Assembly: GCA_900088475.1 (NCBI GenBank) | Contig: FLMG01003917.1 | Span: forward strand, 1-64,000 | Source of the DNA: Hyphochytrium catenoides | Taxonomy: Eukaryota > Protista > Hyphochytriomycota | DNA length: 64,000 nucleotides | Direction of reading: 5' to 3' | Part shown: positions 1 through 64,000 of the stretch, in pieces | Position numbering within the stretch: position 1 is the first letter of the stretch | How the letters are laid out: every line of letters starts with the position of its first letter | The notes under the pieces: model-generated | What the model saw: the letters and a program-made list of their open reading frames with translations, nothing else | Told to the model about the DNA's origin: nothing | Databases searched by the model: none | Program-made: the position numbers and the translations under genes

Positions 1-32
1 GAGAGAGACAGAGAGAGAGACAGAGAGAGAAA

Positions 33-63
<31 letters not shown>

Positions 64-70
64 GGAAGAG
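1..70. repeat. (GA)n microsatellite
   Basis: Imperfect GA dinucleotide run at the start of the window. Confidence 0.95.
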
Positions 71-1174
71 AGGAAGCTGCTGGTTGAAGTTCTGATGATG
101 TTGCCCAACCTCTTCTCTCCTGCTCCCATCAACGTCTCCGTCGTAGCGGAAGTACACGACTAACAACAACGGACGTACATCCAGAGGTCGAACGCAGTGT
201 AACGGTCCTGATGATAGGTCAGGCAGCAGGGCCGCAGGAGGGAAGGAGGAGGGAGGATGACCAGTCCATCAGCCTTCTTCCACTTCTTTCTTTCCCGCCA
301 GCGGTGGAGGCACTGGCTACCTTAGGGCGAGGAAGGCCTTGAAACCGCCAGTGATGCTGCTGCTGCTGCCTGCGCGCTGGGACCGCTTGCATGCTCCTCA
401 TCAGGAGTAAGGCTGACTATAGATCGGTAACGGAGGCAATGGTCCTCTTCTCGTGTTGTTCATTATTCGTCGTGGGGAAAGGTGGTGGTGGTGGCAGAGA
501 AGGAGCAGGATGTAGCTGGGCGAGGGCTTGATTATCAGGAGGAACGACTTCTTGAATGCTGGGAAGCAAAGCAGTGTGATGAGGATGGAGGACGAACAGG
601 CTGCTTATTACTCCTGTCACTCGTCCTCCTACTAGCTGGGGCAGGCGGATGAAGAAGTATGACAGCGGCCATGGCCAATTTGGTCGTCTATTCCTACGGA
701 TACGTATAGTTGAAGCACAATTTTCGTTCCAAACTACCTCGCTGTCCCTTCATGGGAACAGCTCCTCCTCTCTCTCTGGTAGTAGTCAAAGCGATAAAGT
801 CCTTGGCGACGAATCTAACCTGCCCAAATATCTCGACCTCGATTGTCCGTGCTTATCACCAGCTGGAAGGAGGAGATGATAATGCAAACTTCGCTGCTGA
901 CTGGGAATGGTAGGCGGTAGATGGTCGGAAGGCGGTACTCCAGGCCTTTTACAATTCCGTACTTTAGAAGCAAATGATTTCCTAGTCCTCGCACCTCAGG
1001 CACGCTCCTCAGGCACTTTCTTCTTCAACAACTGCGGCCGCCCGTCGCATCTAGCCGATGGCAGCCTACGCTCCTGGCGGCTAAGCTGAACCATAGTGTT
1101 GTGACTATTCAGATCATCCAGCAACCCCACGCGCTCCTGTGTTCCCTCGCGATAGTTGCAATCTTTTGAGGAGA

Positions 1175-2452
1175 ATGGCAGACTTGCACAGCGCCGCTGC
1201 ACTGTGCCTTCCACTGATTGGCTACCTACAACGTGAGCCCAATCTCGACGAAAGGATGGCGAAGCACCTGGTCGACGCTCGGACAGAGATCAGCAAGGCA
1301 CTCAACCGCTATTACCTGACGTCCTCCGTTGTTGCAGTCAAAACTCAGTCATCATTGCGAAAGAAAGAAGTTAAACGCGAGACTCACAATGCTCTATCTT
1401 CCGCTAGTGTTGCCCCAGCGGAACTCAACCATGATGACCAGAAGAACCGCGAGAACAAAGAGCAGTCTAGAAGGGGAGATCAAGCCAACAGCGGTCAACA
1501 GCGGCGCAAAAAGCTTCGGGCAATGGTGGCCGTGAGATCGTTTGAACAACTCACATTAGAGGAAAGTAACGAGACACTGCTGGAGAGATTGCTAGGAGCA
1601 AAAATGTATAAACTCGTGTGGCGTTGGAAGCTGCTCTTCGGGCCGCTATCATGGATGTCTTTCGCAGCTATCGTTGCTTGCGTCTTCACCTACATCTTTC
1701 TCCCAGAGTCGTCTTCATCTCACGGCTGGGTCTTGATGCTCAGTTGCTACCCTGGCGTACTCTGGTTGCTCATACGTAACGCCGCTAGTTCTAACTTCTC
1801 CCTGCTAGTTCGCGCTTTGGGGACCTTTGAAGTCTTCCTCTTTCTCCTGGAAGTTACTCTCTTCGCCCTAGGGCTGTTTGGCATTTTTTGCTTCACCCTC
1901 TCTGGAGCGCTCTTTGCCATGATAGCCGTGCTGTCCATCTGTGCAGGATTCATCCTATACGATGCTTTCCCTGTTTCTATGAGGAGAGCAGTGAAGTACA
2001 TGTTCCTTATCTGGAGCGCCTTTGTTCTGTCTGTTTTGGCCATTGTCTACTTTCGCCTTCCAGCCCAGATGTGCTCCTATCGATGGAACTGGACCGAGGG
2101 ACTCAAGGATGAGTCTATTGGTACAACTAACGGCAAGAAGGGTAACTGGGGCTTTTCCGTCCTTGAGTTTGGAATCAATCGAGGCTTCTCGGTGCTGATG
2201 CTGATGATAAGGACGACAGTACTTGCCTTCAAACATCCTCAGGACTGTATATTCCTTAGAAGCCGCATCCGTATTATGGAAGTGGCCTCGGTAGGCGAAA
2301 CTTGCGCACGCGAGAGGTATGACTTTGATAGCTGTCAACACCCTACTCCGGCAACAACAGCAGAACTTAGAGCCCCAGACCTCTCTCCTACGTCTTTTGC
2401 ATCGATGGATCCGTCCGTTCCCGTGACATTGGCAGGGAGGCGCCCAGGTTAG
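1175..2452 (+). CDS. Intronless multi-pass membrane protein of unknown function
   Basis: Open frame of about 425 aa from ATG 1175 (MADLHS...). It has a hydrophilic N-terminus, about 6-7 hydrophobic segments (e.g. WMSFAAIVACVFTYIFL, FEVFLFLLEVTLFALGLFGIF, FLIWSAFVLSVLAIVYF) and an S/P/T-rich tail. Confidence 0.75.
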   Translation: MADLHSAAALCLPLIGYLQREPNLDERMAKHLVDARTEISKALNRYYLTSSVVAVKTQSSLRKKEVKRETHNALSSASVAPAELNHDDQKNRENKEQSRRGDQANSGQQRRKKLRAMVAVRSFEQLTLEESNETLLERLLGAKMYKLVWRWKLLFGPLSWMSFAAIVACVFTYIFLPESSSSHGWVLMLSCYPGVLWLLIRNAASSNFSLLVRALGTFEVFLFLLEVTLFALGLFGIFCFTLSGALFAMIAVLSICAGFILYDAFPVSMRRAVKYMFLIWSAFVLSVLAIVYFRLPAQMCSYRWNWTEGLKDESIGTTNGKKGNWGFSVLEFGINRGFSVLMLMIRTTVLAFKHPQDCIFLRSRIRIMEVASVGETCARERYDFDSCQHPTPATTAELRAPDLSPTSFASMDPSVPVTLAGRRPG

Positions 2453-4334
2453 CCATTGCTGCTGGACGCAGGTCCTAGCAGAAGTCATTTCCAGGTCCTG
2501 TCCTTTATGCTTACGCCGTCACTGACGAGGAGTCTCAGTCTATCAATTCCGCTCATGCTACTTCAGCGTGTTATTACGAGGTTAAAAATTCAACCAGAAG
2601 AGGCACTGAGGTCACTGCGATGACCTTACCACATTAGATTACCTAGGCTGGGAATGACGGCTAGGTAGTAGACTAAATGCCTGATGTTATGCGGCCTCAC
2701 GATACAAGTTTCGCTAAAGGGGAAGGGGGCTCCCTAGCTTCATGTCGAGGACATCCACGACGGTGCGCTTTGTTGGAATTTACATCTTCCAATGGTGACC
2801 TCATCAGCCACTACAGCTCCTGCTTTCATTTTACACGTCTCTCTGCTGTTGTGAAAAACTTCTTCGAGTACTACGTTTCGTCTGCTAAACGTACTAGCAC
2901 TGGCCCTGCAAAAGGTTTCTGGAAAGCCAACCAGCGATGCCCAATATCATCATGCATACGACCGTCTGGGGCTGTGCATCACCCGTGATAGGATGGACAA
3001 AAGAGACTACTCCATTTCTTACCGACACGGGAAAGTGTCCATTGCAGACTGCATGATAGCACGCCTAGTGTTCGCAATAGCGTTAATTGAGGATGAGCAC
3101 CACTTCCGACAATTAGCTACTACTATGTGGCGGGCAGTAAGGAGTTCATGAAAACTCGCCGGAGCGAGGGAGAAGAGAAGCGGCTCTGAGCAAAGAGAGC
3201 AGAACTTAACACCCAGGAAAGAATGGGCGAGACGTTATCACCAGCCACAAGAGGGATGGCGAGGTATCGGAGGCATGTAGCGTACAGAGCCATCGTCCGA
3301 CATATATCTATTATATATGGACGTAGCTCTTTTCTCCTATTTCCTGGCGGTATCCGTCACCTTTCTCTAAATAGACAATCTTATTCCTGCCTTCCTTGGG
3401 CGAACAAGAGGAGGCACGAGAAGGAAGTTCACTATGGGAGGCACTTGCCAGGAGCATCATAATATCAGTCAGGACCGGAATAACCGTCGCCTCAGCCTTC
3501 AGTTGACTAGTCCTTCCTCCTGGACTCAGCGTCCTTCCGACACTACGACTGACTCCACTATCCCCGGCGGGCAAGTGAGAAGAGATGGTGCACTTTCTGT
3601 TGCCTCGTCCTCCACTACTACTTGTCCTGCTAGGGGCAGCTCTTTATATATTATGGTTCCGTTCTCCTCTCTCTCTCATATATGCACGAAAGCAAAAGAG
3701 TCACTGCGCCCATCATCAAGCCTTCTCCCTTCTCTTGAAAGCCCATACATGGATAATGACTGATCTTCCATATAACCAGGGGCGGAGGATGAAGATCCAC
3801 GCAGCCGTGGACAGAGTTGTCCAAGGCTTGCCGCGCTCCGCGATGGACGCTGATTAGCCGTTAGAGGCTATAGTGCCGTGTTTTGAAAGTAGTGGCAAAG
3901 GTGTTTTCCCGCCAACCACCTCATGGGCCAAAATCTCTCTTCCTCTCTGTCTCGCATTCACTTTTCCCCTAGAGTACTCTTTCTTATGCTAAAAGACTCC
4001 CTAGTCACCTCTCTCTGTCCCTCTGTCTCTGTTGCGTGAACTAGGTTGACCACATCCCTTCGCTTTGTTATCTTCCTGCTGTGTATGTAAAGTAAAGCAG
4101 TCAGAAAGGTGAAGATGAAGCCTCTCCGCAGTCTCTCAGCTCGCAGCTTGAGACAGGCCAAGAAGGGTTGCTATTAGGCGTTCTCCAGTTCTCCAGCAGC
4201 GGCGCCACCCTTGGGCGCTCTTCTCAAACGCCGCTCTACTTCTGACTTTTGCCGTACCGTCTATCGACTTCGTCCTTGCATGTCCTCAATGCAAGCTGGT
4301 AATTGAAGCGTATACCGAGAACCAAGGGCGACAA

Positions 4335-7300
4335 ATGAAGACAGAGACGAAGGTAAGAAGGATGAAAAACTATCGGACGGTTTGTGGCTCTAGCCTGGGC
4401 GAGGAAGTAAGGGGTGGTGTGGTCTTTTGCCCTAGCAACAAGTGGAGAAGAAAGCTAAAGAGAACCTATCTCTAGGTCATCCGGCGTACACCGTAGAAAA
4501 GATCTAATATCTCTTTCTATTCGTCTGCGGTTCCAGGTGTTAGTGAAGGTGGAGGGGGCACCAGGGGCCATAAAGAACCTCAAAAGAGATCGCCAAAGCC
4601 TTATGCTGGGCGACAGTCTAGCCATGCGGATGACCGACGAGAACAGAAACGGTATGTCTATCCTCAATCGCTGCTTGTTCTCTAACTTGCCGCCAGTATC
4701 ATCCATCTCTGCTTCTGTTTTGCTCAAGTCTCCGTTGCTTCGTCTTTCTGCCGCGCGCCACAACTTTCTCGCCTCTCTCTCACTTCCTGTCTCAGTGCTT
4801 TCTTAATTGGTCTGTCACCTTTATTTGCATCTCCTCCCTTATCTCTCCGTATGTGTGCATGTTTGTCAATATCTAAGTGTAAGCCTTCTTCCGCAGGCAA
4901 TGTCAGCAGAGCAGAAACCGGCACGGCTCTGGCCCTTAAGGAGGAGAAGCTTTTCTCTATAGCTGGAAGAAAGAGCGGCACGCCTGGCTTTCTTCAAGAC
5001 AAAATCCGGGAATCGAATCGGCGTATCGAGAGATATACACAGCTAAAAGATTGGCACATGAAGATCTTTCTTACCAAGCATGCAGCTCTGATATGTAGCT
5101 TTTGGGAGGAGCAGAAGCAAGCGACAGAGACGACTCAATGGCAAAAGATTAAGGCTCTAGGCACAGGGAGTCTCTTCATTAAGGGTGAGCTAGAGACAAT
5201 GCCTCGGTACGATATGAGCGGGAGCCAGCCAGACTTCATCGATGGCACTATGAGAGACTATCAGATTGACGGGCTGCAGTGGCTGTTGGATCTTGATGCA
5301 TCGCATGCCGCCGGGTAAGCGTCGCACCTTCGGCCGTTTGTACACCGGCTCCTTTCTATGTCGAGGTTCATTAGCGTTATGCCTCTTCTGTTAAGACCTT
5401 TTTGGTCTTCCGACGGGGCTGTAGAACGCCTCATATTATGCCTCCCTCTTTCCTACTATAGATTCTTTCCCACCCCTACATATTGTACATTCATCCTCGG
5501 AGCTTCTCGATTTAACTTCGTTGGCTTCCGTAGAATTCTGGGAGACGATATGGGCCTGGGAAAGACGCTTCAAACCTGCGCCTTTCTTGGTGTTATTGGG
5601 CAGAAAAGTCGCAACCGCGGACCGCATCTTGTCCTTTGTCCTCTTTCCGTTCTCGACACCTGGCGCCAAGAGTTAGCACGATGGGCGCCACATCTCAGGG
5701 TAAAGATATTCTACGCAAATGAGACGGAGAGAAACCGCTTGAAGACCGAGTTGGTGCCGGAAGAGTTTGATGTGTGCGTCTCTACCTATGAGATAGCACT
5801 GGCAGAGCAACGTTACCTGACCCATGCTTGGCGTTGGGACTGGGTGGTGTTGGATGAAGGCTCAAAGATCAAGGGCGCAGATACACAGGTATCTAGGGTG
5901 GTCCGAGGCTTGAGATCTTACGGTCGGCTCATCCTGACCGGTACTCCTATACAAAATAACATGGAGGAGCTTTGGCCTCTCATGCACTTTCTCTTTCCTC
6001 TTGCCTTCCCGGAAGAGAAGACCCGACAACGCTTTGCGGAAGCATATCGCTGGGAAGAGAGTGTGGAAGATGGGAAGCTGGTCAATGCCTGTTCTCAAAA
6101 TACAGCTGTCGTTATGGCAGCCCAATCTTTGCTGAAGCAAGTAATGCTGCGCAGGACGAAGCAAACAGTAGATCTACGCATCCCCGAGAAGATAGAGAAG
6201 CGCATTTTTCTACCTCTCACGCCGTTCCAATCTAACCTTTACCGGCAAATGTTGAACAAAGACGCAGGGCTCCTCAGTGTAGTAGGGAAGGGCTTCGGAG
6301 GTCAAGCTGCGGAATTTACGAAGCTCCACAACCTTTGTATCCAGTTAAGAAAGGTGACAGGCCATCCCTTCAGCCTCAAAGGGGTAGAACCTGCCGACTG
6401 TGACCTGGATATGTTGATTGAAGCTTCATCCAAGCTTGTCTTTCTCGAAAAACTCCTTCCTGAGATATTGCGAAGGAAGGAGAAAGTAGTCATTTTCAGC
6501 TGTTTCACCATGATGTTAGACTGTGTAGAGGACTACCTGACAGGTAGGGGCTTTCTCTTCTACCGCTTAGACGGCTCTACCCCTTCGGCTATGCGAACTT
6601 TTGCCATGAAGAACTTCTCCAAGCCTGACAGCATCAGTCGAGCCATTTTCCTCGTCAGCACAAGGGCAGGTGGCATGGGGCTGAACCTCCAGGCGGCCAA
6701 TCATGTGGTCTTTCTCGACTCCGACTGGAACCCAGCGATTGACTTGCAGGCACAGATGAGGGTTCATCGAATAGGACAGACCCGACCTGTTAACATGTAC
6801 AGATTGGTGTGCAAATCAACAGTGGAAGAGCGGATCTTGGCAGTGATGAAAGAGAAGCAGAAGCTTAGTGACCTGGTGATGGACGAAACTCTGGATACTG
6901 TCCAGGAGACAGAGCAGGCGGGAGAGATATCCTCTGGAGAGCTGGCTAAAGCTGTACTGTTTGGGGCAAAGAAGCAGCTTGGCATGGAGATCAGACAAGT
7001 GAAGGCTGATTTTGAACAGTTCAAAGCCGCCACTTTGGAAGAAATCGTGTCAGCTAAAGACAGTGACGTCGTAGAGAATGATGCAGAAGAAGAGCTCAAC
7101 ATCGACTTTCGCTTCTTTGAAGGGAAAGCGTCCAAACGTTGTGCATTTCAGGATGTAGCAGCAGAATGGGCGGAGGAACTCAAAAACGAGACCAGACAGT
7201 CTCGTGCTAAGAAGTCCACAACTGAACTCATGAACTTAGGTGACGGGCTGGGCATGATGGCTGTCAGCAGGTTTTCAATCGAGCAAGAGAAGCACAATGC

Positions 7301-8585
7301 GGCCTTGGAGAACCTCGCCGCCGAGAGGAGGAAAGAGAAAGAGAGAAACAAGCTGGCAGCAGTGCAGCACCGAGACTACTGCGCACTCTGCTTCGAGTCC
7401 GGACCACGAAATGAAGTTGTAGATTTCAGAGAATTTGAAAGCCGCTTCTCGTCCATGCTGAAAGGTGTGAGCGCTCCTAAACGACTGAAGAAGAGTCACA
7501 CTCGGGAGCTGCAGAAGTGTCAGAACTGCCCGGTCGCCTTCCATCTGACCTGCTTAATGCGTCACGGTCTACCCGGTGGCGCCCGCTGCTTCTCCCACAA
7601 TTGTGCAACCTGCCACAGAGGGGCGTCAGCAGTTGCTGGGATGATGTTCCGCTGCGTGGTATGCCATCACTCCTACTGCCAGGACCACTTGGACTATGAG
7701 AGGACCTATCCCGCTGACGAGAAAGAGGTCTTGGTCCCTCTTATTCAAGATCTCTACCTGAGGAAAGCAAGGATAGCGCAGAATGTTCAGTTTATCCACT
7801 GTGGGTGTGAGCACTGCGAGGTGAGTATCACGAATGAGCGGAAATGAGGCCTCGGCGTCAGGAAGCTGAGAAGACTATAGGTTAGCAGTCGGAGATGAGA
7901 GAAGACACATATCGTGGCGTGTTGGATTGAAGGTCGGGCTAGAGGGCCGATAGGAGGATGGGTGACAGAAGACGAGTAAGAAGAAGAGTATCGGAGAAAG
8001 ACGAGGGCATGATCATATTGCTTCCTTCTTCCATGCTATGCGGGAAGGCTGTTTAAGCTGACCCATCTGACATCTGCTTGCAGGTCTGTGGCAGTGGCGA
8101 TTCACTTCGCTCTAACCTCTTGGTCTTCTGCGACGGGTGCAACAAGGCTTTCCATCAACGCTGCGCCTCCATCCCGAGCCAGCAGCTGAATGTAGACTGG
8201 TAAGAGCGGCATTACTCTAGTTCTTGAAGAGATCGAGCACAAAGCCCACTACAAGCTCTTCTGGTCCATATATTTTTTTCCCTCTTCGTCATCGTCACTC
8301 TATCCTAGTAGATGCTTTTCAGTCGTTGCTATATTTCAGTCATTTATCTTCTGGGATCCTTCCTGCTAACTTCTTTGTCTATTTCTTGCCAGGTTTTGCA
8401 GCAGCTGTAGGCCCAGAGAACCATCCCCAGCTCCTTCCCCTTCGGGTCCAAATGGCCCAGGTTTTCCTTGTACGTCTACCACTCCGTCTATATCCTCATC
8501 GGAGCCAACGTTGCCCACCTCTTCCTCTACTCTCCAAGTCTCTCCGTCGTCTTCCGCGGATGTGATCCACATCATAGATATGTAA
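4335..8585 (+). CDS. SNF2-family (ISWI/HELLS-like) chromatin-remodelling ATPase with C-terminal PHD fingers; multi-exon, 5' end uncertain
   Basis: Motifs: MRDYQIDGLQWL, G|ILGDDMGLGKT (motif I across an intron), DEGS (II), LTGTPIQNN (III), LVSTRAGGMGLNL, DSDWNPAIDLQAQMRVHRIGQ (VI). A Cys/His-rich region follows. Splicing 7820|8084 and about 8200|8392 gives a PHD finger CE|VCGSGDS...FCDGCNKAFHQRC...W|FCSSC. Stop TAA at 8583-8585. Confidence 0.9.
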
Positions 8586-9089
8586 TAAGGCTCTTTAGAT
8601 ACCAAGGTTACAACATACACTCAGTTAAGCTCCACTTCTGTCTCTAGCTCAGTCGATGTGGCATGAGTGCGTGAAGAATGACTTGAAGGCTATAATTGCC
8701 ATAAAATCCTACTATCTCTGCGGACTAGCCAGCTTATGTCTTCATAGGTCATGAGGCTCTTCCTGTTCTTAACTCCTCCCTTGTGGACTCGTTCACATGG
8801 AGCTACTTGGAGTCTTGTCATGCATCAAACTCGGCAGTCATCGCATCGCATTCCACCGCTACCAAGAGGGAGAGACAGCCCTTTAGTCCCTTTATAGTTA
8901 CGTATCCTCTGCACGTCCATCGCCAACAAGGAGACGAGGCTGAATGACTTTGGGCCATCGATAACTCGGTCTATCATGGCATCGCAAGAGCTTCATCAGA
9001 ACTCCTGTTGTCTCATTGGACGAAAAGACCCTCTAATATACAAAACATGGATCCTTCCCTTCCTGTAAAATCCCTCTAAATTATGATCC

Positions 9090-9231
9090 TCTCTTTCTAT
9101 CTTTTCTCTCTCTCTCTCTCTCTCTGTCTCCCTGTCTCTCTATCTCCCTGTCTCTGTTTCTCTGTCTCTCGCTCTCGCTCGCTCACTCTTTGCTCTCTCT
9201 CCTCTCATTCACTCCTTGTTCTCTCTCTTTC

Positions 9232-9271
<40 letters not shown>

Positions 9272-9380
9272 TTTTTACACTCGGACCCTGTTCCTCCTCT
9301 CTCACATTCGCTCTCTCTCCCTCTGCCTCTCTCCGGCGTTCCTATCTCTCTCTTTCCTCTCCCTCTCCTCTCGTCTCTCT
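9090..9380. repeat. (CT)n-rich microsatellite / polypyrimidine tract
   Basis: Long imperfect CT repeat. It produces the spurious SL-repeat and RE-repeat ORFs in the track. Confidence 0.9.
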
Positions 9381-9736
9381 CACCTTTCCCAAAAGCGCCC
9401 CGCACGTTCCAACTCCCAACGGCTTTTTCCATCACTATCTCTGTCTTCGCGGCCCCTTCCCATCGTTTGCCTACATTGGAGCTGCTGAGCTCTGGCCTTT
9501 CCTTCGTACCTCGAACATACAGTCCAAGTCTCTACTGGTCCGCCAGCGCTAGAACCTTATCCCGGTGTTATCCAACACTCGCCGCCTCCTGGTCATCGCT
9601 GCTTGTTGCTCTCTCTTGCTCAGCACAACCTCCCTGCTCCTGCGTGTGAGCCATCATCCTAAATCTCCTGCATTAGAAAGAAGGAGACGCAACCACAGAG
9701 CAAGAAGCGCGCTAATTTATATAAACCACAAGGATA

Positions 9737-11573
9737 ATGTCCCTGAGTAAGGCGTTAGAAGATCTGGCAGAGGCCAATGCTGCGGCCGTCGGAGGAATCT
9801 TTTCCACCACAGTCCTCTTTCCTATTGAGCGCGTCAAGACGAAGCTCCAGGTAGAGGATTTATAGGATAAAACAAGGAGCAATAGCTAGCGCGAGAGGAG
9901 GGTATACACACGAGACAGAGAGTGTTATCATAAGGGAAGGCGGGTGCTTGACGAAGGACAGTGGTGAAAGAGAGCCTCTGACAACGTCCAACCGATGAAT
10001 GATTACAGGCGTCCGCCGCGCTTCCGCCTTCACCGACGAAAGGAAAGCGCGCAAGTCAGAAGAAGCCTGATACAGCTCTTCAGGTCCTTCAGGGCATCAT
10101 AGAGAAGGATGGTATCGCAGGACTCTTTAGGTAGGAAGGAGACTGCTGCGTAAGGAGACTGCTGCGTATCCGCCTACGCAAAGTAGCAAGCTGCTCTCCT
10201 CTGCCTACGGGCCACTCCCGACCACCATAGTCCCAGGAGTCCTAGGTTCATGCCTTGAGTCTTCTCCATTTTTCTTGATCCTGAATAGTGTCTGTGCCTT
10301 CATCGTGCTTCTCGCCCCTTCGCCTTTCCTATCGCAATAGTTGCTGAACATCAATGTCGCGACGTAGGGGCGTCAAGGTGAAGGCCTTAGAGTCCTCACT
10401 GGTCAAATTCATCTACTTCTACGTCTACGCCTTTTTGAAGCGCTTTTACACCGAGAGAGTAGGTCCGCTCAACACCCCGGCAAATCTGCTAATTGGTTAT
10501 CTGGCGGAGGCGCTACATCTTCCGATCACCCTCCCTTTGGAGGTGATTGCCACCAAGATGCAGACTAGCAGAGTGCCGCTAGGAGTGGCAGGAGCTGTCC
10601 AGGAGATCCTGAAAAGTGACGGACTGAAGGGATTCTACAAAGGCATAAGTGCCTACGTGACCCTCTGCCTGCAGCCTGCTATTCAGTACACTGTCTTTGA
10701 ACAGATCAAGACGGTTCTTCTGAAGAGGCAGACTGCCAAAAACCTCTCAGCCGTACAGGTAAGGACAACGTTATATGGTGAAGGCGGGACAGCGGGGAGG
10801 GCGAAGGAGGTCCATCTAGGTGGCTAGCTTGTCAGAGCTGGCTAGCCTGTTGTCCTGTGTGCTATTTGTTACCTTCCACGACGTATTGGCTGCTGCCAGA
10901 GGGCTGAGGCGTTGACTGTCGCTATAATACTTGCGTCTCCATTCTAGTCAGCTTAGGACAAAAACCGTTTTACTTTTGAAGTCAAGCTTTTCTGTCTAAC
11001 TCGCGCCCACTGCGCCATCGAATTCTTCCTTGTACATGATTCCAGGCTTTCCTGGTAGGCGCTTTAGCCCGTGCCATCTCTACCTTCATTATATACCCCT
11101 ACATTCGCGCCAAGGTCATGCTTCAAGCCGCAAAGGGAACGGGCGAAGGGGATAAGCCCTCTGGACCTCTCGGGATCATCAGGAAGACGATGGAGACTGA
11201 AGGAGTAGGACGACTTTACCAGGGCCTAGGACCTGAACTCTTCAGAGTACGTATCATGGCAGAGCTAACAGCGGGGAAAATGGTCAATCATTCACCCCTT
11301 CCGTAAGCTTTATGGTCACTTCCACGTCATGTCCGTATAGCGCTTTAGTTCCCGTATGAGCTCTCTCAAGTACTTTTTGTCTGTCTTGACATTTGCAGTC
11401 GCTTTTTAGCCATGCTTGGCATGTGTCCTGTCTCCTTTAATCCGGGGCTCTTCTTCTCCTTCCAGGGTGTCCTGTCGTCAGCTCTCATGCTGATGATGAA
11501 AGAGTCAATTCACCAATACAATCGCCTGTTCCTCTTGCGGTTCGCGGTGTTGACTACCGCCAAGTCCATTTAA
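9737..11573 (+). CDS. Mitochondrial carrier (SLC25) family protein, peroxisomal adenine nucleotide/cofactor carrier-like (PMP34/ANT1/PXN type); 5 exons
   Basis: Three carrier signature repeats PX[DE]XX[KR]: FPIERVKTKLQ, LPLEVIATKMQ, YPYIRAKV. Also DGLKGFYKG and LCLQPAIQYTVFEQIK, typical of the peroxisomal subgroup. GT-AG introns join the exons in frame. Stop TAA at 11571-11573. Confidence 0.88.
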
Positions 11574-14083
11574 AAAAGACTATGAGCGCCTTGTTCCATC
11601 CACGGCTCTCATTACACTAGGTTCACCATCCCTCTTGGCACTTAGCGTTTTTTTAGTCAGTGACAACGCTAACAGGTTAATCTTATTGCCAGCATAAAGG
11701 TTGTCCTAGGCTATCTACTGGGTTAATTCACTGCTTTTGTGCATTTTTGAAGACAGTTCGTTCTTGAGCTCTAATCGTTAGCCCTACTCTTATCTAGCGA
11801 CCTCTGCTTGATTGGGGTGTCCATCAACTACCTTGCCATGTCTCCGTTCAGAATCGGCCAAACTTAACAGGTCAGAGCCTTGACAAGTGCCTTGAAGAGG
11901 TAGCCTGTCGCTTTGTGGCCGTTAACCCTTGTATGCTATCTATTCTCAAGAGCTGGGGTTACAGGGCATATATAACTCCCCTCGCCGATGGGTTTCAGGC
12001 CCATCCCAACATGCCTTCAGGATGACGATGTCGACATCGTCCTCTTCTCTATCGCCATTCTGTACCATACTTTTCTTGAGCTGTACATCAGGAAGGAACT
12101 GTCTGCAATAATGTTCATCTTACGTCTAGCGCCCGAAAGATCTATAAGTCATACGACAAACAAGGAGCGAGACCAAATAAATTGGCAACAGGATAAGGAG
12201 GCACAGACGGCTGCTGTAGTGATAAAGCGGGCTCAGCAGGTGGGAGAGCCCAACGGCCAAAGCATTTGTCGTACGCGAGGGCTTTTTATTGAGACCAAAG
12301 GAATCGGATAGAAGGAAGGTAACACTAGGGAGCCGTCCGGGCCCGTGTAGGAGCAGCATTACATGCGCTTGCTCACCCAGTCAAGTTGGCGGTTATGCGG
12401 ACCACTGAAGGCTCGAGTGTTAGATTAAGTCATAGGGGGACCTTTTTGCCGTCTCCCGAAACATCTTCTTCGTCGTCATCGTCACCTCCATCATCACCGC
12501 CCTTGTCGGCGTGAGCTTCAGACCTTATGTCCGCCAGAATCGACACTCTCAAGCTGCTAATAGGACCAACATCGTCGGAGTTGATAGCGTCCACACCAGC
12601 CATGGCATGTGGATGTGATCTGAAAATAGTCTCGCCAGTTATGCCTTGGATGGGTTGCCTATTTGCTCTTATAAGATTCTTGACATCAAAGATCCAACAA
12701 TTATCTTAGGCAGACATTAACGAGTAGTCTGACGCATTACTTCGACTACAGCTCCCCAACGACACATCCTCGGAGGCTAAAGCTCTAACCACACCTCTTT
12801 TAGCTCAAGCAAGAGAAAGAAGAGCAGGTTCTATCCCTATAGTTGCCCTTTTCTTCAATCAGAAGAGATGTTGGGAATGATTGACAATCAAATTCGCTTG
12901 CCATAATGCTCATCAAGCAGCAGGAGGCGAGAAGTGCTCCACGTCTGTCGATGTACAGCAGCCAGCAGAAAGACCTGTCCGCTGGGTTGCACAAGTAACC
13001 AGGAGGAGGAAGGCTTGAGACATTTCTTCTGCTCTTTCATAAACCCTGATAAAGATCGAACACGGCGCCTGCTAAACACCTACTATCGATCGATCGATGA
13101 TGTGCCTTCGTTCCGTGACCAACAACCAGATGCAAACGCAGCATCGATGATTGATCCTACAGAGAGACAGCAAAGCGTTGATGATAGTTCCACGGTCCAC
13201 GCTGGTACTCGTAGTACAACTGCGTGCCACAAAGGAGGTGAGGATGTGTGTCATTGTACAAGCTTCAAGGGTCGAGTGGGCATTCATGTTCTTGATCATC
13301 TCACTCTTGATTCATTATATTCCGAAGATGGAGCACTAGGATAGGGAATTCGTTGAGGGATGGCCCTTGATGAAGCGAACTTGATGGGAGGAAAGTAGAA
13401 CCTAGACTTGCTGCCCATCAGGCCCCACGACATAGTAGAAGTGACGTGTGAGTGCAAGAAGTGACTGATGGCAGGACACTATCCCGTGTACGCGCTCAGC
13501 GTCTGTCCAAGGAACTAGGAGTGCTGAAGTGTCAGAAGAAAGGGAAAAGTTTACCTCTTTTCGTTCTTTGCTCCCATCAAAAATCTGGTTGTCGACTAGA
13601 TAGCTCTTTGAGGTAGGTACAAGGCACCACAAGGCTTCCATGATGTGCAATACAAACAGTCCAACATTCTAACCACTGTAAGTGCATTATGATTGTCACA
13701 CCCGCGCCATTCTTCTCTTCTCGTGCAGCGCGAAGGCTGACAATAGTTTAGCTCTTACCACTACGCTCATCGCTCTTCTGTTGTCAGCTTACGACCATCA
13801 TGCGCATAGAACTATCATCACTTGTTGGTGGTTCCATCTCCTTATTATTCCGTGGTGTCTATTCTTGTTGGACACCACTGTTTCTTCTAACCCACGACGG
13901 CAGTCACTTCGGCCACACCATCCAAGAAAGCTGATGAGAGCGACAGTGTCCTTTACCCATCAGTGTCACGAACATAACCTAATTTCCTCTCTAAGACAGA
14001 CCATAATACAACGTCTCAATCAACAAGAAGAACATCAACGGACCTACGGCCAGTATCCAATCTACTACCACTGACAACAAGGG

Positions 14084-14606
14084 ATGATGACAGTTGACGC
14101 TATAAGGACGGGCCTTTCAGTGCTTTTGCTGTTAACAGGAGTTGTCCCACGACAATGTCATGCCGCTGTGAAAACTATTGACTGGGATGATGAAAATAAA
14201 TATTCTCCGATGACAGCTAGTCTTGGTGACACGCTGTCTTTCTCTATCGCAGGAAAGGACGATTGGGTCCAACTTTTACCCGATATGAAAGCTTTCCAAG
14301 CCTGTGACTTTAAGAATGCGGTTGCTANNNNNNNNNNNNNNNNNNNNNNNNNNNNNNNNNNNNNNNNNNNNNNNNNNNNNNNNNNNCAAAGCAAAGAACT
14401 TTAAGCTTCAGGTGACAGTTACGGGTGGTGGTAGCACCACTGGAACAGCCACAGGAAGTTCTTCAACCGCAGGCACCAAGAGCTATTCTACAGCAGTACC
14501 ACCCTCGTCATCCGCCTCCTCCCTCATCCTGGCTCCTCTAACGACACTATGTGCATACCTGCTTACTTCACTCACAACTCTGTTGGCTGCTAATGCAGAC
14601 TACTAA
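14084..14606 (+). CDS. Secreted, probably GPI-anchored cupredoxin/phytocyanin-like protein (interrupted by an N gap)
   Basis: Signal peptide, then IDW...ASLGDTLSF...V.....AFQACDF, then the gap, then KLQVTV, a Ser/Thr/Gly stalk and a hydrophobic C-terminal tail. This is the phytocyanin/ENODL layout. Confidence 0.75.
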
Positions 14607-14973
14607 TGGAGCGTCGTAGCACCGATAGACATCTCCTTCTCTGTAGTTTTCTCTTCTTTCTTTATGTTTTTGATGTCCTTCCACCACGATAGCGTAACTA
14701 CTTCCACCACGATAGCGTACCTACCATTTATGTCCTTTTATAATAACCCCGTTGTTCTTCATAATTAACTACCCTCGTAGATAATGGAGGCCCTACTAGA
14801 AGAGCTAGTAATCAATAAGCACGCAGCTATGAGAAGGCTGTTGTGCTTCTTCCAGTACATTCAAGCAAGGGAGACTATGATTCTTATAGCATATGCGAGG
14901 TCAAACCCTTTTAGATCAGAATGGAGGCTTGCTGCTGCTAGCATATGGTACCTGCTGACCGCGTCTTTCTAAT

Positions 14974-15145
14974 AATACAAGCCACACGTGATGATGCAGT
15001 CACTCATCAGTGATTCAATTGGGAGGATAAGCAGGGAGAGAGGAATCGCTAGTGAGGCTCCCTACACAATACAAGCCACACGTGATGATGCAGTCACTCA
15101 TCAGTGAACATTTGAGAGGATAAGCAGGGAGAGAGGAATTGCTAG
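14974..15145. repeat. Two-copy direct repeat of about 79 bp (period about 94 bp)
   Basis: aatacaagccacacgtgatgatgcagtcactcatcagtga...gaggataagcagggagagaggaat.gctag occurs at 14974 and again at 15068. Confidence 0.9.
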
Positions 15146-16182
15146 AGAGAGAAGCAGATCGTTCCCTACAAGCTCAAGCTCTAGTGCATGGTGGGCCATT
15201 TTAGAGGCGTGAATCAAGTTCAGAACCACACCGTCTGATAATTGCACACCGTCCTTTCCGAGATTGCGACATCGTTCTTCCTCCATTGGGAGCGAGCACA
15301 AGGATACAAGGTCATCCATCTTATAATTGATGTCGAAGCCATTGACTTCAACATTGTCTGTATGGGTCCCAGCAATAAAGTTGGCTGATGGCAACAGACA
15401 GGGGGTGCGACCGTCTAGTGGTAGTCTAGCGGGTCCGGAACTGGTTGGCTGCATGCTAGCTATGCAAGGCAGGCCTGCTGGCTGCTCTCAGAACCCGACG
15501 AACGCATCTCAGCTTTACAGCGGTGAGCCCAACACATTGATCAATGCTGCTTTACTCCCTCTTCTTTTCTTTGATACGTCTCCATGAGCTAAGGACAACA
15601 CCACGACTCCGCGGCGCATTCTGATAGAGCTCTTCTGATCCTAAAAGCCATCTGGATCTAAACCCCAGTTCTACTCGCTAGCTGACAGTAATGCATTCTA
15701 TTACTACTGGCCGACATTTAGGCACCACAAATACACCGTGTAGGAAAAAAGTGTCAAATGAGACCTGTTTACTCTTTGGTAACGGACAATGCTGATACTG
15801 TAGTAGTAGTAGTCAAGTGTATATTGCGTGTACACCCTTTACTACTGGGGTAGGGCTGGAGGAGGAGGTGATGTTGAAGCTTCGGAGGCGATGTTCTGAA
15901 GGTTCGAGCGGCAGAAGAAGTCTGGATGGCAGGTAAGGCGGAGACTGGACGAGAACGCGACGACAAAGGCCACCATGGCTTAGCAGAAGAAACAGAATAG
16001 GAGAAGAGTGAGAGAAGAGGATGGCTTGTGGAGAAGCAAAGGGACATGTTTCTTGGCTAGGGTGGGCATGCACTCTGCAATAAGATTCGAGACCATGTGG
16101 CTATGAACAGCTTCTTGATGTCTACAGCGGTAGCGATTCGCATGTACCTCGGTGCTCTAAGAGGGGTCCGGGAGGCGTAGGG

Positions 16183-19100
16183 ATGGGGGCATGGTATTGT
16201 TTGTTGCTGGTGCTAACTTTGTCATGGCTCGTGAGAGCCGAAAGGAGCCACCGAGTGACTCTTAAGTTTTCACCAGAGGCCGTTCGTCCACCACAATTTG
16301 GACCAATAAAGAAGGCAAGGTTCAGGATGTGCCTTCCCGACTTTAGGATCATAGAAGATGACCTCTATCAGCCTTACACTTCTTTCTTCATTGCTTCGCA
16401 TTACGTCTCTTTCTTTCCTTTGCCCATCCGCTCATTCCTTTTCTCGGCGCTCACTCTCTTCGGTGCTATGTCTTCTAACTTGGGCGTGGAGCTCACCTAT
16501 CTCCCCTCAGTTCTGTTTCGTAGTCAATAATGAGACGTCTCGTTCTCTTTGTACGGACCATGGCCAGTTGGTGGTCGACAATCTGCAAGCTGGGAAGCAT
16601 CTCTTAGACCTCAAGGTACCCTTGACCCTTGACAATATACCCTGCCCGTTTACAGTCGCCCTATTCCGTCTTTGTGTATTTCCTTCACCATTCGGTCCCT
16701 ATAACTTGGTTTTGAAAGTCGCTCTCTGTAAACCTAGCTTCTGCCCGGCGACCAGAGCTCCAAGGATGCCTACTGTAGGCACTATGAGCTGGAGGTATCT
16801 TCAACCGGTGAAGCGGCTCAACTCATAGAGAGGGAACAGGGAGTCTGCAGTCTGGAAGGTACATAAAGCAAAGCTACATTGCCTTGATAGCTCCCGCAAA
16901 GGCGCACTTACAGCCATAAAGCTTTCCTTCCTTCAAGAAATGGGCCCCTAATTTACCACTTCCTGAACTTCTCCGTTATACTGTTAGATGGAGACAGAGC
17001 GGTGACAGGGGCAGATGTAGTCCAATCTCGCGTCCCCTTAGCTAGGACGTTTGAACTGGACCTTCCTCTTACATTTGACAAAGTGAAAGCTGACAGAAAG
17101 AGCTCTGAGGTAATGGAAAGATAACAAGAGGGAGTAAAGAGCAAAAATGGAAGAACGTCCAAGACCATCCGCAAAAGAGAGAGACGAATAATAACCCGCG
17201 GATTCTCTAGGGCAGTACGGGCGGTTGGATGGCACCAGGGCTTCAACGTCCCAGGAGCTAATAGATTGAACTATCACAATCCACAGCAAGTACTGAACGA
17301 AAGCGCATCCACTAACATTAGTGTCCGACCTCTAGGTTTGCGTCCACAGCAGCGGTGGCTTCGAAGCAGGGTGCTACCCGGCGTCAGGGGGTTCACTTAA
17401 AGCTCAAGCTAAAAGGGGCATCTATATCTTTGACATCGCGGTAGGAGAGACACACTATATTGCGAACCTTTTTCTCTGTGGAAGATCCATTACCTGACCT
17501 GATTTTCTTCTTCTTTGTGGCTCCGATACAGCTGAGGAGCTTGCAAGATGAGAGGAGCGTAATCTCCAGGAGCAAGCACCTACTTGCGGTAGATCCCCAC
17601 GGTATGATCATGGACATATGGGGCTTCCTGTCCTTTTCGACTTACTTCGTGGTTCATCGTATATTGTCTTCCTCTATCCCACGGTCACTATGGTTTCTGA
17701 ACTAATGAGGTTTCTTTTGGCATCAGTTTCTAACAATGCGACTGCAGGGTGCAAGACAGATTTGCCTGTGGAACTCCTTCCAACTTCAGCCCCTTACATC
17801 TTGTACGGCAAGTCCAATAGTCTCCTCGTGAGCCTCCTCCTCCCAAGTGTTCCTTGGAGTCTCCTTGCACCCTCTATTGCACTACTCCTTTCTGAGGTGA
17901 TCTCTCACACCTTATATCACCTCTCACTTTCAGGCTGGACCCCACGCTGAACGATACCGTCGTCTACTCAAAGGAGTCTTGTCTATTGATGTTTCTCTTC
18001 AATGGAGGAGGAAGACGTAGTGGGCAGGCAAAGCAGAGAGACCTTTTACCAGGAGACGAGAGAGGACCTACTGAGGAATTCCAGTTGGGCCGTGATTTGT
18101 ACTTGGGCTTTGAGGTCATGGGGGCTAGCACTCAGAAGCTTATGCAAGACACGAGGGAGGCCACTTTATCTCCTTGCATCTTTGGTGAGCTTTACCTGCT
18201 TTTCAGATACGCCGCAATGATCCTTGATGTTAACCCCTTGCGCCTTCATTTCTCTGTGTATTAAGCTTGTTCCATCTCTCGGCTTACGTGCTATCTCACT
18301 TATCTCACCATGTTCATGTAGGAACTCTTGGGGTTGCGCTCTCACTCCACCTGCGAAATGGGACGCCTATAGCTCCCACCTCCTCAGTGTTGTTCCACAA
18401 TTTGCCCACAATCCAAGAAGCGGATGGAATGCGCCTTAGTCGAAACACTACCACCTCCCTAGCCCTTCCTCTGCCTTTGCAGGTGGTGCTTAGCTCATAG
18501 GGCCATATAATGGCTTGTACTCCTTGTCGTACGCTTCGGTTTACCTCCGCCATAATCTTCTCCTCCGTCCTACTCTCTTTGAATCACATCCTCTTATCTA
18601 GGTGCTTGTGGAGTCTAATCCTCTAATGTGCCCTTGATGTCAACCCCATTAGATCTCCTTCATGCTAACGTTCTTACTCCTGGTTGCCACCATGGTTCTG
18701 TAACATCAGGGGGCAAATAACCATAAGGGGGATGCTCGAAGGGTTCCTACGAGGCTTCTTTTCGTAGGACGACTTCGGTTCGACGGGCAGAAGCAATTAT
18801 GGTTGGATCAAATGGAGGCAATCCACAACCATAACAGAAGAATCAGGGATGGGCACAGCCTACCGATGAAAGGACTTGAAGATCACATGAAGTGGCAAGA
18901 CATTGAATTGATTCCACGGCTTTTCGAGCTTGGCTTCCTCTCTTTTTCCTCTGTTGAGGAGGAAAGAGCATCTAGTGGCGGGGCATTCATGCTAGACAAA
19001 TTGAGGTCTCTAGGGGTTCGCATTGAAGGGGTCCCAATAACGGTCAGTTCAAGGGTAGTCTCTCCGGCCATTAGTGGGCCTTTCGGTTCCTCCCCATTAT

Positions 19101-21541
19101 TATCTGCGAGAGTGCTTCGGCCACTGATCTAAGCTGCTTTGTGACTTATGCAGCTACCAGAGTCGCAGACTAAAGGCTTGAACGCTGCGGGTGTGAAGAA
19201 TGTGGTCCTTGGTCACCTAAAACTAGCAATTAAGGCCTGGAGGATGCTTAGGGTTGAAAGAAGGCGAGAAGAGAACCACGGTGACTGTGGCGATCTCCAT
19301 CCTCTGGATAGAGAAGAGATTTTTGCCCTTCTGCCCTCATCTCCCTCTTTCACGCGCGCGGTCCTAGAACGCGTGACTGCTGCCTTCCGCAGACTGGATG
19401 TAAGTGGGACCACGTGGCACGGCGTTAAGTTCAAATTATCTGTAGTCGACCTCCGCCTAACGCACTTATTATCTGTCCTTTCCTCACTCTATGGTGCAGC
19501 CTGACATAGTCTCCATGTACAATAGTCTAGGGGAGCCTTTCGATGAGGTATTGCGTCTGCTCTCTCAAGCATATTCACTCCAAACCGCTAGCTTCTTCCT
19601 ACTCCACCTTATTAGGGGGTAGCTGGTTAATCTCTATTTCTAACATGCAACCTACGTTATTGTATGTATTGCTTGCCACTTGCTACACTACTCTTACCTC
19701 TGAGTCTGTCCTGCCTTGTCCTGTCTTCTAAGTAAGTTCAAGGTTCACCTCTCATAGATATGACAATGCAACTCCACATCATGCAGGTCCTAATATGCTG
19801 TGCGAGGCTTGCAGGCGCAAAGAGGGTGGTGCTTGAAATGCCCACGTTGTCTCCAAACAGCCAAAGTCTGGACCTCATAATTGCTCCTTCACACTACGTC
19901 AAGTATCATAAGGTAGCTCATCCGCTCATTCCCACTCCAATCCTCCTTCTTGTGCTGCTCCTCTGTCTTATCTCAGCCGCCATACCCTTTTCCGTCCATT
20001 TAAAGGTTTCGGGTCTGTCTTGGAAATAGAGTCCTGGCCCTCAGTTCCTCTAGTACTCTGACTAATCAGTTTTTTCGTGGGGCGAATGACGCCACCGAAA
20101 TTCTACTCTAGAACCCTTAGCCTTCTTCTGATACCACCACATCTCGTTCCTCAAAACGTGTAGTCTGTCAAGGTTGCAACGGAGAAGACTCGGTCGCTCG
20201 TGCATGTTATAACTCCAGGACTGCACCGGCATAAGGTGGAGTGTGATTCAGACAAAAAAGTGCACAAGAAGGAGATAGACAAACTCAGAATTTGGCTGGG
20301 TGAAGGACGTCGGAGGTTGCACTTCTCGCAACCTGAATCTTTCAACTCCTTGGAGCTCTGGGATAGTCCTGGAGGGCAACAGAGCAATTGCTGGGGAAGG
20401 AGGAACCAGAACGGCGAAGGAGAGAATAACTTGTCCATGACCCGTCGCCCAACAGTGGTTGGCACTGTTTCTCGAATGGACCCAGAAAAGGCGGTTGGAT
20501 TAGTCCTTCACAGTTTAAGGATACTTTCTCAGTCAACCTCACATGATGTTAGAGCTCTTATTGTGGGTGGTGGGCCTCTGCTTCCCTATCTGAAGGAGCA
20601 AGCCGCAAGGCTAGATGTTCAAGACCGAGTGTACTTTGCGGTATGCTACTTGGGCATATGTTCCCTTGGACACTCATCATCCCTGGCACTATCTCCTCTC
20701 CCCAGCTATCAGTCCCTGCATCTAGGGAGGCTATCTTCGTCCTTTTGCTTTCGTTCTTCTTCTCTTTGAAGTTGCTTTGGGAACCTGCGACACTTCTCTT
20801 CCTTGTCCTCCCAAGGACCTTGTAGTGTAGGGTGGGCCTAAAACTTTCCTGCGTCAGGGTCCGGTGTTCGACGGCCTTGGGTGCTACTTAGAAGCTATGG
20901 ACATCTTCGTCAATCCCTCTCTCGCCGAGGAGACATTCTGCTTGGCTAACATAGAAGCTATGGCTGTTGGGCTGCCCGTCGTATCCTTTGGTAGGCACTC
21001 CTCCCACTGTCCTCCTTTTAAGGCTGGGTTCTCTCCTCCATTTCTTTCTCTTGAGCCATTTGCCACCGTTTAGCTATGCCTTTCTTTGTCGACCGTCCCG
21101 TTTGGGCCGTCAGATAGCCGGGACTAGCTCCTGGGATACTCTGAGAATGCTTATTACTTACCTCTTCTCATTGCGCGCTGCACTCTAGCAGTCTAATAGG
21201 CCCTAGCTGGGCAACCTTCACCCTCCTTCCACACAGTTTAGAGTTGTCAGCTTTATGGTAACCCTCCTTTTTGCGTTTTTGTAGGTCTTGGGGGCCAGGG
21301 AGAGTATCTTAGGCACGAGGAAAATAGCTTGATAGTACATAATGTCTCGGTGGACGCGCTCGCTGCATCTCTCGCCCAATTGATCAAGGATCCAGGACGC
21401 GCACGGAGGATGGGGAGGAATGGGAAAGAGCTAGTACGGGACAAGTACCAGCTAGATCGCACCAAGAAGGAGTATCTGGCAATGTATCATGCGCTAATGG
21501 CAGATGACGAGGCTGAGGTAAAGGGAGAGGATAAGGCTTGA
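16183..21541 (+). CDS. Signal-peptide-bearing glycosyltransferase with a C-terminal GT-B / GT4 (Glycos_transf_1) domain; many exons
   Basis: N-terminal signal MGAWYCLLLVLTLSWLVRA. C-terminal exons read VVGTVSRMDPEK, LIVGGGPL, DIFVNPSLAEETFCLANIEAMAVGLPVV (E-x7-E GT4 motif) and ARRMGRNGKELV. Middle exons are only partly resolved, so linkage of the 5' exons to the GT domain is inferred. Confidence 0.72.
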
Positions 21542-22235
21542 TATCTGAGCTCCAGTCACACTGGATAAAAACTTGCAAAGAGCTCATACTATTTTGAGTT
21601 GTAGAGCAAGCTATAAGTGCGGAGGAGTTCGCCCCATCTTGGACTGGCCTTGCCCAAATGCTTTCCGAGACTGCAAGGCCACTATTGGCGGCCTCTGATG
21701 CGTTGTCAAGAGCCAACACAGATAGAATTCTATTCTACTTCTACCCGTAGCCTTGCCTTGACGATGTTCCAAAGATCTCCATCATTGGGCTGCATTACAT
21801 ACATTACTCTCGGGTTCAGCGATAGACTTGTACTCTTGTAAATAACATCAGAATGGTAATTCACCTTTTGTATAGTAGCCCTGGCTATTACTACTTAACA
21901 AAGGCTTTGCTTATACTGTACAGTTACAGTAGCTGTGCAGCCTCGGGCTTCCTTGAGCTCTGATGACTGATGACAGATGGACAGATGGTACTCTATTCTT
22001 ATAGTTCTATACGGAGAGGTGGCACTCGAGAGAAACACCTCTCACAAGAGGCAAGAGGTAGCTGAGTGGAGAATAAAGGAGAGTTGTTGGCTCTTGGAGA
22101 CACCCTTGCGAGGCTGACAAGGGTCTAGCGGGAGACTCTATCTCGAGGTGTACATCGGCAGCTACATCGGCTATCGCATCACGGCCTGTGAAGACAGCAA
22201 GCTAGCAGGAGTTTGTCTCTTTTTCTCTCGAGGTC

Positions 22236-25200
22236 ATGAAGCTTACAAGCAAACATTCTGCTTCCATGAGACAGATAAGACTGTCTTTGGCGCCCATCTT
22301 TCGGTAAGGGCACAATGCCTGCTTTCCACCTTCAGCACGTCCTGATTTGGAAGGTCCTTATCTCCTTCAAGTCTCTCACGCTTCCTTCTTCTGACTGATT
22401 ACTCAACTGCGTGGTTCACTGTCCTGTAGGTGACAGAGGCTCTCAGTCTAATCCTCTTTTGCTAACTCCCTCCGACCTGTGGTCCTATGTGTAGACGCCA
22501 AAAGGTCTGCACTGTACCGCTAGTGCGATGGGATGCTCAGTCGCCATCATTTTCTCTATGGTCACACTTGTCACAGCACCGGCCCAGAAACCGAGATGAT
22601 CATCGACTGTAAGAGTAACTTGATAGGCAGCTCTCGACCATATTTAGATAGACTGCCTCACTAGAGTGCATCGTAAATTCCCCTCACCCTTCCCTTCTAC
22701 CGCATCTTCCCTTACATTCTCTATCTTTAGATACGGCAAGCCTCTCGCAGCTCTTTTCACCTCCGCAGCACTTCTTGCAGCACTTCCTCAGGTCAGAGTA
22801 GTGGGACAGGTGAAGGAAATGAGAGCCAGAGGTACATGCATTGACCTAGAGTTAAAGTGTCGACTTTTCCCAATGCGAGACCATAACGAACTGCAAAAGG
22901 GTTGAAAGGGTTAAGACCAACGGAGGCAGTAGAAGAGCTGGAAAAGCGCTGTGGCAGAGATGAAACCAATTAGACGGTTATCTCACAAAGTACATGCAGG
23001 GTGGCGCTCTAGGGTCTGCTCGAGCTGAGGCGGAAGAAGTACAGGAACCTGGTGGATCCTCGCTCCCTACCTTTAGGTTAGTCGACCCATTCCATCCTCT
23101 TCCTAAAGGTTGTTCCCGCTTCTCTACACAGGATACTTTACTTTATCACTCGTTCCCCTATCGACGCTAACTGACCTCAGCTCAATGGTATGTGGTTGTC
23201 TGCAGGCATCGCCCTAAAGTAATCTTTGTCCTCGGAGGTCCTGGGGCTGGAAAGGGTACCCAATGTGAGAGGATTGTTGAGTGCTATGCATTCATACATC
23301 TTTCGGTCCGTCCCGTAAGCTTTTAAGTCTTCGTATCTCTAGCTTTGATTAGCCTTCTTTTCCTCCTAACAGGCCGGCAATCTGCTGAGGGAAGAGCGAG
23401 CCTCTGGGTCTCCTGATGGGGAACTTATAGACCAGATCATAAAAGAAGGAAAGATAGTACCGGTAATAGAGGAAGGAAATTCATGATAACTATACAGGCT
23501 GAAGAGAAGCGAAAGAAGGGAAAGAGAAGTATCAAAGGAGAAAACGTGCGGTCGAAGTTGCCACACTATGTTGGCATGTGAAATGTGCAATGAATCAGAG
23601 GCACAGCAAGACATGAGAAATAATGGACATGCGATTGAGTTGTGCTCCTTACCAAGGTGTCTTCATCTCAGGTTGCAATCACTCTTCGGCTGTTGAAGAG
23701 AGCAATGCTGAAAAGCAAGGGAGAGATATTTCTCATCGATGGCTTCCCAAGGAACTATGATAATTTACAGGTATGTTCTTCATGTATGTACGAAGGGCTC
23801 TGATGGTCGTAGATCCACTCACTTCTATATCTGACAAAGGGCTGGGAGAGGGCAATGGGAGGTGACGTTGACGTAGAGGCAGTCCTCTTCTATGACGTCC
23901 CACAAGACGAGATGGAGATGAGGTTGCTGGCAAGGTACGATGTGGGAAAATGTTAAGGTAGTTATCAAAGAAGCTTCAGATGTGGAAATGGCCTGCGTAT
24001 GGTTTGCCGAAGTGAGACGTGGACGCTCTTGCAACTTCAAAAGTATGAGTTTGATGAACTGGTGCAGTATGCTTGTCGCATAGGCCTCGGAGAGTTACAG
24101 TGTATATAGCTTCTTTATGTGGTGGACCCGCCGGTGGAAGGAGTTAGAGCAAGAATCACTCTAATTGGTTTCTCTCGTCCTGTTAGAGGAAAGACAAGTG
24201 GCCGAACCGACGACAATATTGACTCCATTAGAAAGCGATTCAAGACCTTTGCAGAAGCGGTAATAAGATCTGTCATGTGACTCCCTACCTCTTGCTTATG
24301 GACCCTTTGGACGAAGCCAGTCGTCCGTACAGTTGTTGACCGATCCTTCTTTTCCACTCTTCGCAGTCCTCTGTTCACTTCGAAATCGTCCTTTGCTAAC
24401 TGTATACTCTCTGTAGACTATGCCTATCGTGAACCACTATGAGGAACAAAACAAAGTTATTAGAATTACAGGCACAGGCCGTCCAGACTTGGTTTTCAAG
24501 TCTACCGCGAAAGCAGTGGAACCGCTACTAGAGAAGCACTTGGTGCAGATTACTCAGGTAGCGCATCTACCCTGCCTCGTTCAGGCTGACGGGTGTCCTT
24601 TTCATTGCTTTTATGAGACTGATGTTTCCCGAGATTTTTTCACACGCAGTCTGTATCAAGCTCGCCTCAGACACGACCATCCCTTTTACCTTAGAGGACG
24701 TGCTTCTGGTTCTAGATTTTAGAGGGCCCTGGGGGGTCCTGTGCCTCCATTGAACCCCATCTTGACTCGTTTTTTCCTTTTTTATAGAGACTTTTGGACG
24801 CTATCCATAGCGGGGACTGGGAGACATACGAGGTAAGCCGCAAAAACTTCCCTTAGGAGCTCAAGCTCGTCGGACGGTCATCTTATCATGCCTGATGTAT
24901 AGGAACTTGTCGATCCATCATTGACAGCATTTGAACCCGAAGCTGTAGGGCATATTGTCGAGGTACAATTGTCACTGACCAGGAGAAGCTCTGTCACATT
25001 TGGTTCTTATTATTCTTCACACCATAGAACCGTCACCTCCTTTGACTTGTAACCTTCAATCTTTCTACCATGGATCTTTCATGCATCTCTATTTCTCAAG
25101 TTACGTCGGCATGTCTCTGAAGAAGTGATGGTCTGATTGCCGCTCTCCCTGATCTCAAGGGTCTAAAGTTTCACGAATTCTACTTCAAGCACTCGGGACG

Positions 25201-25817
25201 AGGCAATGCCGGGGCGACAATGGTACCCCGAGTCTATACGCTTTGATGAACTTATCTCCTGTCATTCTAGCTCTTGCCCTGCCGGAACTCCACCTACGAT
25301 AGCTCCGTCACCTTCTTCTTGCCTTGTCGCCCATCTGCCATACTATATCTCTGCGATCGCACCCTCGCAACTCTGTACTCTGTGCCATTATACTCCGCCA
25401 TACCAAAAGCGCCTCTGCCTATAAATGTTCATATCTGCTCCCACTTCCTTCGACAGAGCACTATTGCTGATCCCCGCGTGAGACTGCTGAACCATGCAGC
25501 GATAGTCACGTATGTCCGGCTTGTGCAGGTAAGGAGATAGGGGCCTTCTTTAGAAGGAGCTATGCAAGAGAGCTAGATAGATAAAGGAGAGAGAATCAGG
25601 ACACACGGAGTTAAAGAGTGAGGAGACAGCAGATTGGGGGATAATGGTGGCATGAAGGCAGTCATCTCTCAGCCATGCTCATTCAGTCTCTCTGTAGCAT
25701 GAGAACAATGGAAAGTTCCACACTTCAAGCTATGAGGAGACCCGTGTTTGGGAGCAGCAAAGTGATGGCTCTTGGAAGCACAGTCACTTCCATAGATCTA
25801 AGCCTCCTGCTTCGTAA
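22236..25817 (+). CDS. UMP-CMP kinase (adenylate kinase family) fused to a C-terminal CaMKII association (hub) domain, with an N-terminal transit-like extension; about 15 exons
   Basis: Kinase exons: [19 protein letters not shown]|[16 protein letters not shown]|[11 protein letters not shown]|[18 protein letters not shown]. Hub exons: ITQ|[15 protein letters not shown]|[20 protein letters not shown]|GLKFHEFYF...[11 protein letters not shown]...IVTYVRLVQ|...[22 protein letters not shown]. All junctions are GT-AG and in frame. Stop TAA at 25815-25817. Confidence 0.88.
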
Positions 25818-27105
25818 CGCTAACGCACACCATACCAGGTGCCCATATATATTATAATAATGGCATTAGCGATCATCCCATCGTCTTTCTATGTTACGCT
25901 TGCGCTGGTCTCAAATAGGCTGATGCTTCAACAATTTCTGTCAAAGATTCTTCACTTCTACCTCGTAGGAGAGCAGAGCCGCGATAACAGCTATAAAAAA
26001 CGCCACCGACACACAATGTAGGAGGCCGCCATCGTTTATCTATGGCCAAAGACTGCACTGTTCCTCCTGGCTCTCTCGCCCTTTGACCCCACACATCAAG
26101 CAATTGACCTTCATTTGCAAACAAAGGAAAGAGGGCCCGGCCGCCCCTCAAATTGGACTCATCATCAAGTATCTTAGTGCGTTAGCACTTTCCTGGCGCT
26201 CATCTTGCTCTTCTTGTCGTCTTCCACCGTTCAAGCGCCACGTCAAGCCACGATCATCCGCCGTCAGAACCTGCAAGAGAGGCGGGCATCTTCTTGGAAT
26301 CATCATCACACCGTTAGAGGCTCACCATTCTCTCGCTGAATTTACTTCTTGTCAGATATCAGGCTAAGCTGCAATCTAAAACGTGAATTACCGTGACAGA
26401 TAATGCGAATCTGGGCTTTATTTGACAGAGAGATGGCTGTTTTGCTATTGAACTACTAAATATAAGATAATTTACATATTTGGTGATGATTGTGAGAGGC
26501 GAAGATGGCGGAGCCTTTAGCGCTCTGTCTCGCTGGCAATCCATCCTTTCTTTCTGCTGGCATCACTTTCTGTATGGTCCGCTCAAGGCCCTTCCTTCTT
26601 TCCTCATGCGGCTCTCATGAACTTTCTCTAGGAAGGGCACAGCGTGATGATGGGTTACTTCTTCTGTCCTTTTCTCTCTACTGGGCCTGTTGCGTGCAGG
26701 GAAGGAATGATGCCGAACCACCATCCTCCTGCTGCCTTCTAGGAAAGGAAGTCTACGAGATTTCCTTGTGGTCCAACGTAGCATCATCTTTAGCCAACAC
26801 TTCCTCTCTCGCTTCTATCCATCTCCTCAGCTCTAATCGTCCCTCCCTCCGTTTCACTTGGTGTCTCTCTTGACGTTGACGATCGGAAAGACGCTTCCAC
26901 TACGACTCATCGACTCATCGGGCCACCGTCGCGGGGGCTGTCTCTTCAGGATGACATTACGGAAAGCTGGTTGCGAGAGAGAAGTAGAGTCATCTAGCTT
27001 CTTTCTCCTCAGTTCTAGGACAAGCCCTCTTCTTAGTCTTATAACTCGGAATAGTTAGTAGGACGAAGAGGCTATCTAGCGCGGAGCGAACACTGAGTTT
27101 GCAGA

Positions 27106-30100
27106 ATGGAGCAAGACGAGGCGCCACCGCCATTGTTTGCCTACCTGCATTCTTCTCCGATTGTGAATGTTCTACCTTCTAATGAGACGGTGAGGCTGGC
27201 AGTCTTGGTAGCTCCGACGTTGCTCTTTTTCTTCTCCGTCTTTACTCGGTTAGTCTCTCTAATCTACATTACCTGCTCAGGCCTGAGTCGCTTACACTCC
27301 TTGCTGGCTCTCTTTCTGTCGCTTGCCCTCGTAGATTTGATTGTCTTCATTCCTCTCTATCATTAGCGCTTGCCTTCTTGACTGTCTCTCTTCAGGTCCC
27401 TGTCGATTTATTGGATGTGAATAGGGAGAAGAGTTTCATTTTTGAGTGCGTGCGGAATAGCAGGAAGAGGATAAGATGGGAGGCAAACGTGGCTACTATC
27501 CGGACTTTTTCAGGGGTTATGGCCAAAGGTAGCATGTCCATGAAAGCTTTCATGATAACAGCGGTCTCAATTTTCCTTTCTTCTTTTATGGGTGGCCTCC
27601 CCTTACAATCTGTTCACTCGCCCTCACGGTATCCGTTAAGTTTCCTCTTAGGTATAGACCCGCACCGTTGCTCCCGTCGTTGCCGATATGCCTTTAGGTC
27701 ACTCTTGCACTCTTCACCAGTGCTGCCATTCTCATCCTCAGCTTCTTAGGTTGTCGCATCCTACATTTCTCTGGCCATGGATTGCCGGGGTTTATCACCT
27801 TTGAAACCTCCGATGGTGCAGCGCACTTGTTGACCGAGGATCAACTCAAGAAGAATATTATGCCCCACAATGACGATGGCGAACGACCGGAAACGAAGCT
27901 AGTCTTTATTAGCGCTTGGTCAGACTTCATCCGCAGATGTGCTGCTTCTTATCTCTTCTCGGTCGCACTGACTGCATTGACCACATGCTTCTTGATTCTT
28001 TGAATCGGTCGCCCTCAAGGCGAGCTACGTTTAACTTAGTTCCTCTCTGTCTTGTTTAGCCCAGTGAACTCTCCGGCGCACTTGGGGCCAGCCACCTTGT
28101 CCATTTGTTTGCTTGTCCTCCACTTTACTTCTTATGTTTCATTCTATGCATGAAGGTATTCTCACCATTTCGACCTCTTCTACCCGTTTTCTCTTGAAAT
28201 CGTCTCTCACTTGTGACCAGCCACTCCGAGAGTATTGCCAACGCCTTCGTGGCCGCCGGAGTCCCTCATGTGGTTGCCATCACTTTAGACGCCAAAGTCC
28301 TAGACCAGGCAACCATTGAGTTCTCTCTCAACTTCTACCAGCACCTTCTGGTGAGCCTTATGTCAGTTTTGGTTGCAGTCGTTCCTCTTTGCTGTTGTCC
28401 CATACCCTTGCCGCTAGTCAAGGCACTATAAAATGCCTGCCATGGTCTGCTTAGCGTGACTGCAACCTCATATTCGCATTACTAACGCCTTCCATGGCCG
28501 ATGGCTGTATGATCAGAGTGGCAAGACAGTCCGGCAATCGTTTGACATGAGCAGAGTAAGACGCATATTTGGGATTTGAGCACACTCCTTTGTCCTGCTA
28601 ATATTTTTTGTCACTTATCTTGGACGTCCCTATCTTCCGTCCTTCTACGTTCCTCTTTCACGCACCGGAAACTTATATCAAAAATGTCACCTACTCTAGC
28701 GCCTGCTGGAAGTAAGTGAGGATAGGCAGCGTCGCACGGAAAACATCAAGTTTAAACTCTTGCCGGAAGAGGCAGATCATAATATAGGTAAAGTCTCTTC
28801 AACTACCTAGACGGCTACAGCCCTTTATTCACTTTCCTAGCTCGCTGGTTAGCCAGCTTGTTTTATTTATTCCTTTCCACGGCGTTACGGACTTAGTCTC
28901 TTAGCATCACTTCGCCCTGTAGTTGAACTCATTACCATGTCTCAGCGCCCTCTCAGTAAAACTTTTGTCTAACCCAACTTCGCGATAGGGATCTTGAAAG
29001 ATCTGCGAGAAGGGACCGTGCTTGATATATCAGAGTAGGCCTCCTAATCCTTCCTTTAGTATATGATCTGTGGAGTCTCTATTCTGCTGTTTTCCTGGCT
29101 TCCGATTGCACCTCTAGCTAGCGGTTAGTGTTCAAACCTCTAATCAGCCCAATCTCATCACCAGGCCGCCGAGTATAAATCTTTGCGATGCATCCCCAGA
29201 CATGAGTTTGTTTATCGGGAGATCTCTGCCAATGTTTCAGCTATTCAGAGCATTTCACCAGCCTCCCCGATTGGTATGCCTGTATAGCTCCATGAGGAGT
29301 GACACTGTAATCTTGAGCCCCCTTCTGCTACTCTTCCTTATTTCGTTCCTCCATGCCAGCTTCAAGTTATGGGACCTTGCTAGTGCTTTTGTCAAACTGC
29401 TTCTTGTCCACCTGCGGGTATGCTCGCTTAGAACGTGTTCCTCTGGATCCTGGAAACAAAGCGTCGTTTTAGCTGGTCGAGCGCTAACTGCTTTCCATCT
29501 CCCTTTAGATCACGATTCTTGGAATGGCAGGGATAGGCAAAAGTCAACTAGCTCTAAGAGCTTGCCATTACGCAGCAGAGAGGCGATGGTTCCATTCGCT
29601 GTATTTCTTAAGAATAGGCGATGTCGAGGTCCGCTTTTTCTCCTGTCAAACATGTTTGGCCTTGACCATGACGTCCAAGCTGCTGTTCCCTGCGCTTACC
29701 TCCATTGTCTTTGGGCGGAAGATATTATTGTCCATTGCAGCTTCCTTTCCTTTCGATGCACAAGCATCACTCCTCGGATACAACTTCCAATCCGTATGTG
29801 TCCTTACTCTATGATCAACTTTTGCTACAGTTATCTACGGAAGGGCTTCTCACGGCATTTGCTAGAGCTCTCAAGCTGCCATACGGGTCGCTTGAGGTGT
29901 TCATGGCCGCGTTGAGGGGAAAATTTGATGGATCGAGCAGGTGATGCGGTTGTTATCGTGCACGACCATTATCCATCAGTGTATTAATTGATTGTATTGT
30001 TCCGTGCTTCGATTATGCCGCATTCTAAACTGCTGCTGAAACCTCTTTACAGGTCTCTGCTACTGATTGATGGATGTACAGAGCGAACAGTGGGTGACTC

Positions 30101-32869
30101 ACTGTTTAGAGACTTCCTCATGAATGTCCACAACCGGAGCACAGCGCTTAAGCTCCTCCTTACAAGCACTCAGAAGGTTTCCTATTATGCTTTTGCTGCC
30201 TAAATAGCCATCTTCTAAGTCTCCGTTATGAAATGTATGGGAACGTCGTTAACATGACTCTCATAGAACTTGTTGTTTTGAATACATATGCAACTTTGCG
30301 AACTGCTTATTCTTGCGTGCATATAGTTGGGCCACATCAAGGATCTCGCTGAGAAGGTTATCAGCATTGATCGCTTTTCGGACTTCGAAGCGGCGATGGT
30401 GTTTTGCAAGAGATCTCCCAGGTAAGTCTTTACTGTCGCTTATCTCGTCTTCGTCTACACAGTACTAAGGCGGTGCGGCCGCGCCTCAACAATCTTTGAA
30501 ATGGTATTGTCTCACTATTAGCGAGCCTTGAATGCAGTTTGTGCTTCACGCGTCCCGACCGGCCTAGCGTTCCAATGTTTCTCACAACTAGCACTATTTC
30601 TGATGTCTCTTGTCTGCTATGCAACTTGGGCACCAGAGCTCTGACCCCAGAAGAGATGTGTGGTGATCCTTGCCCTCCCAGAGGATATCCTGCTAGCTTT
30701 CTTTACCAGAAGTTGGGCGAGCAGGCAGTGCTACAGAAATGCAGTATGACTTCAAACATTCTCAAGCCTATCAATGTGCCACTTTCTCATAAGAGTCTGA
30801 ATAAGCGTGGACCTTCTCCTGTTTGATTCTCTCGGTACGATGTCGTCCTTCCTACCACTTACCACTATTTGAATTGCGCTAGTGGGCCACCCTGAGGTAT
30901 TGGCAAGGGTGGCAAGTGAGCTACTAGGAAAAGACCTGCGTCTCCATCGGAAGGAGCTTGAGGCTATGGCAGACAGGGAGGTCAAGAAAGTCGATAGAAG
31001 GAGAAGAGTCGCCCGTTTGAGTGGGTCCATCTGGTAACGGACCAAGCACGCTTTCTGTCTACTCACTCGCAGCCCTAATCCGTCGGTCCAATCGCCTCCT
31101 GTTACTTTTCACTTACGTTACTAACAGGTCCGGCTATCATGCTTATGTTCTGCAGAGGTTGGAAGGAAATGAGGAAGGTAAGTGCGGGAAAGATACATGG
31201 TCCTTAGCGAGAGAGGAGCATTCGCTGTGTTCTTGTAGAACCGTACATATGATGCCTGAATCACTTTTCACTTCTTTTGTCATAAGGTACTCTTGTATGG
31301 CTCCAAGCTCTTGAGCGCTTTATGCAGTCCGACGCAATGGCTGGCGTCGCAGTAGGGAAGCTTTTGCGAAGTACAAAGCAAGATTCGGTAAGAAAGTTTG
31401 ACAGGTTTGTCAACTTCTACGTGTTAACTGCTCTCTCTTTTGCATCAAGGGCTCTACTTCCCTTCCTCCTAAATTGCAGACTGGGGCCCTTCCTCACAAC
31501 TCACGTAATACTCCCATGTGCAGGGCTCTAACCGGGACGCGGAGACTGAGAATAGTTATGACCATGCTGCAGAAGACCCTTTACCTTCCCCTCCCTCGAT
31601 CTCTTCCTCAACACATCGTGTGGGCTCGGTCTCTTCCTCTTCCCCTACTTCTCTCGCCACGTTGTCTCTCTCTGAGGAGGGGTTGAGCTTCAAATTCCTG
31701 GTCCCCGAGCTTCAAGAGTATTTCTACGATCTTGTGCCCGAAGCATGTCATAGACCTCTCTCTGAAAATGGGCTTTGGTTCATGCGAAATCAGGATAAAA
31801 TATGGGGGCATAATGGGACAAGAGGTGAGAAAGAGACGGCTGCAGTTTCACCTCAAAGGGACTGAGAGTTATTGATGACAGTGTTGACCAAGCCACAAAT
31901 GGCGTAAAAGGCGATGTTCTTGGGCGGGGTAAACAAAAGCTCATGAACAGAGGGTGAAGTGGGATTTCGGGTATCAGTGATGAGTCAATAAGGAAGAGCC
32001 AAAGGACAAATGAATCTGTGAGGAACTGAGGGTTATCTTACCATCTACTTGGCAGGTCGCTCTCTGGTGACACTTGAGGAGTTCTGTCACTTTTGGAAGT
32101 GGTTTGCGGCCTTGATACCATGTCTTGCGGACGCACAAGGTGGCACTTTCTCCTTGTCTTCAACCTTTCCCGTTCAGTTCTGTCTTCGTCTAGCCTATGA
32201 CGTTTGTACTTCTCTCGGGTGCCAGCCGTGTTCTTGCACAATTTCTCGTCACGAAGGACCCCATATTCCTAACCTTATGAGCGTAGGTCTATATCTCCCT
32301 AATGGTGTCAGCTAATACTCTCTGATATCAGGTTTATGGGAATCGTACGTTATTTTGGGCTTTATAGGTGGTCAGAGATGCTCTGAGCTTTTGCAGGACG
32401 CTGGGCAGTTCCTGGTCCGCTTCTCTTTTACGAATAGGGGTGCCCTTGTGTTGTCCTACAGAGACCATCAGAAGAGATTAAGGGTCAGTCAAATAGATAT
32501 TTACTCGCTACTAAGTCTACTGCATCTATTTGACTCACGCACCCCGTCTAACCCAATTCGTGTCTCTGCAGGAGGCGCTTATCCATTACTCACCGAGCTC
32601 TGGGTACAGAGTGCTGGTACGTGCAACATGATCACTGGTGAGGACACTTAACCGGCTCACATTCTCTCTCCCTTTCTCTTCTCTGACAATGCCTCCTGTT
32701 TAATCCCTTCCTGTTCTGAATGGAATTATCTCCTTGCGACAAGGTTGATCAGAGGGAAGAGACCTTTCCAACTTTGGCAAAGCTGCTTCAAAGTTTACCA
32801 GTGTTGACCTCAATACTTCTCTGGAACAAAAACAAATTTGTCCCAAAGGAAAGGGTACTGCATTTATGA
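27106..32869 (+). CDS. CHAT (caspase-like) protease - STAND/NB-ARC-like NTPase - STAT-type linker/SH2 protein, paralog A; about 20 exons
   Basis: CHAT: ILHFSGHG (about 27758-27781) and LVFISAC|HS, with the Cys codon split at 27918|28221. NTPase: FIGR, Walker A GMAGIGKS (29521-29544), Walker B LLLIDG, KLLLTS and a GHP (GxP) motif. SH2: FWKWF...LW...ILGFI...GQFLVRFS...ALVLSY. Stop TGA at 32867-32869. Confidence 0.85.
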
Positions 32870-33094
32870 AGTAGGCAGCCTAATGTATGATCACCAGAAT
32901 CCTAAGTGGACACTCCGATCACGTCTGAAATCTATTGTATGTTAATTTGTCTCCTCGAGCCATTATCGAGGAAGTGAGGCATAAGCGAAGGGCGGGATAA
33001 GAAGGGGGGACCCTTGTGTTCACAGTCTATATGTTTATTTTAACTTTAAGGTCCTATATGTTTGTCTTCACTTTGTTTACGCGAAAGTTTATTT

Positions 33095-36000
33095 CTATTC
33101 AGGAGCTGGCGGTTCTAAGCCATCTATTGCTTCACTTCCGCTTTGACAAACACTCAGTGCTTCGAACTTACTAATAAACATCGGATCCACATAGCAGTAC
33201 ATCTCCTTTAGAAAGCGGCAGTCTTCCAATAGCGACGCAAGGGAGTCGAAAGATCGGGTAGTACCATCATCAAACTGACATTACGGTGAAAAGGGAGGTG
33301 ATTAGTCATTACACTTCGACAAGACGGAGAGCATAGGCGATGATATAACAAAGCCTACACTTCATCTCGCCATCCACCAATGTCAGCGGACTTAAGAGAA
33401 ATAATGTGAAGATGGAGCATTGATTACCTACCGCAAGATGAAACATTCTGCGTGCGTAATGTACCCGAGAATGTCTAACTCTGCTCAAATCTTGCTCTCC
33501 ACTTCTCCTCTCGTGGTGTCGTCCCCCGCAATAGGAAAGGACGAGGGCCCGCGGGAAGGAGAAAGAGAATCGCAAAAGGAACTGGCCTGGGCAAGTTAAA
33601 ACCTGCTCAGCTGCCGCTTTACTTATAAAGCCAATCAGATAACGAGAGTGCCAAAGGGCAGCTGAGGCAGGTAGTTCGAGCAGAGGAAGTAACGAGGAGA
33701 ACCAGCTCCAGAAGCACTTGAACTGGTCTATCGTTACATATCCTGCAAACATAGTGAGCAATGTTAGACCGCAAGTGTAAGGAGGGAGTAGAGTACCACA
33801 AGCAGTCGGAGAGGGAGGCAAGACCCAAGAGTTACCCAGCAAGTTCTTCTCACCTCCCTGATTCTCAATATCAGTTCGACTCCAAAGGGCCCTCTGACCC
33901 TTGAGAAATAACAGAGCACCATGAGACAGTGTGCGAACTTCATGACAGTGTGACAGCGCAACGCCAGCGTGGGCCACTCGTTCGTCAAAATAATCCTTCA
34001 CTTGCTCTGACAATCTGAACAGTGCAAAAAGAACATGACAGAAGAAGGAAAACAGGTAAATGAGAACAAAGCACGTGCCAAACTAGAAAGGGGGCGTCAG
34101 CTCACACATCATAGTGTACACAGATAGGTTGAAGTCTGCCAATTCCGCCCCACGTTCTCTCCAATCNNNNNNNNNNNNNNNNNNNNNNNNNNNNNNNNNN
34201 NNNNNNNNNNNNNNNNNNNNNNNNNNNNNNNNNNNNNNNNNNNNNAAGCTAATGCTCCTAGCAGCAGTGCATATTGCGCCTGGATGTCCACCTGAACAAA
34301 TTGATGGTTACCTAAACGCCGCCCCAACAACTCGTAGGGATGGCAGTCCCACCCAACGACAGAGGTAGAAAACAAGATCAGTGCCGTTTCTCATATACCT
34401 AATGTTCGCAGCACTGGGTGTGCAGCAAGAAGCTTCAGCGAGTGTCTCGTTGAGCGGATGGTTGCCTTGTCTTCTACAGCCAACAGGTCCGTGTGCTGAA
34501 GTTTCCTAGTCATAGAGTATGTTACCTAATCAGCATCGTTGAGGAGTATCACCGTGCCTTTCCAATTTTCCTCTCCCATATCTTGTCAGTGGGTGGACCC
34601 CCGTCTTCGAATCGACATCTGAGCTCACCTAGGTAATCTCTCCAGAAATAACTGAGTCGAGCTGTTAACCTCCTCTTGATTAGCCCCCGTAAGAGGGAGC
34701 GGCTCCAAACTAATAATGCCAGTGGAGAAGTCTGGCAAGAGGGAAGAGACCTGGAGGAAAGGGAGATGAGTCTCCTTCGATGAGCATAATTCTGACCAAC
34801 ATTAACCACTAGAGGAAACGGATTGATCAACGAATTACCTGTTCAGGTTCTGTCCTTGCGGTTATTACGATCTTGAGGTCCTCCTTTAGCTTCTTCAGTT
34901 CGCTCAGGACCCGTCTAAGACAATTAAGTTGCTGCTCACCAAGAGTTGAGTGAAAGATTGCTGAAGAGACTCCATCAACCAAAAGGATGCATCTGCATAT
35001 GGATAGACGAATAATCATGACAAACGTCAGCATATCTGAGAGTAGGTTGGAGGACAAAGATAGTTGGTAGGGAGTCTGACTGCGAAGCACATAGGTGATC
35101 ATTTCTCCGGTCAGGCAGTGTGGTGCAAAATGGCCAGCCATTCAAGTGTGAAGGCACCATGCACAGGCAAGAGTATGAACATAGTTTGAGATGGTGGGAA
35201 TATTATGCAACCCAAATCTCATAATGCTTTGTAAGAAGCTTCCAATCAGGACTTCAACCAATAGACAAAAACTCGNNNNNNNNNNNNNNNNNNNNNNNNN
35301 NNNNNNNNNNNNNNNNNNNNNNNNNNNNNNNNNNNNNNNNNNNNNNNNNNNNNNNNNNNNNNNNNNNNNNNNNNNNNNNNNNNNNNNNNNNTCGACAAAG
35401 CATCAACCGCCAGGGGATCAAATTGCTATTCGAAGCGTTAATATCCCCTTTTCCGCCGTGGCTTGTCATATAAGAGAAACCTTCTGCTGCTTGAAGACAA
35501 AGATACCGCTACTCTTGGTAGAAAATGTCTCTAGGTGTACTCCACTCCCCTTTTGGTTGTGCGCCCCCTTACCTCCTGGTTCTCCAATCGGACAGTGAAG
35601 AAGCAGTCGAAAGAGGTTCTGTCTTCTAAATGCTTCATAACTTGCAGAGCGAGCTCCGTCTTTCCTATTCCTGCCGATCCTGTGATGATAACCTACAAGT
35701 GAGGAACGTAGTACCGGCCAGCGCTTATTAGGTTCCAGAGTGCGATGGAGAGTGAAACAGACCCTAATGGACCCAGCGGTCCAGGACAACGCTTCAATGT
35801 GACATACCACATGCTTTTGCATGAGGAGCTGAAGTGTCTCTCTGACACAGGCTGATCGACCGACGAAAAAGGGTTGAGGTGTAAGTCCGTTTACTCTTTT
35901 GGGCTTCCTACAGGTAAGGGCAGAGTCAACCTATCTTCAACATTCAAACAACATTCAGAAGCCTATCTTTGCTTAGAATTGCTGTCAGTGTTTTTCTCTT

Positions 36001-38238
36001 CTTGCTCTTTCCTCCCGGTGGGTCTGCAGCATCCACCTCCTACCATTATCAAAAGGGTAGGTCATTATTCTCTGAAGAGTACTCACACTGTAACGTCAAG
36101 TAAGCATCCAGGACTTGTCTTGCTAATAAAGATGACTGCGCAGCAGTAGAGGCGGCGGATAGAGCTGGGTCAGCCTATTTCGTATAGTAGGGTGAGTAGG
36201 GAACGAGGGACTTACCTTCCTGATGTCCGCGGTCAAGGGGAAATAGTTTGAATTTGTCTCTCTCTTGCCTGTTCGTCCACGACTCACTTAGAGATAGTGT
36301 TACCTGCATATAGTCCACGGTTAGTTGGCCAGCGAACCGACATAGAGTATATGCAGCTAGCGTCGTTGATGTTCTCCAAGTCGCCAGAGTGTATCACCAG
36401 CACTTCACAAGACTCCCCTTGCTTACTACTCTAGGTTGCCAAATGATCAAGATAGTTCTAAATGATATATATATGCCCCTCAGCCAAAGGAGGTAGGAGT
36501 ACATGACACACCAGCGCAGCGTCAAAGGCATCCCTGACAGTGCCACCTTTCTGCAAGAGAGAGAAGATGGCAAGATGTTGTGGTCGTGAGGAATCTACAA
36601 CCCCCAATCCAGGCAGATGGCACTTTTCATTGCGGACAAAAGGAATGAAAGTCTATGTAGGCCAATTCTGTCAACGAAGAAAGAGCCAAAGGAAATAGCC
36701 AAACTAAGACACAGGTAGAAATTGCTAGCAAGTGACTGATGAAAGCCATTGTTTCAGGGGAGACGAAACTTACAATGAGGAAGTCGTAGAAAGACGTGGC
36801 AAATTGAATTGAAGCGCGGTCGAGGACCGCCTCATCTCTTGATACGGTTATGACGTGGTCTACGCCAGCTGCAAGGAAGAGCGGGACAAGGCTCTCGCCA
36901 TGGCTTCAAACATGAAAAGAGGAACAGGGGACAAGTCAGTGAGTGACTCAAACACAGCAGCCTAGTCAATGTGTGAGCTAGAGGGAGGCAGTGGAAGCAG
37001 CACAGTAAGGGATCTGATGAACTACGGCAAAGTTTAGACAACATGTGTGCGGTGCAGGTGGTCTGCCCGTAGAAAATTTGTATAAGTAATCCAGAAAGCT
37101 TCATGTTAGAAACGTAACGACCTCCAGACACTAACCATGCGCTAATGAACGCCAGCCGTGTCCTCGTGCACTGATGGTTCCTTCTTACTGCAACTGCTTG
37201 CTGGAGTTCTTCCGTTGAGACGAAATATGCAGCCCCATCTCTTTTCTCTAGTGCAAAGAAGAATCTGACAGCAGGAGCAAGATGCTAAGGTAAGGATCCA
37301 CAACCCCTGAGGAAGCGGATGGAGGGACAATGAGCTAGATGAAGAGTGAGAAGGTACCAACAAGTAACAGAGGGAGGTGAAGCAAAAGCGCTCAGAAGAG
37401 ATAAAAGAGCTAGTCAAAATATCGCGTTTTTCCTCTACTGTGCAGTCATTAGTACGTCTCCAACTAACCTCTCGCCTGGAGCCAAAATATCGTTCTTGAT
37501 GAGCTCTCCAATGACCCCGTGTCCCGATAAATGAAGAACTGGGCAGTCTATCATAGTAGAAGAAGATCAGCCTCTAGTATGTAGTACACTCAGGTAAGGC
37601 CCTTAGAAAATGTTGGGAGACCGGCGGAAGGTTAAGGAGGAGAGAGAAGCCAGAACAACCCCGGCGGCAGATTTTACGCGAACAGAAGCTGTTTTGTCAC
37701 CTTGGTCGAAGAGGTAATGCGAGATCAAGTTCACATCCGTCACGCATGCGGAACGCCATTGCAGTTCGCGGTTCGCGCTCTTTAGGGTCTGAAAAATCTG
37801 AGAGCGTTCCAGCGATAAATCCAATCCATCCATAGGGAGCTACTAGAGCAGGTACAAATGGAAGATTAATATCGGAAGAGCCGTAACTCATTCATCGACA
37901 GCCACGAAGGGCAAAGGACACATGCACTTCACATCGAAGGGCAGCGAGGAAGGTAGTAGTGGTAGGAGTAGTGATAGTAAGCTCACTGGCATTAGAACGG
38001 GATAAGAAGATCTTAGACGAGGGCGTACCCATTGTGTTCTGTTTGCCTGTCTGGCAAAGAAGCCTACAGGGAGCGCCGAAAGATATGCAAATACTGGGGA
38101 TGAAGACAGAACAGCTTTATGTGCGGACGGACTAGTCGGTGAAAATGACTGACTGCCAGTCTCGCCATCCTTTTGGGATTGCTGCATCATCTCGGCGCCC
38201 GTAACCGTCTTTTGCTTCAGTGACTCTGACATCAACAT
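33095..38238 (-). CDS. CHAT protease - STAND NTPase - STAT-type linker/SH2 protein, paralog B; multi-exon, two N gaps
   Basis: Spliced motifs: VFAYLSALP, CPVLHLSGHG, LAFISAC|HGES, AAGVDHVI, Walker A GSAGIGKT, Walker B ILLVDG, KIVITAR, GGHP, then FWSWF...LWHSRYLIGFISK...GQFLLRFS...ALVLSY. The last exon is FDDGTTRSFDSL...PPAPE*, stop at 33095-33097. Confidence 0.83.
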
Positions 38239-40357
38239 CGCGCTCGGAGGGCGACCTTGTTCTGAGACTGAGGGGAAATCTGATAATGATAGACACCAGG
38301 CTGGGAGACCACGGGTCTCCGATTCATGGTGCAGTACAGCTATGCCTGTCGGTACTTATAAAGTCTTGAGAATGTCAGAAGCGAGGTCTGGACGACAGAG
38401 AAAAGAGTTGCAACGCATCAGTTGACTGCACCGCTATGCAGCCCAACAAGAGCAGAGAAGATGTTCGAACTTGATGAGCCCCTCGGGTGACAAAAGTATC
38501 TGCTTCATGTTGTGTTATAGGAGGATAGCACAGAGAGCATAAGATAGACAGATGAGCATTGAAGCAGGGCACATTGCCTGAGAGGAGCTTGACTGGTGGG
38601 TCAGTTAGGTGCGAGAAGACTAAGGAACTATAGACGGACAACCTCCCTTCGAACGGAGGCCATAAGGAACTTGATGGATAGTGGAACAAACAGGTGGTAG
38701 GAAACCCAGCGATCACTGTGTGTTGAAGGCTGACAGCAGGGTAAGCATCGAGTCAAGAAGGAGAAGAAGAGGAAAGAGCAGGGAGAGAGAGCGAGAGCGT
38801 CAGAGAGAGAAATATCAAGCAAGTTTGGACGCTTTTGGGGGCGAGGTGGCCATCTTTGGTGAGGAGTAAAGGTCTTACCCAACGGGGGGGACAGTCCGAA
38901 GCCTAAGGCAATATATTAGTACGCAGAGATGACCATCACTCCGATCTCCACTCTGTCTCGCGGCCCGCCCCCCATGTCGAACGAAGTACTGTACAACTGT
39001 ATGACAGTTAGCGCCATTCTGCCCTCACTCAACGGCTGTTGTTGGTCCCATACTGACATTTGCTCGACTTCTTCTGCTGCTGCTGGTCTGTTTGTTGTCA
39101 GTTGTGGCTGCTGGTCACGGGTGCGTCTATCATCACTGCTGTTGTTGGATATTATCTTGAAATGACTAACAGGTTGCTTGGTTGGGGAGGAGAGTGTATG
39201 TTGATAATGAGAGGAGGGATGAAGAGGAACTTATAAGACGAGTAGCAGCAGGAAGAAGGAGAATGAAGGTTTTGAACACCAGTTGGGATTAGGACGAGAT
39301 ATGTCACACCTCATTGAAAGGCAACCCATCAAGAAAACTCCTCCTGTGGCAGTGCCACCACGGAACACTTGCAGAACGCAATGTTTTCGTGGCAAAATGG
39401 ATGAAGATAACGGTGTTGTTGAGGATGATGATAGTGGTGGGACAACATGAAAGCCAGAAGAACATATTGAGGTCTGGAACCATCTTTATCAGTAAGAGAA
39501 GAAAATGCTTCTTCTGTTGCTGGTGCTGTTGGCTTATAAGTTATTGTTGGTAAGGCAGAAGATCTTGCACGTGGCTAAGTATGATTGTTGTGCTGATGGC
39601 GATGTGGTCTAGATAGTAATAGGGTTAGCTAGGCCCTTGGAAGATGGCAGGCGGTGTAAATAGATTCCCATCTTCCTCCTGGCCCTGCCACTCCTATTTA
39701 ATAAAGAGAGGAGGGATAGAGCAGGTAAGGCACTGAAAGCGATGATGGGTAATCAGCTGTGACACGGGCACTTACGTACTATGGAACACCTACGTACTAT
39801 GGAACAGTGGATGATTGAGACTAACTAATAGTACTTAGCTAGCAGCAGAACCTCTATTCCTGTGGAGCTGGCTTCTTCTGATCAGACATCATTGTCATCT
39901 GCCTACCGTGCTGCTTTGTTACTAACTTTTCATAGTCGCTTGATCCTGACGATCCTTGATGATGGGTTCGTGGTGCTAGCTAATGGTGAGTCTCTACGCT
40001 TTTTGTTATTAGCAGGAGCAAACTACTTTCCTTCTTCTGACGGTTAATAATGCTGTTAGCTTCCGTCACTACTTCTTTCTTGTTGTTTAGATCTTGCATC
40101 ACTATCTAGCCAAGCAAGTACTCATTGGTATGACGGGGGAGAGTGATGCTAAGGATAATTGGAAGCCTCGTCGTTTATCTGCTGCTATCATTGTTGTTGA
40201 CTCATACTATCTTGGACGGGAACGAGAGGAAAGATGCCACCAGAAGAAGAGGAGTGCACGCAACGCCCTCGCTCTTCTGCTTCTTCGTCTTCTTCATCAT
40301 TAGGTCAAGAAAGAACTACTGCTAAAGTTTAATACCGCGCCTCAAGCAATCTCGATC

Positions 40358-40390
40358 TTCTTCTTCTGCTGCTGCTGCTGCTGCTGCTGT
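40358..40390. repeat. (CTT)/(CTG)n trinucleotide run, apparently intergenic
   Basis: cttcttcttctgctgctgctgctgctgctgctg. Confidence 0.85.
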
Positions 40391-41059
40391 GGTCTAGGGC
40401 TTGAGCTCTGTTGTTGGGCTCGATAATCATAAAGCGCCAGTGTAATGATGAGGCAGGAAAGGGGCGAAGTGATGATGGAAGTGACAGAGACGAACAGAAA
40501 GGGAAGGAGGACAGCAATGTACATCTGTGTGCGTAGTCGCTGTATCCAGGAAGTTTCCTTCTCCAACCTATAATTGTCGCTCTCAGACTCTTACCTTTTA
40601 CGTAACAAATAGAGGACGTGTTTTCTGATTACCTTGTTTCTTCTACAACCGACAAAGGCTGCAAGCTCGTCCTTAGATAGTCGTGCCTGCTGCTGTGTAA
40701 TGTCTGATCCATACGGGAACGGAAGTGGCGAAAAGGCACGGCTTCGCTTTCGCTTGCAGGTCGCCGCTGGGCATCTGCTGTTGGCCGAGAGCAGGGTCGT
40801 GATGGTCATGAACGCTCTATCGTGTGAACGATGGCTTGAGAAGGAATAGCTTGTCTCAGTTATAAAGGCCTTTACCGGAGGAGGTAGAGGTGTAGGCGAA
40901 ACCTTTCTGAACCCCAGTGTCACATTTTCAGTTCGGGCAGTGGTCCCACCAAGAGAGGATGACTGCCAGCAAGAGGCCATGCTAGCAGCCTGCTGTGTGC
41001 CTTACCTTCTCGTCAAGACAGGAATCAAACCATTTGGTCTATAAATCTATTATACTAAG

Positions 41060-44000
41060 ATGGGAAAGCAGCAGGGTTACGATATCTCAAAGCAAACCCA
41101 TGGCCCTCCAAATCAGGACAATGGGGTCCCTCAGGAGATTAGCAGGGTTCCTGACGGCGCCCCCGGAGAGGAAGAGGAACTGCTGCACACCGGAGCTCTG
41201 TACCTAAAGCGCAGCCTGTCTTCGACACAGGTTCGAATCCTAAAGACTACGGAAGCGGTACCTAAAGTACTGTGTCTAACGCCAACACTTGCACAGGCTC
41301 TATCCAAGAAGATGCTTGGCATCCTCAACTCCTTTGAAGACAAGCTATCAATCGTAGAGACGAAGATGCTCCCTATCCACAACACTACACAGGAGCTCAA
41401 TGTAGCAAAGAATAATATTGATCTGACTATCTCAGAGATTGGGAGGATACAAGCCAACTTCAGGGTGGCCAATGAAGTTGATAACGTTCTGCGGAGAGGC
41501 GTTGATGCAGACACTGCCGCCTTCGTGGAGGCTGTGGCAAAGATGAAGAGTGCACTGGCATTCTTGAAGAGCAATCCCAAGCTGAAAAGTGCGGAAAAAT
41601 ATACTCGCGCATTAGAGAAGTCTTTGGGACGGGTAAGCCTGCAGGGTATTAGCGAAGAGGGAAGGTTAAGAAGGTGACCTCGAGGTGTAAGTAAGCGGGA
41701 GGAAACCCAAGGAAATGTTATCAGGCGAAGACAGGGAGGGATTTACTATCACTGGAATTTTCGGTAAAGCGACAAGAACGAGCAGGGACTTCAAGAAAAG
41801 AATGACACAAAAGGACGCAGGATTGTGATGCTTGAGCTCATTGCTTGTAAAATTATAGGCAACCAAAGATTGTGAGGCAGAGCTTCTACGACTCGTTTGC
41901 GCAGGAAGCAGCACTACCGCGGACTTCAGAGACATGCTTAATCTTCCGTAAGATTGGCTTCTGTCATGTCTGTTCCCTATTCCTTCATTCACGCGTGACC
42001 TATGAGTAGGAAGCCAGCCACAGTTAAAGCCAGACTGTTATGCAAGTGCCTCTACACAGCGGAAGAGAAGAGCTTCATGCAGGTCTGACCTCCTACTACA
42101 ATGCGCTGAGATCGTGTTCCTTTTTAGTTCCTAGGCACTTTCTATTTCCCAGCCGTAAACACGTTAACCCAAGTCTGCTGCTTTCTTCTTCATCTCGCTT
42201 TTCTTGGCATGCATCCACTTCCCTTCCATTGGCTTCTTCATGTCGTTCTTTTCCTATGTCCGCTCTCTCCCAGCTCATTCTTGGGCCTTCGTTAAATGAC
42301 TTCACTTTGAACGCATTTGTTTATCCCCAGCAATATCTGAAGTATCGAGCTTCGGCTGTAATGCATGCGCTGGACGTTATAATGGCCGACGCTCATGAGG
42401 CTGATAAAGGGTTCAGACATAGGACAAGCTCGCGCTTCCAAAACTTTGTGGAGGCCTTACAGGTTGGTAGAGCTAAGCATCATTGCCAGGATTGCTGATC
42501 CCAGCCAACTGCATATCTGACGCCTTTCCAGCCCCTAAACAATAGCGATTAAGCCGCCAATGCAGGGGTGGGATGACAACGACATTTTTTCTAACACAAA
42601 CTGTCCAACTCCACCTTAGATAGAGTTCAACGTCGCCATGAAGATCCTTGCAGATCTACCTGAAGCCAAAGCTTTATTTCTGGCATCAGTTCATCCGGCC
42701 ATAGAGAGCTTTTCAGGGAGAATACAGGAGGTTCTCTCTAGGGCAGAACTCACGCATGCTGATTTGGGCCAAGCTTGTAAGTCTTCTACGCCCTTTCGGA
42801 AGAGGGTCCAATCTCTGGAGAATCCAAGGATTGCGTAGAACAGTTCTTCTTTTGCTTGTATAACAAGGTATACTCCTATTGCAGCAGCCCAGGCGCCAAA
42901 TAGCCCACAGCCTACTCAATCCGCAAGTGCAGCTACCTCGGTTGGGGTTAAGTCTATTTTCGAGGTTCTAGCCATTGCTGAAAGCCTCGACAACGCGCTG
43001 AATGACTTCGAGGAGGTGCTAAACATTGAAGAGGTGAGGAAGGCAGAGTGACGCCAAGGTGGAATGGCGGTCAAGGGTTTGACTATTGGATAGCTGTGCA
43101 GTGCCTACGCAACGCTCTTCGTGGTTATCTTGGTTGGCCTGAAAGAGTATGTCTCTCTTTATTTTCCAACCAGGATGAGAAGGAGAGTGCTCCTGACTTT
43201 ATTAGTCCTGAAGTGCTATCGGTGAAGGATCGACTCCAGTACCTTCACACCCAGGTACCTCGTGTGTCGAAGTGTTGTGTGTGCTCTTGTAGGCAGTGGT
43301 TGATGAAGAGAAAAGATGGGTTCTAACAGCGAAGAGAGGGAGGGGGTTGACGAAGAGAGAAGAAGAGAGGAAAGGATGGCAAGGGCTCAAATGCAAGTAA
43401 AGGTTGGCATGGCCATGTTAGGACCAGAATGGCCTCGACGCAATAAAGAAAGGTTTTTCCAGTAACAGACTACAAAGCCAGAAACTAAAGAGCCCTCCGT
43501 CCCAGGTCTTGGCATCAGGCAAGCGTCTCCTCCTGCGTTTTAAGGATATCATTCAAAGCGACGCGACAAGCTCAAAGGCCATAGCTAAGGACGGTGGCAT
43601 TGACCGCGTGGCGCTGAAGGTCGATGTTTACCATCGCTCCTATACTCTGTCCTGACTACATCGACTCCTTGGCCCGTAACTCCGCCGTGCGTCTCTTAAG
43701 CTTAGCAGAGTGCTGCATTTATTCTAGAACCTTGCCTCCCCTAGCTTGTCGTTGAACCATGCGTCTCTTGTTCCATTTGAAGGTGGTCAAGTTCTGTCGT
43801 GAGGTCGTGGAATATGAGCAAGTCATAGCTTCGCTTATAATGGAGGGAGCAGATGCAGAAAGCCAGCAAAGCGCTTTCAGACTATACATCGGTAAGAAAA
43901 GGGATCGGACGAGCTGTTGTCTAACCCCTCTCAGCTACGTATCATTGGTTCTGGATGTATGTTCCCGGCTTTTCAATTATATTTTCTCGCCGCCAGCCTC

Positions 44001-45152
44001 AGCCTCAGCCTGATGCGTCCTCTTCAGATTCCTTGTTCGTCCAACTCAAGAAGAGCATTGAGCTTAAAGCTCAGACCCAACGGAAGGCTTCCTCTCTCGT
44101 TCCTGCCATTTTCCTGATGAACAACTTCCAATACATCTACTCCAGCATCTGCTCAAGTAGAAATGGGGGCTCTACCGTCGAACCAAACGCTAGAGGAGAC
44201 CGGGTTAGAAATTCTGTAGGAATAGGCGACGATGAGTCAGAGACTCTGAGCACTGCAAAAGATGCTGGTCAAGAGACGGCCTCATCGTCTGATCAAAAGC
44301 TGTTAGACCTTGTCAGCACAGAAATACAAGAGGAACTAAAGTCACGACTGGAGAAGGAAAAGCAGGATTATATAGCACACAGGTCCTTTAAGTTCCTTTC
44401 TTCACAGCTGACGATGATTCTGCTGGTTGTCGGCGCCCTTGGCCGTTCCTTTTTGCCTCTTGAGATAAATCCTCTCACTTTCCACCATCGGCTTCGCTTA
44501 CGTTCTTAATATTTGCCATCGATATTTGCGCATATTCAGTTGGGATAAGGCTGCTAGCTTCCTAGTGGATGTTACGGAGCCCCTCCAGTTCCAGAAAGGG
44601 ACGAAGCTTCTGACCCTTGAGAGCGGGCGGCAAATTAAGGAAAGGTTCTCGGTAGGTCTAGAGTCGGTCTCTAAGGTCCCTTATACGTTTTTAACTTATA
44701 CTTTCTCTCAAAACTCTTAAAAGGGCTTTATTCAAGCATTCGAGGAGTCTTACAATAGCCAGGTAATGTACATGCGGATGTTTTACGACGATTATTCTGC
44801 TCCGTGCCATTGGCTTTCCGCCGTGGTCTCTCGACATATCCAGTCACCTAATGGTTCAACAGACGCATCTCGTTGTTCCAGCCCAGGACTTGAGAGACGA
44901 ACTAACGCGAAGATCCCTGATCGCCCTAGTCCCTCCTTACCGCGAGTTCTATGAGAAGTAAGTTTCGCGTTCTCCTCAAGTTATCATTTGGACTTTCTCT
45001 CCCGCTATTGTGCTACTCTGCTTCGGCTAATGTCTCCAACCTGAAGGTATTCAAAAATCCAGTTCTCGAAGAAGCACGCTGACCAGTATTTGAAATACAA
45101 GCCCGAAGATATTGAGGCTTTGCTGAAGCGGCACCTCGGAGGCGGCACCTGA
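41060..45152 (+). CDS. EXO70: Exocyst subunit Exo70 (EXOC7); multi-exon
   Basis: N-terminal MLGILNSFEDKLSIVETKMLPIHNTTQELNVAKNNIDLT. C-terminal AIFLMNNFQYI, RQIKERFS|GFIQAFEE, VPPYREFYEK|YSKIQFSKKHADQYLKYKPEDIE. These are the Exo70 hallmark segments. Stop TGA at 45150-45152. Confidence 0.9.
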
Positions 45153-45417
45153 CGACAATGAACGGAGAGTGACCAAGTATACTCCACTAGCCTGTGACAT
45201 GAAACCCCAAAGAAATTAATAGGTCCAGGCAAGGTACAAAGAAGGCGTTAACAAATGAAGTCAGCGGGTGTGGTCTTCGGAAGTGCTAGGTCTTTGTCAG
45301 GTATTGGAAAAATCAGCAGGGGCATTGTGTTTTGTGAGACAAGCATTATCCAGGCCTTTGAAAAGTTGAGAATATTCAAACAAGTGAGAACGAGCACTCA
45401 CAATTGACGCGGCGTGT

Positions 45418-47100
45418 CTAATGGCTTTCAATGAGCACATATTCATCCTCTTCGTCACTCTCTCCAGCACTTACGGCTTCGTTCACCATGTCCACCTGCA
45501 AGTGGTTATTGTTCAGCCAATTAGCTGACCAATGACAGAGGGGAACAAAGGCATGGAGAAGAACAGAGCACGGAAGCACAGTACCTCGCTTGAATAATCG
45601 GGTGTGCTCGAAGCTATTGAGAAAGGACATAAGCAGTGCTGAGAGACGCCTTGCACCCTGCCGCAGAAGTCTTGAAAATCTAGCCTGTCCTTTATATAGA
45701 AGCCAATTGCCAAGGATGGGTCCACGTTCTCCATGCTCATTACGAGAGGAGTGCCGCAAGACGTAGTGGCAAGAAGGTCGGATGAGATGGCACTGCCGGA
45801 CACCTGGAGAGCAGGCTGGGTGGTGTGTGGATCGAGAAGATGCAACTCAGATCCATGAACACCCACGAAATACACAGAGTGGCCCCTTTTGCCTACAAGA
45901 GAAACGACCAGGTTCTTAGTCGAGTACTGAAGAGAGGACAGTAAGGGGACAGACAAATTGAAGACAGAGAGCCGCGAGGACCAGGTACAGGGAGAGTACA
46001 TCACAAAGGCAGCCAACGCGCGGCGCCCTAGAGTGGAGACTGAGTGAAGCAACATGAATATACGGTACAGGCACTCCACTTGAAGAGTAATAAGCGATCG
46101 GGAATGTTCAACAGCTAACGACCACATGCCGAGTCTCAAGCTTTTCTCCCACCCTGACCGTCTCAACTATTAATATATCCCCTCTTGACCTGCCTTACCT
46201 CCTATGATTCCGGTAGACTGGGGAAACTTGAAGAACTCAATGATAGCTGGTAAATAATCGCCGTTGATGTGGTCTAAGCCCAGCCGGAGGGGAATGAGAA
46301 TGAACAGTGCCTTGGACCACTTGCTCTCAGGTGCAGCAGGAGGAGGATTCAGTAAAGGGTCGTAGAGAGCTGTAGACGGTGTCCCTGCCTCCTTCGGCTC
46401 GTCGCTGTTACTATTTGATGGCGATGAGGAGCATAGTCCCTCAACCACATCAAGGTAGATTACCCCCTCCTGCGGCACTAACATTTCCATTGTGCCCCCT
46501 AACTTTTCTGCATGCAGGTGTACTAGATCTCGCAGAACCTGCGCTGCGGTGGTAGGGCCATACCACTCTCCAGGAAGCTTGTCGTACTGCAGCCCCACCT
46601 ACAAACGCCAAACATAACATCTAAGGACGGACGGTCTTACCGCTCGTTAGAGCGACCTACCTGAACCATGTTGTGAATGGAGTAGATTGCTTCCACTCTA
46701 GGTACATCGGCGAACCACCTCAAGATGCTCGCCCCTCCCTTGGCTGACCTAATATTCTGGTTGAATAGGTGGCGTTGTAAGGCTTGGGCCAAGATCATCT
46801 GTCCTGTTCTCAGCATACATCCCCATCCAGAGTCACTAGAGATGATCGTAAGAGAGGTTTATGACTACTCTGTGTGATTGCCAAGCAGGCAACATACCTG
46901 GTATAGTCGTAGGGATCCATAGGCGCAAAGTCCCTGCGGTAGGTGAGCCACTTGATTGCATGGAACATCTTTATGTATGCCGCTTGCTCTGGGGTTAGCT
47001 CTCCATGGCCACCTTCAAAGCGACTGCCCAGAAGCCAGACCACTTCATCGCAGTTGCGAATGTCGAAAGGACGTATCCCATGGGCAAATTGTGAAGCCAT
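45418..47100 (-). CDS. ATG4: Autophagy cysteine protease ATG4 (peptidase C54); 5 exons
   Basis: WLTYRRDF, T|SDSGWGCMLRTGQMILAQAL (catalytic Cys), GEWYGP, LIPLRLG, GIIG|GKRGHSVYFVG, LDPH (catalytic Asp/His), DPSLAIGFY, and a C-terminal LIR-like EDEYVLI. Confidence 0.93.
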
Positions 47101-47828
47101 TCTGGTTGCCTTCTATGAAGGCCCCCGACGGGAAGCCACTTTTCTGAAGACTCTATTGCTCTACTGCGAAGAACTGTGGCCGGCTGGGTTCATTGTTCTT
47201 GTGATCTATGCTGACGTCTCCCCATTCTGCGATCCTTCAAGGGATAACCGATAGAGGTCATCATAAGGCACCTCTCGAAGCTTCAACCTTGCAGCCAAGC
47301 TCTGCTATCGAACTCAAAATGCGGGAAGATGAAGAACTTTTCTGAGCAGCGCCTGCAGTGGTGACATCCCCCAGGAGTCTGAGTTAACCGATTATCAGAG
47401 AATCAAACCATTTTCCTTCGTCTCAAAGCTTTTCTGAAGCTCAAGAAGAACCTTGGACACCTGGAACCTCAGCGTCAATCGGCTCGGGAAAGGACATGGC
47501 AAGTCCACCTGCTTGCCTGTGAGGCTGACGATGCGTTGTGCTGCTACTACGATCGGTAGAAGAGCTGATCAATAGCCTTATCTGGAGTGACATTGTACGC
47601 AGTGGTGCGACGTAGTAGGCTGACCGGGCTAGGGTAAGAGGAGTGTGGCTTGGCGTGAGCGGACAACGTGACAGTCAGGGCAAATGAAGAGTTGACATTG
47701 GATAAAACCTGGCTCGACCGTGGATATTCACTTCTGAGACTTCACCTGCATCTTTGAGTTGGTGTGTGGCAATAGCACACGTTCATAGACCGTCTCTGTC
47801 AGTTGCCAAGGCCGGTGAGATAGGAAGC

Positions 47829-50253
47829 ATGTCTACTCCTAAGGGCCTCAAGCTCTCCTTCCAGAATGACATGGAAATGTCATTATGGCTAACGAAGAAA
47901 CTCAAGAATGCCTGGACTTCTGAAGATGTCAGCTCCATCATTCAAAGCTCCAGCGTTAGTGACATCGCATCCTGCTTTCCACTTCTAGAGCAGGCGGTCA
48001 AGGTAATTCTCATCTGCAGGAAAGAACAGAGAGGGTAAGCTAAAATATGGGGATATGTAGGCAAGGACGCTGCTGTCATTCATAGCTATGCCTGCCTCGA
48101 GCCGGTCTGCAGTGGCCGGACACCTCCGAAAGCTTCTCGATGTGGCATCGACGGACAAGGATGAGGTACACGCTGCACTACAATTGTGGTTAGTAGTGAC
48201 ATTTCTTAACACGTTTGAGTACAGTGGGTCCGGGTGGCTGCGTGCCTGTGTGAGCGTTGGATAAATGAGGAAGGGCTTCCACGCAGGGGTGATTCCCTCT
48301 CGTCCCATGTCCACGCTTTCGTCCAGAACCTAGAGTCATCAGGTTGGTGCCGAAGTGACCGAAGTGACAAAACATTCCGACTTAGGGGTCAATGGTGAAG
48401 GCGTGGGCGTAACGTAAAGACGGGGAAATATAGCCTTCAAACCTTCAAGGGAGGAAGCTGTTGCACCGAGGAATTGGAAAGATCATTCGGGAGACTCAAA
48501 GGGAGAAAGGCCTGAAGGTGGTCTAATAACCTTCTACCGTTGCATGCCACCCCCTTTGGTCTCAGAGTTGCGGAACGGTGCACCCATTGATGTTGCATCG
48601 TACGTCAGCAGTTACTCTCCTTTAGAGATGGCCTACATGGCTCCACATCTGCAAACTCCTCTTCCAGAGAAGGCAGGGAATCCTCATTTCCGTGTTCGCA
48701 AAGAGAAAGTGAAGCCAAAGAGTGAACCCGGTAGGGTATGATGTTTGGTCTTCGAGTCCGTTGTCTCGGCCGTGCTGTTTCCCCCTGTTGGTTTATCCCT
48801 GGGTTCTGACACGAGGACTTACAGATGCAGGCAAACAAGCCAAAGGTGGGAATGCTCCTGACCGGCCGACCTCCACTCCAAGGTACCCACCTCTTATACG
48901 CTCACTTGTCACGTAATGTCACGTGCTCTCCCCGGTTTCTTTGCCCGCCTCCCTAGCTCTATGTTCACTCTTGCCTAGTAGTTGTTGGTCTGCCTTCTCA
49001 ACTGACTGACGGCATGGAATGCATTGATTTATGTCCAGAAATCTATTGCCTGGAGGCGCCCAAGATAGGACTGGTCATACGCCATTGGCCGTCCTCTCTC
49101 GTCGGCCTTCATCAATGGGCATCACGTCAATGGCGAGCTCGGCTCTTGGTGGGCGGTTTAATAGAAAGACCAGTAAAATCGCGGTCATTGGCATTGATGA
49201 GGTATAAAATGCAGTCTAAACAGGCCTTAAAAGAGACAGTAAATCGGCAGCAACCTGAACTTGGACTGCAAAATGCATATCAATAGGTCAAGGCGCTAGA
49301 GGCAGAGAAGCAGAGGGCAGAAGAGGAAAAGAAGAGACAGGAAGAGGAACGAAAAAGACTACAGGCACAAAAGCGAGAGGCTGAAGCTGCCCAAAAGCGG
49401 GAGGCCGAGGCCGCAGCCCATGAATCCCAAGCCGCAGCGAAACAAAAGACGGCTGCCAAAAAGAAACGGCCTTCGGTACTACATACTAACCGTTGAATTG
49501 TGAGTGTGACTCAAAGCATTGACGTTTCCGGGTGGCTAGGTTGGAGCCAAGGAGACTCCAAGGGCCAAAGAAGGAGTTCAACTTGCAAAGTCAGCTCCAA
49601 CACCATCTTCTGCTGCCGAGAAGCGAGCCTCACCTTTGGAGGAAGGAGAGACAACACCTGGTAAGCATATCCAGGTCCTGGCAGCAAGTCTATGCAGGAT
49701 CTCACTTGCGCCTTCTCATGGCTCCCAAACCCCCTCTTCATATAATATTGTGATCTTGATTCTCTACCATGTATGGTGGACATGAAACCTTACACTACTA
49801 CTTTGGCTCTCTATTCTCCTGCTGGGCGCAGCGTCCCAGATCGAAACACTATTAGAGGGTGCAAACATGCTAAATGAGGAAGGCCGATCAAGAATCACCA
49901 AATTTTTCCAAGGAGATCGGGGTACTAATAGGTTTTGCGTTCCGGTTCTGCTCTAGTCAAGCTCTGTATCCCACCGGTTTCCCGACAACTGTTTTGTGCG
50001 TGTCTATGATGTCCCTGGGTACAGTTCTCATCACTACTTGCCCAAGTGTTCTCATGCACATGTCTTCATCCTAACAGTGAACCCAACGCCAGAGCAAGGT
50101 CCCACTGTTCGGATCCTTCTCAAGGAGGAGAAGATTAGTGAAGCAGACGGATTTNNNNNNNNNNNNNNNNNNNNNNNNNNNNNNNNNNNNNNNNNNNNNN
50201 NNNNGTGGAAGTACGAGAGTGAATCACCCTTCGACCCTCGCGACCTTCTCTGA
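47829..50253 (+). CDS. NELFA: Negative elongation factor A (NELF-A)-like; multi-exon, 3' end uncertain because of an N gap
   Basis: N-terminus SLWLTKKLKNAWTSEDVSSII...IASCFPLLEQAVK|ARTLLS...LLDVASTDKDE|WVRVAA parallels remembered human NELF-A (LWLHNKL..W....IASLL...CF..L...VK....A..D.DPWV). Central PLEMAYM and HFRVRK motifs. C-terminal NPTPEQGPTVRILLKE parallels ENPCQEQGDVIQIKLSE. Confidence 0.78.
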
Positions 50254-52990
50254 GATCGCTGGGGGAAAAAGACGTGAGGGAGCCATAGCCCCGGCTAACA
50301 GAAAGAGATCTGCGTCCGGGAGAGGCACTAAGCTGTCTGTGGGGAACATTAGGGGCCAAAGTCCTGTTCAAGGGAGAGGACGCTGAGATCCGTTGTGACC
50401 TCACTTGGTCTGCTAGTCTCGGGCTGCTTGTCCTTCCCTGGGAAGCCTGAGCATAACCGAGGCGGTTTGCAGCATCTGGCAGAGGAGAGAGGCTTCCTCT
50501 TTCTCCTACGATAGATGGTGCGACGTGGTAAAGCTTGCTAACCTCTAAGGCAAGCTTTCTTATATCAGGATGCCAATGGTCAGAACCAGTGGTGTAGAGC
50601 GCATGCTGCAGCTTGCGGACCACTCCTTGACCTAAAAGTATCAGCTTAGGTTGTAGCTTCTTACACATCTGTATCCCCTTCATCGCTAGCATTGCATGAG
50701 GCGACTGTACACTGCTGATCAATCGGTTCAATAGCTGCTTGACGACGCCTTGACCGTCAGCTGGGCGACATACTGACATCCCAGCTGGACTACGGCCATT
50801 TACCTTTCGGGGTGCACTACTCATAAGACGTTGAAGCATGTCTCCTGATACCTCGAGAATTCCATAGAGGACGTTCAGCAGGCGAATCTCTTTGCTACTA
50901 TCCCCAAGAGGCCAGGACTTGAGTATAGTAGAGATCAAGCGTTCAAAAGATGATGAAGAGCGCCTAGAGATCTCTATTGCTAAACCGGAAGCCATTGACA
51001 ACTCGGTCACTGCCTCCTCGTCCAAAGCCAGGAGAAGCTTCACTATGGGGCAATGTAGTCTCTCTGCAAACTTCCCGTCCTTGTCGATGGATGGAATAAC
51101 TTCCTTGCAAGCTCTAAGCAGAACATCAACCTCTCCGCCCACCCAGGTTGACTTAGCAAGGGCTAGTGTTCGCTTTGGAGTACATTCTACCGCCATGTTA
51201 AGGCCTGATGAGGTTACTAGGCCAATGAGCACAGCCGCATCGGCCCTATCGACAAGAGCCTGAGATATGCACTCGAATATGTATCCTTGCAACCTAGCTG
51301 GCTGATGGCGTAGGAGTAGAGCCTTCATAACCTGGAACATCAATAGCTTCTTAGGGCTCTTTTCTGAGAGCGTTTGAACGCTGGAGACTGCTATTTGCAC
51401 CAGTCTATTTGAGACCAAGTCCTCATCTGCAGTCTGGACAGCTTTTACCACCATCTCTAACAACACCACCGAGTTATGTCCTGGTAAAGAGAGTACAGGC
51501 ATGCTGGACAGCGACGTGCCCGAACCAGTCCGCTGCATTGCACGGGCGTTAAGTTTGTGCACTGCGTAGCTGTGGAGTGGTCGAGACTTCGGTTCTTCAG
51601 TAGATAGAGCAGAAGATGTTCCTCTTTCCGTTGCCGTGTCTCTGTAACCTCCAGACTCGTCGAAAATGTCTCCAACTACTAGCAGAAGCTGCTCCAGGCC
51701 TTGGTTGCAGATATTTGACTCCTCGTCTAAGGACACCGGAAGCCTCATCCATATTGCTTCATGCGCTATAGGAAGAACAGTCTGCCGCAAAGGGGTCATC
51801 ACGTCAGCCGCTATGCGCTGGCTGCCTAATGCCCAAGAAAGGAGACGGTAGGTGTTCGCCTTATCTTGGCACCAAGGTATGGATGTGACGATGATCAAAA
51901 TGCTACGACAAAGCTGCAAAAGCTTTAGAGGTGACGCAGCAATGGCCTCTCCTTCTATGGACCCGTCAAACAAAGCATGACTTAGTTTCTTGTTCTTCAC
52001 TACGCAGGAGTACGCCTTCGCCGATAGGAGAGCAGCAAAGTATGCCACTGACAAGGACACAGATACTGTCCCCAAATCCTCACTGCTACGTCTATGGAAA
52101 AATTGCCGCAGGCCATAAGAACGAACTTGCTGCTTTTGGCCTTCCAGTGCTGCGGATTTCGCCTTGTTAGCCCTGAACGTCCCTTCATAGAAGAACTTGG
52201 ACATGCGAATGCGGCTGTATAGAGTTGCAGGAATCAAGGGCTGGGATGATAGAGAAGAGCTATCTGCCACCTTGAGCACCGCGTTGGATCCATAATTGCC
52301 GGCCCAAGTCCAGTCACCACAATGTTCCTCCGCTGGTGTAAGAAAATCGAGAAGACTTTGAAGCACACGCTCTTTGGACTCCCGATTCAGCCGCCCGAGT
52401 GCTGTCTTTCCCAAGGTTGATACGGCTTTAACACTTTCCGCCTGCAAGATATTCTCGATCAGCTGTTGTCTCTTCTTTTGCATATAGCTCTGTCTAGTCT
52501 ATCTGCAATGCTTTGCACACCTCCTTCCCGAATGTCCTCCTTCCCGAAGGTTACAACTCCCATAATTGTCTTTGCCTCATCTACATACCTGCGATCCCAA
52601 TACCGAGACAACATTTTTACCACCTTTCTCTTCTGCAGAATCGGATAGACGAATACCGCGCGGCAGAGGCTTGACTCTAGCGGTAAGTTCGTAGTCACCG
52701 GGCAGGAGTGGGATGATGACGCCCTCAAACTCGAAGAGTCTGCAAACATTATCATGATAATCGCTGCTAGCAGGGAGGACTGAACTTGGAGCTAAAGGAA
52801 CTGCATGCCACTGGCTGTGCTGCGCGGCGCTTGTGGGTATATTCGTCCATATTTCCGCAACGAGGCTAAGCGACGGCGGGCCACTAACCTCTGCCAGAAG
52901 CTGACAGCGACAGGGCTGCAGAACCTTTACTTTGGTCTCGGTACCAGCAGATGGCGTGACCTGCTTGATCTTAACGTTCGCCGCCACCAT
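50205..52990 (-). CDS. Protein with an N-terminal beta-rich (Ig/CBM-like) module and a C-terminal divergent PP2A B56 (B')-like HEAT domain; 2 or more exons, 3' end in or near an N gap
   Basis: Intron 52588-52490 (GT..AG, phase 0) joins ORF 52577-52990 to the 782-aa ORF. C-terminal KSWPLGDSSKEIRLLNVLYGILE, ISSVQSPHAMLA and LYTTGSDHWHPDIR parallel B56 KFWP...S.KEVMFLNELEEILD, CVSSPHFQVA and L...S..HWN..I. Confidence 0.68.
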
Positions 52991-55681
52991 CTGGCTCGGC
53001 CAAAAGCACCTTCCTACCTTGGTGGCTTGAGCATCATTGGGAGTGGCTTCAGGCGGTGAGGCGAATGAACTCCTAAACGGGAAAGGAAATCCACAAGCTG
53101 CAACCGCCTCCTATGTACTTCTTCCTCCAGTATCCCTCCTATTCAGCAGAGAAAGCCGTAGGATGTTGGATCATCAGCCCTTACGAGTCGTGGGTGGAGT
53201 GAGCGATAACGCTTTACTTTCGCAGTGCTGCCGCCTTGTTGCAGTGGTTCACTGTTACATCGTCGGCACGAGATAAGCACGCGTTCCTCAGATCTTCAGC
53301 TATGGCGGCTGTTCGTTGGCAATAATGTAGGAGTCCGCCGGAGTACCCTTGCTCCTGTGCTCTGCCTTCACCTCTCTCACTTGCTTGCCGTCCAACGTGG
53401 CTCTGTAGCGACAAAAAGATCCATTGCACTCCGACTTTGACGGGACCGGACCCAATGAAATGACCTTGCACCAGGTCTTTATGACTTGATACCCGATTAG
53501 CCTAAGAATGCCTTCTTAACCTTGGAAAGTGCGGATGAGGAAAGATCGGCGTGGCATCAAGCGCCGTCTTTTGTCTTTGGTCGCGAGACAGAGGGGAAAC
53601 CTCAGTACAAAAACGTGCAAGTCAGAAAACGTGGTCCCCCTTACAGTAGGTATCCGGGGATGCCTCCTTATGGGTACTCTGTATTAATCTAGGGGGCTGT
53701 GAGGATAAAACGACAGGGGTGGCTCCATTGGCAGGAGGTGGAGGAGAGGCTCACCGTTCGCTTGAAAGAAGCTGAGGAGCAGGCAGTTGAAGCTCGACAC
53801 AACCTGCACTTTCTTGATGACGAACTAATTTCGGTCGAGCCCTACACAATTTTGGCTGCTACGTTCAGTCAATGGTGATCATCGGTACTTGTGTGTAGGT
53901 AGCTATGTAGCTATCCTTCTAGTTTCCGTTTTCATACTTTGTTCTCGGTCCTCTACCGACCGACAATTATCGTTTTCTACAAGTAGTAACCCTAGCAACA
54001 TAACACGCTGTACATAACATTGAAGGGACGTGGTATGCTGTGTCAGTCTGAAGAAGATCGCCTAGGCTGTTGTGTACCATCAGGCGACAATCTTAGGATT
54101 CGTCGAGAGAATGGGTGTTACACTCTGGTCACTTCTTTCCTCTTCTCAAGTTCGCCTTGTCGCCGCCGATAGTGAGTCTTCTCCAGTAGTAGGTGGAGCT
54201 TCTCAGCGGCATACCGGCGATTAGCAGCAGCGCGGGTTGGTCTCTCAATGCTGAGAAGATGTCAAAGAGGGCAGAGATTTACTCTATTAATCGTGTGACT
54301 GGCGAATAGGCTCCTCTACAGCACCCGTGCCTCCTGTTCATTGCCCTCATGCCAATGAAGAGCAGGTCTGGTGAGATTGCCGAGCTGAGAATAGCCCGAA
54401 ATCGCTTAGTCTTGAGAGGCTGCTCGCCTTGTCCCTCTTATAAAAGAAATCCCGCTTCAAAGTCCAACATATACTATTGTCATATTAAAGTTACCTTTGG
54501 AAGGTGAAGTTTTGTTCATCACGGCCAGGGTAACTTACTAACGCAGTAGACGAGGTGCCGCTCTAAGCCACATCGACAACGTTGGCGGCCTTCTTCAGTT
54601 TTGATCGTTGCGCTTGACTACGGACGCCGCCACTAGCCTTTGTCTTTGTCTTAAACGACATTTGCATTACTCCATCAGTCGCTACAACTTCTCCTCCGAC
54701 CAATACGTGTTCTTGATAGCTGCTTTCTCCACTGCAAGTCTCCTTGCAAAAGGTATATTCACACGCGCAATTAAGGATAAGGAACCCAGTGAGTTTTCCT
54801 CTGTATATCGGGCCTCCAGGTATTCTAACTCTAGGAGGAGAAGACCCGCCAAGATAGCCTCACTCAGAATTTCAGTACCTTCGTTTAAACAACTACTTGA
54901 TGGGAGCAGCCGCTACGGTTCTCCTGGGTTAATGGAGTATGTCTCACCATCCCATTTTGTCCAAGCATGCACCTCAAAGTAGGTGTTCAACGCTTTGGGG
55001 TGTCATTCAATGCTAGAACTGTAGGGACTGGCAGAATGGAACTCTTACTACTTTTGTACGGGCAGAGATTACATCTTTCTCTGCTCTGTCTCCTGCGTTC
55101 ATTAAGAAGGAGCCGCTCCTCACAAGTGAATGCTGTAGGCGTAGCATAATAACACCCAACAATGCAGTTGAAACGAACTTAACTCCTCTATGCAGCGGAG
55201 GAGAGTGCAGGTTATGTCTATAGTGCGGCGCTCACTCAAGAAAAACACCGATAGCACAAAGAACGGTGCGGGGCTCATCCTTATAGACTTAATCATTGAA
55301 GATCTTTAAGGGAGCAACCAATGAGGTTTGAAAGGAGATACGACATTGGGTCAGAGCTACATGAGATAGAGGGGTGACCTTTTTAGCAACCCGACTTACC
55401 ACCGCAAACCTGTAAATCTCCAGAAGAGGGCTAATACCTCATCGGTTTTCCCGAATGCCCTTGCAAGCTTCGTGCGGCTGTGCAGCACTGCTGCCCGGCG
55501 CAGTCTTTGGTGAGTTTTCCTAGGAGCGACCCCATCTACGTTTACCTTGAATGCTCCTTCCTCTTTTCTTAATATTGGCAGCAGTTCCTAGTGGACACCT
55601 CTCCGCCCCTAGCAGGGCAGGAAAGCAGAGGCATTAGCAATGCCGCGTCTGAAGGCAATCGCAAAAAGAATAGGATTGTGG

Positions 55682-57178
55682 TCATGGTCGCAAAAGATCG
55701 TCGTAGGTCCTCAGAATGCTGGTGCAATGCTCCATTGCCTCCTCTATGTCTTCAACTGCACAGCCGTTTCTTTGATACCAATGCAGGTAAGCCCTGTGGT
55801 CAAGCATAGTCTCTGCCCTCTCTAAGGCGTGGGAGATTACCGGAAGAACCCCAGAGCCATTTGATGCCACAGTTATTACAGGCTCGTCTGTGGAGGCCGA
55901 GGAAGGATGTAACTCGCTTTGCAGGGCTTGAGGATTCCAAGGCACGCTGCGGCAGAATTTCTTGAGATAGCCTTGCAGTTTAAGACTGCTCCCTGTACTT
56001 CTCGAAGCCCTACTAGCACTACTACCATAAGATGGGCTGCTAGATACTCCCATGTTCTGAGGGGTTAGTTCCTTGAGGTGGAGGACCGCCAGAAGGTCAA
56101 TATGCTCTGCATAACGGGCCGTCGCGGTGGTCTTGGTGCGCTCATGGTAGCCGTAAGTGTATGCATAACGCCGCACGAGGTCCTCTATCACTGCTTCCGG
56201 AGATCCACTCCCTGTGCGGTTGGTGGAAGTGGGGGCATTTGAAATGGAAGTAATATCAATCACCTTTGCGCTCGGCATAGGACATACCCGTCGTACCAGT
56301 TCCATGAGGTTGAAGGGGTGACTGTGCCCCGTCAAGCGCCGTCTGGCATCCGATAACATGAAGTCAGCTAGATCTCTGACGATAAGTGCATTCAATGCCG
56401 CCATATTCTCAGAAGTAGTGGGCTCTTTTGCTTGCTTTCCGTGCACCTCTTGAGCTCGGAATAGTAAATGATCATTGTCTTTCATTATGATGCAATCAGC
56501 AACGTCCTGGCAGGCGCTGAGGGCCAGACAGAAGTTATAGTGCTGTACAGGAGTATCGCCATTCCTAAATGGAGCCACTACGACCGTGCTTAAGTAAGCT
56601 TTTGGGTACTCCTGCCGGAGCAATTCGGCAAGTGCTGAGCCGACGCCGGAGCCGGTCCCACCAGCCAAGGACATAAAAAGATTCGTGCCGTCAAATCTGT
56701 CAAGACCCTCTACCTGCAGTCGAAAGGTGTTTTCAAATATAGTTTCTAGCGACGCCTTCTCCGAAAGCTCGTCCCCACACTTCCAACCTTCTGCCTGAGT
56801 CCAGGAAGCTGGGACTGCTGGCCGTTGGACAGCCTTATGATATCCCACCCCCCAGTTGTTTCCGCAGCCAGAGTGCTGGTAGATGCTCCGATGAATATAG
56901 CCGCTGCCATATGCTCGAGTATGACTGGCCAGTTGCGCTCCTCTAGCAATAAGAGGCCGTTTCAGTACTCTTGGCTCTGTATCTACGTACAGTACTGGAC
57001 CAAGCGGCATCCACTCGTCACCAGAAGAGGAGCCTGCATGAGGTCGCACACCACTGTTGCCCTTGTTCAGTATACGACTTCGCGGCCGTTTTTGACGCCG
57101 TTCACTTTCGGAAAGATTCCATAGCTCTTCGGCTATCTGGATGCCGCATTGGCCCACAAACACAGACGCAACCGTCAT
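55682..57178 (-). CDS. Divergent tubulin of the delta/zeta(eta) class, most like zeta-tubulin; intronless
   Basis: VGQCGIQI, VDTEPRV, GCGNNWGVGY, tubulin signature SLAGGTGSGVG, APFRNGDTPVQHYN and AYLHWY. There is no acidic C-terminal tail. Confidence 0.88.
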   Translation of the reverse strand: MTVASVFVGQCGIQIAEELWNLSESERRQKRPRSRILNKGNSGVRPHAGSSSGDEWMPLGPVLYVDTEPRVLKRPLIARGAQLASHTRAYGSGYIHRSIYQHSGCGNNWGVGYHKAVQRPAVPASWTQAEGWKCGDELSEKASLETIFENTFRLQVEGLDRFDGTNLFMSLAGGTGSGVGSALAELLRQEYPKAYLSTVVVAPFRNGDTPVQHYNFCLALSACQDVADCIIMKDNDHLLFRAQEVHGKQAKEPTTSENMAALNALIVRDLADFMLSDARRRLTGHSHPFNLMELVRRVCPMPSAKVIDITSISNAPTSTNRTGSGSPEAVIEDLVRRYAYTYGYHERTKTTATARYAEHIDLLAVLHLKELTPQNMGVSSSPSYGSSASRASRSTGSSLKLQGYLKKFCRSVPWNPQALQSELHPSSASTDEPVITVASNGSGVLPVISHALERAETMLDHRAYLHWYQRNGCAVEDIEEAMEHCTSILRTYDDLLRP

Positions 57179-57848
57179 ACCGTCCTACTCCCCAAGAAGT
57201 GGCTGCTTCGACCTCCAAGTCGGCATGGTCAAGACGGGAAAGCGGGCCATGATATGACCATCTGCACGACTGAGAGGTCCCGATCCCCCCAAGCTGCTGC
57301 TAGCACTGATGATCCCTGACAAACGGAGCAGCAGCAGCCTGAGTGATACCTCTGCTTAGATCGCAGCTTGGATGCCGGGCTTTGCCCCTAAGCCCTCGCC
57401 CGCCTCAGAACGGAGACGGCCCCATCTCCCAGAGAGGAGGAGAGAATATGCCTTATTAGCAGGTCAGCAGGTTGCCAACCCATCCATTGTGGCTTTTGAG
57501 TAGATATGAGGTTTGAGTCCCTCGCCTCAACAATTTACCTTTGACCGTTTGCCTTTTATCACTTCGTCGTTGCTTCGTCAGCACCTGCAGATCGCGCAGC
57601 TGGCGGCAAACCCGCTAGCCGTTAGCGGTTGCTAGCCTGAATCTGGGTTTGTGCTCAAAAATGGATGTTAGAGGCGGAAGCAGTAATGAAGATTATATAG
57701 CAGAAGCTGAGAAGAGGAGCCCTGATCACCTTGAAGGCCAGTGGCAGGGGGAAAGAGGCTCCTACGAGGCGCACTTGGCTCGCATTACGAGTCCGCCTTA
57801 CTGGCTGTTCGGAGTCTCAGCCTGAGAGTGAAGTGCAAGAGAGGAAGT

Positions 57849-60446
57849 ATGTCGTTTAGCTTTGGAAGTGGGAGCGGGTCCGCCTTTGGGGCCCAACCAT
57901 CTGGAGGATCCTCAGGCTTCAGCTTCGGGGCTTCTAACACGACCAATCCTACCCAGACTACAGGTGAGGGGTTGTCGGCTTCATGGCTGAATGTTACTCT
58001 AATTGCTCACTATCTATTAGGCTCTTCGGGCTTCGGTTTTGGAAGCTCGGCTTCCACACCCACATCATCGTCCGGCTTCTCCTTTGGTTCAACGCCAGCA
58101 AGCGCTCCAGCCAGTTCAGGCTTTTCATCTTTCGGTTCTTCGTCGACAGCGGCTCCCGCAAGTGGAGGATTCTCTTTTGGTTCTTCGTCGACTCCTAGCA
58201 CAGGCTTCTCTTTCGGTTCTACTAGCGCGACAACGGCTACGTCGGCACCGGCATCTAGCTTCTCCTTCGGCTCTGGCTTGGGTTCCTCCTTTGGGTCCAC
58301 CCAGGCGTCATCGTCCTCTCCTTTCTCCTTTGGACCTTCCGCTTCCACTCCTACTACTTCTTCCTTCTCATTCGGCAGCGCTCCCGGAGCTTCCCAGCCG
58401 AGTTCCCTTTTTGGCGCCTCCCAGACAGCTGGCTCAGTAACGCCAAGTGCAGGTAGATTCTCTGTGTTATTCTTCATTGGGCGGCTGGTCCCTTACGGCT
58501 CTTTGCCTCCAGGTGGTCTCTTTGGCACTGCACAGCCCTCGGCTTCCTTCGGTAGGAATTAGCTTGTGTGATGTAGTACATGAGTCATTGATGCCCTGAT
58601 CAACAGGATACTGGTTCTCTTCACTGTGACTAAACTCCTTTTCTCTCTCGAGTTCGAGATAGAGCTTAAGGCCTCTTGGGCCCCTAAGTTGTAGCCTCCA
58701 CCTGGCCTGGCTATGTTGCCCTGTCCTTTCCTTACCAATTGTCCGTCTGGTTCTCCGCAGCTTCAAATGCTCTGGCGCCGACTACCGAATCGCCTCTCGA
58801 GAATTTGTTGGCCATCAAAATGGCATATCAGGACCCTCAACAGTCCAGATTTAAGGTCAGAGCTTGAGGTCTGAGTTATAACCAACATGTGACCTCGCTA
58901 GCGGAAGCTCTAAGTGTCGTTGTCTCATGCTTGTCAACCTTCTGAAGTGGTACAATCGCTCCTGCTTCAACGTCGATCGTTCCTACCCGTTTTCTCCTTC
59001 TCTCTATGGGCCCATTGGTGACCTGTTTTGATAGCCTAGGGGCTTCAGAGTGGCTATTTGCTTCTGTGATCAGCTAGCTGCTTCTTATAAGAACTGCCTC
59101 TCTCAATCCCGCAGCATATGTTCTATAACATTGTAGAACCCACACAAGTTGGATTATACGCACGACCTGGTCATATCAGTGAGCGGCTCTGGAAACAGGC
59201 GGAAGCGGACAATCCTGATCCAGAAAACTGCGTTCCAGCAGCCGTCATTGGCTTTAAGCAGCTTAACGAAAGAGCAGAAGCCCAGCAACAGTTCATTACG
59301 AGGTTCAAGAAGTATATCGAGGTGAGCCAGAGTTGAGTTTTTTGCACACGGTTTTGGACGGCCAGGATATGTGAACTCTTGTCGTTCTGACGTTTGTACG
59401 CATGATTGGTGCTTTGTTGGGGCTTTGGGTTCGAGGTCGTAATACTTGGAAGAGGGACCAGGGGAGCATGTTTTGCTGAAGATCGCTAGATCCGAGGGTA
59501 GGAGCTGGATACTAAGACGTGACTGAAGGAACGAGATCCGATAGAGTCGAAGGAAAAGGGAAATGGCCTGGGATCGTAGGCTCCTAATACGAATCTAACC
59601 CCTTACAACTTCTTCTCTTGAAGGACCTCCGATCATCCTTGCAGGTTATGGAGAACAATTGTCGAGCAGCTGACGTGAAGCTGGAGAAGTGCCGGGTGGA
59701 TCACCTCCAGCTCTCTCATAAGCTCTTGGAGGTACGTTTTCCTACTTTCTATTTTAGTGCCCTTGCCTCCAGTGTGATAAGTTTCAGTTGGCAAGGGCTA
59801 AGATCCTCTAAAATTAAATGGCGATTTAGGTGATGCGAAAGATAGAAGTATATCAATGCCTCAGAAAGCCCATGCATGCTGAGGAGATTAGGCTCAGGTG
59901 AGTAATCTCTGAAGCTTAGCAGGAGCTGCACACTCGATGGCACAAGAGAGATGGATGCAAAAGTGTAGCTAGATGATAGATAGTTAAAGTTTCCATAGAC
60001 TTAGCGCGGGCCTCTAGGAACACTCTTGAGAGGCTTAATGGCCTGCTGAATCAACCTAATCAGTACAAAGCGCGGCTGCAAGAGTTGGTCTCACTGCAGC
60101 GCATGCAGGTGAGAAACTCTGTTTCTTAGCCGTCAATGCCGAACACCTACAACAAACTCCTACAACCGCTACAATCTGTGATTCGCACAGCTTGACACTA
60201 ATGCTTGTTTGGACACAGGATGATCGCTTCCTATCAGTGGATGAAAAGATTAGCGAGGAAGATGCGGAGACATTGCGACAGGTGAATNNNNNNNNNNNNN
60301 NNNNNNNNNNNNNNNNNNNNNNNNNNNNNNNNCTAGAATCTCAACGGGAGGGACTGAAGCAGTTGACGAAGATTGTTCAGAAGGATATGCGGGATATGGA
60401 GATCATTAAGAAAGGACTCCATCAGCGTGTACGACCCAGCAAATAA
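57849..60446 (+). CDS. NUP54: Nucleoporin Nup54/Nup57 (FG repeats plus coiled coil); multi-exon
   Basis: N-terminal FSFG repeats, then AYQDPQQSRFK|HMFYNIV, LWKQAEADNPDPENCVPAAVIGFKQLNER, HLQLSHKLLE|VMRKIE, and C-terminal LESQREGLKQLTKIVQKDMRDMEII. Confidence 0.9.
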
Positions 60447-60712
60447 AGTATTTATTGGCCATGATGAAGTGGAGCATATTAGACGAGTTGGGGTTCCGGG
60501 GTTTTATCACAACTCAGCGGTCAACCTCATGCTGAAGGGGACCCCATCTTCAAGTTCCATTCCCAAAAAGGGTGACCCGGAGTGGGCCAGAAAGTAAGGG
60601 TAAGGCAAACGATGGATATTGTAGAGAGCCCTGCTAGGGAACGGGGGCGCTGGGCAAGACAGCGAGAACTGAGAGTCTCCAGCTTCATATTGCAATGAAG
60701 TGGGGTTCTTAT

Positions 60713-63700
60713 TTAAAGGGAAGGAGCTAGCGGACTGCTTTCTCCTGCATCTTCAATCTCTACTTTTTGAAGGGTTGTACCCTCAGCTGCCCTGTCCGCT
60801 GATTTTTTACCTTTCGTTCGGGTGGCACTTTGCTTGGAAGCCCGTAACTTCATTGAATGGCGGTCAGGAATGGGCACTAATGACATCAACAACAGCGCAC
60901 ATGTGAGGAGTTAAGAGAGTTTAGCTACTTTTCTCCTTTCCTTATCGTTTCCCATCCTACCTTCATCGTCCTCATCGTCAGAATCTGAATCACGGAGTGG
61001 CATGTCATAGGAGAGCTCAACTCTGACATTGTACTTGCGCTTCTCTTCTTCCGTCCTCTGGACGCGAGGACTAGTCCTGTTATACAGAAAGAAGTAAAAA
61101 GGATGCAAGATGCAAGGAGATTTTGGTGAGAGAAAGGTCTGAAGCCAAACTGAAGGAGTGAAACTCCGCTAGTAGCCAAAAAGTCATAGTGGCATGTTTG
61201 CATACCCTGATGACTCTGATTTTTTGAGCAGAGAGTTACTATTTGCTTTCTGCAACAAGCGCGTGCCTCCATCGGAGGCTGCTGCACTGCTGTTGACCGC
61301 CCCAGACTTTAGCTGGAAGGTAAAGAGTAACGTTAAGTATCTTTGTGGGCTGGGAATATGTACTGTACGATGATAGAGGGAGACGCTTTCTAAAGAGAAC
61401 CGGCCGGGCACCCAACATTCTGCAGAAGCCTTACATCGTCCATTACTGCACCTAGCTTCTCATCAATGGTCGTTAGGTTGGACGCAACGTCTCCACTTCC
61501 CTCAGCTCCGAGCATTTCTAAGAGATGGCTCACTCCCAAACCGATGCTCTGAACCCGGAATAGTGAAGGGGGAAGAGAATGCCAGTGATAGAGAGGATAG
61601 AAGTGTAAGACATTAAGGTCGACAACTAAGGAAACCATGGAGAGCATAATGGAAGGAGCCCGACGGGTTTGAAGTGTGGAGGCGGCTAATTTGAGAGGTG
61701 GCATTTAACAGCAATGGAAGAGAGAGAGAAGACCGGGCAGATAGACCAGGGCACGAAACTAGGCGTGTGGGCCACCTCGATGAGTCTCTCGTAGCGAGTC
61801 AGCTTTTCCCGGTTCTGTTGCATCACTCGTAGTGCTTCGGCCATCTCCTCTTCTACCTTCCTTTCTCCTCCGGTAGTACCGTCAGCCACGACTGTTGCAG
61901 GACTACGTATGTGGCAAAGATCAGTTAAGCATATCTGTCCATCACAGGTGATTCTTGGGAATATATGTCCTAAAAGAGAGAAAAGGAACTGCAGCTCGAA
62001 CAGGAAACAAAATCAAAAAGCGGGAACAAGACCAAGCCAATGGAAGCGAAGTAGAGATAAGAGCTCCTTCCGACAATGAGAAGACAGAAGAGAGTGACTC
62101 ACTCTGGTGCGATGACCGACGCACAGTACTTGGCGTTCTCCAATTCTTTCTCCTCTTGTCGAAGNNNNNNNNNNNNNNNNNNNNNNNNNNNNNNNNNNNN
62201 NNNNNNNNNNNNNNNNNNNNNNNNNNNNNGTCCGGTAAGCCCGCAATAGTTAACCAGGTAATCAACGATCGCCCAAGTCAAAGAAAGAGAAGGAAGTAGT
62301 AGGACAGGAAGGTACTTTAGAGGCGGAAGAGTTGACATCAACGCAAGAGGTATCCATATTTCCTATAGCTCCTAATTAAGACACCCGTCACTCAGCAGAA
62401 GGAGGAGCGGTAGGGAGGAGACAGAAAGAGGTTACGCCAGCCAACCATGGAAGGAAGAATGAACGAGTCTGGAAGCTTGATGAAAAAAGCGCACATGTGA
62501 CAGACGTCAAGCTGATGGTGATTCCCGCCATACCTGAGTGACCCATTGCTTCACAAACTCTTCCGGATCATGAATTCCTGCCCTCCTCAGCTTTCCTAGT
62601 GTCACCAATAATGGGGCACATAGAGCAAGGTGCGAACAGTGTGAAGGAAGGGATAAAAGAAATGAAGAAGAAGTAAGAAAAGAAGAGACAGGTTCTTGAA
62701 ATAGGCGTCTTCTTTTACCGATGTGGCTTTCTGAGACTGGTCCGTTATATTCCTCCAGCTTCTTTTTCACCTTGTCTTTCCTTTCATGAGCGATCCCTTG
62801 GTGCAGCATGATCCCAGCTTTGACGCGCTGTGGGGCAGTGTGAAGTCCCTGTGGGAGGGGAAGTTCATAGCCGGGGATCACGCATTGCATTTCATGGGCT
62901 GCGAGAATTGGGTGGTACGTCACATTGCAAGAGGGAAGAAGAAGGAGAGGCGCTACTAAGGGAAATAGTAACAGAGGACGACATAACCGGACAGGCCCAT
63001 GCAGAGCTCGCAACAAGACATCTCATCAGGTCCAGGGCAGTACCTGTAGCTGGTGTCTGCTCAGTTCATTAGCAACCGAGGCAGAAACACCTTTCGCACT
63101 TAAGCGAGCCCGAAGGTTCCATTCTTGCCTTGAGAGTATCTGGTTCTGCCTCGTCCTCAAGCGGTCGAGCACCTTGAATAAGGGAGAAGTGAAGCGATGA
63201 TAGGGATCACCAAGGGCCGCAGGTTAGAAAAGACGGACAGGGGTAGCTGCTTGATGACCTTCTGTCCTACCTCCTGATGAATTTTCCCTTTTTCCTCAAC
63301 AAGGTCGGAGAGCTTGTTTAACATCTCGTATCCCACTTTCTGCTTGTGTGCGGCCCTTGCCGTTGCTTCGTCTGTCTCTAACAGCTCTTTCTCAAAAGCT
63401 GCTAGCTTGCGCTCGCCCTCTTGCACCAGCTAGGAAGAAGAGAATTATCATGGTAAACTAATAAGAGAGAAACTCAAGGGTTCATGAGGGAAACGTAAAA
63501 GAGAGGCGGAGAGAGGCGAGCAATACTGGCAGACTCTCCACTATCAGCAGCCCTGAAAGGAAGCGCCGGGAGTGTAAACTGAAAAAGGCGGAAAGGACAA
63601 CAATTACCTTTTCGTCCCTAGCTGGATACGTCTCGCAAAGCATGATGATGCTCTGATAGTAGTTTCTCCGTCGCAGCTCGTCTTCGGCTTTGTATTGGGT

Positions 63701-64000
63701 CTCCTCTATCTTCTTTTCCAAACTGTGGCTTTGGCTTTCAACCTGAGAAGCAGAAGGAAGGGTGAATAGACAACCACCGGTACCATTATACTAGGTGAAT
63801 ATGGGGCAGCAGCGAGAAAAGTTAGAAGTAATATAATGCATAGAGGCCCTGTGGTTGACCGATCGACCGTACTCTCCCCCTCACTTTCCGTTTGCTATGT
63901 CCTCCCGCTATATTACGTCTGATGAAGCTGCCCACCTGAGGTCCATTGGCGTTAGACCCTGCTTTCAGCTCCTCAGCTGTTCTCTGGCACTTATGCAGTT
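60713..64000 (-). CDS. Coiled-coil outer dynein arm docking complex subunit, CCDC151/ODAD3 (ODA-DC1-like); 5' end lies outside the window
   Basis: Many coiled-coil exons. The spliced C-terminus KYNVRVELSYDMPLRDSDSDDEDDE|VPIPDRHSMKLRASK resembles the CCDC151 YN.R...acidic...V..R..LK..S tail. Stop at 60713-60715. Confidence 0.6.

Follow-up and report, generated by a model that had tools for sequence, protein, structure and literature searches.

A UMP-CMP kinase fused to a CaMKII-type hub domain in Hyphochytrium catenoides and other stramenopiles

The window analyzed here is a stretch of 64,000 nucleotides from Hyphochytrium catenoides (contig FLMG01003917.1, positions 1 to 64,000), and on its forward (+) strand it contains a gene whose exons encode a UMP-CMP kinase (23206-24557) followed by a CaMKII-type hub domain (24788-25817). 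All of the exons described in an earlier note on this DNA are present and have canonical GT..AG borders. Upstream of the kinase, three unverified candidate 5′ exons have good splice sites and share a frame (exon-intron borders are marked here by a slash). The first (22236..22303) begins with an ATG followed by a basic N-terminal segment, ends in the donor CG/gtaagg and is in frame with the next two; the second (22731..22791) encodes an Ala/Leu-rich hydrophobic stretch between a pyrimidine-rich acceptor (...tctatctttag/) and the donor CAG/gtcaga; and the third (23000..23076; acceptor ...acatgcag/, donor TTTAG/gttagt) encodes an acidic spacer upstream of the kinase and is linked in frame to 23206 by a split codon, AG+G. 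An ATG at 22994, in frame with this third exon, is an alternative start. The best 15-residue Kyte-Doolittle mean in the second candidate exon is 1.97, and the N-termini of relatives reach 1.83 (locus L001), 2.2 (locus L003) and 1.64 (protein P0031); this exon is possibly a signal, anchor or presequence.

The kinase half is made up of six exons, which together cover positions 1-182 of the 185 in TIGR01359, the NCBIfam model of the UMP-CMP kinase family, in order. Kinase exon 1 (23206..23305) encodes the P-loop, GGPGAGKGT, covers TIGR01359 positions 1-29, and by itself scores 33.7 bits against the Pfam ADK model (positions 1-26; gathering score 26.8). Exon 2 (23373..23462) encodes the NMP-binding segment, AGNLLREE ... 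GKIVP (ADK 27-56; TIGR01359 30-60, E 4.6e-07), exon 3 (23672..23770) encodes FLIDGFPRN (ADK 59-88; TIGR01359 61-94, E 8.3e-08), and exon 4 (23840..23934; TIGR01359 95-124) is identical to the Achlya protein P0029 at 20 of 31 residues. The short LID and IRKRF are found in exon 5 (24187..24259; TIGR01359 127-149, E 1.2e-06), and exon 6 (24417..24557; TIGR01359 151-182) encodes the C-terminal helix and then HLVQITQ, the start of the long N-terminal helix of the hub. TIGR01359 is the top model for four of these six exons, and the per-exon scores sum to approximately 173 bits, with the exons scored one by one and not as a joined model (the family cut-off is 207.6); three relatives exceed this cut-off (P0029, 253 bits; P0030, 259 bits; P0035, 225 bits), and all three are below the AK1 model cut-off of 284. 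The catalytic motifs are complete in the exon translations (GxPGxGKGT; the NMP-site arginine in LLR; DGFPRN; the short-LID arginines in RG.TSGR.DDN; and RKRF) and agree with the family consensus. The best solved matches to the kinase of the relatives are the UMP-CMP kinases of Dictyostelium (1qf9/2ukd), human (CMPK1, 1tev) and yeast (Ura6, 1uky), at about 50% identity and TM 0.84-0.89, with all catalytic motifs kept. We therefore class the N-terminal half as a complete eukaryotic-type UMP-CMP kinase, with predicted enzyme activity. Eukaryotic UMP-CMP kinases are normally monomers, and these three differ from the window protein in being approximately 195 residues long, monomeric, and ending at the C-terminal helix.

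The hub half is made up of five exons, all in phase 0, and three of the five match Pfam CaMKII_AD (PF08332), a model of 128 positions that is also present in the precomputed annotation of relatives. Hub exon 1 (24788..24832) continues the N-terminal helix, with 9-10 of its 15 residues identical to both fusion and stand-alone hubs, and hub exon 2 (24903..24962) matches CaMKII_AD positions 27-45 and the Chlamydomonas hub 6of9 (E 5.2e-05). Hub exon 3 (25160..25222), which gave no match when searched singly against Pfam and the Protein Data Bank, encodes GLKFHEFYF and a variable loop, and was placed on the FH.FYF block of hubs by tblastn and alignment. Hub exon 4 (25457..25528) matches CaMKII_AD 68-91 and encodes YVRLVQ, and hub exon 5 (25698..25817), which ends in a TAA stop, encodes EETRVW and HFHRS and by itself scores 27.8 bits against CaMKII_AD (positions 94-127; gathering score 22.1). 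The only Protein Data Bank matches of the hub exons are CaMKII hubs and 6of9, the latter being the best match for two of the exons, including exon 4; the last exon matches the CaMKII beta, alpha and delta hubs at E values of about 1.6e-05 to 1.9e-05, with 1.6e-05 obtained from an exon of 39 residues. For P0029, the match to the CaMKII delta hub has an E value of 4.5e-27. Weak co-matches to DUF4440 and SnoaL_3 are also present.

The arginines in YVRLVQ, EETRVW and HFHRS are presumably the first, second and third arginines of the hub cavity, going by human CaMKII alpha numbering. The text of McSpadden et al. (10.1101/536094) was also used for this assignment; it gives three deep-cavity arginines and a histidine-rich equatorial dimer interface as hallmarks of hubs, and the cavity arginines are said there to separate hubs from NTF2 and isomerases. 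In our family alignment the second and third arginines are invariant and Saprolegniales have Asn in place of the first (FANVIQ), so that a role of the cavity in ligand binding does not hold for all members of the family. FH.FYF and H.HRS keep their histidines, whose positions relative to the dimer interface are read from sequence alone. We also considered an identity as iota-carbonic anhydrase, as diatom LCIP63 (PMC6776030) is likewise a multimeric stramenopile protein with a CaMKII-AD-like domain annotation. This was ruled out: LCIP63 is built of repeated domains that carry the defining (H)HHSS motif, whereas the window protein has HFHRS, lacks (H)HHSS and belongs to a different sequence subfamily. 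Since the three cavity arginines and HFHRS are kept, we assign the C-terminal domain to the CaMKII-type hubs. A Pfam profile search found no Pkinase match in any exon of the gene, and the gene has no Ser/Thr kinase or calmodulin-binding segment; the protein is not a member of CaMKII, its N-terminal domain being classed as an NMP kinase. Matches of separate exons to both family models, in the correct order, are far beyond what these comparisons would give by chance. The fusion proposed in the earlier note is confirmed, together with its descriptions of a complete kinase, of five small exons matching the CaMKII hub, and of a gene without a Ser/Thr kinase or calmodulin-binding segment.

A survey of other genomes demonstrated that this architecture is not unique to H. 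catenoides. Annotated proteins with both PF00406 and PF08332, the co-occurrence that the earlier note proposed to look for, were found in Achlya, two species of Aphanomyces, Saprolegnia and Nannochloropsis, plus six more, and two Atlas clusters (62 and 59 members), listed as commonest in diatoms, also contain both domains; the representative of one of these clusters superposes on the two-domain model with a TM of 0.76 over 299 residues. These proteins carry the automatically assigned name “UMP-CMP kinase” in existing databases. A cluster of plain UMP-CMP kinases of about 197 residues is commonest in Oomycota, and we consider the fusion, as judged from these sequences, to be an old paralog beside the plain enzyme, conserved across stramenopiles, i.e., in oomycetes, Nannochloropsis and apparently diatoms. 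Searching the P0029 hub region among proteins of 174-555 residues returned only five matches and no CaMKII, and when proteins were searched exhaustively with the 47-residue junction exon, most of the matches were tandem adenylate kinases and repeat proteins, the only useful ones being the short fragments P0014 and P0015. CaMK-type open reading frames are located just upstream of the fusion in L001 and L003, and a single protein with a CaMK-type kinase, a UMP-CMP kinase and a hub was considered and rejected: the upstream frame stops 280 bases (L001) or about 1 kb (L003) ahead of the UMP-CMP kinase start, no such neighbor is present in the window or at locus L006, and L007 contains only a faint match. 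The earlier note also envisaged a hub phylogeny, and in a tree of 13 fusion and 62 stand-alone hubs, with the window's own hub and holozoan CaMKII left out, a branch with a support of only 47 can separate the fusion hubs from the rest, which allows a single origin but does not show it. The novelty expected in that note holds in that our literature search found no paper describing a UMP-CMP kinase-hub fusion, and is lower than assumed in that the architecture is conserved in stramenopiles and already present in public protein databases; the fusion is a real, conserved and unstudied second use of the hub.

Because hubs of about 130 residues commonly occur as stand-alone proteins, and because the splice from 24557 to 24788 rests on comparison, we considered whether a UMP-CMP kinase gene and an adjacent, separately expressed hub gene had been joined in error. 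The sequence around the junction makes this scarcely credible. The junction intron (24558..24787; 230 bases, GT..AG) has a length that is not a multiple of three, and reading through it gives 54 unrelated residues before a stop codon is reached at 24722. The hub exons lack a start codon of their own, with no Met until the last residue of the third, and their frame is closed by a TAG codon immediately before the acceptor at 24788; kinase exon 6, for its part, has no stop and already contains the start of the hub helix. This exon aligns without gaps to P0029 residues 156-202 and to the single-frame junctions of P0014, P0015 and P0018, hub exon 1 follows it directly in our alignment (A1), and the window exons as a whole tile residues 6-317 of P0029 with no gaps where exons join. 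In relatives, the junction lies within a single open reading frame at five genomic loci, among them L001/L002, L003/L004 and L005; at one of the five, L006, the whole 352-residue fusion is encoded without an intron. More than 10 annotated or assembled proteins contain both domains. Comparison with relatives thus settles the 24557-to-24788 splice as the one joining kinase and hub, and supports the earlier note in reading a single gene with almost no linker: the product is predicted to be about 346-387 residues long, and any linker is no longer than about 3-5 residues, the kinase model in P0029 ending at residue 188 and the hub alignments starting at 191-194. AlphaFold models of two relatives, P0029 (pLDDT 89.7, pTM 0.87) and P0032 (pLDDT 85.6, pTM 0.82), both computed as monomers and neither being the window's own protein, predict one helix spanning the junction (residues 178-209 and 191-223, respectively), and the high pTM suggests that the kinase packs against the hub.

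Our preferred reading, to which we give a probability of about 0.6, is that this one-gene fusion forms a ring through its hub and displays its kinases on it, with possible cooperativity or ligand control; ring, cooperativity and ligand control are all proposed by analogy with homologous hubs, whose rings have been shown to contain 12 to 20 subunits (McSpadden et al., 10.1101/536094). An unlikely alternative that we nevertheless take seriously is that the fusion is real but that its C-terminal domain is a dimeric NTF2-like ligand-binding or catalytic module, comparable to SnoaL, ketosteroid isomerase or iota-carbonic anhydrase, and forms no ring. The wider superfamily is most commonly dimeric (PMC9120016), the PF08332-like domains of diatoms include LCIP63, DUF4440 and SnoaL_3 do co-match weakly, and lateral contacts might be obstructed by the kinase, which is predicted to pack rigidly on the hub; should this packing cover a ring interface, a dimer or a monomer could result. 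Set against this are the motif differences from LCIP63, the three cavity arginines, the identity of 47-56% to ring-type hubs, and the finding that CaMKII hubs are the best structural matches (TM 0.88 for the P0029 model against the tetradecameric hub 2w2c). Algal and Pirellula hubs form rings at roughly 50% identity to human CaMKII (10.1101/536094). The ring may also be real and serve mainly to place or concentrate the enzyme without allostery, e.g., in membrane- or organelle-anchored nucleotide regeneration through the N-terminal hydrophobic segment, which we regard as distinctly doubtful. The basic-plus-hydrophobic extension shared by the window, L001, L003 and P0031, and the loss of one cavity arginine in Saprolegniales, would fit such a role, as would the label “flagellar adenylate kinase” given to the Achlya protein in one source by similarity only. 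Saprolegniales and P0032, however, have short N-termini without a hydrophobic segment, so that anchoring is not family-wide, and the other two cavity arginines do not vary.

In the ring-displayed kinase that we favor, the hub would build a double ring of roughly 12-20 subunits, like every tested hub of the same sequence class, and the ring would hold a crown of UMP-CMP kinase domains whose orientation is fixed by the one continuous helix, in contrast to the flexible tether of CaMKII. A normally monomeric, unregulated kinase would in this way become a large oligomer, and in this organism and some relatives the N-terminal extension probably has a targeting or anchoring role for the assembly. Neighboring active sites and the arginine-lined hub cavity could give cooperativity or control by small anionic ligands, a behavior comparable in function to that of PyrH, the hexameric, allosteric bacterial UMP kinase. 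The likeness to PyrH, another UMP kinase turned oligomeric and allosteric, is one of function only, as PyrH has an unrelated fold (amino-acid kinase family) and forms its hexamer through its own catalytic domain, without an added hub. Compared with the CaMKII holoenzyme of metazoans and choanoflagellates, the window protein likewise has a catalytic domain followed by a C-terminal hub belonging to the same family, and shares EETRVW, HFHRS, the three cavity arginines and the fold. It differs in having as its catalytic domain a P-loop UMP-CMP kinase instead of a Ser/Thr protein kinase, in lacking an autoinhibitory or calmodulin-binding segment, and in having a single continuous predicted helix in place of a flexible linker. 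The closest sequence class is that of the stand-alone hubs of Chlamydomonas (PDB 6of9), Volvox, Gonium and Pirellula, to which the window hub exons are 54-56% identical and which form rings of 14-20 subunits (McSpadden et al. 2019, 10.1101/536094); these carry no enzyme, whereas the window hub is fused to one, and the hubs described from outside animals are stand-alone proteins whose function is called unclear (10.1101/536094).

Work on the CaMKII hub has dealt almost exclusively with its role as scaffold for a single animal protein kinase. A conserved family in which the hub is joined, by a predicted rigid connection, to a housekeeping nucleotide kinase would make it a general enzyme-displaying scaffold and provide another natural example in which the purpose of the ring and of its conserved cavity can be examined. 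To our knowledge, no eukaryotic-type UMP-CMP kinase with its own oligomerization device is known so far, and this would be the first. With members in genetically tractable organisms (Nannochloropsis and apparently diatoms), and with a plain paralog also present in oomycetes, it is feasible to compare kinases that carry the hub and kinases that lack it. Surveys of marine eukaryotes sort PF08332 matches into “iota-carbonic anhydrase” or “canonical CaMK” (PMC8119650), and these matches may include the UMP-CMP kinase-hub fusion as a third class. A bolder version of our reading, which we consider improbable, is that stramenopiles recruited the hub independently and so made a rigid, ring-displayed, cooperative enzyme out of a monomeric metabolic kinase, with a nucleotide or other small anion in the arginine-lined cavity controlling its activity. 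If this were true, metabolite sensing would be the ancestral job of the hub cavity, the GHB site, an orphan ligand site in CaMKII alpha, would be explained, and the family would offer a simple, non-neuronal system for hub allostery.

We identified eleven short exons in the window (23206-25817, + strand), all with canonical GT..AG borders, six of which (23206-24557) encode a UMP-CMP kinase and five (24788-25817) a CaMKII-type hub, or association, domain. Each exon was translated and searched individually, and the family scores are those of single exons. Exons 1-6 carry the motifs of eukaryotic UMP-CMP kinases ([41 protein letters not shown] and IRKRF), match positions 1-26, 27-56 and 59-88 of the Pfam ADK profile, and cover positions 1-29, 30-60, 61-94, 95-124, 127-149 and 151-182 of the 185 in the UMP-CMP kinase family model NCBIfam TIGR01359. 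The hub exons are in phase 0 throughout and end with a TAA stop at 25815-25817; three of the five match Pfam CaMKII_AD (positions 27-45, 68-91 and 94-127 of 128), with the last exceeding the gathering score by itself, and their only Protein Data Bank matches are hubs of CaMKII and 6of9, a hub from Chlamydomonas. The earlier note had placed a UMP-CMP kinase and a CaMKII hub at these exons, and the canonical borders, together with the ordered matches to both family models and the structural matches, therefore show this observation to be correct, far beyond chance. The window also contains 414 N bases, i.e., an assembly gap, and no tRNA or Rfam match at the gathering threshold was found within it.

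Several features of the window sequence argue for a single gene. The intron between kinase and hub (24558-24787) is 230 bases long, which is not divisible by three, and read-through at its donor would add 54 unrelated residues before a stop. In the frame of the hub, the codon immediately before 24788 is TAG, and the first methionine encoded by hub exons 1-3 is the last residue of exon 3; the C-terminal end of the last kinase exon, HLVQITQ, is already part of the long first helix of the hub. Querying a set of 1.84 billion proteins with the junction exon identified two fragments, P0014 and P0015, with the C-terminal part of the kinase and the hub in one open reading frame, as they also are in a third fragment (P0018), and all three derive from long genomic contigs. 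In the genomic loci of relatives L001/L002, L003/L004 and L005, introns interrupt the upstream part of the kinase, never the junction, and in L006 the complete 352-residue fusion is one open reading frame without introns on a 50-kb contig. Aligned with the Achlya fusion protein P0029 (63% identity in the kinase, 47% in the hub), the eleven exons start consecutively at residues 6, 38, 68, 101, 132, 156, 203, 219, 238, 262 and 294, and the 24557-to-24788 joint leaves no residues missing and none extra. Comparison with the relatives thus settles the question in favor of the fusion, bearing out the splice that the earlier note had drawn across this intron; we put the probability that the fusion is real at about 0.95, and two separate genes, one for the kinase and one for the hub, are very improbable.

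A profile made from the junction fragments, with the window exons as separate rows, was used to search for full-length proteins. Proteins with both PF00406 and PF08332 were found in Achlya hypogyna, Aphanomyces stellatus, A. euteiches, Saprolegnia parasitica and Nannochloropsis oceanica, and in six further assemblies. Both domains also occur together in two ESM Atlas clusters (62 and 59 members), listed as commonest in diatoms, and one representative matches the two-domain model with a TM of 0.76 over 299 residues; a cluster of plain UMP-CMP kinases (~197 residues), commonest in Oomycota, also exists. P0033 and P0035 are apparently two models of one N. oceanica gene, one without the N-terminal part of the kinase and the other with an aberrant C-terminus replacing the HFHRS end of the hub. 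P0142 (204 residues), with a strong hub (120 bits) after ~70 residues without a Pfam match, may represent a further hub architecture. When 13 fusion hubs of relatives were placed in a tree with 62 stand-alone hubs, the fusion hubs could occupy one side of a branch with weak support (47), which allows a single origin.

The relatives score above the curated cut-off for UMP-CMP kinases and below that for adenylate kinase isoform 1, and the nearest solved structures to the kinase are the Dictyostelium, human and yeast UMP-CMP kinases (E 1e-55 to 1e-57, TM 0.84-0.89). The hub is 54-56% identical to planctomycete-type stand-alone hubs, and that of P0029 matches the CaMKII delta hub with an E of 4.5e-27 and a TM of 0.88. 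Our analysis demonstrates an intact UMP-CMP kinase and a CaMKII-type hub on a conserved single polypeptide. The iota-carbonic anhydrases of diatoms are likewise labelled CaMKII-AD-like and are defined by an (H)HHSS motif (PMC6776030); we rejected this identity, since the motif is absent from the window hub.

In P0029 the kinase model stops at residue 188 and hub alignments start at 191-194. AlphaFold models of two divergent relatives, P0029 (pLDDT 89.7, pTM 0.87) and the intronless P0032 (pLDDT 85.6, pTM 0.82), both join the last helix of the kinase and the first helix of the hub in an unbroken helix of 32-33 residues. Because a single helix spans the junction in both, the attachment is predicted to be rigid in these relatives, whereas the linker of CaMKII is flexible. 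The marks that distinguish ring-forming hubs from NTF2 and isomerases are three arginines within a deep cavity and a dimer interface rich in histidines, and algal and Pirellula hubs with ~50% identity to human CaMKII assemble as 14- to 20-mers (McSpadden et al., 10.1101/536094). The window hub keeps YVRLVQ, EETRVW and HFHRS; cavity arginines 2 and 3 (in EETRVW and HFHRS) are invariant across the family alignment, and arginine 1 is retained in the window, in Nannochloropsis and in stand-alone hubs and is replaced by Asn in the Saprolegniales fusions P0027, P0028, P0029 and P0141 (motif FANVIQ). By homology, the fusion hub probably forms a double ring of 12-20 subunits, around which a crown of kinase domains would then be rigidly held; an NTF2-like ligand-binding or catalytic module that forms no ring is unlikely.

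If the ring forms, oligomerization and the retained arginine cavity could provide cooperativity or control by a small ligand, a considerably more tentative proposal than the ring itself; a ring serving placement only is unlikely. Bacterial PyrH is hexameric, and the regulation proposed here would be functionally alike but reached by a quite different route.

Upstream of the kinase, three candidate exons on the + strand, all in frame and with good splice sites (22236-22303, 22731-22791 and 23000-23076), encode a basic segment, a hydrophobic segment and an acidic spacer, respectively, and an ATG at 22994 is an alternative start in the same frame; the protein would have ~387 or 346 residues, depending on the start. 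This arrangement is also present ahead of the kinase in L001 (7432-7550), L003 (5864-6030) and another fusion relative, P0031, and is lacking from the Saprolegniales and P0032. This suggests targeting or membrane anchoring in a subset of the family that includes the window.

Directly upstream of the fusion gene, on the same strand, L001 (5843-7153) and L003 (3403-4855) contain a gene for a CaMK-type Ser/Thr kinase that terminates in its own stop, with CaMKI, CaMKIV and CaMKII as best solved matches and a tail resembling a regulatory segment. Neither the window nor L006 shows such a neighbor, and L007 yielded no more than a faint kinase match. The upstream neighbor in the window ends at 21329-21541 (+), its last open reading frame weakly matching the C-terminus of group 1 glycosyltransferases (16-17 bits, below gathering).

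In full-text literature searches we found no description of a fusion between a hub and a UMP-CMP or adenylate kinase, and non-animal hubs are described as stand-alone (10.1101/536094). In a Tara Oceans survey, PF08332 sequences fell into two groups, iota-carbonic anhydrases and a eukaryotic cluster annotated as canonical CaM kinases (PMC8119650), and the latter may contain the UMP-CMP kinase-hub fusion instead of true CaM kinases. The architecture is already in public databases under automatic names, e.g., "UMP-CMP kinase" and "flagellar adenylate kinase"; thus, the fusion is not a peculiarity of the Hyphochytrium catenoides genome but a conserved, unstudied family of hub-scaffolded enzymes.

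Follow-up and report, generated by a model that had tools for sequence, protein, structure and literature searches.

Several described systems hold parts of the architecture reported here. The Apaf-1/CED-4 apoptosome and the plant NLR resistosomes (NRC2/3/4, ZAR1, Sr35) share the logic of an effector, an NTPase switch and a C-terminal sensor, and the repeats of STAND proteins such as Apaf-1, the NLRs and Avs serve as the ligand-sensing, autoinhibitory element. SAVED-CHAT, which is grouped with other regulated CHAT proteases (Csx29/Craspase, DdvA), is a protease turned on by ligand-induced oligomerization, the activated filament (8tl0) being the precedent for a CHAT domain controlled in this way.

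Within the window, a stretch of 64,000 nucleotides from Hyphochytrium catenoides, we identified a gene for a 787-aa protein that joins a CHAT domain, a STAND NTPase and a STAT-type linker-SH2 (Table 1). In contrast to Apaf-1/CED-4 and the NLRs, a cis-fused protease takes the effector's place instead of a CARD, CC or TIR adaptor, and an SH2 stands in the sensor position rather than WD40 or LRR. SAVED-CHAT differs in having a SAVED sensor that binds cyclic oligoadenylate, in lacking an NTPase module and in belonging to prokaryotic CRISPR-linked defense, whereas STATs (STAT6, STAT3, Dictyostelium STATa) share the linker and SH2 but have N-terminal, coiled-coil and DNA-binding domains and a phospho-Tyr tail, none of which is present in the window protein.

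Family and domain composition

The same order of CHAT, STAND and STAT-type linker-SH2 was found in oomycete proteins (Saprolegnia diclina SDRG_08366, Lagenidium giganteum N0F65_003632, Phytophthora infestans 'SH2 domain'), in a brown alga (Ascophyllum nodosum CAM9438393.1) and in environmental eukaryotic assemblies; the architecture is not unique to the H. catenoides genome. The oomycete and Ascophyllum proteins share with the window protein the N-terminal motif, the His/Cys dyad, the P-loop, GHP and the SH2 Arg, at 25–29% identity over the full length, rising to at most 36% within the conserved N-terminal half. Of the 196 family columns with a conservation of 90% or more, 127 are identical in this protein. 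The window gene differs from these relatives in its 20 introns, the oomycete homologs being intron-poor, and in an SH2 that lacks the conserved Lys. In a tree that included seven named oomycete species, with one sequence sampled per species, the window protein branched outside the oomycete clade, and it is best explained as a deep-branching member of a conserved, uncharacterized eukaryotic family. Members of this family carry automatic database names only ("SH2/CHAT domain-containing protein"). The first-pass annotation knew of no characterized protein with this architecture, and our literature search likewise found no paper characterizing the CHAT-STAND-SH2 combination and no biochemical data on any family member.

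Table 1. Features of the CHAT-STAND-SH2 gene, in window positions
Feature	Position	Strand	Remarks
Whole coding region	27106..32869	+	21 exons, 787 codons + TGA
Exons 1-7	27106-27189, 27396-27528, 27750-27918, 28221-28350, 28517-28555, 28700-28787, 28989-29034	+	gene model
Exons 8-14	29165-29273, 29509-29628, 29831-29940, 30053-30176, 30327-30421, 30637-30743, 30883-31033	+	gene model
Exons 15-21	31128-31177, 31287-31387, 31524-31824, 32056-32139, 32332-32483, 32572-32616, 32744-32869	+	gene model
Conserved N-terminal motif (LFAYLHSSPIV) and CHAT (clan CD, caspase-like)	27106..28990	+	aa 1-215, exons 1-7
His82 codon, predicted catalytic His	27776..27778	+	His-Gly of HFSGHG; aligned to HG of 8tl0 'LHFIGHG'
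Cys129 codon, predicted catalytic Cys	27917..28221	+	FISAC; aligned to Cys of 8tl0 'LVVLNAC'
STAND NTPase	29202..30938	+	aa 243-470, exons 8-14; FIGR pre-motif, LLLTS
Walker A GMAGIGKS	29521-29544	+	
Walker B LLLIDG	30057-30074	+	
GHP	30885-30893	+	
Middle region, helical then Ser/Pro-rich, weakly conserved	30939..31682	+	aa 471-605; contains junction 31033/31128
STAT-like linker including FWKWF	31683..32139	+	aa ~606-681; family profile and Foldseek
SH2 and stop codon	32332..32869	+	aa 682-787, exons 19-21
Arg710 (betaB5 Arg of FLVRFS)	32418-32420	+	
CHAT motifs quoted by first-pass annotation			HFSGHG aa 78-83; FISAC 125-129
STAND motifs quoted by first-pass annotation			FIGR aa 246-249; GMAGIGKS 271-278; LLLIDG 345-350; LLLTS 377-381; GHP 453-455
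Linker/SH2 motifs quoted by first-pass annotation			FWKWF aa 665-669; LW 682-683; ILGFI 688-692; GQFLVRFS 705-712; ALVLSY 718-723

The structure and profile evidence used throughout (fold matches, family profile) was derived from oomycete homologs. Exon 4 alone matched Pfam CHAT with an E-value of 0.0014, and homologs did so at 1e-9 to 1e-12. The closest solved CHAT domain to the family is SAVED-CHAT, both by sequence (family profile against 8tl0, E 1.6e-16, with the HG and C aligned) and by fold (AF2 model of a homolog CHAT domain, TM 0.68), followed in fold by caspase-11, CED-3, MALT1 and Csx29. Both residues of the predicted dyad are kept. The His82 column has a family conservation of 90% or more, and the window protein matches it. 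The Cys129 codon is split TG/C by intron 3 (27919–28220).

For the NTPase, exon 9 alone gave weak Pfam matches to AAA_16, NB-ARC and NACHT. Among the homologs, AAA_16 (4e-9 to 1.4e-8) and, in P0021, NACHT (1.9e-6) were above the cut-off; NB-ARC in the SH2-bearing homolog P0060 (1.6e-4, 21.5 bits) was below the cut-off of 23.5, which only TPR-bearing relatives passed. A homolog AF2 model matched NRC3/NRC2/ZAR1, Apaf-1 and CED-4 in Foldseek, and the NB-ARC-type fold shared with the apoptosome and resistosome proteins scored E 4e-8 to 1e-6 at 15–20% identity. Neither a sensor-1 Arg nor the His of an MHD-type motif was identified in the NTPase, the latter being a further difference from these proteins. 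The region of a homolog that matches the middle region was modeled as disordered (AF2, pLDDT <50), and a homolog modeled over its full length by AF2 (pTM 0.37) gives no domain arrangement.

The SH2 domain was recognized by Pfam from exon 19 alone (E 4.7e-6; 27.1 bits, above the 21-bit cut-off). Positions 636–828 of the family profile matched the linker and SH2 of STAT6 (E 4e-16), and the profile also matched STAT3 and Dictyostelium STATa; STATs were the best matches in an exhaustive HMMER search, protein atlas clusters indicated SH2 and STAT_linker, and Foldseek aligned a homolog AF2 model with STAT6 (4y5u) and Dictyostelium STAT (1uus; 177 columns, rmsd 3.9 A). The motifs shared with STATs are FW.W, GF(I/L)SK, GTFLLRFS and a terminal LYP..PK..AF. 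On these grounds, all three domain assignments of the first-pass annotation, namely a CHAT protease with an intact His/Cys dyad, a STAND NTPase (here of the NB-ARC/NACHT kind) and a STAT-type linker-SH2, hold up.

The SH2 module as a candidate sensor

Among relatives that lack an SH2, CHAT-NB-ARC/NACHT-TPR proteins are the closest; one comes from the MAG of an archaeon (Methanothrix sp. HOO53909.1, annotated 'tetratricopeptide repeat protein'), and the rest are metagenomic (among them P0103–P0107) or oomycete. CHAT and STAND, including the N-terminal start, are common to these and the window protein (33–35% identity over aa 8–470), and a tree separated SH2-bearing from TPR-bearing proteins with a support of 85/92. 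Because HOO53909.1, P0103–P0107 and their like carry TPR where the window protein has its STAT linker-SH2, we place the SH2 at the sensor-repeat position, as had been proposed from the sequence alone.

The reading that we prefer, and to which we give about an even chance, is that of an SH2-gated STAND protease, in which ligand binding would lead to oligomerization and CHAT activation. A partner protein would present a phosphorylated ligand, probably a phosphotyrosine, to the SH2 module; its binding would relieve STAND autoinhibition, and nucleotide exchange would lead to oligomerization. Induced proximity may then switch on the fused CHAT domains, much as it does in SAVED-CHAT filaments and in apoptosome-caspase systems, and the active protease would cut downstream targets. 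That phosphotyrosine would drive oligomerization and protease activation, as the first-pass annotation had suggested, is something we purely infer.

SH2 domains are mostly recruitment modules, and this usual role would be kept if the SH2 served in targeting or substrate selection, so that the protease-NTPase docks on a receptor, scaffold or substrate in phosphorylated form, with the STAND module controlled otherwise, for example by its nucleotide state or the middle region. Its place at the very end of the protein, behind ~130 aa of disordered linker, fits a tethered docking domain, and the oomycete sequences in the tree group as the species do, a hint of a fixed endogenous partner. However, we consider docking rather unlikely, since the matching position in the closest relatives is held by TPR, such repeats sense ligand and autoinhibit in STAND proteins, and domain searches found no other candidate sensor domain in the protein. 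For biological role, the first-pass annotation had suggested immune or cell-death signaling; the pattern of one copy per species, with one sequence sampled for each, looks more like a conserved signaling switch than a diversifying receptor family.

As to what an SH2 gate would read, the phosphotyrosine pocket is kept in part. The betaB5 Arg, which the first-pass annotation had called retained, is indeed present (Arg710), and in our alignment it is invariant, together with the following Ser (Ser712), across the family and STATs; but Gly694 stands at the alphaA position of the phosphotyrosine-contacting Lys of STATs, and the BC-loop Glu is replaced by Phe, as it is in a neighboring paralog. These changes may make phosphotyrosine binding weaker or different. 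Furthermore, no built-in SH2 ligand is evident, since the family lacks a STAT-like tail with Tyr, the protein stopping at the PK motif, and has no conserved Tyr in the disordered region.

The same two substitutions would suit a linker-SH2 that no longer reads phosphotyrosine and instead recognizes pSer/pThr, binds a ligand that carries no phosphate, or self-associates, the STAND protease being gated outside tyrosine-kinase signaling. The ancient SH2 of Spt6, which binds pSer/pThr, provides a precedent. In oomycetes, classical tyrosine kinases are few or absent, and SH2 proteins number only about four (PMC3019232). We nevertheless judge this alternative distinctly unlikely: besides the invariant Arg and Ser, the Lys and a GTFLLRFSE-type motif are kept nearly as in STATs by the paralog and by the majority of the family, and Dictyostelium STAT SH2 domains do read phosphotyrosine, which is made by TKL kinases (PMC4758236).

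Gene structure and the adjoining paralog

The gene model, built by hand and with a script, has a single open frame running from an ATG at 27106 to a TGA at 32867–32869. Where about 20 in-frame GT-AG exons giving one polypeptide had been reported, we rebuilt 21, and every motif quoted by the first-pass annotation was found in the spliced protein. All 20 introns are GT-AG with consistent phases; median lengths are 109 nt for exons and 166 nt for introns, and pyrimidines make up 60% of the sense strand in introns versus 49% in exons. The sole uncertain splice site is the exon 14/15 junction, where the acceptor at 31128 is atypical, lying directly 3' of a TACTAAC motif in a weakly conserved stretch.

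Although this acceptor and the weak conservation of exons 14–17 would fit a model that wrongly joins exons of two or three adjacent genes (CHAT-NTPase and a separate SH2) or describes a pseudogene, such an artifact is very improbable, as the frame is open through 21 of 21 exons, the product is colinear with homologs from aa 10 through to its final residues (S. diclina SDRG_08366, aa 10–786, E 1e-87; Lagenidium, aa 10–767, E 4e-93), the whole length of the homologs P0079, P0037 and P0243 is one uninterrupted ORF on the respective contigs (CHAT, NTPase and SH2 seen in P0079 and P0243, CHAT and SH2 in P0037, by Pfam or precomputed matches), and the neighboring paralog repeats the domain order. 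At the level of sequence, we confirm that the locus is one intact gene for a three-module protein that is real and not due to chance; the product is best explained as cytosolic.

The paralog is diverged and adjoins the gene in tail-to-tail orientation. The two are colinear, and in both the Cys codon is split by the same intron, in the same phase.

A many-exon gene and its colinear family

The model of gene 1, the plus-strand gene at 27106-32869 (Table), was built from three-frame translations combined with inspection of splice sites, and was evaluated using its single exons, colinear homologs, and local BLAST and MAFFT comparisons of the spliced 787-aa protein. All 20 introns are of the GT-AG type (median 166 nt; exon median 109 nt). 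With their length of about 200 nt and their pyrimidine-rich sequence, and with the gaps in the assembly, the introns recall what has been published for Physarum polycephalum (PMC4758236), a likeness and no more. The first-pass annotation had proposed that one multi-exon gene joins a CHAT protease, a STAND NTPase and an SH2 domain; the single open frame and the end-to-end colinearity of its homologs argue for the same reading, and every motif quoted in that annotation was located in the product at the expected position.

Features of the window
Feature	Position	Strand	Description
Gene 1	ATG 27106, TGA 32867-32869	+	21 exons, 787-aa single open product
Paralog	33095-38238	-	diverged, tail-to-tail with gene 1, CHAT-STAND-linker-SH2 order
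SNF2-family helicase ORF	5358-7847	+	829 aa, single-exon; SNF2-rel_dom and Helicase_C
Long ORF	41060-41677	+	COG3/Exo70 N-terminal-like segment (partial domain match)
Long ORF	50135-52483	-	partial PP2A B56-like segment (domain match)
498-aa ORF	55682-57178	-	tubulin GTPase-domain segment inside (partial domain match)

The spliced product aligns over aa 10-767 with a Lagenidium protein (E 4e-93) and over aa 10-786 with SDRG_08366 of Saprolegnia diclina (E 1e-87), which is itself recognized by Pfam as CHAT, AAA_16/NACHT and SH2. The family alignment has 196 columns with conservation of 90% or more, and the window protein carries the identical residue at 127 of them; in three metagenome/Logan assemblies the whole family protein is encoded by one uninterrupted ORF. 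Because of these colinear homologs, conserved columns and single-ORF relatives, and because the neighbouring paralog is colinear as well, we consider it very unlikely, judging from these sequence comparisons, that gene 1 is an artefact of merged genes. The weakest junction, that of exons 14 and 15 (31033/31128), lies in a poorly conserved stretch, and here a TACTAAC resembling a branch point lies immediately upstream of the exon 15 acceptor (31127/31128); alternative splicing or a slightly shifted junction is possible at this point. Within 31119-31165, a second acceptor, CTGCAG, lies 28 nt downstream of the exon 15 acceptor, and its use with the exon 14 donor at 31033/31034 would lead to an in-frame TGA. 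Between 25 and 39 kb, neither Rfam nor a search for tandem repeats returned a match. Gene 1 is also an example of a three-domain protein that many small exons conceal from ORF-based annotation.

Proteins with this architecture are already present in public databases under the automatic names "SH2 domain-containing protein" and "CHAT domain-containing protein", so that gene 1 adds a divergent member to an existing family. The uniqueness implied by the first-pass annotation is reduced accordingly, since the design is common to an entire conserved family. In the literature searched, no paper joined CHAT with SH2, STAND or NB-ARC (the survey of Liu et al. 2011 in Sci Signal, which reportedly covers SH2 proteins in 21 species, was outside the reach of this search). 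Among the oomycetes, the family was found in Saprolegnia, Achlya, Thraustotheca, Aphanomyces, Lagenidium, Pythium, Globisporangium, Phytophthora and Peronospora, and beyond them in a brown alga, Ascophyllum nodosum, as well as in metagenome/Logan assemblies that carry no label. The window protein is 25-29% identical to named members over its full length and up to 36% identical over the conserved N-terminal half.

Effector, switch and sensor domains

CHAT domains are clan CD cysteine peptidases, and the predicted catalytic dyad previously read as intact is indeed retained in gene 1: His82-Gly83 and Cys129 occupy family columns with conservation of 90% or more, which correspond to the HG and the C in 8tl0, a solved SAVED-CHAT protease. 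Exon 4 alone scores 18.5 bits against the Pfam CHAT model (PF12770; E 0.0014), below the 24-bit cut-off, and the colinear homologs score above it (38-48 bits). A profile of 41 N-terminal family sequences retrieved 8tl0 with an E value of 1.6e-16. As the CHAT region of a full-length AF2 model of a homolog had a pLDDT below 50, the N-terminal domain was remodelled with a deeper alignment. The model for aa 1-250 of the homolog P0021 (pLDDT 82.9) matched 8tl0 in Foldseek (TM 0.68), followed by caspase-11, CED-3, MALT1, gingipain, metacaspase and Csx29. These matches point to a caspase-hemoglobinase fold for the CHAT domain, as modelled on this homolog rather than on the window protein.

The assignment of a STAND NTPase to the middle of the protein also held. 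The Walker A (GMAGIGKS, aa 271-278) and Walker B (LLLIDG, aa 345-350) motifs both fall in conserved family columns, and a likewise conserved GHP is found at aa 453-455. Exon 9 gave weak AAA_16, NB-ARC and NACHT matches, and across gene 1 exons and homologs Pfam gave the same three families. In Foldseek, the AF2 model of a homolog resembled the plant resistosome proteins NRC3, NRC2 and ZAR1, together with Apaf-1 (rmsd about 5 A, over 255-263 columns) and CED-4, which suggests, on the basis of this model, a nucleotide-binding domain and helical (ARC1, GxP) domain folded as in Apaf-1 and NLRs. In the off state of STAND proteins, a sensor-1 Arg and an MHD-type His of the winged helix hold ADP. Gene 1 has LLLTS without an Arg at the usual sensor-1 place, the sequence following GHP is poorly conserved, and the consensus of the family showed nothing resembling an MHD motif.

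The C-terminal module combines a STAT-type linker with an SH2 domain. By itself, exon 19 scores 27.1 bits (E 4.7e-6) against the Pfam SH2 model, above the cut-off of 21 bits, the FW.WF linker motif is found at aa 665-669, and the protein atlas pointed to SH2 and STAT_linker clusters. At the level of the family, the profile aligned about 190 positions with the linker and SH2 domain of STAT6 (E 4e-16) and also matched STAT3, STAT1, STAT2, STAT5 and Dictyostelium STATa; Foldseek retrieved 4y5u (STAT6), 1uus (Dictyostelium STAT) and 1uur, 4y5u and 1uus being aligned over 177-187 columns. The family-level comparison thus places a STAT linker directly upstream of the SH2 domain, in agreement with the linker-SH2 signature first recognized in gene 1. 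The family proteins and STATs have the terminal LYP..PK..AF in common, but the former end there, without a STAT tail: the window protein stops at the PK motif and lacks the tail Tyr through which STATs undergo reciprocal SH2 dimerization. The coiled-coil and DNA-binding domains of STATs are likewise absent, with STAT_alpha, STAT_bind and STAT_int unmatched in the homologs. Therefore, although the module is common to both, the protein is not a STAT.

SH2-less proteins indicate which position this module occupies. The nearest of them are 33-35% identical over the CHAT-STAND module (aa 8-470) and carry TPR repeats at the C-terminus, which supports the claim that the SH2 domain sits at the sensor position; one such CHAT-STAND-TPR relative is from a Methanothrix MAG. 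When the CHAT-STAND part was analysed by maximum likelihood, proteins with an SH2 domain and proteins with TPR repeats fell on separate sides of the tree (support 85/92) and the window protein branched outside the oomycetes (92/97), in a topology with long branches and an assumed root. Aphanomyces euteiches, moreover, encodes proteins of about 1470 aa (P0246-P0253) with a SAM-CHAT-NACHT-TPR arrangement that is related to the CHAT-STAND module, and thus one effector-switch core is found with different sensors in a single lineage. A tree of seven named oomycete species, with one sequence sampled for each, follows the species grouping, a pattern more suggestive of an endogenous switch under conservation than of an immune receptor that diversifies.

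A candidate phosphotyrosine-gated protease

Gene 1 has an effector with an intact dyad, a switch with an intact P-loop and an SH2 domain with its key Arg, in the order effector-switch-sensor, as read from its sequence. In known STAND proteins, among them the apoptosome, NLRs and bacterial Avs, ligands are sensed via repeat domains (WD40, LRR, TPR). Among known systems, gene 1 corresponds to this effector-switch-sensor design with an SH2 domain as the sensor, and we know of no described STAND protein with an SH2 domain at that position. By analogy with Apaf-1, NLRs, Avs and SAVED-CHAT, binding of a phospho-ligand by the SH2 domain would release the STAND module, the released module would oligomerize in a nucleotide-dependent manner, and oligomerization would activate the CHAT domains by proximity. 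Such a phosphotyrosine-gated protease mechanism is plausible. A more specific version, an "SH2-apoptosome" in which tyrosine phosphorylation of a partner directly triggers ATP-dependent assembly and activation of the fused caspase-like protease, and which arose when a STAT linker-SH2 module replaced the TPR repeats of a CHAT-NB-ARC-TPR type protein, is put forward tentatively, as we would sooner doubt than expect it; the nearest relative of the latter type that we saw is archaeal.

As an alternative to gating, the SH2 domain may act as a docking or substrate-selection module. A second alternative, that it reads something other than phosphotyrosine, draws on two substitutions in gene 1. The alphaA Lys (GFISK), which contacts phosphotyrosine in STAT structures, is replaced by Gly694, at a column that holds Lys in the paralog and in most aligned family members and Arg in the homologs P0102 and P0037; in addition, Phe is found at the position of the BC-loop Glu. 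Against this stands Arg710 (betaB5, FLxRFS): in alignment A4, both window copies, the family members and the STATs all have Arg at this column. The betaB5 Arg is the phosphate-binding residue of SH2 domains, and its retention was noted from the outset. An artefact of the gene model is only remotely likely to explain the arrangement.

No conserved Tyr that could serve as a built-in SH2 ligand was found in the family tail or disordered region. In such lineages, TKL or dual-specificity kinases would probably be the source of tyrosine phosphorylation, the situation in Dictyostelium (PMC4758236), and only about four SH2 proteins have been reported for P. infestans (PMC3019232).

If the SH2 domain does gate assembly, phosphotyrosine signalling would have a direct connection to a caspase-like executioner in organisms other than animals, which would bear on the uses of SH2/STAT modules that preceded JAK-STAT signalling in metazoans; the SH2-apoptosome, if real, would provide protists with a one-protein link from phosphotyrosine signalling to cell death or regulated proteolysis. 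The oomycete species sampled include major pathogens of crops and fish that are open to genetic work, so that the hypothesis can be tested directly.

The paralog and other features of the window

The single-exon SNF2-family ORF has no record as a called gene, and its best database relatives, which are scattered among eukaryotes, are only 37% identical to it; the lineage seems to be poorly represented in protein databases.

The paralog, whose locus contains runs of N, retains the motifs LHLSGHG, ISAC, SAGIGKT and FLLRFS, and in both copies an intron of identical phase splits the codon of the predicted catalytic Cys. Its SH2 domain and the end of its linker are encoded by a single exon (33432-33740) that scores 23.1 bits against the Pfam SH2 model (cut-off 21). 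An exhaustive HMMER search with this exon returned STATs, SH2 kinases and SDRG_08366 among its matches, and no identical or near-identical protein in the libraries searched.

In a 2-kb profile of the whole window, GC and AT skews are both negative at 26-30 kb, where gene 1 is on the plus strand, and both positive at 36-40 kb, where the paralog is on the minus strand. This strand-asymmetric composition tracks gene orientation because introns are pyrimidine-rich on the sense strand (C+T of 60% in the introns of gene 1 versus 49% in its exons).

Follow-up and report, generated by a model that had tools for sequence, protein, structure and literature searches.

A diverged CHAT-STAND-SH2 gene of Hyphochytrium catenoides is probably an ancient inverted duplicate of its tail-to-tail neighbor

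Introduction

In the apoptosome and the inflammasome (Apaf-1 with caspase-9 and NLRs with caspase-1, respectively), a STAND NTPase forms oligomers that switch on a caspase-fold protease through proximity. The uncharacterized entries for an oomycete protein family, named "SH2 domain-containing protein" or "CHAT domain-containing protein" (for example, Saprolegnia diclina SDRG_08366 [P0021] and Phytophthora infestans P0071), begin with CHAT, continue with a P-loop NTPase of the AAA_16/NACHT type and end with a STAT-type SH2. Public oomycete proteomes contain this CHAT-STAND-SH2 layout, and our literature search found no paper describing it. A comparable fusion, CHAT-NB-ARC/NACHT-TPR, has been reported in bacterial and fungal NLR-like proteins (PMC10197012).

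Here, we describe a gene of the CHAT-STAND-SH2 type, paralog B, that lies beside a second copy, paralog A, in a 64,000-nucleotide window of the hyphochytrid Hyphochytrium catenoides (contig FLMG01003917.1). A and B belong to a stramenopile family that combines a CHAT caspase-like protease, a P-loop STAND NTPase and a STAT-type linker plus SH2; B is the second member in this genome of an unstudied family and not a new kind of system. B matches the profile of the oomycete proteins over its full length and shares their motif series (LHFSGHG, SACH.ES, GIGKT, LDG, GGHP and FLLRFS). However, it is only 28-30% identical to them. Its middle region is shorter, ~40 residues extend its N terminus, further residues are inserted after the catalytic His, and the CD loop of its SH2 is longer; in the BC loop, E is replaced by F (as in A). 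B is also rich in introns (18 exons) and is one of two copies, compared with roughly one per oomycete species in the hit list. The metagenomic CHAT-NB-ARC/NACHT-TPR proteins P0103-P0107 likewise fuse an N-terminal CHAT protease to a STAND NTPase, but they end in an array of TPR repeats as the sensor, whereas B ends in a linker plus SH2. With the apoptosome and inflammasome, B would share the logic of oligomerization and proximity, which we infer for B; in B, however, protease and switch share a single polypeptide, with a predicted phosphotyrosine (pTyr) reader as the sensor in place of WD40 or LRR repeats.

We consider it probable (about 0.68) that B is an ancient, lineage-specific inverted (tail-to-tail) duplicate of A, and a real, probably functional gene for a STAND switch with an SH2 sensor and a CHAT output.

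Results

Paralog B occupies the minus strand, with the first ATG of its open frame at 38238 and its stop codon at 33097-33095. Paralog A (27106..32869, plus strand, ~20-21 exons compared with 18 in B) ends with a stop codon at 32867-32869, leaving a spacer of 225 bp between the convergent stops (32870..33094). A preliminary description of this DNA had recognized B as a second CHAT-STAND-SH2 copy placed tail to tail with A, and its coordinates, strand, spacer and domain order were all confirmed. All 17 introns of the 18-exon model are GT-AG, the protein blocks of A and B are collinear along the whole gene, and the two share the order CHAT-like protease, P-loop STAND NTPase, STAT-type linker plus SH2. 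The exon 11/12 junction and the donors of exons 1 and 3 were picked by homology and phase only. The spliced model was used for local alignment, HMM and tree analyses, and database searches took single exons. None of the RNA runs that we searched carries the locus.

The 5' exons encode the predicted protease. Exon 1 (38029..38238; minus strand, as are all exons of B) contains the start codon, the extension of ~40 residues relative to A and a PVFAYLSALP motif; its 3' end is the least certain, with several GT donors to choose from. The N-terminal part of CHAT follows in exon 2 (37701..37839), a block aligned with A that covers family HMM positions 42-74 and has an intron in common with A. The catalytic His lies in LHLSGHG of exon 3 (37469..37547; His codon 37521-37519), which would be shorter if the alternative donor at 37516 were used. 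The codon of the catalytic Cys (FISAC|HGES) is split by a phase-2 intron exactly as in A (37137, 37136 | 36903), so that exon 4 (37136..37264) ends with its first two bases and exon 5 (36774..36903) begins with its third. Exon 5 continues into the CHAT core (HGESLVPLFLAAGVDHV...), is 49% identical to the corresponding exon of A and scores 31.5 bits against the family HMM. Exon 6 (36512..36550) encodes KGGTVRDAFDAAL, which the preliminary description had correctly set against SGKTVRQSFDMSR of A as an example of divergence (36550-36512 in B; 28517-28555 in A). Exon 7 (36216..36303) encodes …KFKLFPLDRGHQE, and exon 8 (36087..36135; IFISKTSPGCLLDVT) was placed by a pattern match to the family alignment, with its phases and GT-AG boundaries checked.

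A pre-P-loop helix and an FVGRS motif in exon 9 (35808..35907) precede the Walker A motif, GSAGIGKT (35680-35657), of exon 10 (35573..35692). The latter gives weak P-loop matches to Pfam NACHT (21.7 bits), nSTAND3 (21.7) and NB-ARC (18.9), all under the cut-offs; family members from outside this genome pass AAA_16. Exon 11 (35259..35425) spans one of two assembly gaps (gap 2, 35276-35391), with 43 codons unread; of all the junctions modeled, the one that joins it to exon 12 is the least certain. Exon 12 (34839..35104) encodes Walker B (ILLVDG, 34991-34971) and IVITAR, and its 5' part contains two synonymous variants. We rejected an intron within this exon, suggested by a pyrimidine-rich stretch with CTGAC and CAG: the sole GT donor does not match the acceptor in phase, and the two variants are synonymous in the exon frame. 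Exon 13 (34629..34750) encodes GIISLEPLP…QLFLERLPR, and exon 14 (34399..34505) covers family HMM positions 442-469. LLAAHPVLRTLG initially looked like the GxP motif, but a tblastn search with outside proteins located the true motif, GGHPGAIC (34291-34269), in the next exon, and matched GGHP of B to oomycete and Ascophyllum proteins. This motif lies in exon 15 (34108..34291), which continues directly and in frame into the other assembly gap (gap 1, 34167-34245), with 49 codons unread.

After a helical region before the linker (exon 16, 33854..34014), exon 17 (33432..33742) encodes the end of the STAT-type linker and SH2 from αA to βD, and exon 18 (33095..33274) completes SH2 with its C-terminal half and adds a 19-residue tail before the stop codon. 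Both pTyr-pocket residues of the SH2 are kept, a Lys in GFISK and an Arg in FLLRFS (33572-33570). Thus each of the motifs said in the preliminary description to be retained (catalytic His and Cys, Walker A, GxP and the SH2 Arg) has been located in B.

Both gaps are bridged by contigs of three DNA runs, all from one study, which correct the assembly: gap 1 measures 145 real letters (79 N in the assembly) and gap 2 measures 127 (116 N). In one of the runs (X1), a contig of 2624 bases carries both stretches, at its positions 255-399 and 1447-1573. Frames set independently by homology on either side of each gap agree at these true lengths, whereas the placeholder of 116 N at gap 2 breaks the frame. 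At the true lengths, B reads as an open frame of 885 codons with no stop, 92 of them (43 + 49) inside unread gap letters, where a stop, frameshift or small intron could be hidden. The closure of the gaps called for earlier has been achieved for their lengths, which are compatible with the frame.

Membership of B in the family was assessed with a profile built from outside relatives only. The joined model scored 258.9 bits (E 5e-81, local hmmsearch) in three collinear stretches, a match beyond chance. The profile was needed in the middle third, where a pairwise search of A against B finds almost nothing. Outside this genome, the family comprises oomycete proteins with CHAT, AAA_16/NACHT and SH2, plus a distant Ascophyllum protein. 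The genome-wide count proposed in the preliminary description has been made, and A and B are the only detectable members in the 61-Mb genome. Single exons of B had no match to Pfam CHAT (PF12770, gathering cut-off 24 bits), against which the core exon of A scores 18 bits and the outside member P0021 scores 40.6. A six-frame search of the genome with the same model found nothing, missing even A and B themselves; it is too insensitive for so intron-rich a genome and is uninformative regarding other CHAT genes.

At the C terminus, B scores 21.5 bits against Pfam SH2 (cut-off 21). The match is STAT-type, and all matches among solved structures (PDB) are STATs. Over the end of the linker and the SH2, B is collinear with STAT3, including GFISK and LLRFS. 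Unlike STATs (STAT1/3/5/6 and Dictyostelium STATa), B has no coiled-coil, DNA-binding domain or tail tyrosine: no exon matched STAT_alpha or STAT_bind, the place of which is taken by CHAT and the NTPase, so that SH2 stands behind a protease and an NTPase, and no tyrosine occurs in the 19 residues after SH2. No repeat family of the kind that serves as a C-terminal sensor (LRR, WD40 or TPR) matched any exon of B, the C terminus being linker plus SH2.

The preliminary description had suggested that an insertion in the SH2 of B might alter its specificity. The insertion, CGGRHHERRSGEQDLSR (33530-33480), is real and coding, and lengthens the βC-βD loop by ~10 residues relative to A and the oomycete proteins; we rejected the reading of it as a missed intron, the stretch being purine-rich and its sole internal GT..AG spanning ~20 bases. 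In SH2 topology, however, this loop and the phosphate-binding BC loop lie at opposite ends of the sheet. A direct effect of the insertion on specificity is therefore unlikely. The more relevant difference between the two SH2 domains is the αA lysine, kept in B (GFISK) and lost in A (GFIGG); the lysine kept in B is the ancestral residue of the pTyr pocket.

Several lines of evidence bear on whether B is intact. Its listed exonic variants, all from one study with a further 60 substitutions and 14 indels beyond those listed, divide into 12 synonymous and 5 non-synonymous (n = 17; binomial P = 3e-4), and all nine listed indels inside B fall in introns (P = 0.003). We gauged selection from these variants rather than from dN/dS between A and B because synonymous sites are saturated at 31-33% protein identity. 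The predominance of synonymous variants and the intronic placement of indels suggest that B is under purifying selection and not decaying, in keeping with the earlier proposal that selection acts on both copies. A decaying or dead duplicate, with its lesions masked by the two unread gap stretches or by mis-modeled exons, would fit the lack of an RNA run carrying the locus, the 92 unread codons, a branch 1.8 times that of A in the family tree, and scores below those of A on the family profile in all blocks except SH2. We regard this as unlikely, given not only the variants but also the 17 of 17 GT-AG introns, a frame that fits the true gap lengths exactly, and the retention of every catalytic and binding motif. 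B also keeps 131 of 259 oomycete-conserved residues (51%), compared with 144 of 254 (57%) in A.

Identity between A and B varies by domain, from 36% in CHAT and 35% in SH2 to 26.5% in the NTPase and 20% in the middle region. The genes have at least six introns in common, at the same alignment column and in the same phase, and 16 derived residues in common at sites conserved in oomycetes, one of them the E→F replacement in the BC loop of SH2. With CHAT-NB-ARC-TPR proteins as the root, the family tree joins A and B as sisters with support of 99/97 under a site-heterogeneous model, and the pair is sister to the oomycete proteins plus P0079, with Ascophyllum outside. An AU test rejects placement of B outside A plus oomycetes (p = 0.017). 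B evolves ~1.4-1.8 times faster than A, with respective branch lengths of 2.74 and 1.52. These observations bear out the view, already put forward in the preliminary description, that A and B are sister paralogs derived from an old inverted duplication.

No ingroup branches are longer than those of A and B, so their pairing could be inflated by long-branch attraction, and B might instead descend from an older duplication whose product was lost in oomycetes. Besides the branch lengths, the identities fit such a history: identity to the oomycete proteins is higher for A (32-37%) than for B (28-30%), and A and B are no more similar to each other than A is to oomycetes. Nonetheless, we judge it quite improbable in light of the support obtained under the site-heterogeneous model, the AU result, the 16 derived residues and the physical adjacency of the genes. 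Moreover, the two outside genomes checked contain no B-like second copy, and no paralog adjoins either of the two outside orthologues checked; a 954-residue convergent neighbor of the P0079 orthologue, considered as a candidate, proved unrelated.

Discussion

Our analysis favors B as an ancient, lineage-specific duplicate of A that has remained a gene in its own right. From its domain order, we propose a mechanism in which the NTPase of A and B would act as a nucleotide-driven oligomerization switch, as in other STAND proteins. The C-terminal SH2 would replace the usual repeat sensor and keep the switch off until a phosphotyrosine ligand binds, and oligomerization may then activate the N-terminal CHAT protease by proximity. 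Following the duplication, A and B would most likely have split or changed their use of ligand or substrate.

The linkage of the two genes had invited an analogy with sensor/helper pairs or diversifying clusters of NLR genes. This analogy does not hold up well: the genome contains only two members, placed tail to tail, both with intact P-loops and surrounded by housekeeping genes. A and B converge, with 225 bp between their stops, rather than lying head to head, and so have no common promoter. Nor do we see a division of labor, such as a P-loop that has degenerated or an extra domain integrated into one partner; both have Walker A and B, the catalytic dyad and the SH2 Arg, and the αA Lys lost in A is the only asymmetry between them in these signature features. 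That the two nevertheless form an obligate hetero-oligomer of the sensor/helper kind seen for some linked NLR genes would agree with their tight linkage, held for a very long time across a 225-bp spacer, and with SH2 pockets that differ in a complementary manner (αA Lys kept in B, lost in A). We find such an obligate pair distinctly improbable: the tail-to-tail genes have no common promoter, the intact Walker motifs and catalytic dyads mean that neither protein resembles a dedicated sensor or helper, and oomycetes are apparently single-copy, judging from the hit list and two contigs checked.

That A and B form hetero-oligomers or read different pTyr ligands is pure speculation. In a specific and very unlikely version, a two-component pTyr-gated switch, B, with its pocket of Lys and Arg, would read the ligand and join A, with its weakened pocket, via their STAND domains, and the mixed oligomer would fire the CHAT proteases. 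If true, this would represent a death or signaling platform akin to the apoptosome, in a lineage outside the animals and with tyrosine phosphorylation as its driver.

By itself, B is a modest evolutionary finding. The pair offers a natural experiment, in which two copies have been kept for a very long time in this lineage, compared with roughly one in the oomycetes sampled. Both retain the signature residues of protease, NTPase and SH2, while the pTyr pocket and loops differ. The contrast between A and B is therefore suited to testing what ligand the SH2 binds and whether phosphotyrosine can gate a STAND switch.

A convergent pair of CHAT-STAND-SH2 genes

The window has the features of eukaryotic DNA, with numerous short introns, fragmented ORFs and a GC content of ~48%. 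Paralog B, on the minus strand from 38238 to 33095, encodes in order LHLSGHG (the CHAT-type His), FISA-C-HGES (Cys), GSAGIGKT (P-loop), ILLVDG (Walker B strand), GGHP and, at its C terminus, GFISK … FLLRFS, a STAT-like SH2 domain. The same series occurs in the same order in paralog A (plus strand, 27106-32869), bearing out the shared domain order given in the preliminary description, and the His, Cys, Walker A, GxP motif and SH2 Arg described there as kept can each be read in B. Stop codons lie at 32867-32869 on the plus strand (A) and 33097-33095 on the minus strand (B); the genes are therefore convergent, with ends 225 bp apart, matching the tail-to-tail spacing estimated initially.

Single exons served as queries for Pfam, family and structure searches, and joined spliced proteins were used for local alignment, profile and tree only. 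Exon by exon, B scored 21.5 and A 28.1 bits with the Pfam SH2 model (cut-off, 21); P-loop matches were to NACHT, NB-ARC and nSTAND3, each under its cut-off, and the core exon of A scored 18 bits against CHAT. These matches are weak but consistent, as expected for small exons. The surroundings are ordinary eukaryotic genes, including an SNF2-type helicase (5358-7847), an Exo70/COG3-like gene (41060-44509), an ATG4-type C54 peptidase (45513-46166) and a tubulin-family gene (55682-57178); the region is neither repeat-rich nor an NLR cluster.

Gap bridging and the paralog B gene model

The locus was found in none of the RNA runs but in three DNA runs of one study. Contigs from these bridge both assembly gaps near 34.2 and 35.3 kb, whose closure the preliminary description had proposed, and the sequence of B is thus continuous. 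They carry 145 letters at gap 1 (34167-34245, 79 N) and 127 at gap 2 (35276-35391, 116 N). The N runs are therefore placeholders of the wrong size and, because the difference at gap 2 is not a multiple of three, the frame would break across its 116 N. Exon 15 (GGHPGAICTAARSIS…) is a coding exon running into gap 1, and exon 11 (QFDPLAVDALS…), which follows the Walker A exon in phase 0, runs into gap 2. Far-side frames were picked by homology alone: DWRERGAELADF… beyond gap 1, and EFLSI|E|MITYVLRSQ beyond gap 2 (compare SLEVFMAALRGK in A). With the true gap lengths, the flanking frames agree at both.

The resulting model has 18 exons, all introns GT-AG, and 2658 bases, or 885 stop-free codons, including 92 within the unread gap stretches (residues 373-415 and 601-649) that are counted by length only. 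A pseudogene with frameshifts or stops exposed by gap closure, as considered earlier, is disfavored by the agreeing frames and the read codons; the 92 gap codons may hold a longer loop, small intron or lesion. Confidence in the model is lowest at the junction between exons 11 and 12 and at the exon 1 and exon 3 donors.

Local divergence between the assembly and contigs from DNA runs of the same organism amounts to 1-10% within 32900-38400, and indels are numerous in the introns. The pattern resembles that of two diverged haplotypes or strains and may be the cause of the scaffolder's gaps. In exons 3-4 of B (37547-37136), the catalytic His is followed by two consecutive segments, VIGELIKND… and then FFFALEKRDGAAY…, both like VPGKVIFEN… of the family. 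They point to a small duplication within the gene or an insertion, whose length (about 8-14 residues) varies with the choice of donor.

Paralogs A and B derive from an old duplication

Protein blocks of A and B are collinear over their full length, with an identity of 33% in pairwise and 31% in family alignment (CHAT, 36%; NTPase, 26.5%; middle, 20%; linker+SH2, 35%), consistent with the very different intervening sequence reported initially. A and B were joined as sisters (99/97) in a 779-column tree (LG+C20 by PMSF) with its root set on CHAT-NB-ARC-TPR proteins, and were placed beside the oomycetes plus P0079, a family protein from Logan (98/97), with Ascophyllum outside. The branch of A measured 1.52 and that of B 2.74, and long-branch attraction is a caveat on the pairing. 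The alternative, in which A groups with oomycetes and B falls outside, was 10.1 log-likelihood units worse (AU p = 0.017). Intron positions provide evidence apart from the tree: at least six introns share alignment column and phase between A and B, among them a phase-2 intron splitting the catalytic Cys codon; four further introns share phase and lie 1-4 columns apart. A and B also have 16 residues in common against the oomycete-wide consensus, including E→F in the SH2 BC loop, and no adjacent paralog was seen on the contigs of two outside orthologues. Together, these observations point to a lineage-specific, DNA-level duplication that is old, in agreement with the inverted duplication first proposed. 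The distance between A and B is as large as that separating either of them from the oomycete genes.

Paralog B is diverged but constrained

Differences between the assembly and independent contigs of one study (90-99% alike) are most likely allelic; our counts cover those listed and are therefore a sample, with 60 substitutions and 14 indels beyond the list. Listed in-gene substitutions numbered 17 in B model exons, 12 of them synonymous (binomial P = 3e-4 at 28% synonymous sites), and 22 in introns. All nine listed in-gene indels fell in introns, with exons making up 48% of read letters (P = 0.003). At sites agreeing in at least 13 of 14 oomycete proteins, B keeps 131/259 and A keeps 144/254, with 43 changes in B alone and 30 in A alone. 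B evolves faster than A but under constraint, in a pattern that is not pseudogene-like, as anticipated by the suggestion that both copies are under selection.

The SH2 module and a proposed mechanism

Exon 17 of B is collinear with the STAT3 linker-SH2 junction, and all solved-structure matches are STATs. The αA Lys (GFISK) and βB Arg (FLLRFS) are both intact in B; the counterparts in A are GFIGG and FLVRFS. The αA lysine lost from A (32343-32390) lies within GFISK or GFLSK in B, oomycetes and STATs, and the pTyr pocket is less canonical in A, though A is otherwise the more conservative copy.

An insertion in B (33530-33480) between βC (ALVLSY) and βD (VRHSRVHY) extends the SH2 CD loop by ~10 residues relative to A or oomycetes. 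It is purine-rich coding sequence, and we rejected a missed intron. The CD loop of the antiparallel SH2 sheet lies at the opposite end from the BC phosphate loop; thus, while the insertion noted previously is real, the change of specificity suggested for it is unlikely as a direct effect. No tyrosine was found in the tail after the B SH2 domain, so STAT-like reciprocal dimerisation via a tail pTyr is not indicated.

The layout of A and B resembles that of STAND switches with an N-terminal effector, except that SH2 replaces the LRR, WD40 or TPR domains usual at the place of the sensor. From this layout, binding of a pTyr ligand by SH2 would most likely release the NTPase, whose nucleotide-dependent oligomerisation would activate the CHAT protease by proximity.

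Family distribution

An exhaustive search with the single-exon linker+SH2 of B returned STAT-type SH2 proteins and one CHAT, AAA_16/NACHT, SH2 protein, P0021 from Saprolegnia. Searching from P0021 revealed the family across oomycetes (~1 full-length protein per species among the matches listed), a distant Ascophyllum protein and, further out, CHAT-NB-ARC-TPR proteins. A profile of outside proteins only maps A and B exon by exon, scoring 258.9 bits for the joined B model and 422.6 bits for the A pieces. Searched with the family profile and with three exons of B, the 61-Mb genome yielded no match besides A and B, setting the genome-wide count proposed earlier at two detected members. The Pfam SH2 model, run over the genome in six frames, found a single further exon (G000:C573:9317-9466, minus strand; 28.8 bits, over the Pfam cut-off), in an unrelated gene. 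A weak P-loop match to the B Walker A exon (G000:C637:17936-18034, minus strand; E 0.03) lies within a 980-residue open frame that may represent a further, intron-poor gene for a STAND-type NTPase.

The preliminary description likened the pair to NLR sensor/helper genes or clusters. The pair may be arranged as sensor and helper or as a hetero-oligomer, but this finds no support, and the analogy is not upheld by two tail-to-tail genes with intact motifs in both copies, the only family members detected in the genome, among housekeeping neighbors (SNF2 helicase, Exo70, ATG4-type peptidase and tubulin-family genes). Ligand or substrate use has probably come to differ between A and B.

In P0102, the Ascophyllum nodosum homologue, neither CHAT catalytic residue is present (LHFTWNG and LTAASAK versus family HFSGHG and SACHSES), and the P-loop, GGHP and SH2 Arg are retained; this protein may thus represent a form of the switch with a dead protease. 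We found no paper on any CHAT-STAND-SH2 protein; these proteins are unnamed entries in oomycete proteomes, and our searches confirm them in oomycetes and a brown alga. Paralog B is therefore a new, diverged addition to a known, though unstudied, sort of protein.
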